Virus record (IMG/VR): IMGVR_UViG_2734482790_000003 | Reading direction: 5' to 3' (one strand) | Length of the DNA stretch: 38,122 nt | DNA from: a virus | Taxonomy: Duplodnaviria > Heunggongvirae > Uroviricota > Caudoviricetes | Shown here: positions 1 through 38,122 of the stretch, in pieces | Layout: each line of letters begins with the position of its first letter | Position numbering within the stretch: position 1 is the first letter of the stretch | The notes under the pieces: generated by a model | Seen by the model: the letters and a program-made list of their open reading frames with translations, nothing else | What the model was told of the DNA's origin: nothing | Database searches by the model: none | Made by a program: the position numbers and the translations under genes

Positions 1-1053
1 TTACGGGGTAATGCCAACCGCTGCCGCCACTTTGTCGCCACTTGGCAGCGTTGCCAGAGGATTGAAACGGAGCGCCGTTTCCAGATGATCCGGTGCCAGA
101 TGTGCGTAACGCATAGTCATTTTTATATCGTGGTGTCCGAGAATTTTTTGTAAGGCCAGAATGTTTCCACCCGACATCATGAAGTGCGCCGCAAACGTAT
201 GGCGCAGAACGTGTGTGAGTTGACCGCGAGGGAGCACGATAGACGTTTTTTCCATCACGGATAAAAATTGAAAATAGCAGTCTGTGAAGAAATTGAACCC
301 ATCAAGCGCCATGATCTCTTCGTAAAGCTCTTTACTGATAGGGATGCTTCTGTTTTTCTTCCCCTTCGTTCTTACAAAGGTAATTCGGTATTTGGTCACC
401 TGTGAACGAGTAAGATTTACGGCTTCTCGCCAGCGTGCGCCTGTGCTTAAGCATATCTTAACTACCAGTGCCAGAATTGGGTCCTGACGTTTGCAATCAG
501 CCAGTAATTCAACAATCTGCTCATGGGTAAGCCATGCCATCTCTTTTTCTGCGATGGTGAATTTTCGCATGTTCTCCAGTGGGTTCGGATACGACCATTC
601 GCCCAGGCGGGATAGTTCGCTAAAAACACTACTTAGATAGCTTTGCTCCAGGTTAATGGTGACCGGGCTTGCTCCTTTCTTCCATTTCTCGCTGAAGTAG
701 ATCTCACCTGTCAGGCGTTTATCTCGATAGTGGGCAAACATTTTAGAGGTTAGATCAGTTGCAAGGGGATTGCCCAGAGCGTCAACCATCAGCAGCAATT
801 TGTCATAGACATGCTGCCCAGCAGTCAGTGATTTACCATGTAGTTTGAACCATAGCTCAACCACGTCTTTCAGTGTTCGACGATCCACTGATTCACCTAG
901 CCAGGGCTTTGCTTCGGTTTCTTCCATCGTGTGACGCTCAAAAGCCAGTGCTTCGCCTTTGGTGGCGAATTGTTTACGCACACGACGCCCACTACGTCCG
1001 GCGGGGTAACATTCGCAAAGCCATTTTCCTGTGGTGAGTTTTCGTACAGCCAT
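1..1053 (-). CDS. int: Tyrosine integrase, P2/186-type
   Basis: ORF 1..1131(-). Start placed at internal Met (MAVRKLTTGKWLCECYPAG...), which matches how P2-family integrases begin. C-terminal HxxR (LRHTFAAHF) and catalytic Tyr region (MTMRYAHL). Stop codon is window bases 1-3. Confidence 0.85.
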   Translation of the reverse strand: MAVRKLTTGKWLCECYPAGRSGRRVRKQFATKGEALAFERHTMEETEAKPWLGESVDRRTLKDVVELWFKLHGKSLTAGQHVYDKLLLMVDALGNPLATDLTSKMFAHYRDKRLTGEIYFSEKWKKGASPVTINLEQSYLSSVFSELSRLGEWSYPNPLENMRKFTIAEKEMAWLTHEQIVELLADCKRQDPILALVVKICLSTGARWREAVNLTRSQVTKYRITFVRTKGKKNRSIPISKELYEEIMALDGFNFFTDCYFQFLSVMEKTSIVLPRGQLTHVLRHTFAAHFMMSGGNILALQKILGHHDIKMTMRYAHLAPDHLETALRFNPLATLPSGDKVAAAVGITP

Positions 1054-1241
1054 AAAAAATGCCCTCCAATAGAGAGCATTTTTACTGTATGTATAACCAG
1101 TGTCAATGTATGAAATCCTGCGACCATACATCTCACTGAAGCCATAATGAAGTAGGCTATTCTTTTTGCTATGTGATCATGTAACTTTTGCGGTTAACCT
1201 GTGGCTCATTTTTATTTTAGGCGCAGATTTAAAAGCAAAAG

Positions 1242-1433
1242 TTATCGTGAGTTTTTAGTACAGATTTTTTTGGATTTACTAATAGTTCCATCATTGCAAA
1301 CGAATTTGCCATCAGAGGTACAGTGAGAAACACCTCCCTTTTTCCCTGAGCAGGGATAATTTCTAGCATAGGTAGCTAGTGGGTTTAATAACAAAGAACA
1401 TGACAAAACCACAAAAAATACCTTACCAAGCAT
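1242..1433 (-). CDS. Small secreted cysteine-rich peptide (63 aa), unknown function
   Basis: Hydrophobic signal-peptide-like N-terminus ([23 protein letters not shown]) followed by a ~40-aa Lys/Gly-rich region with 4 Cys. Strong SD (GGGAGG) 6 nt upstream of ATG. Lies directly downstream of cI on the same strand, in AT-rich DNA. Confidence 0.5.
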
Positions 1434-1448
1434 AATTTCCTCCCGGTA

Positions 1449-2024
1449 CTATTTAACATACTTGACTGTTAAACTTATAATTTTACCAATTATTTCAATG
1501 TCTTCTATCTTACATTCAAAGGCTCTGTTTCCACCCTCGACGAAGATTCTTCCACCGGGTAAACGAGTAATGTCACGGATCGTTATTTCGCCATCAATAC
1601 TTATTACCCATTTACCATCACGTATATCATCAAATTCCTTATCACAAATAAATTCAGAATTATTATCTGTGATTACAAAAAGATTCTTGAATGCCGACGG
1701 TAGAAATTCTCTATCGAAAATATAAAAACCGTCTTCACACAAGGCCCCATCAGATAATACATATTTAGCAACTTCCATAGTATTTGTATTACCTGAAGTT
1801 TGCTTTGAACCATGCCCGGTTGTGAGCCAATTAAGCGAGGTGCCTGTTTCAAGGGCGCACTGGATTACCCATTCTGCTGGGAATGAGTCACGCATGTAGC
1901 GTGTGGCGAGTGTACTTTTAGAGATTCCTAAATGATCGCACAACGCCTGTCGAGTCTTGAATCCATAAGCTTCTACCATGCGCTCTATGGCGCCTCGTCC
2001 GCCTTTCTCCAAATTCATGGTCAC
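1449..2024 (-). CDS. cI: Immunity repressor CI, phage 186-type (191 aa)
   Basis: Length and sequence resemble 186 CI (N-terminal HTH ...AYGF...ALETG..L.WL.TG; C-terminal KLPGG..FVEGG..FEC). Position between int and the divergent apl. Confidence 0.8.
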   Translation of the reverse strand: MTMNLEKGGRGAIERMVEAYGFKTRQALCDHLGISKSTLATRYMRDSFPAEWVIQCALETGTSLNWLTTGHGSKQTSGNTNTMEVAKYVLSDGALCEDGFYIFDREFLPSAFKNLFVITDNNSEFICDKEFDDIRDGKWVISIDGEITIRDITRLPGGRIFVEGGNRAFECKIEDIEIIGKIISLTVKYVK

Positions 2025-2042
2025 TCCAAGTGAACTTTTATC

Positions 2043-2071
2043 TTGACGATTTCACCGTGCGATCGTATGTT
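2043..2071 (+). promoter_or_regulatory. Candidate lytic promoter pR in the cI-apl switch region
   Basis: TTGACG (2043-2048), 17-bp spacer, TATGTT (2066-2071), about 70 nt upstream of apl. Direct repeats CGATCGTAT / CGATCCGTAT, each containing a GATC, flank the -10 region. Confidence 0.4.
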
Positions 2072-2143
2072 TATGGTGTTCACAAAATACAAACGATCCG
2101 TATTCGTCCTGATTAATCATCATTAAACGAGGAATGTTGCATC

Positions 2144-2365
2144 ATGAGACCTAACATTTCAATCACTCTTACCACGCCTCATGTGACTATTGAACGCTAT
2201 AGCGAGCTGACAGGGCTATCCATCGATACCATCAATGACATGTTGGCTGATGGACGCCTTATCCGTCACCGTCTGCGCAAAGATAAAAAACGCGAAAAAG
2301 TGATGATCAACATAGCAGCAATGACCGTTGATGCGCTTTCAGAATGCAATCTAAACCTTAATTAG
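2144..2365 (+). CDS. apl: Apl/Cox-like excisionase and transcriptional repressor
   Basis: 73-aa basic protein, first gene of the rightward early operon, divergent from cI. This is the position and size of 186 Apl / P2 Cox. Confidence 0.7.
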
Positions 2366-2391
2366 TTCGATTCTGAAATACATCAGAGGCA

Positions 2392-2907
2392 TTGACCATG
2401 TTTGATTACCAAGTTTCCAAACATCCACATTTTGATGAAGCCTGTCGTGCATTTGCACTGCGCCACAATCTGGTGCAACTGGCAGAACGTGCAGGCATGA
2501 ATGTGCAGATTCTGCGGAACAAGCTGAACCCAGCTCAGCCTCATTTATTAACCGCACCAGAAATCTGGCTGCTTACCGATCTGACTGAAGATTCAACGCT
2601 GGTAGATGGTTTTCTGGCACAGATTCATTGTCTGCCATGTGTACCGATTAATGAGGTGGCAAAAGAGAAACTGCCACATTACGTCATGAGTGCAACCGCA
2701 GAGATCGGGCGTGTTGCTGCAGGTGCGGTGTCTGGCGATGTAAAAACCTGTGCCGGTCGTCGTGATGCTATTAGCAGCATTAACTCTGTAACACGACTGA
2801 TGGCGCTGGCGGCTGTTTCATTGCAGGCCCGTTTACAGGCTAATCCTGCGATGGCGAGTGCAGTTGATACCGTGACTGGCCTCGGTGCTTCATTTGGTTT
2901 GCTGTGA
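2392..2907 (+). CDS. cII: CII-like lysogeny establishment activator (186 CII family)
   Basis: 171 aa with strong resemblance to 186 CII ([19 protein letters not shown]...[19 protein letters not shown]...[25 protein letters not shown]). Confidence 0.85.
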
Positions 2908-2914
2908 GGTGCTT

Positions 2915-3115
2915 ATGCTGACGAAAGAACCATCATTTGCATCGCTGCTGGTTAAACAAAGCCCGGCAATGCATTACGGTCACGGCTGGATCATGGGGGA
3001 GGATGGTAAACGCTGGCATCCGTGCCGTTCACAAGATGAATTGCTGGCAGAACTATCTACGAAAAAACGGGGGAACAAATGGCTATTGAAGGCACTGCGG
3101 CGACTGTTCCATTAA
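2915..3115 (+). CDS. Early-region hypothetical protein (possible fil/dhr-position gene)
   Basis: ORF 2885..3115 trimmed to the internal Met, which has an SD (GAGGTG). Sits immediately after cII. Confidence 0.4.
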   Translation: MLTKEPSFASLLVKQSPAMHYGHGWIMGEDGKRWHPCRSQDELLAELSTKKRGNKWLLKALRRLFH

Positions 3116-3420
3116 GCCCCGGTGAACGCCTGAATGGACTTAATCACATTGCGGAGTTAAGGGCGAAAGTTTTTGGCCTGAATATTGAGTCAGAGCTTGA
3201 GCGGTTTATTAAAGATATGCGTGATTCACGGGATATTAATAGCGAACAAAATAAACGGGCACTGGCTGCCATATTCTTTATGGCAAAAATTCCAGCTGAA
3301 CGTCATAGCATCAGCATTAATGAGCTGACCACTGACGAAAAGCGGGAGTTGATTAAAGCAATGAATCATTTTCGTGCAGTGGTGAGCTTATTTCCCAGAC
3401 GGCTAACCATGCCGAATTAA
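3079..3420 (+). CDS. Early-region hypothetical protein (113 aa)
   Basis: ORF with SD-like GGGGGA upstream; same strand and operon position as the other early genes. Confidence 0.45.
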   Translation: MAIEGTAATVPLSPGERLNGLNHIAELRAKVFGLNIESELERFIKDMRDSRDINSEQNKRALAAIFFMAKIPAERHSISINELTTDEKRELIKAMNHFRAVVSLFPRRLTMPN

Positions 3421-3487
3421 CCAACTAATGAAATTAATGGCGTAAACCCGCCGGGCATCCCTTTATCTAAATTCAGGAGAATTGATT

Positions 3488-3721
3488 ATGCGTAATATTG
3501 AAACCCTCCCGACCAAAACCGGACCGGATGACGCAGGGCTTAATATTTTACTGACAGAGGCTCGTCTGGAAGAACGCCGGGCAAGGGCTGAAGCAATGGC
3601 AGCTCGCCTTGATAGCCTGGCGTGTCATATCACATCCCGCCAGCTAACCCACGTCGAAGCGGCAGAACTGCTTCGTATGACTGCTGAAGCAATCCAGAAC
3701 GAAGCGCAGGAGATCCACTAA
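3488..3721 (+). CDS. Early-region hypothetical protein (~77 aa)
   Basis: ORF 3482..3721; ATG at 3488 preceded by AGGAGA. Confidence 0.45.
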   Translation: MRNIETLPTKTGPDDAGLNILLTEARLEERRARAEAMAARLDSLACHITSRQLTHVEAAELLRMTAEAIQNEAQEIH

Positions 3722-3948
3722 TGGCTGATGCAATGGATCTCGTACAGCAGCGCGTTGAAGAAGAACGCCAACGCCATATCCGTGCTGCCCGTGCCAAAAC
3801 GCCGGGCGTGTCCCGCGTGCTTTGCATTGAGTGTGAAGCGCCAATTCCGCCAGCACGCCGCCGTGCCATTCCGGGTGTGCAGCTTTGCATTACCTGTCAG
3901 GAAATCGCAGAGCTGAAAGGCAAACATTACAACGGAGGTGCTGTATGA
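3721..3948 (+). CDS. TraR/DksA-family C4 zinc-finger protein
   Basis: 75 aa with CIECEAPIP...CITCQ (CxxC-N17-CxxC), typical of TraR/DksA-type phage proteins. Confidence 0.7.
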   Translation: MADAMDLVQQRVEEERQRHIRAARAKTPGVSRVLCIECEAPIPPARRRAIPGVQLCITCQEIAELKGKHYNGGAV

Positions 3949-4802
3949 GCACCATCCTGAAATGGGCGGGAAATAAAACTGCCATAATGTCCGAACTAAA
4001 AAAACATCTTCCTGCTGGCCCGCGACTGGTTGAACCTTTCGCGGGTTCCTGTGCTGTGATGATGGAGACGGATTATCCCAGCTATCTGGTTGCGGATATT
4101 AATCCTGATTTAATCAACCTCTATAAAAAGGTTGCCGCTGATTGTGAATCGTTTATATCTCGCGCCAGAGTTTTATTTGAGATCGCAAACAGGGAGGTGG
4201 CTTATTACAACATAAGGCAGGAGTTTAATTACTCAACTGAAATTACTGATTTCATGAAAGCGGTATATTTCCTGTATCTCAATCGTCACGGTTACCGTGG
4301 TTTATGTCGCTATAACAAGAGCGGGCATTTCAACATTCCCTACGGTAATTATAAAAATCCGTATTTCCCTGAAAAAGAAATTCGCGCATTTGCAGAAAAG
4401 GCCCAGCGAGCAACGTTTATCTGCGCCAGCTTTGATGAAACGCTGGCGATGTTGAAGGCGGGGGATGTGGTGTATTGCGATCCGCCGTATGACGGTACGT
4501 TTTCCGGCTATCACACTGACGGCTTCACTGAAGATGACCAGTATCACCTGGCATCTGTTCTTGAACATCGGTCATCAGAAGGACATCCGGTCATTGTTTC
4601 TAACAGTGACACATCCCTGATCCGTTCGCTGTATCGCAATTTTACTCACCACTACATCAAGGCAAAACGCAGCATCGGTGTGGCAGCTGGCGAGGGTAAA
4701 TCAGCAACAGAAATCATTGCTGTTTCCGGGCCGCGCTGCTGGGTGGGATTTGATTATTCGCGTGGCGTGGATAGTTCTGCCGTGTACGGAGTACGTGCAT
4801 GA
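3945..4802 (+). CDS. dam: DNA adenine methyltransferase (Dam-like, D12 class)
   Basis: N-terminal W.G.K and FAGSCAV (AdoMet motif I) plus DPPY catalytic motif ([12 protein letters not shown]). Its stop overlaps the gene A start (ATGA at 4799-4802). Confidence 0.85.
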
Positions 4803-7213
4803 GTCATGCCGATATGAACAACTGCTGCGGCTTTAACGAAGCTGCCGCATCGTTCTCATGGAACAGCTCGAAAAAGGCCATTAACCCTTATCTGGACCCG
4901 GTGGAAGTTGCGCCGGTTTCTACGCTTTCAAATCTGATCACTCTGTACGCTGCCGATAACGAGCAGGAACAGCTGCGCCGTGAGGCGCTGAGTGATCAGG
5001 TCTGGGAGCGTTATTTCTTTAATGAATCCCGTGATCCTGTCCAGCGCGAAATGGAACAGGATAAGCTCATTAGTCGGGCAAAGCTGGCGCATGAGCAGCA
5101 GCGTTTTAATCCGGATATGGTCATTCTGGCGGACGTCAACGCCCAGCCTTCCCATATCAGCAAGCCGCTGATGCAACGTATTGAATACTTCAGCAGCCTG
5201 GGCAGGCCAAAGGCTTATTCCCGCTATTTACGTGAGACGATTAAGCCATGTCTGGAACGACTGGAGCATGTACGCGACAGTCAGCTATCTGCATCTTTTC
5301 GCTTTATGGCAAGCCATGAAGGGCTGGACGGCCTGCTGATCCTGCCTGAAATGAGTCAGGATCAGGTGAAACGCCTGTCCACCCTGGTAGCTGCGCATAT
5401 GAGTATGTGCTTTGATGCCGCTTGTGGCGATTTGTATGCCACCGATGACGTTAAGCCAGAAGAAATCCGCAATACATGGGAAAGGGTGGCAGCGGAAACC
5501 CTGCGTCTGGATGTCATCCCGCCTGCGTTTGAGCAACTCCGTCGGAAAAGAAACCGCCGTAAACCCGTGCCCTATGAACTCATTCCGGGTTCGCTGGCGC
5601 GTATGTTGTGCGCCGACTGGTGGTATCGGAAATTATGGAAGATGCGTTGCGAATGGCGGGAAGAGCAGTTGCGTGCTGTCTGCCTTGTCAGCAAAAAAGC
5701 ATCTCCCTATGTCAGCTATGAAGCCGTGTTGCATAAACGTGAGCAGCGCCGTAAGTCGCTGGAGTTTTTCCGTTCTCATGAACTGGTGAACGAAGACGGC
5801 GACACGCTAGACATGGAGGATGTGGTAAACGCCAGCAGCAGCAACCCTGCGCATCGCCGCAATGAGATGATGGCCTGTGTTAAAGGTCTGGAGCTTATCG
5901 CGGAAATGCGCGGTGACTGCGCCGTTTTCTACACCATCACCTGTCCGTCACGTTTCCATTCCACGCTAAATAACGGCAGGCCCAACCCGACCTGGACAAA
6001 TGCGACGGTAAGACAAAGCAGCGATTATCTGGTCGGTATGTTTGCTGCATTTCGTAAGGCGATGCACAAAGCCGGGTTGCGCTGGTATGGCGTGCGGGTG
6101 GCTGAGCCGCATCACGACGGCACAGTTCACTGGCACCTGTTGTGTTTCATGCGCAAAAAAGACCGCCGCGCCATTACAGCATTGTTGCGTAAGTTTGCTA
6201 TCCGTGAAGACCGCGAGGAGCTGGGCAATAACACGGGGCCGCGCTTTAAGTCTGAGCTGATTAACCCGCGCAAAGGAACGCCGACAAGCTACATAGCGAA
6301 ATACATCAGTAAGAACATTGACGGGCGTGGTCTGGCTGGCGAGATCAGCAAGGAAACGGGTAAATCTCTGCGTGATAACGCTGAATACGTGAATGCCTGG
6401 GCGTCTTTGCATCGTGTTCAGCAATTCCGCTTCTTTGGCATTCCGGGGCGTCAGGCTTACCGTGAACTGCGATTGCTGGCTGGTCAGGCGGTAAGGCAAA
6501 AGGGGGACAAAAAAGCAGGTGCGCCGGTACTGGATAACCCGCGCCTTGATGCCATCCTGGCTGCTGCTGATGCTGGTTGTTTTGCCACCTACATCATGAA
6601 GCAGGGCGGCGTACTGGTTCCCCGTAAATATCACCTCATCAGAACCGCTTATGAAATCAACGAAGAGCCGACCGTCTATGGCGATCACGGCATTCGTATT
6701 TATGGCATCTGGTCACCCATTGCAGAGGGCAAGATCTGCACTCATGCAGTGAAGTGGAAAATGGTTCGTAAAGCCGTTGACGTTCAGGAGGCGGCAGCCG
6801 ACCAGGGCGCTTGCGCCCCTTGGACTCGTGGCAATAACTGTCCCCTTGCTGAAAATTTGAACCAACAAGGGAAAGACAAATCAGCTGATGGGGATACCAG
6901 AACGGATATCACCCGCATGGATGACAAGGAGTTGCACGATTACCTGCACAGTATGAGCAAAAAAGAGCGCCGGGAACTGGCAGCAAGGTTATGCCTGGTT
7001 AAACCGAAACGGCGTAAAGACTACAAACAGCGAATTACAGACCATCAGCGACAGCAGCTCGTCTATGAGCTGAAGTCCAGAGGATTTGATGGTAGCGAGA
7101 AAGAGGTCGATTTACTCCTTCGCGGCGGCAGTATTCCGTCAGGAGCAGGCCTGCGTATCTTCTATCGGAACCAGCGTTTGCAGGAAGATGATAAGTGGCG
7201 GGATCTGTATTAA
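4799..7213 (+). CDS. A: Replication initiation endonuclease (P2 gpA / 186 A family)
   Basis: 804-aa protein; position after the early genes; paired tyrosines in [11 protein letters not shown] typical of rolling-circle initiators. Confidence 0.85.
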
Positions 7214-7305
7214 TTACGCGCGTTAACAATTCGTGCTCTTAATAATACCAGGCATATCAGGCTGATGAACGTAAAAAAACGTTTTACATCAGTAAGATTA
7301 TTATA

Positions 7306-7325
7306 TACTGTGAATATAAACAGTG
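7306..7325. promoter_or_regulatory. LexA (SOS) box
   Basis: TACTGTGAATATAAACAGTG; CTGT-N8-ACAG at 7308-7323, 16/20 match to the LexA consensus. About 45 bp upstream of the 7366 ORF. Confidence 0.65.
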
Positions 7326-7365
7326 GTTATGTATACAGTATTGATTTGGTGTTATAGGAGGAAAG

Positions 7366-7554
7366 ATGCAGGACTATTTTTTGGAGTCTTTGAAGCTCCA
7401 GCGCATTGATTTTTTTCTTAAGCTTGTAGCGGCTAGTGAGTGTAGTGATGAAGAGAAGGGGCTGGCTTTGCAGTGGGTTTCTGAACTGACAGATGAACTC
7501 ATGGCAAAAATCAGAAGCCACGAATACAACCGCTCAATGGATGTCATCAGCTGA
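7366..7554 (+). CDS. Small protein in the SOS-controlled operon (62 aa), hypothetical
   Basis: ORF with AGGAGG SD, immediately downstream of the LexA box. Confidence 0.5.
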   Translation: MQDYFLESLKLQRIDFFLKLVAASECSDEEKGLALQWVSELTDELMAKIRSHEYNRSMDVIS

Positions 7555-7564
7555 GGTGACTTTT

Positions 7565-7798
7565 ATGCGCATTGAAATAATGATCGATAAAGAGCAGAAG
7601 ATTAACCAGTCTACCCTGGACGCCCTTGAATCCGAGCTTTACCGCAATCTGCGCCCCCTGTATCCCAAAACGGTAATTCGTATCCGCAAAGGTAGCTCTA
7701 ACGGTGTGGAACTGACCGGACTGCAACTGGATGAAGAAAGAAAACAAGTGATGAAAATTATGCAGAAAGTGTGGGAAGACGACAGCTGGCTGCATTAA
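7565..7798 (+). CDS. DinI-like protein (possible Tum-type antirepressor component)
   Basis: 78 aa starting MRIEIMIDK..., with DinI-family features (short alpha/beta protein, acidic C-terminus ...WEDDSWL). SD AGGTGA. Downstream of the LexA box. Confidence 0.7.
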   Translation: MRIEIMIDKEQKINQSTLDALESELYRNLRPLYPKTVIRIRKGSSNGVELTGLQLDEERKQVMKIMQKVWEDDSWLH

Positions 7799-7942
7799 GA
7801 AACGTTGCCTCCAGGAGGATTCATTCTGATGGGGGCTAGTTTGGGCAACGAGTGAAACGAGGCGTAAGGTGGGCGGGCATTTTGATAAGTGATCGTCCGC
7901 TTTGTGCTAGAAGCGGTCGTTACCGCTTCAGCACTTTGTTAA

Positions 7943-9802
7943 TTAGTGAGGGCTGGTTATTACGTAGTCGCTCTGGTCATCCTCTCCCAGCCTCTCAGGT
8001 ATTAAATCGTTGAAGGAAATAGTATTACTCTTAGGCTTTTCTTCAATTGGAAGTTCAGCTACCCTTAATTTGAGCGGCATGGGGCAGACGATACCACTAA
8101 AAATACAGGTTCCTGTAGATAGCGTTGGAATCGACTCTTCAGTCAGTCGATCTATATATGATACTGATTTTTCAATTGCGTACAGATCATTCTGATTAAT
8201 AAGGCGATGAATAAAATAATTGTGTGCTTGGGATATGATTGTCGACGATATATCATTAGGGCGTTGACTGGAAATTGTGATAAAAACTCCAAATTTTCTC
8301 CCCTCCTTTATGATTTCCTCAAAAGTTTCCAGACGATAATCTCTCCAACTTTCCGTTTCCCGAAAAGAAGTATTAGACAAAATATTGTGGGCTTCATCTA
8401 TAATGATGTGCAGTGTAGATTTCTCTGTAGACATTTTCTTCATATTGTAAGCCCACTTGGCTATCAAAAGAGGAAGCGTTTTTTTCATGGTTATATTAAC
8501 CATATTTAGATTCACAACCGTGAAATTATGTTCACCCCAAAAATCAGACTGTCCGGAAGTATCAAATATTTTGGCTATATCTTTACGGTTAGCACTCATT
8601 CTATTTATAACTGGTGAAATATGTTCAGGGTTAGACTTGTTAGATAAATATTCCTGTATTAACTGTAAGTACATAAAGTCCAACAGTTCTTCAATCATAT
8701 CAGTTTTAAATGAAAAATTGCTTGCAAGACTGAATAGATAGGAGCGCTCAGTATCAGCTTCTGTATTGAAAATACTACCACCCCTCAATTTCCATTTATA
8801 TGCAGTTGAATGATACTCAAGATCAGATATAAGTTCTGGGTCATCTTTGAAAATTGGGCTAAGAAACTGATTTATAGTATCGCATTTGGGTTTGTCGCTA
8901 CTAAAGAGATTTTGTCTGACTTTTTTCTTCAGGATATTGCGCATAAACTCAAGAGGATTATCAGCGGTCATCACTTTCTTGCGAAACTCAAGAACTCTCT
9001 TCAGGAAAGGTTTCTGTGTTTTGTCTGTTGCATCGGTTAGAACTGAGAGCATATCATGCTCAAGTAGAACCTCTCTGGGTAGAGGAAGTTTGTCACCATT
9101 TGCATGGTGCGTGTTGAGATTATAAACCGTCTTCTCGTCAGTAATACAGCGTGGGGCAGTATATTCTCCATTAAAGTCGAATAGAATAAATTTGCATCTT
9201 TCACTAAAGTGGTTGCCGAGAATATGTTTAACTTGGGCAATACCTGCTTTGTATAGCGCGGCTAGGGTATTTGACTTTCCGCTGCCTGTATTACCGAAAA
9301 TGGCAATGTGGGAATTAATAAGACCATTGATTGGTAGTGCAATTTCAATATCTTCAAGATCTGTACGAGTAAACCTCATTACAGTTTCGTCTGCATCAGC
9401 TATCTGATGAACCGTCTGTATCATCTCTTCAGTTACCACGAAGACTTCATTGCCGATGAGAGGTAGTTCACGCGAACCACCAATGAAGCAACCAGTACGA
9501 TCAATGTAACCCGTAAGAGTAGAGGTCAGGTATCGCCGATATCGCCAGGCATCACTGCCGCTCCCAGCGAGATGTTTTTCCTCAATGATTCGTTCCGCTT
9601 CAACCTTGCCGATCAGGCTCATGAAACCTTTTTTGATCTCAATGAAGCTACCCACTGATACATTTCTTAGAACTTTTCCCTGATAAAACAAGTCACTGAG
9701 ATTTTTGTTTTTATCGACCAAAATTGTCACAGCGCGTCCAGAAACCTCACAGACTTCGCCTATACGGAGCACCGCTTCCTCTTCAGTAAAATGCCTGCTC
9801 AT
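7943..9802 (-). CDS. herA: HerA/FtsK-like ATPase, partner of the SIR2 protein (SIR2-HerA defence system)
   Basis: Walker A GNTGSGKSNT and Walker B/DEAH-like IIIDEAH. Start taken at MSRHFTEE with GGGAGG SD, overlapping the SIR2 stop (ATGA). AT-rich composition. Confidence 0.75.
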   Translation of the reverse strand: MSRHFTEEEAVLRIGEVCEVSGRAVTILVDKNKNLSDLFYQGKVLRNVSVGSFIEIKKGFMSLIGKVEAERIIEEKHLAGSGSDAWRYRRYLTSTLTGYIDRTGCFIGGSRELPLIGNEVFVVTEEMIQTVHQIADADETVMRFTRTDLEDIEIALPINGLINSHIAIFGNTGSGKSNTLAALYKAGIAQVKHILGNHFSERCKFILFDFNGEYTAPRCITDEKTVYNLNTHHANGDKLPLPREVLLEHDMLSVLTDATDKTQKPFLKRVLEFRKKVMTADNPLEFMRNILKKKVRQNLFSSDKPKCDTINQFLSPIFKDDPELISDLEYHSTAYKWKLRGGSIFNTEADTERSYLFSLASNFSFKTDMIEELLDFMYLQLIQEYLSNKSNPEHISPVINRMSANRKDIAKIFDTSGQSDFWGEHNFTVVNLNMVNITMKKTLPLLIAKWAYNMKKMSTEKSTLHIIIDEAHNILSNTSFRETESWRDYRLETFEEIIKEGRKFGVFITISSQRPNDISSTIISQAHNYFIHRLINQNDLYAIEKSVSYIDRLTEESIPTLSTGTCIFSGIVCPMPLKLRVAELPIEEKPKSNTISFNDLIPERLGEDDQSDYVITSPH

Positions 9803-18727: not shown

Positions 18728-19192
18728 ATGAAGTTTGTTGCGCCAGAACAGGCACCGGAACAGGCGGAAATCATCAGAAACACGCCGTTCTGGCCTGATG
18801 TGGACCTGTCGGAGTTTCGCAGTGTCATGCGCACTGACGGCACGGTGACGCAGCCGCGTTTAAAGCAGGTTGCGCTGTCGGCAATTTCGGAGGTCAACGC
18901 AGAGCTGTATGAGTTTCGCAGACGCCAGCAGATGCTGGGATATTCCTCGCTGGCAGAGGTTCCGGCGGAGCAGCTGGACGGCAAAAGTGAGCGCATTCAG
19001 CACTATTTCAACGCGGTTTACTGCTGGGCACGCGCCATGCTCAACGAACGATACCAGGACTATGACGCCACGGCATCCGGTGTGAAGCGGGGCGAGGAAC
19101 TGGCGGAAGCAAGCGGTGATTTGTGGCGTGACGCCCGCTGGGCCATCAGCCGGGTGCAGGATGCGCCGCACTGCACAGTGGAGCTTATCTGA
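18728..19192 (+). CDS. L: Head completion/stabilisation protein (P2 gpL family)
   Basis: ORF 18665..19192 trimmed to MKFVAPEQ...; position after M; size about 155 aa. Confidence 0.8.
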   Translation: MKFVAPEQAPEQAEIIRNTPFWPDVDLSEFRSVMRTDGTVTQPRLKQVALSAISEVNAELYEFRRRQQMLGYSSLAEVPAEQLDGKSERIQHYFNAVYCWARAMLNERYQDYDATASGVKRGEELAEASGDLWRDARWAISRVQDAPHCTVELI

Positions 19193-19395
19193 TGAAAGTG
19201 CGTGCGCATCAGTATGACACGGTGGACGCGCTTTGCTGGCGTCATTACGGGCGCACGCAGGGTGTCACGGAGCAGGTACTGAAGGCAAATCCGGGGCTTG
19301 CCGAATACGGCCCCTTTTTACCTCACGGGCTGCAGGTGGAGCTGCCGGACATTCCGACCACCACCACCGTGCAGACCGTCCAGCTATGGGACTAA
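19192..19395 (+). CDS. X: Tail protein X (P2 gpX family)
   Basis: 67 aa, same length and position as P2 gpX. Confidence 0.8.
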   Translation: MKVRAHQYDTVDALCWRHYGRTQGVTEQVLKANPGLAEYGPFLPHGLQVELPDIPTTTTVQTVQLWD

Positions 19396-19398
19396 ATT

Positions 19399-19614
19399 AT
19401 GACGCTTGAGCGAATCAGCGCCTTTATCACGTATTGCATCGCCGTCGTGCTGGCCTGGCTGGGCGATTTGTCCATCAAGGATGCCTCAACGCTGGGCGGC
19501 CTGATGATTGGTGTGCTGATGCTGGCTATCAACTGGTACTACAAACACAAAGCCTACCAGCTTCTGCGCGACGGGCAGATCTCGCGGGAGGACTATGAAT
19601 CCATCAATCGTTAA
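19399..19614 (+). CDS. Holin
   Basis: 71 aa with two hydrophobic transmembrane segments and a charged C-terminus, immediately upstream of the endolysin. Confidence 0.7.
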   Translation: MTLERISAFITYCIAVVLAWLGDLSIKDASTLGGLMIGVLMLAINWYYKHKAYQLLRDGQISREDYESINR

Positions 19615-20107
19615 ACGCTGCCTTGTCGGGGCCGTGCTGGCTATTGCTGCCACGCTGCCGGGTTTTCAGCAGCTTCACACCTCCGTGGAGGGGCTGAAAC
19701 TGATTGCTGATTACGAAGGTTGTCGTCTGCAGCCGTATCAGTGCAGCGCGGGTGTCTGGACCGACGGCATTGGTAATACATCGGGCGTTATTCCCGGCAA
19801 AACAATCACGGAACGACAGGCAGCAGAAGGGCTGATCTCCAACGTGCTGCGTGTGGAGCGGGCACTGGAAAGGTGTGTGAAGCAACAGCCACCGCAGAAG
19901 GTGTATGACGCTGCGGTGTCGTTTGCCTTCAACGTGGGGACGGGCAATGCCTGCAGCTCCACGCTGGTGAAATTGCTCAATCAGCGGCGCTGGGCGGATG
20001 CGTGCCGACAGTTGCCGCGCTGGGTTTATGTAAAAGGTGTGTTTAATCAGGGGCTGGATAACCGCCGTGCGCGGGAGATGGCCTGGTGTTTACAGGGAGC
20101 AAACTGA
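19595..20107 (+). CDS. SAR-endolysin (T4-lysozyme-like muramidase with N-terminal signal-arrest-release segment)
   Basis: N-terminal weakly hydrophobic Gly/Ala-rich segment (LVGAVLAIAATLPG) followed by the lysozyme catalytic region (EGLKLIADYEGCRLQPYQCSAGVWTDGIGNT). Confidence 0.8.
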   Translation: MNPSIVKRCLVGAVLAIAATLPGFQQLHTSVEGLKLIADYEGCRLQPYQCSAGVWTDGIGNTSGVIPGKTITERQAAEGLISNVLRVERALERCVKQQPPQKVYDAAVSFAFNVGTGNACSSTLVKLLNQRRWADACRQLPRWVYVKGVFNQGLDNRRAREMAWCLQGAN

Positions 20108-20108
20108 A

Positions 20109-20486
20109 ATGAAAAAGAAATTAATCAGCGGACTGTTTCTGATGTTATGGATGGCGCTGTTAATCGCAGCAATGGTGTATCCGCAGGGGATTTTTCCGGT
20201 ACTGGCAGCGTCCGGCGTTTGGGTAGCCGGTTTGCTGACATGGGCGGTAATTCCGGTAGCACTGGCTGCGTTAATTCAGAATGGCCCGCTCTGGCAGGAG
20301 TTAAGGGCATCTTTACTGAAGACAATTACCCGAAAAGAAAACGTATTTATCAGTTGGGTGATGCGATTGCTGATTGTTGTAAGTCTCGCCTGGACGGGGT
20401 GGGCTATTACCCTGGTCTTTTATCTACTGACCGTTATTGCCTTCTGGATCACCCGTAACCAGATGGCGCAACAAGTAGCAGCATGA
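20109..20486 (+). CDS. lysA: LysA-like membrane protein (lysis accessory)
   Basis: ORF 20037..20486 trimmed to MKKKLISG...; about 4 predicted TM helices; P2 lysA position. Confidence 0.6.
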   Translation: MKKKLISGLFLMLWMALLIAAMVYPQGIFPVLAASGVWVAGLLTWAVIPVALAALIQNGPLWQELRASLLKTITRKENVFISWVMRLLIVVSLAWTGWAITLVFYLLTVIAFWITRNQMAQQVAA

Positions 20487-20911
20487 ACCGGTTGCTGCTG
20501 GTTGTGCTGGCGTTATTACTGGCGGCGCTGGGCTGGCAGACGTGGCGGCTGGCTGATGCCAGCCAGACCATTAGCACGCAGGCAGACGAGCTGCAGAGCA
20601 AAAGCCAGGCACTGGCAAAGAGCAACAGCCAGCTTATCAGCCTGTCCATTCTGACTGAAACCAATAACCGGGAGCAGGCGCGGCTCTATGCCGAAGCAGA
20701 ACAGACCAGCGCGCTGCTGAGACAACGACAACACCGGATCGAGGAACTGAAACGTGAGAACGAGGATTTACGCCGCTGGGCTGATACTCCTTTGCCTGCT
20801 GACATTATCCGGCTGCGGGAACGTCCGGCGCTCACCGGAGGTGCAGCTTACCGTCAGTGGTTGTCCGCGAGTGACGCCGTGTTGGCTGGATCAGGCAGCG
20901 CCCCGCACTAA
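20483..20911 (+). CDS. lysB: i-spanin (Rz-like, LysB)
   Basis: N-terminal TM segment then coiled-coil periplasmic domain; position after lysA. Confidence 0.75.
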   Translation: MNRLLLVVLALLLAALGWQTWRLADASQTISTQADELQSKSQALAKSNSQLISLSILTETNNREQARLYAEAEQTSALLRQRQHRIEELKRENEDLRRWADTPLPADIIRLRERPALTGGAAYRQWLSASDAVLAGSGSAPH

Positions 20912-21044
20912 CGGTGATCTGAACGCGTTGCTGGATGAAACGGAGGCCGCCTGGGCGGTCTGTGCAGACAAAGTGGACATGATTATTGCGTGTCAGGAGC
21001 GAAACAGTGAACAAACCACAATCCCTGCGCCACGCCCTCAATAA
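20754..21044 (+). CDS. lysC: o-spanin lipoprotein (Rz1-like, LysC), partly embedded in lysB in the +1 frame
   Basis: Lipobox LTLSGC after a signal peptide; Pro-rich mature region; overlapping/embedded arrangement typical of Rz/Rz1. Confidence 0.7.
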   Translation: MRTRIYAAGLILLCLLTLSGCGNVRRSPEVQLTVSGCPRVTPCWLDQAAPRTNGDLNALLDETEAAWAVCADKVDMIIACQERNSEQTTIPAPRPQ

Positions 21045-21438
21045 AGCGGTGCCTTATGTCCGCAATAACCCGGACAAACTGCATCTGTTTGTGGATAACG
21101 GTTCGCTGGTTGCCACGGGGGCCAGCTCCATGTCGTGGGAGTACCGTTACACCCTGAACGCGGTGATTGAGGATTTCAGCGGCGACCAGAATCTGCTGAT
21201 GGCCCCGGTTTTGCTGTGGCTGAGGGATAACCAGCCCGATGCCATCAATAACCCGGCGTTACGGGAAAAACTATTCACCTTTGAGGTGGATATTCTGCGC
21301 AACGATGTCTGTGATATCAGCCTGAACCTGCAACTGACGGAGCGTGTGCTGGTCAGCACTGACGGTAGTGTGTCGAGTGTTGAAGCTATAGCGGAACCTG
21401 ATGAACCTGAAGAAATGTGGACGGTGAAACGTGGCTGA
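20986..21438 (+). CDS. R: Tail completion protein (P2 gpR family)
   Basis: Similarity to P2 gpR (SLRHAL...NPDKLHLFVDNGS..., LLMAPVLLWLRDNQPD). The true start may lie slightly downstream of 20986. Confidence 0.75.
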   Translation: MRVRSETVNKPQSLRHALNKAVPYVRNNPDKLHLFVDNGSLVATGASSMSWEYRYTLNAVIEDFSGDQNLLMAPVLLWLRDNQPDAINNPALREKLFTFEVDILRNDVCDISLNLQLTERVLVSTDGSVSSVEAIAEPDEPEEMWTVKRG

Positions 21439-21877
21439 ACTGCAGAAAGTGGACGACTGGCTGAGTGCCTTGCTGGCGAATCTGGAACCAGCCGCCAGAA
21501 GCCGCATGATGCGCCAGCTGGCGCAGGAACTGCGCCGGACACAGCAGCAGAACATCAGGATGCAACGCAATCCTGATGGCAGCAGCTATGAACCGAGGCG
21601 AGTAACAGCACGCAGTAAAAAAGGCCGTATCAAACGGCAGATGTTTACAAAACTTCGCACCACAAAATACCTGAAAACTGCCGCCAGCGCCGACTCTGCC
21701 AGCGTGCAGTTTGAAGGTAAGGTGCAGCGCATTGCCCGTGTTCACCATTACGGCTTGCGCGATCGCGTCAGTCGCAAAGGACCTGAGGTCCGTTACGCAG
21801 AGCGTCGCCTTCTGGGTGTAAATGATGATGTTGAGGCAATGACCCGCGACATGATTCTGCAATGGCTGGCGGGGTGA
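21431..21877 (+). CDS. S: Tail completion protein (P2 gpS family)
   Basis: 148 aa; position after R; overlapping start. Confidence 0.7.
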   Translation: MAELQKVDDWLSALLANLEPAARSRMMRQLAQELRRTQQQNIRMQRNPDGSSYEPRRVTARSKKGRIKRQMFTKLRTTKYLKTAASADSASVQFEGKVQRIARVHHYGLRDRVSRKGPEVRYAERRLLGVNDDVEAMTRDMILQWLAG

Positions 21878-21881
21878 TCTT

Positions 21882-21899
21882 TGTATCAGCACTGATACA
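21882..21899. promoter_or_regulatory. Late-promoter activator dyad (TGT-N12-ACA)
   Basis: Perfect palindrome TGTATCAG-CA-CTGATACA between S and V. Confidence 0.5.
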
Positions 21900-21945
21900 A
21901 GTTGCAGCACTGCCGCCTTTCTTCCCCTGATGGCAACCTTTCCCT

Positions 21946-22524
21946 ATGAACGCACAATTAACCGAAATCATGCGCCTTATCACCAACCTGATTCGCACAG
22001 GTGTAGTCACCGAAGTGGACAGGGCAAACTGGCTGTGTCGGGTGAAAACTGGCGACCTCGAAACCAACTGGATTAACTGGCTGACACTGCGCGCGGGCAA
22101 ATCGCGCACCTGGTGGAAACCGTCTGTGGGTGAGCAGGTTGTGCTGTTCAGCCTTGGCGGCAATCTGGAAACCGCGTTTGCCCTGCCTGCGGTCTACTCA
22201 AACCAGTTTCCGCCACCTTCAGGCTCTGAGGACGGCAACGTGACGGAATACCCGGACGGCGGCTGGTTTGAATACGAACCCGCCACCGGGCGCTGGTATG
22301 TCAGGGGCATCAAATCAATGGTCATTGAGGCCGCTGACAATATCACCCTGAAAACCAGTGAGTTTGTGCTGGAGGCTGACCGCACGCGTATTAACAGCGA
22401 AGTGGTGATCAATGGTGGCGTTACCCAGGGCGGCGGAGCGATGAGCTCTAACGGGATTGTGGTTGATGCGCATCAGCATACTGGCGTCCTGAAAGGCGGC
22501 GATACAACCGGAGGCCCGGTATGA
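21946..22524 (+). CDS. V: Baseplate spike/assembly protein (P2 gpV family)
   Basis: 192 aa; position and size; Gly-rich C-terminus. Confidence 0.8.
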   Translation: MNAQLTEIMRLITNLIRTGVVTEVDRANWLCRVKTGDLETNWINWLTLRAGKSRTWWKPSVGEQVVLFSLGGNLETAFALPAVYSNQFPPPSGSEDGNVTEYPDGGWFEYEPATGRWYVRGIKSMVIEAADNITLKTSEFVLEADRTRINSEVVINGGVTQGGGAMSSNGIVVDAHQHTGVLKGGDTTGGPV

Positions 22525-22880
22525 CGCTTTATAGCGGGATGAACAATACCAGCGGCAAAGTCATTACTGATATTGATCATCTGCACCAGTCGGTGCGGGA
22601 CATTCTGCTGACACCGCAGGGTAGCCGCATTGCCCGCCGGGAATATGGTTCCCTCCTGTCGGTTTTAATAGATCAGCCACAAAATCCGGCATTACGCCTG
22701 CAGGTCATGTCGGCAGTGTATGTGGCGCTGAGTCGCTGGGAGCCACGGCTGACGCTGGATTCCATCACCATCAACAGCAACTTTGACGGTTCTATGGTGG
22801 TGGAGCTGACCGGGCGGCGGAATAACGGTGTGCCTGTGTCCCTTTCCGTATCAACAGGAGCAGAGAATGGCAGTGATTGA
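22521..22880 (+). CDS. W: Baseplate wedge protein (P2 gpW / gp25-like)
   Basis: 119 aa; position and size. Confidence 0.8.
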   Translation: MTLYSGMNNTSGKVITDIDHLHQSVRDILLTPQGSRIARREYGSLLSVLIDQPQNPALRLQVMSAVYVALSRWEPRLTLDSITINSNFDGSMVVELTGRRNNGVPVSLSVSTGAENGSD

Positions 22881-23775
22881 CCTTTCGCAGTTGCCTGCAC
22901 CGCAGATTGTGGATGTGCCGGACTTTGAGACGCTGCTTGCCGAACGCAAGGCCCAATTTGTTGCGCTTCATCCGAAAGATGAGCAGGAAGCAGTGATCCG
23001 CACGCTGGAACTGGAATCTGAACCCGTCACCAAATTGCTGCAGGAGAACGCTTACCGTGAGTTGCTTCTGCGCCAGCGCATTAACGAAGCCGTGCAGGCT
23101 GTGATGGTGGCTTACGCGATGGGCAGCGATCTTGACCAGCTCGCTGCCAACTACAACGTGAAACGCTTGACGGTGACGCCTGCTGATAATGACGCTGTGC
23201 CGCCCGTTGCAGCTGTGATGGAAAGCGATGAAGCGTTACGCCTGCGTGTGCCTGCAGCCTTTGAAGGGCTTTCAGTTGCGGGGCCAACTGCAGCTTATGA
23301 ATTTCATGCCCGAAGCGCCGACGGTCGGGTGGCGGATGCCAGTGCAACCAGCCCGGCACCTGCAGAGGTGGTGCTGACTGTCCTTAGCCGCGAAGGCGAT
23401 GGAACTGCAGAAAAAGACCTGCTGGACGTGGTGGAAAAAGCTCTGAACAGTGAGAACGTCCGCCCGGTGGCTGACCGTCTTACGGTTCGCAGCGCAGAAA
23501 TCATCCCGTATCGCGTGGAAGCCACCATTTTTCTTTATCCGGGACCGGAAGCAGAGCCGGTAATGGCAGCGGCAAAAGCCAGCCTGCAGAAGTACATCGC
23601 CAGTCAGACGCGTCTTGGTCGGGATATTCGCCGTAGCGCCATCTTTGCCGCCCTGCATGTTGAGGGTGTGCAGCGTGTGGAGCTGGCTTCTCCTCTGGCG
23701 GATGTGGTCCTGAACAAAACACAGGCGGCATCATGTACGCAGTGGAGCGTAACCAACGGAGGAACGGATGAATAG
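22867..23775 (+). CDS. J: Baseplate protein (P2 gpJ family)
   Basis: ORF 22828..23775 trimmed to MAVIDLSQLPAPQIVDVPDFE..., which matches the P2 gpJ N-terminus. Confidence 0.85.
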   Translation: MAVIDLSQLPAPQIVDVPDFETLLAERKAQFVALHPKDEQEAVIRTLELESEPVTKLLQENAYRELLLRQRINEAVQAVMVAYAMGSDLDQLAANYNVKRLTVTPADNDAVPPVAAVMESDEALRLRVPAAFEGLSVAGPTAAYEFHARSADGRVADASATSPAPAEVVLTVLSREGDGTAEKDLLDVVEKALNSENVRPVADRLTVRSAEIIPYRVEATIFLYPGPEAEPVMAAAKASLQKYIASQTRLGRDIRRSAIFAALHVEGVQRVELASPLADVVLNKTQAASCTQWSVTNGGTDE

Positions 23776-24373
23776 TCTGCTGCCACCGGGTTCAACACCA
23801 CTGGAGCGCCGACTGGCGCAAACCTGCAGCGGGATTTCTGATCTGCAGGTGCCGCTTCGTGACTTGTGGAATCCGGCAACCTGTCCGGTCAGTTTCCTGC
23901 CTTATCTCGCCTGGGCGTTCTCTGTGGATCGCTGGGACGAGGGCTGGACAGAAAGCGTCAAGCGCCAGGTGGTGAAGGATGCTTTTTATATTCATCAGCA
24001 TAAAGGGACCACCAGTGCCGTGCGGCGGGTGGTGGAGCCGTTCGGCTTTCTGATCCGCATTATTGAGTGGTGGCAGACCGGAGAGGCACCGGGCACGTTT
24101 CGCCTGGATATCGGCGTGCAGGACCAGGGCATCACTGAAGATACCTATCTGGAACTTGAGCGACTGATAAGCGATGCTAAACCATGTAGCCGCCACATGA
24201 TCGGCATGTCCATCAATCTGCAGACCAGCGGTCCATATTGGGTGGGGGCTGCAAGCTATCTTGGCGAAGAAATCACGATCTATCCGTATATCAACGAAAC
24301 AATTATTTCCGGCGGCACCGTGCATGAAGGCGGGGCGGTCCATGTTATTGACACAATGAGAGTGAATCCATGA
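23768..24373 (+). CDS. I: Baseplate protein (P2 gpI family)
   Basis: 201 aa; position between J and the tail fibre gene. Confidence 0.8.
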   Translation: MNSLLPPGSTPLERRLAQTCSGISDLQVPLRDLWNPATCPVSFLPYLAWAFSVDRWDEGWTESVKRQVVKDAFYIHQHKGTTSAVRRVVEPFGFLIRIIEWWQTGEAPGTFRLDIGVQDQGITEDTYLELERLISDAKPCSRHMIGMSINLQTSGPYWVGAASYLGEEITIYPYINETIISGGTVHEGGAVHVIDTMRVNP

Positions 24374-25956
24374 GCACAAAATTTTATACCCTGCTGACGG
24401 ATATTGGCGCGGCGAAACTTGCCAGCGCCGCCGCGCTCGGTGTGCCGTTAAAACTTACCCATATGGCGGTCGGCGATGGCGGCGGAACATTGCCAACGCC
24501 GGACGCAAAGCAGACTGCACTGGTAAATGAGAAACGCCGGGCTGCGCTGAATATGCTCTATATCGACCCGCAGAACAGCAGCCAGATTATTGCCGAACAG
24601 GTGATCCCTGAAAACGAGGGCGGTTGGTGGATCCGTGAAGTGGGCCTGTTTGATGAGTCCGGGGCATTGATTGCCGTGGGCAACTGCCCGGAAAGCTATA
24701 AGCCGCAACTGGCTGAAGGCAGCGGGCGCACCCAGACCGTGCGCATGGTACTGATAACCAGCAGCACGGACAATATCACCCTGAAAATAGACCCTGCTGT
24801 AGTGCTGGCAACCCGCAAGTATGTGGATGACAAAGCACTGGAGTTGAAGGTGTACGTGGATGACCTGATGGCAAAACATCTTGCCGCACCGGACCCGCAT
24901 TCACAGTATGCACCCAAAGAAAGTCCGACGTTTACCGGAACCCCCAAAGCGCCAACGCCAGCAGCAGGGAATAACACCACGCAGATTGCGACCACCGAGT
25001 TTGTTCAGGCGGCTCTGACGGCTCTTATTAATGGTGCGCCAGCCACGCTGGACACGCTGAAAGAAATAGCCGCAGCCATTAACAATGATCCAAAATTCAG
25101 TACCACCATTAACAATGCGCTGGCACTGAAAGCGCCGCTGTCGAGTCCGGCACTCACCGGAACGCCAACCGCACCTACTGCGGCACAGTCGGTCAACAAT
25201 ACACAAATTGCCACCACGGCATTTGTGAAATCGGCGATTGCGGCAATGGTGGGTTCTGCACCTGCGGCACTGGATACACTGAACGAACTGGCGGCGGCGC
25301 TGGGGAATGACCCGAACTTTGCCACGACAATGCTTAATGCACTGGCAGGTAAACAACCGCTGGACAATACGCTGACTAATTTGAGTGGAAAGGATGTAAC
25401 TGGTCTTCTCACATACCTTGGTTTGGGAGAAGGTTCGGCATTACCCGTTGGCGTGCCTGTTCCGTGGCCTTCCGCCACTCCGCCAACAGGCTGGCTGAAA
25501 TGCAACGGTGCCGCTTTTTCTGCTGAAGAATACCCGGAACTGGCAAAGGCTTATCCGACAAATAAATTGCCTGATTTACGTGGTGAGTTTATTCGTGGCT
25601 GGGATGACGGGCGTGGTGTGGATGCGGGACGTGCCTTGCTAAGTCTTCAGGATGACTCTTTTGAAGCGCACAGGCATGAGTCCTTTTTTTACGCGGGTAT
25701 TTCTCGCAATGAAATACCATTAAAAAATCTTCCAAGTTCAGACGAGATGCTGACTTTAAGTTCTACAACTAATGCCTTGTCCCCGGACGGTATTGATGCC
25801 ACTAATTCGTTAATTGGTAATGATGATTACAACTGTCTGATTGAAGGAAATAAAAATAACAAACGAACAGCGACGGGGTTGAGTACCAGTATTGTCGGTG
25901 CAGCAGAGACACGCCCACGTAATATTTCATTTAATTACATTGTGAGGGCTGCATGA
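24370..25956 (+). CDS. H: Tail fibre protein (P2 gpH family); C-terminal ~175 aa lie inside an invertible segment
   Basis: 528 aa; conserved N-terminus; two tandem ~70-aa repeats (..TGTP.APT.A..NNTTQIATT.FV..A......GAPA.LDTL.E.AAA..NDP.F..T..NALA.K.PL). Confidence 0.85.
   Translation: MSTKFYTLLTDIGAAKLASAAALGVPLKLTHMAVGDGGGTLPTPDAKQTALVNEKRRAALNMLYIDPQNSSQIIAEQVIPENEGGWWIREVGLFDESGALIAVGNCPESYKPQLAEGSGRTQTVRMVLITSSTDNITLKIDPAVVLATRKYVDDKALELKVYVDDLMAKHLAAPDPHSQYAPKESPTFTGTPKAPTPAAGNNTTQIATTEFVQAALTALINGAPATLDTLKEIAAAINNDPKFSTTINNALALKAPLSSPALTGTPTAPTAAQSVNNTQIATTAFVKSAIAAMVGSAPAALDTLNELAAALGNDPNFATTMLNALAGKQPLDNTLTNLSGKDVTGLLTYLGLGEGSALPVGVPVPWPSATPPTGWLKCNGAAFSAEEYPELAKAYPTNKLPDLRGEFIRGWDDGRGVDAGRALLSLQDDSFEAHRHESFFYAGISRNEIPLKNLPSSDEMLTLSSTTNALSPDGIDATNSLIGNDDYNCLIEGNKNNKRTATGLSTSIVGAAETRPRNISFNYIVRAA
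25418..25432. repeat. Left inverted repeat of the invertible tail-fibre segment (candidate invertase crossover site)
   Basis: TTGGTTTGGGAGAAG inside H (encodes G-L-G-E). The exact reverse complement is present at 27330-27344. Confidence 0.65.
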
Positions 25957-26558
25957 TGTATAACGCCATCTTGAATAGTAAATTTATTGCCACAAAGGCA
26001 GGAGAGATTACCGTTTATAACTATGACAGTGAGACACGGGAGTATATTTCTGCATCAACTGAATATCTTGCTGTGGGTGTCGGTATCCCTGCATATTCCT
26101 GTTTAGATGCTCCTGGCACACATAAGGCTGGTTATGCAATCTGCCGTTCGGCAGATTTAAACTCATGGGAATATGTGCCAGACCATCGCGGTGAAATCAT
26201 CTATAGCACCGAAACAGGAGAATCGAAAGAAATCACAGCTCCGGGTGATTATCCTGAAAATACAACCACTATCGCCCCGTTAACGCCATACGATGAATGG
26301 GATGGTGAGAAATGGGTAACAGATACTGTGGCACAGCATAGCGCCGCAGTAGGCGCGGCAGAAGCACAGCGTCAGTCACTGATTGATACTGCAATGGCTT
26401 CCATTAGTCTGATTCAGCTGAAATTGCAGGCCGGACGGAATCTGACGCAGGCAGAAACCGCCCGACTTAACGCTGCGCTGGATTACATTGACGCGGTGAC
26501 GGCAACAGATACCAGCACCGCGCCGGATGTCATCTGGCCTGAACTGCCGGAGGCGTAG
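25953..26558 (+). CDS. G: Tail fibre assembly chaperone (P2 gpG family)
   Basis: 201 aa; immediately downstream of H; conserved C-terminal region (..LDY.DA....DTS.APD..WP..P). Confidence 0.8.
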   Translation: MMYNAILNSKFIATKAGEITVYNYDSETREYISASTEYLAVGVGIPAYSCLDAPGTHKAGYAICRSADLNSWEYVPDHRGEIIYSTETGESKEITAPGDYPENTTTIAPLTPYDEWDGEKWVTDTVAQHSAAVGAAEAQRQSLIDTAMASISLIQLKLQAGRNLTQAETARLNAALDYIDAVTATDTSTAPDVIWPELPEA

Positions 26559-26970
26559 GCCATTCAATATCTGGCGCACCGGAAGTATCGACCAGTTCCA
26601 GTGCGTCCAGATAATCCAGCCACAAATTATATTGCGCCAGTTCCTCACCTTTCAGACGACCAATAGCCGCTTTACCAGGCCATTGTTTACTGTTCATATA
26701 ATCGTTGGCCTGATTAATCAGTTGCTGCTTTTCCTGTTCGGCTGCAGCAATCTGTTCCTCATGTGTTGGTGGTGGAATTTCAGACCATGCAGGAAAACCA
26801 TTTTCTCCAGCGATACGGATTTTTCCTTTCGGCGGTAATCCGGAAAACGCAATATACACTTGCTCATCAACTTCAACAGCATCATCTGGCCATGAGTCAG
26901 CTTGAGTGTAATCCTCTTTCATCTCCAGCGGATAGAAAGAGTTTGTAGTCGCGGAATATATGTAATTCAT
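26530..26970 (-). CDS. Alternative tail fibre assembly chaperone (G'), opposite orientation
   Basis: 146 aa. C-terminus (NLWLDYLDALELVDTSGAPDIEWPTPP) parallels the gpG C-terminus. Convergent with G inside the invertible segment. Confidence 0.7.
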   Translation of the reverse strand: MNYIYSATTNSFYPLEMKEDYTQADSWPDDAVEVDEQVYIAFSGLPPKGKIRIAGENGFPAWSEIPPPTHEEQIAAAEQEKQQLINQANDYMNSKQWPGKAAIGRLKGEELAQYNLWLDYLDALELVDTSGAPDIEWPTPPAVQAR

Positions 26971-26991
26971 TTTTCACTCCATATAGCTAAA

Positions 26992-27329
26992 TTAACAGCC
27001 TAACGCTAAAAATGAAGCGCCGAGGCCAGGAGTACTGGCTCTGGATATAAATTTAACCGGGTCGGGACTAAAACCTGCACAGGCAATATAACCAACAGCC
27101 CCGCTATCTGGTGTGTAGTCTTGTGAGACCAAAACACGCAGACATCTGTTTGGAAATGCAATCGGGAAATGGGTTACTACATCCTGTGCAATGCCTGGTG
27201 CGCCGATTGAGCCCCACTGAAGAATAAAACCTGATGGTAATTTTTGATATCCAGTACCTGAAACAGAAAGCGTGAAGCTACCCATATCAGGTATCTGATT
27301 CGCCCCTGTCCCTACATTCCTTTTAGCCG
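26992..27329 (-). CDS. Alternative tail-fibre C-terminal exon (no start of its own; would fuse to the H constant part after inversion)
   Basis: Minus-strand reading frame continues in frame from the right inverted repeat (..[11 protein letters not shown]...). The Met start in the ORF track (27384) lies outside the segment and is not meaningful. Confidence 0.5.
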
Positions 27330-27344
27330 CTTCTCCCAAACCAA
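27330..27344. repeat. Right inverted repeat of the invertible tail-fibre segment
   Basis: CTTCTCCCAAACCAA, reverse complement of 25418-25432. On the minus strand it encodes the same G-L-G-E in frame with the alternative exon. Confidence 0.65.
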
Positions 27345-27411
27345 CGTTTATGAAAATGCAGAGATAATGGCTAACTGGCATCATCCACGGTTTTTATTCA
27401 GGGGATTGATC

Positions 27412-27978
27412 ATGCTTATTGGCTATGTACGCGTGTCAACAAATGACCAGAACACCGATTTGCAACGTAATGCACTGAACTGCGCGGGATGTGAGCGGAT
27501 TTTTGAGGATAAAATCAGTGGCACTAAGTCCGACAGACCGGGGCTTAAAAAACTGCTCAGGACACTATCGGCAGGAGACACTCTGGTTGTCTGGAAGCTG
27601 GACAGGTTGGGGCGCAGTATGCGGCATCTTGTTACGCTGATAGAAGAGTTGCGCCAGCGTGGTGTGAATTTCAGAAGCCTGACTGACAGTATTGATACCA
27701 GTACCCCAATGGGCCGTTTCTTTTTTCATGTCATGGGTGCCCTGGCTGAAATGGAACGCGAACTGATAGTTGAACGTACCATGGCAGGGCTGGCTGCAGC
27801 TCGTGCCAAAGGCAGAGTAGGTGGACGCCGTCCTAAGTTGACCACCGAACAGTGGGCACAGATTGGGCGTTTACTCGAGGCCGGAGAATCAAGACAGCGT
27901 ATTGCACTGATTTTTGATGTAGGCGTTTCTACCATTTATAGAAAATTTCCGGCAAATAAGAGCAATGAATCCCCCTGA
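27412..27978 (+). CDS. Site-specific DNA invertase (Gin/Pin/Cin/Hin serine recombinase family)
   Basis: MLIGYVRVSTNDQNTDLQ... with catalytic-Ser motif (YVRVST) and C-terminal HTH; ORF 27367 trimmed to Met 27412. Adjacent to the inverted-repeat-bounded segment. Confidence 0.85.
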   Translation: MLIGYVRVSTNDQNTDLQRNALNCAGCERIFEDKISGTKSDRPGLKKLLRTLSAGDTLVVWKLDRLGRSMRHLVTLIEELRQRGVNFRSLTDSIDTSTPMGRFFFHVMGALAEMERELIVERTMAGLAAARAKGRVGGRRPKLTTEQWAQIGRLLEAGESRQRIALIFDVGVSTIYRKFPANKSNESP

Positions 27979-28026
27979 ATCAGCATTATTTTGATTATCC
28001 ATGCAAGTAGACAAATACCGTCATTT

Positions 28027-28044
28027 TGTGTGAATAACGACACA
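28027..28044. promoter_or_regulatory. Late-promoter activator dyad (TGT-N12-ACA) for the FI operon
   Basis: TTGTGTGAATAACGACACAA, perfect 6-bp arms, centred about 85 bp upstream of the FI ATG. Confidence 0.5.
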
Positions 28045-28120
28045 ACTGCGCTTAGCTGTTTGTCAGGCACAATCACTTCAACATAGGGCGAAGCCTAATC
28101 CAATCAGGAGGTTCGCCACT

Positions 28121-29293
28121 ATGGCTCAGGATTACCACCACGGGGTGCGCGTTGTTGAAGTCAACGAAGGCACCCGATCTATTACCACGGTGAGCACCGC
28201 CATCGTGGGTATGGTCTGCACGGGCGATGATGCCGATGCAAAAATGTTTCCTCTTAATAAACCCGTGCTGATCACTGATGTGCTGACTGCCAGCGGTAAA
28301 GCGGGTGAGTCAGGTACTCTGGCCCGTTCGCTGGATGCCATCGCTGACCAGGCAAAACCCGTGACCATTGTTGTGCGTGTGCCGCAGGGTGAAACGGAAG
28401 ACGAAACCACGACCAATATCATCGGCGCAGTGACTGCTGAAGGTAAAAAAACAGGTATGAAAGCCCTGTTATCTGCCCAGTCACAGCTCGGCGTTAAACC
28501 GCGCATTCTCGGCGTGCCAGGCCACGACACCAAGGCGGTAGCTACTGAGTTGCTAAGCGTGGCGCAAAGCCTGCGTGGATTTGCTTACCTGTCAGCGTAT
28601 GGCTGCAAGACAGTGCAGGAGGCGATCACTTACCGCGAAAACTTCAGCCAGCGCGAAGGGATGCTGATCTGGCCTGACTTTACTGGCTGGGACACAGTGC
28701 TGAATGCCGAAGCAACGGCATATGCCACCGCCCGTGCGCTTGGTCTGCGCGCTAAAATTGACGAGCAGACCGGATGGCACAAAAGCCTGTCCAACGTGGG
28801 CGTGAACGGTGTCACCGGAATTTCTGCAGATGTGTTCTGGGATCTGCAGGACCCGGCAACCGATGCAGGTCTGCTGAACCAGAACGACGTCACCACGCTT
28901 GTGCGTAAAGACGGTTTCCGCTTCTGGGGTTCCCGCTGCCTGAGTGATGACCCGCTCTTTGCCTTCGAAAACTACACCCGCACGGCGCAGGTGCTGATGG
29001 ACACGATGGCAGAAGCACACATGTGGGCGGTGGATAAACCGCTTAACCCGTCGCTGGCCCGCGACATTATCGAAGGTATCCGCGCCAAAATGCGCAGCCT
29101 GGTCAGTCAGGGCTATCTCATTGGTGGTGATTGCTGGCTGGATGAGTCGGTGAACGACAAAGACACGCTGAAAGCCGGAAAACTCACCATCGACTACGAC
29201 TACACGCCAGTGCCGCCACTTGAAAACCTGATGCTGCGTCAGCGCATCACCGATCAGTACCTGGTGAATTTCGCCAGCCAGGTCAGCGCGTAA
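28121..29293 (+). CDS. FI: Tail sheath protein (P2 gpFI family)
   Basis: 390 aa; position and size; SD AGGAGG. Confidence 0.85.
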
Positions 29294-29302
29294 GGGGACA
29301 AC

Positions 29303-29818
29303 ATGGCTTTACCACGCAAATTAAAACACCTGAACCTGTTTAACGACGGGAACAACTGGCAGGGGATCGTTGAGTCGCTGACGCTGCCGAAATTTACCCG
29401 CAAATATGAGAAGTATCGCGGCGGCGGAATGCCGGGTGCGGTGGATGTGGACCTGGGGCTTGATGACAGTGCGCTGGACACAGAATTTTCCATTGGTGGT
29501 ACTGAATTGCTGCTGTTTAAACAGATGGGTAAAGCCACGGTGGATGGCATCCAGTTGCGCTTTACCGGCTCTATTCAGCGTGACGATACCGGGGAAGTGC
29601 AGGCCGTGGAGCTTGTCGTGCGTGGACGTCACAAAGAAGTGGATTCCGGCGAGTGGAAGACGGGCGAAAGCAACACCACCAAAGTGACCAGTACCAACAG
29701 CTACGCGAAGCTGACCATCAATGGTGAGGTGCTCTATGAAGTGGACCTTATCAACATGGTGGAAATTGTGGACGGTGTGGACCTGATGGAAGCGCACCGC
29801 AACGCCCTCGGCCTCTGA
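29303..29818 (+). CDS. FII: Tail tube protein (P2 gpFII family)
   Basis: 171 aa; position after the sheath gene. Confidence 0.85.
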   Translation: MALPRKLKHLNLFNDGNNWQGIVESLTLPKFTRKYEKYRGGGMPGAVDVDLGLDDSALDTEFSIGGTELLLFKQMGKATVDGIQLRFTGSIQRDDTGEVQAVELVVRGRHKEVDSGEWKTGESNTTKVTSTNSYAKLTINGEVLYEVDLINMVEIVDGVDLMEAHRNALGL

Positions 29819-29872
29819 ACTATCTGAACGGCGCGGGATACCGCGCCAGAACCCAATTGACAGGACAGCAAA

Positions 29873-30175
29873 ATGAGCGATAAGCAGACTGAAAAGACCA
29901 TTCAACTGGATACCCCCATCAAGCGCGGTCAAACAGAAATCACCGAAATTGTGCTGCGTAAACCGCAGTCCGGTGCGCTGCGCGGTACACGCCTGCAGGC
30001 CATTATGGATATGGATGTAAACGCGATGATGACCGTGATCCCCCGCATCTCCAGTCCGGCACTGACTGCACAGGAAATTGCAGAGATGGACCCGGCAGAT
30101 CTCACTGCCATGTCGGTTGAGGTTGTCACTTTTTTGTTGAAGAAGTCGGTGCTTGCCGGTTTACCGACAGCCTGA
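29873..30175 (+). CDS. E: Tail assembly chaperone (P2 gpE family)
   Basis: 100 aa; precedes the tape measure gene; contains slippery T TTT TTG near its 3' end. Confidence 0.8.
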   Translation: MSDKQTEKTIQLDTPIKRGQTEITEIVLRKPQSGALRGTRLQAIMDMDVNAMMTVIPRISSPALTAQEIAEMDPADLTAMSVEVVTFLLKKSVLAGLPTA

Positions 30176-30309
30176 CGGTTGACGATCTGGTGGCAGATAT
30201 CGCCACCATTTTTCACTGGCCGCCATCCGTTACTGACGTTATGCCGCTGACCGAAGTGCTGGAATGGCGGTATAAAGCGATTCAGAGAAGCGGGGCCAAC
30301 GATGAGTGA
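29873..30309 (+). CDS. E+E' frameshift fusion product (programmed -1 frameshift at ~30130-30136)
   Basis: Slippery heptamer T_TTT_TTG in the E frame. The -1 frame stays open for 57 codons (..FFVEEVGACRFTDSLTVDDLVADIATIF...RSGANDE) and ends with TGA overlapping the tape-measure start, the conserved tail-chaperone arrangement. Confidence 0.65.
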
Positions 30310-33300
30310 TAACAACCTGCGTCTGCAGGTCATTCTTAATGCGGTTGACAAGCTCACCCGCCCATTTCGATCTGCACAGGCCAGTTCAAGAGAACTGGCT
30401 GCTGCTGTCAAAAAATCCCGCGATGCAATAAAGCAGCTTGATCAGGCCGGGAGCAGTCTGGACAGCTTCCGAAAGCTGCAGGCAGAAAATCAGAAATTAG
30501 GCGACAGGCTGAACTATGCCCGCCAGCGTGCAAATTTGCTCAGTCAGGAACTGGGAGCGATGGGGCCGCCTTCGCAACGTCAGGTTGTTGCTCTGGGCCG
30601 TCAACGGCTGGCTGTTCAGCGCCTGGAAGAACGCCAGAAAAAGCTGCAGCAGCAGACGGCGCTTGTGCGTGCTGAACTGTACCGGGCGGGAATTTCTGCG
30701 AAAGACGATGCGGGAGCAACTGCCCGTTTAGCCCGTGAAACATCACGTTATAACCAGGAACTTTCGAAACAGGAGGCGCGGCTGAAGCGACTGGGGGAAG
30801 CTCAGCGCAGGATGAATGCAGCGCGTGCCAGTTATGCCCGTTCGCTGGAGGTGCGTGATCGTATTGCAGGTGCCGGAGCCACCACCACGGCTGCAGGGCT
30901 GGCAATGGGTGCGCCAGTGATGGCGGCAGTAAAAAGCTATACCAGCATGGAAGATGCCATGAAAGGTGTGGCAAAGCAGGTCAATGGTCTGCGTGACGAT
31001 AATGGCAACCGCACTGCACGTTTTTATGAAATGCAGGATGCCATCAAGGCTGCCAGCGAACAGTTGCCGATGGAAAACGGTGCGGTGGACTTCGCTGCAC
31101 TGGTTGAAGGTGGTGCGCGCATGAACGTCGCAAACCCTGACGACAGCTGGGAAGATCAGAAACGTGACCTGCTGGCCTTCGCCAGTACGGCAGCAAAGGC
31201 GGCAACAGCCTTTGAGCTGCCAGCGGATGAACTGTCAGAAAGTCTGGGGAAAATCGCCCAGCTCTACAAAATCCCCACCCGCAATATTGAACAGCTCGGT
31301 GATGCGCTGAACTATCTGGATGATAACGCCATGTCGAAAGGGGCAGACATCATTGATGTGATGCAACGTCTGGGCGGTGTGGCTGACCGTCTGGATTATC
31401 GTAAAGCGGCGGCGCTGGGTTCCACCTTCCTGACACTGGGCGCTGCGCCAGAGGTTGCAGCCAGTGCAGCAAACGCGATGGTGCGTGAATTGTCCATTGC
31501 CACCATGCAAAGCAAGAGTTTCTTTGAAGGGATGAATCTGCTGAAACTCAATCCTGAAGTGATTGAAAAACAGATGACGAAGGATGCGATGGGAACCATC
31601 CAGCGCGTGCTGGAGAAGGTAAACGCGCTGCCGCAGGACAAGCGCCTGTCTGCCATGACTATGTTGTTTGGTAAAGAGTTTGGCGATGACGCGGCGAAAC
31701 TGGCAAACAACCTGCCGGAACTGCAGCGTCAGTTAAAACTGACAGCGGGCAATGATGCGCTCGGCTCCATGCAGAAAGAATCCGACATTAACAAGGATTC
31801 ACTTTCTGCGCAGTGGTTGCTGGTCAAAACCGGAGCGCAGAACACCTTCAGCAGCCTGGGCGAAACGCTGCGCCAGCCGCTGATGGATATTCTGTACACG
31901 GTGAAAAGCGTCACGGGGGCGTTGCGTCGCTGGGTGGAAGCTAACCCGGAACTGACAGGCACACTGATGAAAGCATCGGCTGTTGTGGCTGCGGTTACCG
32001 TCGGCCTCGGCACCTTAGCGGTGGCGCTGGCTGCAGTGCTGGGGCCGTTGGCAGTGATCCGTCTGGGATTCTCTGTGTTGGGTATCAAAACGTTATCTTC
32101 CGTTACGGCAGCAGTAACTCGAACCAGCAGCGCGTTGTCCTGGCTGGCTGGCGCGCCACTGGCACTGCTGCGACGCGGGCTTGCTTCATCGGGCAACGCC
32201 GCAGGTTTACTTACTGCGCCGTTGTCGTCTTTGCGCCGCACGGCATCACTGACGGGAAATGTCCTGAAAACTGTAGCAGGTGCGCCGGTTGCACTTTTGC
32301 GGTCTGGATTATCCGGTTTACGTGCTGTTGCTGTGATGTTTATGAATCCTCTGGCGGTACTGCGCGGTGGACTGGCCGCCGCAGGCACGGTGCTGCGAGT
32401 ACTGGCATCTGGTCCACTGGCGATGCTGCGCGTTGCCCTGTATGCCATATCTGGTCTGTTAGGTGCTCTGCTCAGTCCGATAGGTCTTGTGGTTACTGCA
32501 CTGGCGGGCGTGGCGCTGGTTGTCTGGAAATACTGGCAACCCATCACCGCATTTCTCGGTGGCGTGGTGGAAGGATTCAAAGCGGCGGCAGGTCCCATCA
32601 GTGCAGCGTTCGAACCGCTTAAGCCCGTGTTCCAGTGGATTGGCGACAAAGTGCAGGCGCTGTGGGCCTGGTTTACTGATCTGCTGACGCCCGTTAAGTC
32701 GACCTCTGCCGAACTGCAGAGCGCAGCGGCAATGGGGCGACGATTCGGGGAGGCACTGGCAGAAGGGCTGAATATGGTCATGCATCCGCTGGACTCCCTG
32801 AAATCCGGCGTTTCCTGGTTGCAGGAGAAACTCGGCATTGTCAGTAAAGAGGCTGCAAAGGCGAAACTGCCGGAAAGCGTGACGCGTCAGCAACCTGCGA
32901 CGGTGAATGCAGACGGTAAAGTGATGATGCCATCGGGTGATTTTCCGTCATGGGGATATGGCTTTGCGGGGATGTATGACAGCGGCGGCTATATCCCGCG
33001 CGGGCAGTTTGGCATCGTCGGTGAAAACGGGCCGGAAATTGTTAACGGCCCGGCAAACGTGACCAGCCGGAGAAATACAGCTGCACTGGCTGCCGTTGTC
33101 GCCGGAATGATGGGTGTTGCTGCCGCGCCAGCAGAGCTTCCACCGTTGCATCCTTTGGCGCTTCCCGCAAAAGGCGGTGAAGCGATGGTGAGTCGTGCAG
33201 CTACTGTGCCGCCCATTTACCGGATTGAAGCACCGACACAGATCATCATCCAGACACAGCCAGGACAAAGTGCGCAGGATATTGCGCGGGAGGTGGCCCG

Positions 33301-33379
33301 CCAGCTTGATGAACGTGAACGCAGGCTGAAGGCAAAAGCCAGGAGTAACTACAGCGATCAGGGGGGATACGACGCATGA
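30302..33379 (+). CDS. T: Tail tape measure protein (P2 gpT family)
   Basis: 1025 aa, coiled-coil N-terminus, hydrophobic Ala/Leu/Gly-rich central repeats; position. Confidence 0.85.
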   Translation: MSDNNLRLQVILNAVDKLTRPFRSAQASSRELAAAVKKSRDAIKQLDQAGSSLDSFRKLQAENQKLGDRLNYARQRANLLSQELGAMGPPSQRQVVALGRQRLAVQRLEERQKKLQQQTALVRAELYRAGISAKDDAGATARLARETSRYNQELSKQEARLKRLGEAQRRMNAARASYARSLEVRDRIAGAGATTTAAGLAMGAPVMAAVKSYTSMEDAMKGVAKQVNGLRDDNGNRTARFYEMQDAIKAASEQLPMENGAVDFAALVEGGARMNVANPDDSWEDQKRDLLAFASTAAKAATAFELPADELSESLGKIAQLYKIPTRNIEQLGDALNYLDDNAMSKGADIIDVMQRLGGVADRLDYRKAAALGSTFLTLGAAPEVAASAANAMVRELSIATMQSKSFFEGMNLLKLNPEVIEKQMTKDAMGTIQRVLEKVNALPQDKRLSAMTMLFGKEFGDDAAKLANNLPELQRQLKLTAGNDALGSMQKESDINKDSLSAQWLLVKTGAQNTFSSLGETLRQPLMDILYTVKSVTGALRRWVEANPELTGTLMKASAVVAAVTVGLGTLAVALAAVLGPLAVIRLGFSVLGIKTLSSVTAAVTRTSSALSWLAGAPLALLRRGLASSGNAAGLLTAPLSSLRRTASLTGNVLKTVAGAPVALLRSGLSGLRAVAVMFMNPLAVLRGGLAAAGTVLRVLASGPLAMLRVALYAISGLLGALLSPIGLVVTALAGVALVVWKYWQPITAFLGGVVEGFKAAAGPISAAFEPLKPVFQWIGDKVQALWAWFTDLLTPVKSTSAELQSAAAMGRRFGEALAEGLNMVMHPLDSLKSGVSWLQEKLGIVSKEAAKAKLPESVTRQQPATVNADGKVMMPSGDFPSWGYGFAGMYDSGGYIPRGQFGIVGENGPEIVNGPANVTSRRNTAALAAVVAGMMGVAAAPAELPPLHPLALPAKGGEAMVSRAATVPPIYRIEAPTQIIIQTQPGQSAQDIAREVARQLDERERRLKAKARSNYSDQGGYDA

Positions 33380-33861
33380 TGATGGTGCTGGGATTGTACG
33401 TGTTTATGCTGCGCACCGTACCGTATCAGGAGCTGCAGTATCAACGCAGCTGGCGACATGCGGCAAACAGCCGGGTAAACCGACGTCCGTCCACGCAGTT
33501 TCTGGGACCGGACAACGACATGCTGACGCTTTCCGGTGTTCTTATGCCGGAGATAACAGGTGGCAGGCTGTCGTTGCTGGCACTGGAGCAGATGGCAGAA
33601 CAGGGGAAAGCATGGCCCCTGATTGAAGGCAGTGGCACGATTTATGGCATGTATGTGATTGAGGGACTGAATCAGACTAAAACGGAGTTTTTCCGCGACG
33701 GTATGCCGCGCCGGATTGAGTTCACCCTGTCGCTCAAACGGGTGGATGAATCCCTGTCCGATATATTCGGTGATCTCAGTGCGCAACTGAATAATCTGCA
33801 GGACACAGCAACGTCTGCCTTAAGCGATATCAGTAAAACGGTGGGAGGGCTGCTGTCATGA
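33376..33861 (+). CDS. U: Tail protein (P2 gpU family)
   Basis: 161 aa; position and size. Confidence 0.8.
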   Translation: MMMVLGLYVFMLRTVPYQELQYQRSWRHAANSRVNRRPSTQFLGPDNDMLTLSGVLMPEITGGRLSLLALEQMAEQGKAWPLIEGSGTIYGMYVIEGLNQTKTEFFRDGMPRRIEFTLSLKRVDESLSDIFGDLSAQLNNLQDTATSALSDISKTVGGLLS

Positions 33862-34958
33862 ATTTCAGCTCTGAACTGCTTAACAAAGGCAACAAAACTC
33901 CCGCATTCAGCATCAGTATTGAGGGCAGGGATATCACCACTGTGCTGGATAACCGCCTGATGAGTTTGACGCTGACGGACAATCGGGGCTTTGAAGCGGA
34001 CCAGCTTGATCTGGAGCTGGACGACGCCGACGGAAAAATCGTGCTGCCGCGCCGTGGTGCGGTTATTACGCTGGCGCTGGGCTGGAAGGGGCAGCCGCTT
34101 TTCCCGAAAGGGGCATTCACGGTGGACGAGATTGAACACACTGGCGCACCGGACCGCCTGACTATCCGGGCGCGAAGTGCTGATTTTCGTGAAACGCTGA
34201 ATACCCGCCGTGAAAAGTCGTGGCACAAGACCACCGTCGGGGAAGTGGTGAAGGAAATAGCTGTGCGGCACAAACTGAAGATGGCATTGGGTAAAGACCT
34301 GTCAGATAAACCCGTGGAACATATAGACCAGACCAATGAGAGTGACGGCAGTTTTCTGATGCGGCTGGCGCGCCAGTACGGTGCTATTGCGTCGGTGAAA
34401 AATGGCAATCTGTTATTCATCCGGCAGGGACAGGGTAAAAGCGCCAGCGGTAAACCACTACCGGTTATCACTATCACACGTAAGGACGGCGACAGTCACC
34501 GCTTTACCCTGGCAGATCGCGGAGCCTACACGGGCGTAATTGCCAGCTGGTTGCATACCCGCGAACCCGCGAAGAATGAAAGCACCACGGTGAAGCGTAA
34601 GCGCAGGACTAAGAAGCAGAAGAAAGAGCCGGAAGCGAAGCAGGGCGATTACCTGGTGGGTACAGATGAAAACGTGCTGGTACTTAATCGCACCTATGCC
34701 AACCGGAGCAACGCCGAACGGGCGGCGAAAATGCAGTGGGAACGCCTGCAACGCGGCGTTGCGTCATTCTCGCTACAACTGGCAGAAGGTCGGGCAGATC
34801 TCTACACGGAAATGCCAGTGAAAGTCAGTGGCTTTAAACAGCCGATAGATGATGCGGAATGGACCATTACGACTCTGACGCATACCGTCAGCCCCGATAA
34901 CGGTTTTACAACCAGTCTGGAGCTTGAAGTGAGGATTGATGATTTCGAAATGGAATGA
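33858..34958 (+). CDS. D: Tail protein (P2 gpD family)
   Basis: 366 aa; position and size. Confidence 0.8.
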   Translation: MNFSSELLNKGNKTPAFSISIEGRDITTVLDNRLMSLTLTDNRGFEADQLDLELDDADGKIVLPRRGAVITLALGWKGQPLFPKGAFTVDEIEHTGAPDRLTIRARSADFRETLNTRREKSWHKTTVGEVVKEIAVRHKLKMALGKDLSDKPVEHIDQTNESDGSFLMRLARQYGAIASVKNGNLLFIRQGQGKSASGKPLPVITITRKDGDSHRFTLADRGAYTGVIASWLHTREPAKNESTTVKRKRRTKKQKKEPEAKQGDYLVGTDENVLVLNRTYANRSNAERAAKMQWERLQRGVASFSLQLAEGRADLYTEMPVKVSGFKQPIDDAEWTITTLTHTVSPDNGFTTSLELEVRIDDFEME

Positions 34959-35048
34959 TTCTTCGCAATGGAGAACTTTTAAGTTTGCAAAATGGAATAA
35001 TGCGGTATCATTATTGTGAATTTAGCAAAAATGGGGAGAACTCGAAAA

Positions 35049-35267
35049 ATGATGATTTGCCCACTGTGTGGAAGTGCCGCCCATACTCGCAGCAGTTTTC
35101 AGGTATCTTCATTGACCAAAGAGCGTTACAACCAGTGCCAGAACATTAACTGCAGCCATACTTTTGTTACCCATGAAACTTTTGTTCGTTCGATTGCAAC
35201 GCCAAAAGAGTCAAATCCGGTTCAGCCGCATCCAATGAAATCAGGACAGGTGGCGCTCTCTCTTTGA
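35049..35267 (+). CDS. ogr: Late transcription activator, Ogr/Delta/B zinc-finger family
   Basis: CPLCGSAAHTR...ERYNQCQNINCSHTF matches the Ogr CxxC-N22-CxxxxC zinc finger; ORF 35016 trimmed to an internal Met. Confidence 0.85.
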   Translation: MMICPLCGSAAHTRSSFQVSSLTKERYNQCQNINCSHTFVTHETFVRSIATPKESNPVQPHPMKSGQVALSL

Positions 35268-35353
35268 CGCTGCCGCCATTTTGTCGCCATCGTTAAAAAA
35301 CAGTGTTTCTAACATCATGATTTTAAACAGCTTAAATTTTAGGCAACAAAAAA

Positions 35354-35390
35354 CCCATCAACCTTGAACCGAAATGGCGGGGTTGATGGG
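35354..35390 (-). terminator. Candidate rho-independent terminator downstream of ybjL (within the prophage-host junction region)
   Basis: Inverted repeat CCCATCAACC...GGTTGATGGG followed on the minus strand by a T tract. Confidence 0.4.
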
Positions 35391-35502
35391 CTCCACAAAA
35401 TGGGGACATCAAAGAAAAGCAGTGGCACTAATTAAGACTGATGCCCTGCGGAAAAGTTCTGCGGTTGTGCAAAAAAATTTCATTTTCAGGGCAACTTCAG
35501 TT

Positions 35503-37188
35503 TTATCCTAATCCTGGCCATACCATGACGATGATTGTCCCTGCCAGCGTCAGCAGGACGTTGGCGATTGCATAGGTGCCCGCATAGCCCAGCGCCGGGA
35601 TGTTACTGCGAGCTGTATCACTGATGATCTCCATTGCCGGCGCGCAGGTACGTGCGCCCATCATTGCGCCGAACAACAGCGCGCGGTTCATTCGCAATAC
35701 ATAAGCACCGAACAAGAAACAGATAACCACGGGCACCAGACTGACAATCAATCCGGCAATCAACATCTGACCGCCAATCGCGCCCAGGCCGTTATTAATA
35801 CCGCTACCGGCGCTCAGACCAACGCCTGCCATAAACACCATCAAGCCGAACTCTTTCACCATGCTTAATGCACCCTGCGGAATGTAACCGAAGGTCGGGT
35901 GGTTAGCACGCATAAAGCCCAGCATAATTCCGGCGAATAACAACCCGGCAGCGTTCCCCATGCCGAAACTGAATGTGCTGAACTGGAAGGTGATCATCCC
36001 GATCATCAGCCCAATAACAAAGAAGGCGCAAAATGCCAGCAGGTCAGTGACCTGGCTGTGAATCGAGATAAAGCCGATGCGATCGGCGATGGTTTTTACG
36101 CGACGGGCATCACCGCTGACTTGTAAAACGTCACCTTTGTTAAGCACGACGTTGTCATCTATCGGCATCTCAATCTGGCTACGAATGACGCGGTTAAGGA
36201 AGCAACCGTGATCGGTCAACTTCAGTTGTGCGAGACGTTTACCTACAGCGTTATGGTTTTTAACGACCACTTCTTCAGTGACGATACGCATGTCGAGAAG
36301 GTCACGATCGAAAACTTCTTTACCGTTACGGAAGCTGGGATCGAGTCGGGCATGGGCGTCGGGATAGCCTACCAACGCTATTTCATCGCCCATTTGTAGC
36401 ACGGCATCACCGTCTGGATTTGCCAGAATCCCGTTACGTCGAATACGTTCAATGTAGCAGCCGGTTTGTCGATAAATACCCAGTTCACGCAGATTTTTGC
36501 CGTCGGTCCAGGCCACCAGCTCCGGGCCGACGCGATAGGCGCGGATCACCGGTAAATAAACCTTACGGTTGGCATCAGTGTCCAGGCCACGTTCGCGGGC
36601 GATTTGCTGGGCGCTGGTCTGTAAGTCCTGATGCTGCAATTTCGGCAAGTAACGCGCACCAACAATCAAACTCACCAGACCGATTAAATAGGTTAAGGCA
36701 TACCCGAGGCTCAGATTATCCAGTGCCAGTGAGAGCTGCCTGCTTTCCATGCCGGAATGACGCAGTGTATCGCCAGCACCGACCAGAACCGGTGTCGACG
36801 TCATAGAGCCTGCTAACATACCGGCCGTCAGGCCAATATCCCAGCCAAACAGCTTACCTAACCCTAAGGCGATCACCAGCGCACTGCCAACCATCACCAG
36901 TGCTAACATTAGGTAATTTTTCCCATCGCGAAAAAAAATGGAAAAAAAGTTCGGTCCGGCTTCAACCCCAACACAGAAAATAAACAGCATAAAGCCAAGA
37001 TTAAGCGCATCGGTGTTAATGCTGAAATGTTGTTGGCCTAATAACAGCGATACGACTAAAACGCCAATGGAATTACCCAGTTGGATCGAACCAAGTCGTA
37101 ACTTTCCGAGACATAGCCCAAGCGCGAGGACCACAAATAATAACAGAATGTAATTCCCATTTAACAATTCGGCGACGTTTATATTCAC
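35503..37188 (-). CDS. ybjL: Putative transport protein YbjL (host gene)
   Basis: 561-aa multi-pass membrane protein with duplicated TM domains around a central cytoplasmic region; recognised as E. coli YbjL. Confidence 0.8.
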
Positions 37189-37457
37189 GGAGGCTAACTT
37201 CTTGTTTACTAGTAAGCTGTTGAAAGAAATGGTAATTTACGATAATGTTTTTTACCAGAATTCAGGGCGCAGATTCATTCAGCGCACCTAAACGATAGTA
37301 AAGTAACAATATATTTTACTAGTGTAATCACATTAGGTATCAACGGCTATATGAATTGCGTTGGCCTATATTAGCATGGAATGCGAAGCGGCTTTATCTT
37401 ACTGAACGCCACACTGGCGAAAAATGTGTTCGATAGACGCAGTGTCAGGAGGAACGA

Positions 37458-37835
37458 GTGAAACATAAACAACGTTGGGCGGGGGCAATCTGCTGTTTTG
37501 TCCTCTTCATTGTGGTGTGCCTTTTTCTGGCGACGCACATGAAAGGCGCTTTTCGGGCTGCCGGGCATCCTGAAATCGGCTTGCTATTTTTCATTCTTCC
37601 TGGAGCAGTCGCCAGCTTCTTTTCACAGCGTAGAGAAGTCCTGAAACCTCTGTTTGGCGCAATGCTGGCGGCACCCTGTTCGATGCTCATTATGCGGCTG
37701 TTTTTTTCACCGACGCGCTCATTCTGGCAAGAGCTGGCATGGTTATTAAGTGCGGTGTTCTGGTGTGCGCTGGGGGCACTGTGTTTCTTATTTATCAGTA
37801 GTTTGTTTAAACCACAGCACAGAAAAAATCAGTAA
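37458..37835 (+). CDS. ybjM: Inner membrane protein YbjM (host gene)
   Basis: 125-aa membrane protein, divergent from ybjL, in conserved E. coli synteny with grxA. Confidence 0.75.
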   Translation: MKHKQRWAGAICCFVLFIVVCLFLATHMKGAFRAAGHPEIGLLFFILPGAVASFFSQRREVLKPLFGAMLAAPCSMLIMRLFFSPTRSFWQELAWLLSAVFWCALGALCFLFISSLFKPQHRKNQ

Positions 37836-37864
37836 AGCCCTCAACGCGAGGGCTTGTCAGACGA

Positions 37865-38122
37865 TCAGGCGTCCAGATTTTCTTTCACCCATGCAGCAAA
37901 ATCGGTATAGCCGCCGATATGTTGCTGATCGACAAAAATCTGCGGCACGGTTTCTACGGGTTTACCTGCCTTTTGTTGTAGATCTTCTTTAGTGATCCCT
38001 TCCGCACGAATATCTACATAGTGATACTGAAAATCATCGTGTTCATTGCTCAATTTCTCAGCCAGATCTTTTGCACGCACACAGTAAGGGCAACCCGGAC
38101 GACCAAAAATAACGGTTTGCAT
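37865..38122 (-). CDS. grxA: Glutaredoxin 1 (host gene)
   Basis: 85 aa with CPYC active site (FGRPGCPYCVRAK); start codon at the window edge. Confidence 0.9.
   Translation of the reverse strand: MQTVIFGRPGCPYCVRAKDLAEKLSNEHDDFQYHYVDIRAEGITKEDLQQKAGKPVETVPQIFVDQQHIGGYTDFAAWVKENLDA

What the first reader, a model, noticed from the sequence alone, without database searches (positions are those of the whole stretch)
1242..1433. Small secreted Cys-rich peptide gene between cI and int (candidate lysogenic-conversion moron)
A 63-aa ORF with a clear signal-peptide-like N-terminus, 4 Cys in a ~40-aa Lys/Gly-rich mature region, and a strong SD (GGGAGG) sits in AT-rich DNA immediately downstream of cI, so it would be expressed in the lysogen from the repressor transcript. 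Small exported peptides at this position could be superinfection-exclusion factors or toxin/bacteriocin-like peptides. I do not recognise the sequence.
Basis: inference. Interest (0 to 1): 0.5.

Follow-up and report, generated by a model that had tools for sequence, protein, structure and literature searches.

The report
Exported YdcA-family mini-protein behind prophage repressor
The small open reading frame is a real, strongly conserved gene for a secreted 40-residue, disulfide-bonded, basic protein of the uncharacterised YdcA family that travels with the repressor gene of 186/P2-like prophages and probably acts in the cell envelope of the lysogen, but its function is still unproven.

Summary
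Window 1242-1433 (minus strand) is a 63-codon gene with a GGGAGG ribosome-binding site. It starts 15 nt after the stop of a 186-type cI gene and lies 188 nt upstream of int, in DNA of 34-36% GC.

The sequence is not unknown. It passes the NCBIfam cut-off for the YdcA family (PRK10040/NF007463) and matches PHROG 6000. It is 57% identical to chromosomal E. coli YdcA, a predicted periplasmic protein of unknown function.

About 12% of complete E. coli genomes carry it, the same number that carry this cI type. Selection on the mature part is strongly purifying (dN/dS 0.02-0.04), while the signal peptide drifts.

The order "prophage repressor, then ydcA-like gene" recurs with three unrelated repressor architectures in Gamma- and Betaproteobacteria, including Haemophilus phage HP2, where the gene is not annotated. 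The cI-int junction is a cargo and defence hotspot.

Family-wide, the domain is fused to at least three unrelated secreted-nuclease families. It also sits in a T6SS gene cluster, and its only solved relative is Dis2 of the Legionella Dot/Icm T4SS.

My best reading is a lysogeny-expressed periplasmic moron, most likely an exclusion or foreign-DNA-barrier factor. The function was not tested. Interest is moderate.

The parts
1242..1433 (-). ydcA-like gene: 63-aa precursor of a YdcA-family (PRK10040 / PHROG 6000 / PF27300) exported mini-protein
   Evidence: ORF. NCBIfam NF007463 114.6 bits against a cut-off of 93. phrog_6000 3e-34. RefSeq WP_001513672.1 is named 'YdcA family protein'. dN/dS over the whole gene is 0.06-0.08.
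1365..1433 (-). Predicted Sec signal peptide (aa 1-23, [23 protein letters not shown]), with predicted SPase I cleavage after Ala23
   Evidence: Ala23 is invariant in the family alignment. The region is variable but always hydrophobic. dN exceeds 1 against the Yersinia copies while the mature part stays at dN 0.07-0.09. The cleavage site is inferred.
1245..1364 (-). Mature 40-aa peptide [40 protein letters not shown]: 4 Cys, net charge about +7, pI 9.7
   Evidence: The core P27-C58 is invariant or nearly so across 28-31 diverse homologues. dN/dS is 0.02-0.04. AlphaFold pLDDT is 86-89 for residues 31-50, with a beta-hairpin at 35-38/44-46.
1439..1444 (-). Shine-Dalgarno sequence GGGAGG, 5 nt upstream of the ATG
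   Evidence: Read directly from the sequence.
1449..2024 (-). 186-type cI repressor gene (PGAP start at 2018), first gene of the lysogenic operon. Its stop lies 15 nt before the ydcA-like ATG
   Evidence: Pfam Phage_CI_repr and Phage_CI_C. RefSeq annotation. This cI type is found in 648 E. coli genomes, the same number as the small gene.
1054..1241 (-). Structured spacer between the ydcA-like stop and the int start. The last 30 nt (1054-1083) form a hairpin, AAAAAUGCUCUC-UAUU-GGAGGGCAUUUUUU, that covers the int Shine-Dalgarno sequence and ends at the int ATG
   Evidence: RNA fold of -53.9 kcal/mol, z = -4.9 against shuffles. Sequence. Its function as an attenuator or terminator is inferred only.
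1..1053 (-). Tyrosine integrase (int), distal gene of the lysogenic module
   Evidence: Pfam Int_N and Phage_integrase. PGAP coordinates. Present in 1135 E. coli genomes, so it is more widespread than the cI/ydcA-like pair.
2025..2143 (.). Divergent control region (pR/pL by analogy with phage 186) between cI and the apl/cox-like gene at 2144-2365
   Evidence: Gene layout cI | apl-like, cII (Phage_CP76 4e-42), fil and so on. 186 annotation of pR, pL and the 'lysogenic operon'. Only a pR-like consensus hit was found, at 2043-2071. pL was not located.

Best explanation
Window 1242-1433 (minus strand) is a functional gene for a YdcA-family protein. It rides as the second cistron of the prophage's repressor operon, which reads cI, then the ydcA-like gene, then a structured spacer, then int.

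Proposed mechanism, step by step:
1. In the lysogen it is transcribed together with cI from the lysogenic promoter and translated from its own strong ribosome-binding site.
2. The 63-aa precursor is exported by Sec and cut by signal peptidase I after Ala23.
3. The 40-aa, highly basic mature peptide is locked by two disulfides in the periplasm.
4. There it works as a small binding module in the outer part of the periplasm.

I think its most likely role is a lysogen-protecting exclusion moron that interferes with incoming foreign DNA or injection machinery, for example superinfecting phages and possibly conjugative or transforming DNA. This would be analogous in position and location to Glo of Vibrio phage K139, and to rexAB behind lambda cI.

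What is shown: the gene is real, its family membership, purifying selection, linkage to cI, and the hotspot context. What is inferred: co-transcription, export, disulfides, and above all the exclusion function and its target.
For: Gene and family:
- NF007463 scores 114.6 bits against a cut-off of 93, and phrog_6000 gives 3e-34.
- The protein is 57% identical to chromosomal YdcA.
- 465 clusters at 50% identity match the family profile.

Selection:
- The mature core has dN/dS 0.02-0.04 between E. coli alleles.
- dS is saturated while dN is 0.07-0.09 against Yersinia prophage copies. The signal peptide diverges freely.

Operon:
- There is a 15-nt gap after cI, a dedicated Shine-Dalgarno sequence, and no minus-strand terminator.
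- Phage 186 annotates cI-int as one 'lysogenic operon'.
- In HP2 the homologue's ATG overlaps the cI stop.

Linkage to the immunity module:
- The gene and this cI type each occur in 648 of 5426 E. coli genomes, while int occurs in 1135.

Recurrence downstream of repressors with three different architectures:
- 186-type CI: E. coli, Buttiauxella, three Yersinia species, Haemophilus HP2/S2.
- HTH_3 plus Peptidase_S24: Comamonas, Oceanisphaera.
- Short XRE type: Iodobacter and others.

Hotspot:
- The same slot holds PD-Lambda-1 in one relative, and a PDC-S20 KAP NTPase next to the ydcA-like gene in another.
- The literature names cI-int a defence hotspot in K139-like phages (PMC9122126). It also places 8% of P2 defence systems between integrase and primase (PMC13586616).

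Precedent:
- K139 has the order cI-orf2-glo-int, with Glo annotated 'periplasmic protein; involved in phage exclusion'.

Link to nucleic acids:
- The domain is fused right after the signal peptide to SNase, Endonuclease_NS and PLD-type nucleases, and weakly to HNH.
- The gene after it in HP2 encodes an exported OB-fold (tRNA_anti-like) protein.
- The core is basic across the family, with a median net charge of +4.
- It is also carried by Moraxella and Acinetobacter phages and by small mobilisable plasmids.
Against: No experiment and no expression data were available, so exclusion is argued only from position and analogy.
- PADLOC has no model that hits it.
- It is not homologous to Glo.
- Many family members are ordinary chromosomal genes: K-12 ydcA, and a conserved position inside a T6SS cluster. 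The basic function is therefore not phage-specific.
- Net charge varies across the family (-1 to +7), and the Dis2 lobes are not basic, which weakens a general DNA-binding claim.
- The nuclease fusions could reflect envelope anchoring rather than substrate binding.
- The only phenotype reported for the chromosomal paralogue is sensitivity of a deletion mutant to 3-hydroxypropionate (PMC7642389). That points to stress tolerance rather than exclusion.
- The pL promoter was not located by the consensus scan.
Confidence: 0.4

Rival explanations
1. Envelope-fitness or stress-tolerance factor. The prophage copy does in the lysogen what chromosomal YdcA does, for example helping the envelope cope with acid or organic-acid stress. 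It would then be classic lysogenic conversion that benefits host growth rather than blocking other phages.
For: - The mature core is about 75% identical to K-12 YdcA, and the whole protein is 57% identical over 53 aa.
- A ydcA deletion made E. coli W sensitive to 300 mM 3-hydroxypropionate. The same paper describes ydcA as YdcI-controlled and induced at pH 5 (PMC7642389).
- An RpoS-type constitutive promoter peak lies in the rydC-ydcA spacer (PMC5493296).
- The extreme conservation of the mature domain across Alpha-, Beta- and Gammaproteobacteria suggests a conserved host target rather than an arms-race partner.
Against: - Every E. coli already has the chromosomal paralogue, so a second copy adds little unless dosage matters.
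- The single phenotype comes from one study at an extreme concentration and was not complemented in the text I read.
- The idea does not explain the repeated placement behind prophage repressors, in a defence hotspot, on small mobilisable plasmids, and fused to nucleases.
Confidence: 0.2
2. Accessory or decoy of envelope-spanning nanomachines. The YdcA domain would be a small outer-membrane-proximal adaptor used by the T6SS and the type IVB secretion system. The free prophage copy would modulate or block such machines, for example by protecting the lysogen from T6SS attack, tuning the host's own T6SS, or hindering phage tail penetration.
For: - A long-form family member (132-146 aa) sits at a fixed position in about 15 Enterobacterales species loci. 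The order is TssF-TssG-TssJ-TssE, a 156-aa unknown protein, the YdcA-like gene, then VasL/ImpA_N.
- The only solved relative is Dis2 (Lpg0823), a two-lobed, disulfide-pinned component of the Legionella Dot/Icm outer-membrane cap. The profile E-value is 1.8e-4.
- Dis2 is the Foldseek top hit, with probability 0.85-0.87 and 38-40% identity over 37 columns. hhalign gives E 8.7e-5.
- A Dis2-like protein carries the same precomputed Pfam family, PF27300.
- Dis2 contacts DotK, DotC and DotD near the outer membrane (PMC8486379, PMC12716638).
Against: - Dis2 is dispensable for T4SS structure and function (PMC12716638), so even the reference protein has no defined role.
- No T6SS or T4SS genes lie next to the prophage copy.
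- This reading does not explain the nuclease fusions.
Confidence: 0.12
3. Secreted cationic antimicrobial peptide, bacteriocin or toxin made by the lysogen to kill competitors.
For: A 40-aa, +7, four-cysteine peptide is reminiscent of defensin-like antimicrobial peptides.
Against: - No immunity, processing or export genes are adjacent. The neighbours are cI and int.
- It has a Sec/SPase I-type leader, not a double-glycine leader.
- The family has conserved chromosomal copies in every E. coli. It also occurs as tandem repeats, as the N-terminal domain of nucleases and, distantly, as a structural T4SS subunit.
- Sec export alone would leave it in the periplasm of the producer.
Confidence: 0.05
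4. Not a functional protein gene. The ORF would be a chance reading frame in an AT-rich spacer whose real role is to regulate int expression.
For: The region is AT-rich, and the RNA just downstream (1054-1260) is significantly structured.
Against: - The HMM score is above the curated cut-off.
- 465 family clusters match the profile.
- dN/dS is 0.02-0.04, with 7-10 synonymous against 1-2 non-synonymous differences in the mature part.
- The position is conserved in prophages whose cI is only 31-36% identical.
Confidence: 0.02

Closest known systems
E. coli K-12 YdcA (57 aa, b1419; NCBIfam PRK10040.1-1)
   Same: Same family and the same design: a variable Sec signal peptide followed by the PCSGxKGG[IV]SHC...[17 protein letters not shown] core with four Cys. 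It is 57% identical over 53 aa. It is described as a predicted periplasmic protein of unknown function (bioRxiv 10.1101/2024.02.12.579971).
   Different: YdcA is chromosomal, lying between cybB/rydC and hokB-trg, and is not on a prophage. The window protein belongs to a different NCBIfam equivalog: it passes NF007463 but scores below the NF007462 cut-off (68.5 bits against 118). It also has a longer basic C-terminal tail and sits in a repressor operon.
Legionella pneumophila Dis2 (Lpg0823), Dot/Icm T4SS outer-membrane-cap subunit (PDB 7MUC/7MUD)
   Same: The only solved relative. Each Dis2 lobe has the motif CxxxGG[VI]...G..[LV]VCN[ND]Gxx S...C and is disulfide-stabilised. A Dis2-like protein shares the precomputed Pfam family PF27300.
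Glo of Vibrio cholerae phage K139 (Peduoviridae)
   Same: Same genomic logic: a signal-peptide protein encoded between cI and int in the PL 'lysogenic operon' of a P2/HP1-related phage. It is annotated as periplasmic and involved in phage exclusion.
   Different: There is no sequence relationship beyond the signal peptide (hhalign probability 6.6%). Glo is 137 aa and not Cys-rich. Its exclusion role comes from the record's annotation and older literature that I could not read.
Exclusion genes co-transcribed with repressors or acting in the envelope (lambda rexAB behind cI; T4 Sp/Imm; P22 SieA; HK97 gp15)
   Same: These are expressed in the lysogen, or early in infection, to block other phages. 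For lambda rexAB, the genes lie directly downstream of cI on the maintenance transcript. This comparison rests on my own knowledge and was not tested here.
   Different: No homology was tested or expected. Those proteins are membrane proteins or larger periplasmic proteins with known phenotypes, and none belongs to the YdcA family.
Defence and cargo hotspots of P2-like prophages (Rousset et al. 2022; NAR 2026 gkag898)
   Same: The cI-int junction behaves as a variable cargo slot. 186 has it empty, and relatives carry PD-Lambda-1, a PDC-S20 KAP NTPase or unknown genes. The cI-int hotspot is described for K139-like Vibrio phages (PMC9122126).
   Different: The ydcA-like gene is not a recognised defence gene (no PADLOC hit). 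It is not variable cargo within this cI lineage: it is always the first gene after cI, and other cargo is added downstream of it.

Membership tests
YdcA family (NCBIfam PRK10040 / NF007463; PHROG 6000; Pfam PF27300) | Profile-HMM score above the curated cut-off | tested here: met
   NF007463 scores 114.6 bits against a cut-off of 93, covering profile positions 1-58 of 58. phrog_6000 gives 3.1e-34 over positions 1-56 of 56. PF27300.1 is precomputed for the identical database protein P0001. The local Pfam copy lacks this model.
YdcA family (NCBIfam PRK10040 / NF007463; PHROG 6000; Pfam PF27300) | Signal peptide followed by a core of about 32 residues with four conserved Cys and the GG[VI]/CNDG/SxSKK motifs | tested here: met
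   P27, C28, S29, K32, G33, G34, C38, F44, C46, D48, G49, S52, S54, K55 and C58 are invariant in 28 diverse homologues and are all present in the window protein.
Sec/SPase I-exported periplasmic protein | n-h-c signal peptide with small residues at -3 and -1, and no lipobox | tested here: met
   The precursor reads MLGK / [12 protein letters not shown] / NPLATYA, then Arg24. Across the family, 96% have a hydrophobic window, a conserved Ala lies 4-5 residues before Cys1, and A/S/T/V occupies -3 in about 85%. Only 3 of 188 have a lipobox-like motif. This is a rule-based assessment, because SignalP and LipoP were not available.
Sec/SPase I-exported periplasmic protein | Demonstrated periplasmic location, signal cleavage and disulfide formation | not testable with these tools
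   This needs PhoA or Bla fusions, cell fractionation with mass spectrometry, and dsbA mutants.
Prophage moron / lysogenic-conversion gene | An extra gene inserted between conserved phage genes and absent from close relatives | tested here: met
   In phage 186 the cI stop abuts the int start. Other relatives have different genes in the slot. int occurs in 1135 E. coli genomes, but the small gene in only 648.
Prophage moron / lysogenic-conversion gene | Deviant base composition | tested here: inconclusive
   GC is 0.34-0.37 at 1100-1700 against about 0.5 elsewhere. However, the 3' half of cI is equally AT-rich, so the whole immunity cassette deviates, not just this gene.
Prophage moron / lysogenic-conversion gene | Expressed in the lysogen | not testable with these tools
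   Inferred from the 15-nt gap after cI, the gene's own Shine-Dalgarno sequence, the absence of a terminator, and the 186 and K139 'lysogenic operon' annotations. No transcript data were available.
Superinfection-exclusion protein of the K139 Glo type | Homology to Glo | tested here: not met
   hhalign probability is 6.6%, with only the signal peptides aligning.
Superinfection-exclusion protein of the K139 Glo type | Encoded between cI and int in the lysogenic operon and predicted to be periplasmic | tested here: met
Superinfection-exclusion protein of the K139 Glo type | Reduces infection by other phages | not testable with these tools
   This needs plaque, plating-efficiency and DNA-entry assays.
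Known anti-phage defence systems (PADLOC-DB 2.0) | Match to a defence-protein model | tested here: not met
   0 families at E <= 1. Neighbouring cargo in relatives does match: PD-Lambda-1 and PDC-S20.
Dis2-like T4SS outer-membrane-cap subunit | Sequence and fold similarity to a Dis2 lobe | tested here: inconclusive
Dis2-like T4SS outer-membrane-cap subunit | Two-lobed architecture and a T4SS gene context | tested here: not met
   The window protein has a single domain and is flanked by cI and int.
Bacteriocin / microcin | A dedicated leader (double-glycine type) and adjacent immunity and export genes | tested here: not met
   The leader is of Sec type and the neighbours are cI and int.
Bacterial lipoprotein | A lipobox [LVI][ASTVI][GAS]C at the end of the signal peptide | tested here: not met
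   C12 is preceded by V-L-S and sits at residue 12 in the middle of the h-region. It is not conserved in homologues.

The most novel reading that the evidence does not exclude
The YdcA/PF27300 domain could be an unrecognised extracytoplasmic module that binds nucleic acid or another envelope polyanion. Mobile elements across Proteobacteria (prophage repressor operons, phage morons, small mobilisable plasmids) would deploy it as a free periplasmic protein to block entry of competing DNA. That would make it a new single-gene class of exclusion factor. The same domain would serve as the DNA-capturing or envelope-docking head of secreted nucleases, and as an overlooked accessory of T6SS clusters and of the Dot/Icm T4SS (Dis2).
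Probability: 0.2. Interest if true: 0.7.

Novelty: new member of a known kind. Interest (0 to 1): 0.4.

Why it matters
The gene is in about one in eight sequenced E. coli genomes and is more conserved than the repressor it follows. Yet neither it nor its K-12 paralogue YdcA has a known function.

The analysis gives concrete, cheap hypotheses for a 40-residue peptide that can be made synthetically. It sits where exclusion genes sit, directly behind cI in a defence hotspot. It recurs behind unrelated prophage repressors in distant bacteria. Its domain is fused to at least three families of secreted nucleases.

If it proves to be a periplasmic barrier to foreign DNA, it would add a new and very small type of prophage-encoded exclusion factor. 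It would also annotate several hundred protein clusters, including a conserved T6SS-cluster gene. And it would give a family context to Legionella Dis2, which the literature treats as a species-specific orphan.

If it proves to be a stress factor, it is an ordinary lysogenic-conversion gene.

Tried and rejected
- **Local Pfam copy.** No real hit for the 63-aa protein, only a 0.076 chance match. The family model PF27300 is newer than the local library.
- **PADLOC.** No hit.
- **Near-identical DNA in the phage collection.** Only the int 5' end matched, in Klebsiella phages, so this immunity cassette is not in sequenced phage isolates.
- **Retrieving full-length Dis2.** The protein search returned only two N-terminally truncated Dis2-like proteins. 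The homology test therefore stayed weak.
- **Glo homology.** Rejected.
- **Rfam.** No RNA family in or near the gene.
- **Promoter scan.** It found a pR-like site but no pL, plus only a consensus-level site upstream of int. It found no minus-strand terminator.
- **Lipoprotein reading of C12.** Rejected.
- **Bacteriocin reading.** Rejected on gene context.
- **Reading-frame artefact.** Rejected on dN/dS.
- **Literature.** The Nesper et al. 1999 K139 paper could not be read. Searches for PF27300, PRK10040 and 'YdcA family' found nothing functional.
Full report
**1. What is in the sequence**

The window is a 186/P2-like (Peduoviridae-type) prophage of E. coli. On the minus strand, a 186-type repressor gene cI lies at 1449-2024 (Pfam Phage_CI_repr 2.8e-33, Phage_CI_C 2.7e-27). 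It is followed by the reported ORF at 1242-1433 and then by a tyrosine integrase at 1-1053. On the plus strand from 2144 lie an apl/cox-like gene, cII (Phage_CP76), fil and the rest, up to the replication endonuclease A.

The ORF encodes 63 aa. GGGAGG (1439-1444) lies 5 nt before its ATG, and the cI stop codon (1449-1451) lies 15 nt before it. No terminator-like site was found on the minus strand between cI and int. GC is 0.34-0.37 here against about 0.5 elsewhere, although the 3' half of cI shares this composition.

One detail needs adding: a fifth, non-conserved Cys sits inside the signal peptide.

**2. It is a real gene of a named but uncharacterised family**

The protein passes the curated cut-off of NCBIfam NF007463 (PRK10040.1-2; 114.6 bits against 93) and matches phrog_6000 at 3e-34. 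RefSeq calls the identical protein, WP_001513672.1, 'YdcA family protein' or 'hypothetical protein'. Database relatives carry the precomputed Pfam family PF27300, which is missing from the local Pfam copy. It is 57% identical to chromosomal E. coli YdcA, which lies between cybB/rydC and hokB-trg.

An alignment of 28-31 diverse homologues shows a freely varying signal peptide that ends in an invariant Ala. After it comes an almost invariant core, PCSGKKGG[VI]SHC-x2-3-GKF[VI]CNDG[ST]xSxSKKxC.

Among 188 family sequences:
- 96% have a hydrophobic h-region.
- The residue at -3 is A, S, T or V in about 85%.
- Lipoboxes are essentially absent (3 of 188).
- The core has a median net charge of +4.

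The window's mature peptide is 40 aa, 4.3 kDa, with pI 9.7.

Between the two main E. coli alleles (about 93% nucleotide identity) the mature part shows 7-10 synonymous but only 1-2 non-synonymous differences, giving dN/dS 0.02-0.04. Against Yersinia prophage copies, dS is saturated while mature dN is 0.07-0.09, and the signal peptide has dN above 1. This is the signature of a translated, exported protein under strong constraint.

AlphaFold with the family alignment gives a modest model (mean pLDDT 76, rising to 86-89 over residues 31-50) with a beta-hairpin at 35-38/44-46.

**3. It belongs to the immunity module, and the arrangement recurs**

In 5426 complete E. coli genomes, the gene is found in 648 and this cI type also in 648. 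The integrase is found in 1135. The small gene therefore travels with cI, not with int. It is also more conserved than cI: at least 91.7% identity for the small gene (apart from 16 records at 60-80%, at least one of which is the chromosomal ydcA), against down to 80-90% for cI.

The order cI, then ydcA-like, then int also occurs in prophages whose CI is only 31-36% identical and whose Int is 47-53% identical. These are in Buttiauxella and three Yersinia species. It occurs in Haemophilus phages HP2 and S2 as well. There the 60-aa homologue is not annotated, its ATG overlaps the cI stop, and the next gene (orf1) encodes an exported OB-fold (tRNA_anti-like) protein.

In other prophages, several of them P2-like, the gene again lies 0-2 genes downstream of the repressor on the same strand. 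But the repressor there has a different architecture. It is HTH_3 plus Peptidase_S24 in Comamonas and Oceanisphaera, and short XRE-type in Iodobacter, Aquabacterium and others. In Moraxella and Acinetobacter siphophages it is a moron inside the structural module. It also sits on 3.9-5.4-kb plasmids next to Mob genes, in Acinetobacter and Psychrobacter.

**4. The slot is a cargo and defence hotspot**

Phage 186 has cI abutting int. Relatives differ:
- Klebsiella phage 4LV2017 carries an unknown 349-aa gene there.
- E. coli phage vB_EcoM-813R9 carries PD-Lambda-1.
- E. coli JA0072 has cI, then ydcA-like, then a KAP NTPase (PDC-S20), then int.

Rousset et al. 2022 describe the cI-int interval of K139-like Vibrio phages as a defence hotspot (PMC9122126). 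A 2026 survey places 8% of P2 defence systems between integrase and primase (PMC13586616). In K139 itself the lysogenic operon reads cI-orf2-glo-int, with Glo annotated as a periplasmic protein involved in phage exclusion. Glo is not homologous to the window protein, so it is a positional and functional analogue only.

**5. Clues to what the domain does**

A profile search of 1.84 billion representative proteins finds 465 clusters.

Among the longer members, the domain always sits immediately after the signal peptide. It is fused to unrelated nuclease families:
- SNase, in two proteins.
- Endonuclease_NS, in at least three.
- A PLD-type nuclease, in one.
- HNH, weakly.

Other members have two or three tandem copies, or a Cys-rich C-terminal extension.

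In about 15 Enterobacterales species a 132-146-aa form occupies a fixed position in a T6SS cluster. The order is TssF, TssG, TssJ, TssE, a 156-aa unknown protein, the YdcA-like gene, then VasL/ImpA_N. A PD-Lambda-1 homologue and a NERD-UvrD helicase are variably inserted right after it.

The only solved relative is Dis2 (Lpg0823) of the Legionella Dot/Icm T4SS outer-membrane cap:
- Profile E-value 1.8e-4.
- Foldseek top hit, probability 0.85-0.87, 38-40% identity over 37 columns.
- hhalign E 8.7e-5, but only 60% probability.
- A Dis2-like protein carries PF27300.

For chromosomal ydcA, the only functional data I found are these:
- A deletion mutant is sensitive to 300 mM 3-hydroxypropionate, and the paper states that the gene is YdcI-dependent and induced by acid (PMC7642389).
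- An RpoS-type promoter peak lies upstream of it.
- It is described as a predicted periplasmic protein of unknown function.

**6. Interpretation**

Secure: this is a functional, exported, disulfide-rich mini-protein gene of the YdcA family. It is part of the cI immunity cassette and sits in a known type of hotspot.

Inferred: co-transcription with cI, cleavage after Ala23, and two periplasmic disulfides.

The function is unknown. I commit to an envelope-acting exclusion or foreign-DNA-barrier role as the most likely (about 0.3-0.4), for three reasons:
- It sits where exclusion genes sit, and it does so repeatedly and independently.
- It is enriched on mobile elements.
- Its domain is tied to periplasmic or secreted nucleases and, in HP2, to an exported OB-fold protein.

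The main rivals are:
- A general envelope-stress function like that suggested for YdcA (about 0.2).
- An adaptor or decoy role towards T6SS or T4SS-type machines (about 0.12).
- A bacteriocin-like role (about 0.05), which I consider unlikely.
- A non-gene (about 0.02), which is effectively excluded.

**7. Novelty and score**

The exact protein is in RefSeq hundreds of times and belongs to catalogued families, so the object itself is known. What I did not find in the searched literature is:
- Its systematic linkage to prophage repressor operons.
- The nuclease fusions.
- The T6SS-cluster position.
- The likely kinship with Dis2.

I rate it a new member of a known kind (a lysogeny-operon moron from an uncharacterised family), with interest 0.4. 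The most novel reading not excluded is a new single-gene periplasmic exclusion factor built on a widespread polyanion- or DNA-binding domain. I give that about 0.2 probability, and it would deserve about 0.7.

Noticed in passing
window 7943-10857 (minus strand): A SIR2 (9799-10857) plus HerA (7943-9823) anti-phage defence pair sits in the classical P2 hotspot between the replication gene A and the portal gene. PADLOC gives SIR2 6e-211 and HerA 6e-267.
   Followed up: partly
window 11438-13089 (plus strand): A second cargo pair lies in the same hotspot. PDC-M03A (a HipA_C-like kinase fold, 11438-12352) and PDC-M03B (HIRAN domain, 12349-13089) are a candidate defence system in PADLOC. A DinI-like gene lies at 7493-7798.
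   Followed up: partly
window 35345-35423 (minus strand) and 35503-37835: The RybB sRNA gene (Rfam 105 bits) lies just beyond the ogr-like gene. It is followed by a ybjL-like permease and ybjM. In other genomes rcdA flanks int. The prophage therefore sits between rcdA and rybB, and its right end is at about 35.3 kb. The att site was not mapped.
   Followed up: partly
window 1054-1260 (minus strand), especially 1054-1083: The RNA between the ydcA-like stop and int is unusually structured (z = -4.9). The last hairpin (AAAAAUGCUCUC-UAUU-GGAGGGCAUUUUUU) pairs the int Shine-Dalgarno sequence and ends at the int ATG. It may be an attenuator or terminator that keeps Int low in the lysogen. A sigma-70-like site (TTGACA-17-AAAAAT, 1106-1078) overlaps it.
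   Followed up: no
L002 (Haemophilus phage HP2, NC_003315) 2944-3126 and 3136-3900: HP2 and S2 carry an unannotated 60-aa YdcA-family gene whose ATG overlaps the cI stop. The next gene, orf1 (254 aa, with a signal peptide), has a tRNA_anti-like OB-fold domain (2.8e-13). That makes two exported proteins in the lysogenic operon.
   Followed up: partly
L039, L041, L045, L065, L076, L087 and about 9 further loci, around position 5000: A 132-146-aa YdcA-family protein is a fixed member of an Enterobacterales T6SS cluster. It lies between a 156-aa unknown protein (after TssE) and VasL/ImpA_N. A PD-Lambda-1 homologue (414 aa, with an N-terminal TM segment) and a NERD-UvrD helicase are variably inserted right after it. 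This suggests a small defence islet inside the T6SS locus.
   Followed up: partly
PDB 7MUC/7MUD chain AN (Legionella Dis2/Lpg0823); P0228, P0229: Dis2 is described in the literature as Legionella-specific and without homologues. Each of its lobes appears to be a divergent YdcA/PF27300 domain (PMC8486379, PMC12716638). The evidence is suggestive, not conclusive.
   Followed up: partly
P0113, P0218, P0172, P0163, P0181, P0199 (family representatives): The YdcA domain is fused, directly after the signal peptide, to SNase, Endonuclease_NS and PLD-type nuclease domains, and weakly to HNH. Other members have 2-3 tandem copies or a CxC...CTGPRGGxYC C-terminal extension.
   Followed up: partly
L091 (E. 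coli JA0072) 142-1473; L008 (phage vB_EcoM-813R9) 3591-5267: The cI-int slot of related E. coli prophages carries known or candidate defence genes. One relative has a PDC-S20 KAP NTPase downstream of the ydcA-like gene. Another has PD-Lambda-1, annotated there as 'chromosome segregation ATPase'.
   Followed up: yes
L011 (Buttiauxella brennerae) 3734-4579: The CI repressor upstream of the ydcA-like gene is 281 aa and has two Phage_CI_repr HTH stretches, which suggests a duplicated N-terminal domain. An exported 133-aa unknown protein lies between it and the ydcA-like gene.
   Followed up: no

Follow-up and report, generated by a model that had tools for sequence, protein, structure and literature searches.

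A split 186 Tum-type SOS antirepressor module in a P2/186-like Escherichia coli prophage

A tumA-tumB operon in a nearly complete prophage

We found a 186 Tum-type SOS antirepressor system, divided over two small genes, in a 38,122-nucleotide stretch of viral DNA (IMG/VR record IMGVR_UViG_2734482790_000003; hereafter the window) that is a nearly complete P2/186-like E. coli prophage. In the reading we prefer, to which we assign a probability of roughly 0.9, the module belongs to a 186/Fels-2-like (Peduoviridae) prophage and is its SOS operon, in which LexA silences tumA and tumB, TumA titrates the immunity repressor CI, and TumB tunes the SOS response. The system is already known: genetic tests exist for identical genes, and the division into tumA and tumB has been both published and annotated in GenBank. 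The residual value of the analysis lies in an annotation gap concerning TumA and in two side observations that may be new, namely a co-variation between TumA and CI types and a LexA-like box in the int promoter.

The left end of the window holds int (1-1053, minus strand), a 63-aa ORF (1242-1433, minus strand), and cI (1449-2024, minus strand), which encodes a 186-type immunity repressor, the presumed target of TumA, and whose likely start is the ATG at 2018, giving a protein of 189 aa. Between cI and replication gene A (gpA, 4799-7213; Pfam Phage_GPA, 2.1e-128) lie apl-like and cII-like genes, a Dam methylase, and fil-, DUF2732-, and DksA-like ORFs that were assigned by synteny with the annotation of prophage DuoHS. 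The module follows gene A and consists of tumA (ORF62; 7366-7554, plus strand, 62 aa) and tumB (7565-7798, plus strand, 77 aa). The window's right end is host DNA with ybjL, ybjM, and RybB (35345-35423).

To compare the module across relatives, we used 80 IMG/VR loci that each encode an ORF62 at least 98% identical to that of the window (the TumA class). Similarity to these relatives ends at most 10 nt past the tumB stop codon in 64 of the 80 loci, and tumB is thus the final gene of the backbone ahead of a variable cargo site. The operon forms the fixed left edge of this site, which here carries two defence systems: a convergent SIR2-HerA pair (7943-10857), found in none of the 80 relatives, and PDC-M03 A/B (11438-13089), found in 3. 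The SIR2-HerA pair lies outside the SOS operon because it is on the opposite strand. Across complete E. coli genomes, the tumA/tumB module was present in 1125 of 5426, or about one in five.

The LexA box and its promoter

The predicted LexA operator (SOS box) is the 20-mer TACTGTGAATATAAACAGTG at 7306-7325, with the core CTGTGAATATAAACAG at 7308-7323; it was called, without a strand, from its CTGT-N8-ACAG pattern and its conservation. LexA boxes have the consensus TACTGT(AT)4ACAGTA, with which the 20-mer agrees at 16 of 20 positions. Apart from the core, the window has no exact CTGT-N8-ACAG. Such a match is expected 0.39 times per window by chance, at least one occurred in 33 of 100 shuffles, and the bare pattern, taken alone, has no significance. 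What places the box well beyond chance is its position 5' of the operon together with its conservation across relatives. It sits in the 152-bp gap between gene A and ORF62, directly 5' of the operon, and the exact box recurs 43 nt 5' of the ORF62 start in 76 of the 80 TumA-class relatives, with a one-base change in three of the remaining four. In 186-type tum loci, a box lies 19-20 nt ahead of tum in 80 of 80, with CTGT and ACAG constant and the centre variable; the two sets combined keep the box at a fixed position in 156 of 160 loci. A box also stands 5' of an ORF62 or Tum N-terminal homologue in the more distant P2-like phages ENT90, YenM_324, YenM_201.16, ESSI-2, ESSI2_ev015, and PSP3, and for ESSI-2 and ESSI2_ev015, which we aligned, the DNA flanking the boxes was mostly unalignable. 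The window box carries a G at position 7, in the variable centre, and differs by this one base from the majority box of DuoHS and Fels-2. We infer that LexA binds directly at 7306-7325.

A further conserved sequence, GGTTATGTATACAGTA, occupies 7325-7340 and has a perfect right half-site and a poor left half.

By analogy with 186 p95, the equivalent SOS promoter in the window would span 7283-7311 on the plus strand, with a putative -35 element TTTACA (7283-7288), a 17-nt spacer, and a weak -10 element TACTGT (7306-7311) that doubles as the left arm of the LexA box. The annotated p95 of 186 reads TTCACA, 18 nt, and TACTGT, with the LexA site beginning at the -10, and ESSI2_ev015 has the layout TTCACA-17-TACTGT. 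A consensus promoter scan of 7100-8100 called no promoter; this silence is explained by the weak -10, which matches the consensus at 3 of 6 positions, and the annotated 186 p95 has a weak -10 as well. Between gene A and the -35 lies a hairpin followed by U residues, with a z-score of -2.26 against shuffled sequences. An Rfam search of 7200-8000 returned no match.

ORF62 and the N-terminal half of Tum

Pairwise BLASTP between ORF62 and 186 Tum produced no alignment, as the N-terminal halves of the two modules are too diverged for this method. On its own, the empty result would have refuted a relationship of ORF62 to Tum, but profile comparisons overturned it. We aligned a profile of ORF62 relatives with a Tum-N profile, whose members were residues 1-70 of 186 Tum, the homologues from ENT90, YenM_324, and YenM_201.16, and PSP3 TumA; hhalign returned a match over 41 columns (Prob 96.4%, E = 1.2e-9). 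The PHROG families connect the same proteins: ORF62 matches phrog_698 (its own family), phrog_8554, and phrog_1993 (the PSP3 TumA family, 0.002), residues 1-70 of 186 Tum match phrog_1993, phrog_8554, and phrog_698 (5.9e-6), and PSP3 TumA matches phrog_1993. By eye, a motif of (E/Q)R(I/V)-x-hydrophobic run, C, then AL-x-W(I/V)-x-E(L/M) is common to ORF62, the Tum N-terminus, and small stand-alone ORFs of other P2-like phages. These comparisons support ORF62 as a homologue of the N-terminal half of Tum, and on the profile, PHROG, and sequence matches we name ORF62 TumA and the DinI-like gene TumB.

Searches of ORF62 against Pfam, NCBIfam, and PDB sequences found no match. The AlphaFold2 model consists of two helices (residues 2-23 and 28-61; pLDDT 90), so TumA is predicted with confidence to be a helical hairpin, and the protein is acidic (pI 4.6). 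Some relatives have longer database entries (84-109 aa), which we considered as possible fusions to DinI; they are instead N-terminal extensions that read through the operator. ENT90, YenM_324, and YenM_201.16 each keep a stand-alone Tum-N homologue behind its own LexA box and have no DinI gene. Since these three phage lineages keep a LexA-controlled TumA homologue without DinI, and since the genetics of PSP3 agrees, the small N-terminal module appears to be the functional antirepressor unit. Although its role has genetic support, TumA belongs to no Pfam or NCBIfam family and is labelled "unknown function" in PHROG, and the E. coli genome and phage records among the matches listed call it "hypothetical protein."

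TumB and the split of the module

The second gene has a Shine-Dalgarno sequence GAGGTGA at 7553-7559, and the ribosome-binding site of tumA is AGGAGG at 7356-7361. A sequence-only reading of this DNA had described a LexA box ahead of two small genes with strong ribosome-binding sites, the second of them DinI-like, and had suggested that a Tum-type module was here split into two ORFs in different frames. All of these elements were found where that reading had located them, and the frames indeed differ (7366 mod 3 = 1, 7565 mod 3 = 2); the division into two genes is real and corresponds to the tumA/tumB layout of PSP3 and Fels-2. TumB matches positions 2-63 of the 63-position Pfam DinI profile (PF06183; E = 1.2e-22), and its score of 80.4 bits exceeds the cut-off of 24.2. 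Its alignment with E. coli DinI (1GHH; E = 3.6e-6) runs from end to end and includes the C-terminal acidic segment W-E-D-D-S-W. The equivalog model for host DinI, NCBIfam NF007893, scored 42.5 bits, under its cut-off of 111; TumB is a phage DinI-like paralogue and not host DinI, as judged from its sequence. The reading had further stated that the C-terminal part of Tum is related to DinI and had proposed an alignment with 186 Tum. The relation held: across 75 residues, TumB shares 41% identity with positions 71-145 of 186 Tum (E = 3e-24), and the relationship of ORF62 to Tum emerged from profiles alone. TumB is therefore homologous to both the C-terminal half of 186 Tum and PSP3 TumB, the latter at 76.6% identity; the Fels-2 and HS counterparts are 98.7% identical. 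As a member of the DinI family, TumB may bind RecA filaments. That reading had offered modulation of host RecA as an alternative to antirepression; we regard it as compatible, a role for the second gene and not a rival to the antirepressor.

The two genes are closely packed. The tumB Shine-Dalgarno sequence overlaps the tumA stop codon, and TumB accompanies TumA in 79 of the 80 relatives, the exception lying at a contig end. A hairpin at 7543-7560 had been flagged as terminator-like and holds the tumB Shine-Dalgarno sequence in its 3' arm; we rejected it as a terminator-like element, as its stability is no better than that of shuffled sequences (z = -1.19). The reading frame of tumB extends open as far back as 7493, into the end of tumA, and a programmed +1 frameshift or read-through could in principle remake a fused Tum. 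This too was rejected: there is no slippery site at AGC-TGA-G, and an open run of 20 codons arises by chance with a probability of about 38%.

Comparison with known systems

The closest tested system is DuoHS, a P2-like prophage of E. coli HS, in which an in-frame deletion of "tum" (ECHS_RS04495) abolishes induction by mitomycin C, as does a lexA(Ind-) allele (Ortiz de Ora et al. 2025, PMC12055606). The lexA(Ind-) phenotype establishes SOS dependence, and not direct control of the tumA promoter by LexA. In the HS genome, ECHS_RS04495 encodes 62 aa and is flanked by the genes for the replication endonuclease and the DinI-like protein (ECHS_RS04500). TumA (62/62 residues) and CI (189/189) are identical between DuoHS and the window, TumB matches at 76 of 77 residues, and gpA is 97.5% identical; the intergenic region is the same but for a few bases, and both prophages occupy the same chromosomal site, on the rybB/ybjL side. 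They differ in one central base of the LexA box, in a box-to-start spacing that is 1 nt shorter, and in the cargo 3' of tumB, which in HS is two plus-strand hypothetical genes in place of SIR2-HerA and PDC-M03.

The split form of the module was described by Lemire et al. (2011, PMC3121763), who noted that 186 Tum resembles an antirepressor fused to DinI, that tum is split in two in Fels-2 and PSP3, and, as a personal communication, that the antirepressor activity of PSP3 belongs to the upstream gene. Both phages resemble the window in having a small upstream gene and a DinI-like gene behind a LexA box, directly after gene A. The PSP3 record annotates them as tumA ("UV induction of prophage") and tumB, and Fels-2 has STM2728 (62 aa) and the DinI-family STM2726.1 at the same place. 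The Fels-2 proteins are 96.8% (TumA, STM2728) and 98.7% (TumB) identical to those of the window, whereas Fels-2 CI is only 41% identical to the window CI. PSP3 TumA belongs to the other subtype (21% identity to window TumA; phrog_1993 and not phrog_698), and PSP3 tumA and tumB share a frame with a stop codon between them, whereas the genes of the window and of Fels-2 are in different frames.

In 186 itself, Tum (146 aa) likewise follows gene A, a LexA box overlies the TACTGT -10, and the target is a 186-type CI; the N-terminal module of Tum is homologous to TumA and its C-terminal module is DinI-like. The location directly downstream of gene A thus matches across 186, PSP3, Fels-2, and DuoHS. 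The 186 protein is a single fused polypeptide followed by orf97 on the same strand, whereas the window has two cistrons, no homologue at the orf97 position, and convergent defence genes next. The 186 record also lists a shortened product, begun at an internal GTG and equivalent to the DinI-like part, so that a separate TumB-like protein is annotated there too. In that phage, the LexA-regulated p95 drives Tum, CI is sequestered reversibly, and repression returns as the SOS response decays (PMC7708051); Tum binds CI and abolishes its operator binding (Shearwin et al. 1998, as reported in PMC3121763 and PMC7708051). For the TumA subtype of the window, the corresponding evidence is genetic and comes from DuoHS.

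The dinI-gfoA/gftA genes of the Salmonella lambdoid prophages Gifsy-1/2/3 are similar in combining a LexA box, a DinI homologue, and a small antirepressor that inactivates a non-cleavable repressor (PMC3121763). They differ in phage type and in gene order, with dinI first. Lemire et al. do not present these antirepressors as Tum homologues, and the repressors are of the DicA/RacR group and not 186-type CI; we set the two systems apart on the basis of these descriptions.

Proposed mechanism and alternative explanations

We propose that in the lysogen, host LexA bound to the box at 7306-7325 would shut the promoter, and the operon would be silent because the box overlaps the -10. Upon DNA damage, active RecA would trigger LexA self-cleavage and allow a bicistronic tumA-tumB transcript. 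TumA would then bind the 186-type CI non-covalently and keep it off its operators, and loss of CI from these sites would turn on the early lytic promoter (apl, cII, and replication genes), giving induction without CI cleavage. TumB most likely acts on RecA filaments, tuning the strength or duration of the SOS response, and would not itself be an antirepressor. Under this model, DNA-damaging agents should induce the prophage by way of LexA and a small antirepressor, in a reversible manner that leaves the repressor intact.

The sequence-only reading had likewise favoured an antirepressor over CI autocleavage, and both the repressor and the DuoHS genetics bear this out. The window CI matches Phage_CI_repr (2.8e-33) and Phage_CI_C (2.7e-27) in Pfam and the 186 CI structure 2FJR (2.6e-31), and is 33% identical to 186 CI. 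A lambda-like scheme, in which RecA stimulates CI autocleavage and the LexA-controlled genes are accessory SOS modulators, could draw on a Peptidase_S24 match in the CI C-terminal domain; this match is partial and sub-threshold (16.3 bits against a cut-off of 23.3). Membership in the 186 CI family weighs against such a scheme, as 186 induces through sequestration by Tum and not through cleavage (PMC7708051), and DuoHS, with an identical CI, does not induce once tum is deleted. From family membership and the DuoHS phenotype, we infer that the window CI is not autocleaved, and we regard autocleavage as very improbable. We judge equally improbable that the LexA-like sequence is vestigial or arose by chance and that the operon is read through from the early lytic transcript past gene A. 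The chance expectation of the pattern, the lack of a strong sigma-70 promoter call, and the shared orientation of tumA, tumB, and gene A would be compatible with it, but a chance match would not be expected to hold a fixed position in nearly all related loci and recur in distant phages with divergent flanks. The SOS dependence of DuoHS and the hairpin with U residues between gene A and the -35 also speak against read-through.

Somewhat less remote, though still improbable, is that TumA alone is insufficient and that the effective inducer is TumB, or TumA and TumB jointly. The loss of induction in the DuoHS deletion would then reflect the loss of a coupled tumB or of a two-protein antirepressor that rebuilds full Tum. 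The two halves are one polypeptide in 186, they almost always occur together in the relatives, and translational coupling is conceivable, as the tumB Shine-Dalgarno sequence overlaps the tumA stop codon within the hairpin at 7543-7560; the DuoHS deletion removes tumA cleanly, yet an effect on tumB translation is possible. That hairpin, however, does not exceed shuffled sequences in stability, the antirepressor activity of PSP3 was attributed to the upstream gene, and ENT90, YenM_324, and YenM_201.16 dispense with DinI altogether. Furthermore, Gifsy prophages with non-polar dinI deletions showed no significant change in induction (PMC3121763). We therefore retain TumA as the antirepressor and TumB as the modulator of SOS.

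TumA type and CI diversity

It is possible, though we hold it to be somewhat doubtful, that the SOS input of these prophages is broader than in textbook 186, with TumA acting as a generalist antirepressor on the conserved N-terminal domains of CIs that have diverged to 23-34% identity in their linkers and C-terminal domains, and LexA directly repressing the int promoter. The first part concerns the diversity of CI. Across the 80 TumA-class loci, TumA identity never falls below 98%, whereas that of the linked CI to the window CI spans 37 to 100%; gpA and CII in the same loci are 89-100% identical, and cI lies 5.4 kb upstream of TumA. These loci encode 44 distinct CI sequences, and 10 loci have forms of ~310 aa with two tandem N-terminal domains. 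Within the class, CI identity is higher in the N-terminal HTH domain (median 76%, minimum 58%) than in the C-terminal domain (median 34%, minimum 23%); between the TumA class and the 186-Tum class, the medians are 42% and 32%, respectively.

We clustered the CI N-terminal domains at 55% identity and obtained three groups. The 41 distinct CIs linked to an ORF62-type TumA were all placed in one cluster, and 56 of the 58 linked to a 186-type Tum in another, so that for 97 of 99 distinct CIs the TumA type co-varies with the type of the N-terminal HTH domain of CI, and not with the C-terminal domain. In the ORF62-type cluster, the segment SKST-x-A-x-RY-x-RD-x-FPA-x-W-x-IQCALETG is almost invariant. 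We hypothesize, and only hypothesize, that TumA contacts the N-terminal HTH (DNA-binding) domain of CI, because shared descent, or linkage of the 5' part of cI to the conserved early region, could give the same pattern of co-variation. Such a contact fits the known ability of Tum to block operator binding. If TumA were a generalist of this kind, one damaged prophage could induce co-resident relatives in trans.

A LexA-like box in the int promoter

The second part concerns a candidate SOS-controlled promoter for int (1078-1106, minus strand). Searching for the consensus core with 3 mismatches allowed, we found a LexA-like box, CTGGTTATACATACAG, at 1100-1085, about 25 nt ahead of the int start codon. 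It lies in the 17-nt spacer between TTGACA (1106-1101) and AAAAAT (1083-1078), and the int coding strand reads TTGACA-CTGGTTATACATACAG-T-AAAAAT; the promoter scan scored this promoter 10/12. Such an int promoter is lacking in 186-type loci, whose cI and int genes abut or overlap. We found no description of a LexA-repressed int promoter in the open-access literature. If LexA did repress int, excision would be coupled to the SOS signal, and antirepression and excision would be switched on in parallel.

The int promoter region of DuoHS is identical to that of the window. Among relatives with the same int type, we compared 8 variants of the int upstream region, and all keep the -35, CTG(T/G/A)-N8-ACAG, and the -10, while the central bases differ and the upstream flanks differ or are unrelated; CTGT-N8-ACAG is perfect in three of the variants, and one carries CTGA. 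The int leader also contains a hairpin followed by a U-run; the hairpin includes the Shine-Dalgarno sequence, and compensatory changes preserve its fold (z = -3.9 to -4.6).

Tum type and CI diversity

To compare repressors, we used cI of the window (1449-2024, minus strand) and of loci L010-L169. Across the 80 loci in which the antirepressor TumA is at least 98% identical, identity of the linked immunity repressor CI ranged from 37% to 100%, with 44 distinct CI sequences. At these loci the N-terminal HTH domain of CI was conserved (median 76%) and the C-terminal domain had a median identity of 34%, a divergence equal to that between phage lineages. Tum type tracked the type of the CI N-terminal domain (NTD) in 97 of 99 distinct CIs. 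Some relatives encode a CI of about 310 aa, in which two tandem N-terminal HTH domains are followed by one C-terminal domain; two NTD matches were found in CI at ten loci, and those named for this arrangement are L025, L030, L053, L057, L064, L070, L076, L077, and L089.

TumA itself (7366-7554, plus strand) matched no model in Pfam or NCBIfam, and the E. coli genome and phage records that were listed give it as a "hypothetical protein." In many of its database versions, which are 84-109 aa long, the N-terminus is spuriously extended and runs through the promoter and operator. These observations cover TumA of the window and the database entries P0001, P0004, P0022, and P0061.

LexA-like sequences outside the main box

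Upstream of the integrase gene int (1-1053), on the minus strand, we found a sigma-70 promoter (1078-1106; TTGACA, 17-nt spacer, AAAAAT) that matches the consensus at 10 of 12 positions, and inside its spacer lies a LexA-like box, CTGGTTATACATACAG (1100-1085, minus strand). The start of int is approximately 25 nt downstream. The −35 element, a CTG(T/G/A)-N8-ACAG box, and the −10 element were kept across eight variants of the int upstream region among relatives, with differing flanks, and the box was a perfect CTGT-N8-ACAG in three of the eight. This is a candidate SOS-inducible promoter of int; we found no description of an SOS-inducible int promoter of this kind in the open-access literature.

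The int leader, directly 5′ of the ATG, encodes an RNA hairpin followed by a U-run (1054-1082, minus strand), and the hairpin contains the Shine-Dalgarno sequence of int. Its folding z score was −3.9 to −4.6, and compensatory changes preserve it in relatives (GCUCUC/GAGGGC, GCCCUC/GAGGGC, and GUCCUC/GAGGAC). The hairpin may serve as an attenuator or in translational control of int.

Directly 3′ of the main LexA box, which precedes tumA, is a conserved element, GGTTATGTATACAGTA (7325-7340), with a perfect right half-site (ACAGTA) and a poor left half. It is retained in the Salmonella prophage Fels-2 and in DuoHS, a P2-like prophage of E. coli HS, and also in one relative (L010) in which the main LexA box is lost. 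Its role may be that of a second, weak LexA site, or it may belong to a promoter.

Cargo, accessory genes, and integration site

The variable cargo between the DinI-like gene tumB and the portal gene Q includes two defense systems: SIR2-HerA (7943-10857, minus strand; PADLOC E values of 6.3e-211 and 6.1e-267) and PDC-M03 A/B (11438-13089, plus strand), with a weak HipA_C match in one protein and a HIRAN domain in the other. PDC-M03 was present in 3 of 80 relatives and the SIR2-HerA pair of the window in 0 of 80. RNA of the spacer from tumB to the end of herA (7800-7945) is unusually structured (−58.6 kcal/mol, z −4.9), with no match in Rfam. The alignment of most relatives ends before this spacer, which therefore probably belongs to the cargo cassette and is perhaps its terminator.

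A cysteine-rich ORF of 63 aa, hydrophobic at its N-terminus, is inserted between cI and int (1242-1433, minus strand; NCBIfam PRK10040 family, 1.3e-33). Phage 186 has no gene at this position. A resolvase-type invertase (27367-27978) adjoins oppositely oriented tail-fiber C-terminus and tail-fiber-assembly ORFs (26530-27384), which suggests an invertible host-range segment.

At its right end, the prophage abuts rybB. The host flank comprises the RybB sRNA (35345-35423, minus strand; 105 bits), a ybjL-like permease (35503-37188, minus strand), and ybjM (37458-37835, plus strand). DuoHS occupies the same chromosomal site.

Follow-up and report, generated by a model that had tools for sequence, protein, structure and literature searches.

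The tail-fibre locus of this P2-like prophage (Peduoviridae) of E. coli very probably carries a site-specific inversion system of the Din family (Hin/Gin/Cin/Pin) that serves as a tail-fibre switch. In the window, by which we mean the whole stretch of 38,122 bases analysed, two inverted crossover sites delimit a segment of 1,927 bp, both core dinucleotides included (25418-27344). In E. coli GmM062 this segment stands in the opposite orientation and is 100% identical apart from that, and the same flip separates the isolates NQ3 and LS4. Its size agrees with the approximately 1.9 kb given in an earlier note on this DNA. Judging from these sequence comparisons, the inversion switch is evidently active.

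Two fibre modules in a P2-type late operon

The RefSeq annotation of the identical GmM062 prophage gives the gene order V-W-J-I-H-(G)-...-FI-FII-E-T-U-D-ogr together with capsid and terminase genes of the P2 family, Pfam matches in the window include Tail_P2_I and sheath domains, and phage 500465-1, a close relative, is classified in the Peduoviridae. Similarity to P2 at both the DNA and the protein level extends over J, I and the first 332 aa of H, is absent from the stretch that follows and returns in FI, indicating that the H tip, G and Z/fun have given way to the cassette. The earlier proposal that the segment occupies the position of Z/fun in P2 is therefore well founded, as homology stops within H and restarts at FI, the tail sheath gene with which the P2 backbone picks up again (28121-29293, plus strand; Pfam Phage_sheath domains and 69% DNA identity to P2 FI).

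The constant part (Sc) of the tail-fibre gene H lies outside the segment (24370-25417, plus strand) and comprises 349 codons, with an N-terminal Pfam Phage_tail_fib domain (5.8e-65) and a frame that runs across the left site. Residues 1-332 of H are 54% identical to residues 1-329 of P2 gpH. Within the segment, two convergent modules are laid out on opposite strands, each consisting of a fibre tip followed by its own assembly chaperone. On the plus strand, and currently fused to H, is the variable, StfE-like tip A (25420-25956; Pfam Collar, 1.3e-14), which is 55% identical to the variable part of e14 StfE, the first ~80 aa being nearly identical. It is followed by the TfaE-like chaperone A (25953-26558, plus strand; Pfam Caudo_TAP, 4.3e-31), which stands in place of P2 G, is 88.5% identical to e14 TfaE, and is named tfaE in the GmM062 annotation. 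On the minus strand, and silent in the present orientation, are the variable tip B, a promoterless 3' gene part (26992-27342; Pfam Gp53-like_C, 4.5e-15), and the TfaP-like chaperone B (26530-26970; Pfam Caudo_TAP, 2e-38), which is 60% identical to e14 TfaP over 102 aa. The two chaperone genes are convergent and overlap by 29 nt, and their products are only 41% identical, over the C-terminal ~70 aa.

The two junctions encode ..L/V-G-L-G-E.. in frame. In the present orientation H continues as LGLGEGSALP.. and yields a protein of 528 aa, while inversion in silico joins the constant part to tip B in frame, in a protein of 466 aa. In GmM062 the annotation treats this second fusion as one gene, a 'phage tail protein' of 1,401 nt, and it is likewise annotated as a single gene in LS4. 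The Pfam domains and the two open fusions uphold what the earlier note had claimed, namely alternative tips and chaperones on opposite strands, and an in-frame G-L-G-E at both repeats through which inversion would fuse H to the other tip. Of the minus-strand open reading frame 26992-27384, the part 26992-27342 lies within the segment, and the remainder up to 27384 falls outside it.

Crossover sites, invertase and putative enhancer

The sequence TTGGTTTGGGAGAAG occurs at 25418-25432 on the plus strand and its reverse complement at 27330-27344, forming a perfect 15-bp inverted repeat. This repeat had been described previously at the same positions, and both its coordinates and comparison with shuffled sequence confirm it: with up to 2 mismatches allowed, only 2 matches exist in the 38,122 bases of the window, versus a mean of 0.08 in shuffled sequence (2 or more matches in 0/100 shuffles). 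When extended, it becomes a 27-nt pair that is 85% complementary (25406-25432 / 27330-27356), and the 15 bp correspond to the inner half and core of two 26-bp crossover sites of the hix/gix/pix type, each with the architecture 12-bp half-site, 2-bp core, 12-bp half-site. The left site, within the H coding sequence (25406-25431; TTCTCACATACC-TT-GGTTTGGGAGAA, core dinucleotide 25418-25419), is identical in its inner half and core to the left pix site of e14, and the right site (27331-27356; TTCTCCCAAACC-AA-CGTTTATGAAAA, core dinucleotide 27343-27344) is 26/26 identical to the e14 site adjoining pinE. A chance origin of the repeat is ruled out by the shuffles and by this latter identity. Natural inversions have their breakpoints within 25418-25432.

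A scan with an 18-position Din consensus (threshold 16), which on Mu and P1 returns exactly the annotated gix and cix sites, found exactly two sites in the window, each scoring 17/18; an earlier and looser regular-expression scan gave many false matches and was dropped. No third crossover site was detected in the window, either by the consensus scan or by a fuzzy search with the pix site. A shufflon or other multi-inversion system, with at least three sites, was rejected on the basis of the two sites present and of the recombinase, a serine invertase. Classical shufflons use the tyrosine recombinase Rci.

The invertase gene (27412-27978, plus strand) encodes a small serine recombinase of the Pin/Gin/Cin type (Pfam Resolvase, PF00239, 9e-53; HTH_7, PF02796, 1.8e-15). 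The protein shares 85% identity with PinE, 74% with Gin and 77% with Cin, the catalytic residues R7, S9, D64, R65 and R68 are invariant among the four, and among solved structures its best match is that of Gin (3uj3, E = 1.1e-93). The domains, the identity to PinE and Gin, and the match to the Gin structure all agree with the previous assignment of a serine invertase directly outside the right repeat. Its start, formerly read at 27367, is instead the ATG at 27412, which gives 188 aa, according to the RefSeq annotation of the identical GmM062 gene. In related IMG/VR loci with a recognised right site, the invertase ATG follows 80-81 nt after the start of that site.

In Hin, the residues that contact Fis and the enhancer are Q151, R154 and L155, together with the basic helix-B residues 47, 48 and 51 (PMC3798978). 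Their counterparts in the invertase of the window are all present (Q150/R153/L154 and K46/K47/R50), the +1 offset in residue numbering from Hin to the window being confirmed by the match to 1hcr. A putative Fis-dependent recombinational enhancer would lie at the 5' end of the invertase gene (27430-27501), where a gap-free alignment is obtained with the annotated enhancer of P1 cin (cin nt 19-90). Synonymous-codon identity over 8 related sequences is 0.65 in codons 7-30 versus 0.48 in the rest of the gene (one-sided Mann-Whitney p = 0.005), with the caveat that the 5' ends of genes are constrained for other reasons too. Within this region TCAACAAATGA is invariant, and the distal candidate Fis site reads GCGGGATG in the window versus GCAGGATG in e14, Mu and P1 as well as in the four further invertase genes of the comparison, a change that could weaken the enhancer. 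The distance from the centre of the right site to the first candidate Fis site is ~96 bp, versus ~100 bp in the hin system. The candidate Fis 15-mers, centred near 27440 and 27489, fit the Fis consensus only loosely, and the enhancer call is accordingly based on the P1 alignment and on synonymous-site conservation.

Orientation in E. coli genomes and alternative explanations

The earlier note had named the presence of both orientations as a check on its reading, and both were found, by comparison of genomes rather than within a single culture. The exact allele produced by inversion in silico is present in GmM062 with 100.0% identity over 3,151 nt, its breakpoints falling inside the 15-bp repeat, and the flanks differ from those of the window by 2 mismatches in 20.5 kb on one side and 0 in 10.8 kb on the other. 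In the near-isogenic isolates NQ3 and LS4 the locus differs by the flip alone, and the flanks are 100% identical. When coverage of 80% or more is required, complete E. coli genomes with the native arrangement number 29 and those with the inverted arrangement 28. More widely, of the 80 related IMG/VR loci, 51 carry a pair of sites separated by 1.1-2.0 kb, the homology to the segment lying on either strand, and four carry 3-4 sites (multi-inversion).

According to the mechanism that we propose, dimers of the 188-aa invertase would bind both inverted 26-bp sites and be brought into synapsis, most likely on a Fis-bound enhancer within the first ~90 nt of the invertase gene; cuts at the core dinucleotides 25418-19 and 27343-44, followed by rotation, would then flip the 1,927-bp segment. 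H is transcribed with the P2 late operon V-W-J-I-H, and because the left site lies inside H, inversion would change the 3' part fused to the constant 349 codons, offering either tip A (Collar/StfE-like) followed by the TfaE-like chaperone, or tip B (gp53-like) followed by the TfaP-like chaperone. As the H tip is thereby swapped, a lysogen population would release two kinds of virions, which presumably recognise different receptors. A difference in host range between the orientations is suggested by the unrelated tip domains (Collar versus gp53-like_C) and by the precedent of Mu and P1. Dependence of the switch on Fis and the enhancer appears likely, as does catalysis by the adjacent invertase rather than by a co-resident one. 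Din invertases cross-complement, PinQ being able to invert the e14 segment (PMC12529663), so that the natural flips could have been catalysed in trans.

It might be argued that the repeats and the invertase gene are remnants of a fossil switch, with the segment fixed here and the orientations seen in databases reflecting old events. Some related loci (L016, L038, L044) have one or no recognisable site and hence look locked, and the distal candidate Fis site of the window departs by one change from the other invertase genes in the comparison. However, the invertase reading frame is intact and keeps all catalytic and Fis-contact residues, and both 26-bp sites are intact, the right one being identical to the active site of e14. 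Moreover, in the flipped GmM062 the segment has no mismatch to the window and the 31 kb of flanks have just 2, which makes the flip more recent than almost any point mutation, and NQ3/LS4 are likewise flipped between identical flanks; we therefore regard a fossil as very unlikely. It is extremely improbable that inversion occurs without the adjacent invertase, by RecA-dependent homologous recombination between the repeats, or that it reflects an assembly error. The repeats are perfect over 15 bp, and neither process has specific support. Efficient RecA recombination normally needs a length far above 15 bp, and these repeats are bona fide Din crossover sites adjoining a Din invertase. The near-equal numbers of the two arrangements come from complete, independently assembled genomes, and long-read assemblers are not misled by a repeat of 15-26 bp. 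Catalysis in trans by another Pin-type enzyme is possible and would amount to the same mechanism.

There is also very little chance that the inversion serves not as a virion host-range switch but as a Hin-like promoter switch, or as a defence switch at the level of the lysogen, in which a fibre variant blocks other phages. A promoter switch is at odds with the position of the left site within the H coding sequence and with the content of the segment, which comprises 3' gene parts and chaperone genes only. Promoter-like sites between 25300 and 28200 are not above chance (3 versus 4.9 expected from shuffles), nor do terminator-like sites in the same interval exceed the shuffle expectation; inversion of a Hin-type promoter was rejected on the chance level of promoter-like sites and the location of the left site in coding sequence. 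In favour of a defence role, tip A and its chaperone are StfE/TfaE-like, and inversion of the e14 P segment by PinQ reportedly gives rise to StfE2, a variant that blocks adsorption of T2 (PMC12529663). Nevertheless, H is part of an apparently complete P2-type late operon, whose expression in the lysogen would not be expected from the biology of P2, and such a side-effect would add to a virion switch rather than replace it.

Relation to known inversion systems

The closest known system is the P segment of e14, a cryptic prophage of E. coli K-12, with its invertase gene pinE (Plasterk and van de Putte 1985, as cited in PMC4272514). Besides the sites and the 85% identical invertase described above, e14 has the same gene plan, with a StfE-type tip and TfaE convergent with a TfaP-type chaperone and a gp53-like tip, the same 29-nt overlap of the chaperone genes, and a matching spacing from site to invertase ATG (67-68 nt). 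The constant part differs, being a P2-type H in an apparently complete P2-like prophage here, and a short StfP in a defective element with a Mu-type baseplate in e14; tip B and K-12 StfP share only 27% identity. The G segment of Mu with Gin and the C segment of P1 with Cin belong to the same mechanism class, with the same 12-2-12 sites and the same arrangement of a constant Sc and two Sv/U modules, and in P1 an enhancer is annotated at the 5' end of the invertase gene, as proposed for the window. In contrast, their segments are longer (3.0 kb in Mu and 4.2 kb in P1, versus 1.9 kb), the core is TC/GA in Mu gix versus TT/AA in the window, and in P1 cin lies on the opposite side, with cixL at its 3' end. 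No similarity was found between the tips of the window and Mu S or S', and the sole match of the chaperones to Mu U/U' is the C-terminus of chaperone B, which is weakly similar (32%) to U'.

For e14 and for two P2-like prophages of EPEC E2348/69, inversion has been demonstrated with sequencing and PCR, and one EPEC prophage has 3-4 sites (multi-inversion), versus two sites in the window (PMC4272514). Invertases and inverted neighbouring genes have also been noted at the Z/fun hotspot of P2 (bioRxiv 10.1101/2024.10.15.618418). Other P2-like prophages with invertible fibre loci share the same backbone, the position between H and FI, and an annotated invertase. In phage 500465-1 (NC_049342), H is 94.8% and the invertase region 97.5% identical to the window and the same two sites are present; the segment is shared in part only, and its contents are mosaic across P2-like loci.

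An e14-like element of ETEC H10407, with a Mu-type baseplate, carries the whole cassette at 96.3% identity. The homology runs ungapped from 25407 to 27873, ending inside the invertase gene, and because it begins at the outer edge of the left 26-bp site, the stretch from the sites through the invertase gene might be a portable module that passes from one tail-fibre gene to an unrelated one when the invertase recombines the crossover site itself. This reading, or alternatively one in which the StfE-like variant also protects the lysogen from other phages, as has been reported of e14 StfE2 (PMC12529663), we consider rather unlikely. In keeping with a portable module, a rearrangement at one related locus (L012) hints that this invertase may also act on quasi-sites in other parts of the prophage.

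The Din-type tail-fibre switch described here is of a long-known kind among phages, ordinary and already known, and raises no new question. For annotation, it means that the minus-strand 'gp53-like domain-containing protein' is the silent alternative 3' end of H, and that the true fibre gene changes with the orientation of the segment. Any prediction of host range for this prophage has two receptor-binding tips to consider. Biologically, the locus is a further case in which host-range variation amounts to bet-hedging and receptor-binding cassettes are exchanged as modules at the Z/fun hotspot of P2.

Crossover sites and alternative tail-fibre genes

The perfect 15-bp inverted repeat described in the earlier note was found at the positions given there: TTGGTTTGGGAGAAG occupies 25418-25432, and 27330-27344 matches its reverse complement without a mismatch. 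When up to two mismatches were allowed, the 38,122-base window held no match beyond these two, against a chance expectation of 0.08 matches on average; none of 100 dinucleotide-preserving shuffles contained two. A repeat finder traced the pairing over 27 nt, with 85% complementarity, and each arm was parsed as a 12-bp half-site, a 2-bp core and a second 12-bp half-site. The 15-mer is therefore one portion of a longer site, consisting of the core plus the inner half-site common to both arms, with a single additional base. The full 26-bp sites lie at 25406-25431 (left, TTCTCACATACC-TT-GGTTTGGGAGAA) and 27331-27356 (right, TTCTCCCAAACC-AA-CGTTTATGAAAA), and their outer half-sites are not the same, as is usual for such crossover sites. 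The proposed comparison with gix and cix bore this out: a scan with the 18-position consensus TTNTCNNAAACCNNGGTTTNNGANAA (threshold 16) recovered exactly the annotated boundaries of the Mu G segment and the P1 C segment, and exactly two sites in the window.

Downstream of a Tail_P2_I domain (Pfam), the tail-fibre gene H (24370-25956, plus strand, 528 aa) carries a Phage_tail_fib N-terminal domain (5.8e-65) and a Collar domain at residues 361-408, and is followed by chaperone A (25953-26558, plus strand, Caudo_TAP). On the minus strand lie chaperone B (26530-26970, Caudo_TAP) and an ORF containing tip B (26992-27384, Gp53-like_C), so that two fibre C-termini with their chaperones do face each other on opposite strands. 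The minus-strand C-terminus is present as a silent partial gene: its in-segment portion (26992-27342) is the 3' part of a gene and has no promoter, and the extension of the ORF beyond the right site is due to chance. In-silico exchange at the core dinucleotides gave an uninterrupted reading frame for H in either orientation; the present junction reads ..TYLGLGEGSALP.. and gives 528 aa, and inversion joins the constant part of H to the other tip in frame, as had been anticipated, with a product of 466 aa.

Chaperones A and B are encoded convergently, and the last 29 nt of their genes (26530-26558) are shared. The tfaP/tfaE pair of e14 and phage 500465-1 have the same overlap. Nearby, the 3' parts of the two genes contain the arms of an imperfect inverted repeat of 18 nt (26477-26494 / 26603-26620).

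Both orientations in E. coli genomes

Complete E. coli genomes were searched with a constructed inverted allele of 24900-28050. Strain GmM062 carries this allele in one piece, with 100.0% identity across all 3,151 nt. Direct comparison of its prophage with the window gave 2 mismatches in 20.5 kb of left flank and none in 10.8 kb of right flank, while 25418-27344 was inverted without a single difference; at the breakpoints, the overlap between alignments is exactly the 15-bp repeat. Likewise, the yak isolates NQ3 and LS4 (5,196,957 and 5,196,956 bp) share a related prophage in which the flanks are 100% identical and the segment is flipped between the two. The alternative fusion is annotated as a single 1,401-nt tail protein gene in GmM062 and LS4. 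Among complete genomes at 80% coverage or more, 29 had the native and 28 the inverted arrangement. The segment thus occurs in both orientations, and by comparison between genomes, not within one culture, flipping at these sites does prove faster than point mutation.

That the locus is a fossil switch is unlikely, given that its parts are intact and its flips are younger than point mutations. It is similarly improbable that the inversions are RecA-mediated or artefactual, as the repeat measures only 15 bp and coincides with a bona fide site of the Din family, and a promoter switch is not supported. Expression of a P2 late gene in the lysogen is not expected. The cassette may have a lysogen-level defence role, as for e14 StfE2 (PMC12529663), but this needs H to be expressed in the lysogen.

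Relatives of the cassette and the surrounding prophage

Tip A is 55% identical overall to e14 StfE, with the first ~80 residues nearly identical, and chaperones A and B are 88.5% and 60% identical to TfaE and TfaP; tip B is distantly like StfP (27%), both being of gp53-like type. These likenesses show the cassette and the e14 P segment to be homologous. The e14 site adjoining pinE equals the right site at 26/26 positions, and the other e14 site has core and inner half in common with the left one. No similarity was found between the Mu fibre tips and those of the window. Reference P2 is similar over J, I, H up to residue 332 (54%) and FI, and nowhere in between; the cassette thus stands in place of the H tip, G and Z/fun, in agreement with the Z/fun position assigned to it earlier. 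An element of ETEC H10407 with a Mu-type baseplate (DNA circularisation protein, gp46, gp47, YmfQ) carries the cassette ungapped at 96.3% identity from 25407 to 27873, and the module boundary falls on the outer limit of the left site.

In a wider set of 80 IMG/VR loci with invertases 85-100% identical to that of the window, homology to the segment was found on either strand, and the right site, where recognised, lay 80-81 nt upstream of the invertase ATG. Two sites 1.1-2.0 kb apart were present in 51 of the 80. Four loci (L033, L035, L062, L069) have 3-4 sites and may offer more than two fibre variants; in some others (L016, L038, L044) at most one site can be recognised, and these may be locked after crossover-site loss.

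One further locus, L012 (IMGVR_UViG_2554235297_000013, 1-5000), encodes an identical (100%) invertase, lacks the normal segment and has a truncated H. Its V-W-J-I-H(constant) block (window 21946-25424) is inverted relative to the invertase and bounded by two hybrid 26-bp sites with TA cores. One of them, TTATGCTAAACG-TA-GGTATGTGAGAA, has as its left half a quasi-site within the virion-morphogenesis gene further upstream (at the position of P2 gene S); the other is TTCCAAGTAACC-TA-CGTTTATGAAAA. A 393-aa AT-rich ORF (3702-4883) adjoins the invertase. Aberrant recombination at a secondary site, or misassembly, may account for this arrangement.

The window covers most of the prophage. At its left are the integrase (1-1131, minus strand, its ORF reaching the window edge), a CI-type repressor (1449-2024, minus strand) and a D12 methyltransferase of Dam-like type (3885-4802). 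At the right (35049-38122), comparison with the identical prophage of GmM062, where ogr comes last and the host genes ybjL, ybjM and grxA come next, places the right chromosome junction inside the window. In the known P2 defence hotspot, flanked here by the replication gene (4799-7213) on one side and the portal gene (13124-14164) on the other, are a HerA-like ATPase (7943-9802, minus strand, PADLOC HerA 5.9e-267) and a SIR2 protein (9799-10842, minus strand, PADLOC SIR2 6.1e-211), by these matches a SIR2-HerA anti-phage defence pair. The same hotspot holds a HipA-like kinase (11438-12352, plus strand, 2.1e-122) and a HIRAN-domain protein (12349-13089, plus strand, 3.4e-93), matching PADLOC candidate system PDC-M03A/B. 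Downstream of the cassette, ~80 nt before the sheath gene (28121-29293), is a TGT-N12-ACA dyad, TGTGTGAATAACGACACA (28027-28044), of the type bound by Ogr-type activators at P2 late promoters, which suggests an F-operon late promoter directly after the invertase gene.

The invertase and the nature of the switch

The ORF outside the right repeat (27367-27978, plus strand; Pfam Resolvase 9e-53 and HTH_7) is of Pin/Gin type, as had been proposed, but the gene starts at ATG 27412 (188 aa) and not at 27367, because the alignment with PinE, Gin and Cin begins there, as does the RefSeq annotation of the identical gene. Identity is 85% to e14 PinE, 74% to Mu Gin and 77% to P1 Cin, with R7, S9, D64, R65 and R68 invariant across all four, and among solved structures the best match is Gin (3uj3, E = 1.1e-93). 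McLean et al. (PMC3798978) list Hin Q151/R154/L155, together with basic residues at Hin 47/48/51, as conserved in no invertases but the Fis/enhancer-dependent ones; all of these have equivalents in the window (Q150, R153, L154, K46, K47, R50; Hin numbering offset +1, checked on the 1hcr match).

The annotated P1 enhancer (cin nt 19-90) aligns gap-free with 27430-27501. Conserved blocks within this putative enhancer are TCAACAAATGA and GCGGGATG, the distal one showing one change in the window (GCGGGATG for GCAGGATG), and the distance between the proximal one and the right site's centre is ~96 bp, similar to the ~100 bp described for hin. In eight invertase genes with 68-83% nucleotide identity to the window gene, mean pairwise codon identity at invariant-amino-acid positions was 0.65 in codons 7-30 and 0.48 in the rest (one-sided Mann-Whitney p = 0.005), an excess that hints at a second, DNA-level constraint, though weakly, as the genes compared are relatives of one another and 5' ends are under constraint in any case. 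A Fis-dependent enhancer in the 5' end of the invertase gene is therefore inferred; inversion would be expected to need Fis.

With small corrections, namely 26-bp sites, an invertase start at 27412 and a partial, silent gene on the minus strand, the earlier interpretation is supported. Inversion of the e14 segment, and of loci in two P2-like prophages of EPEC E2348/69, has been shown by whole-genome sequencing and PCR (PMC4272514), a survey of P2-like phages describes swapping of tail fibres at the Z/fun hotspot and notes invertases and inverted neighbouring genes there (bioRxiv 10.1101/2024.10.15.618418), and close relatives on deposit, such as phage 500465-1, carry a 'DNA invertase' annotation. 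The switch is of a textbook kind, already known, and this copy is mechanistically nothing new; by exchanging the H tip and its chaperone, it would alter the host range of the phage.
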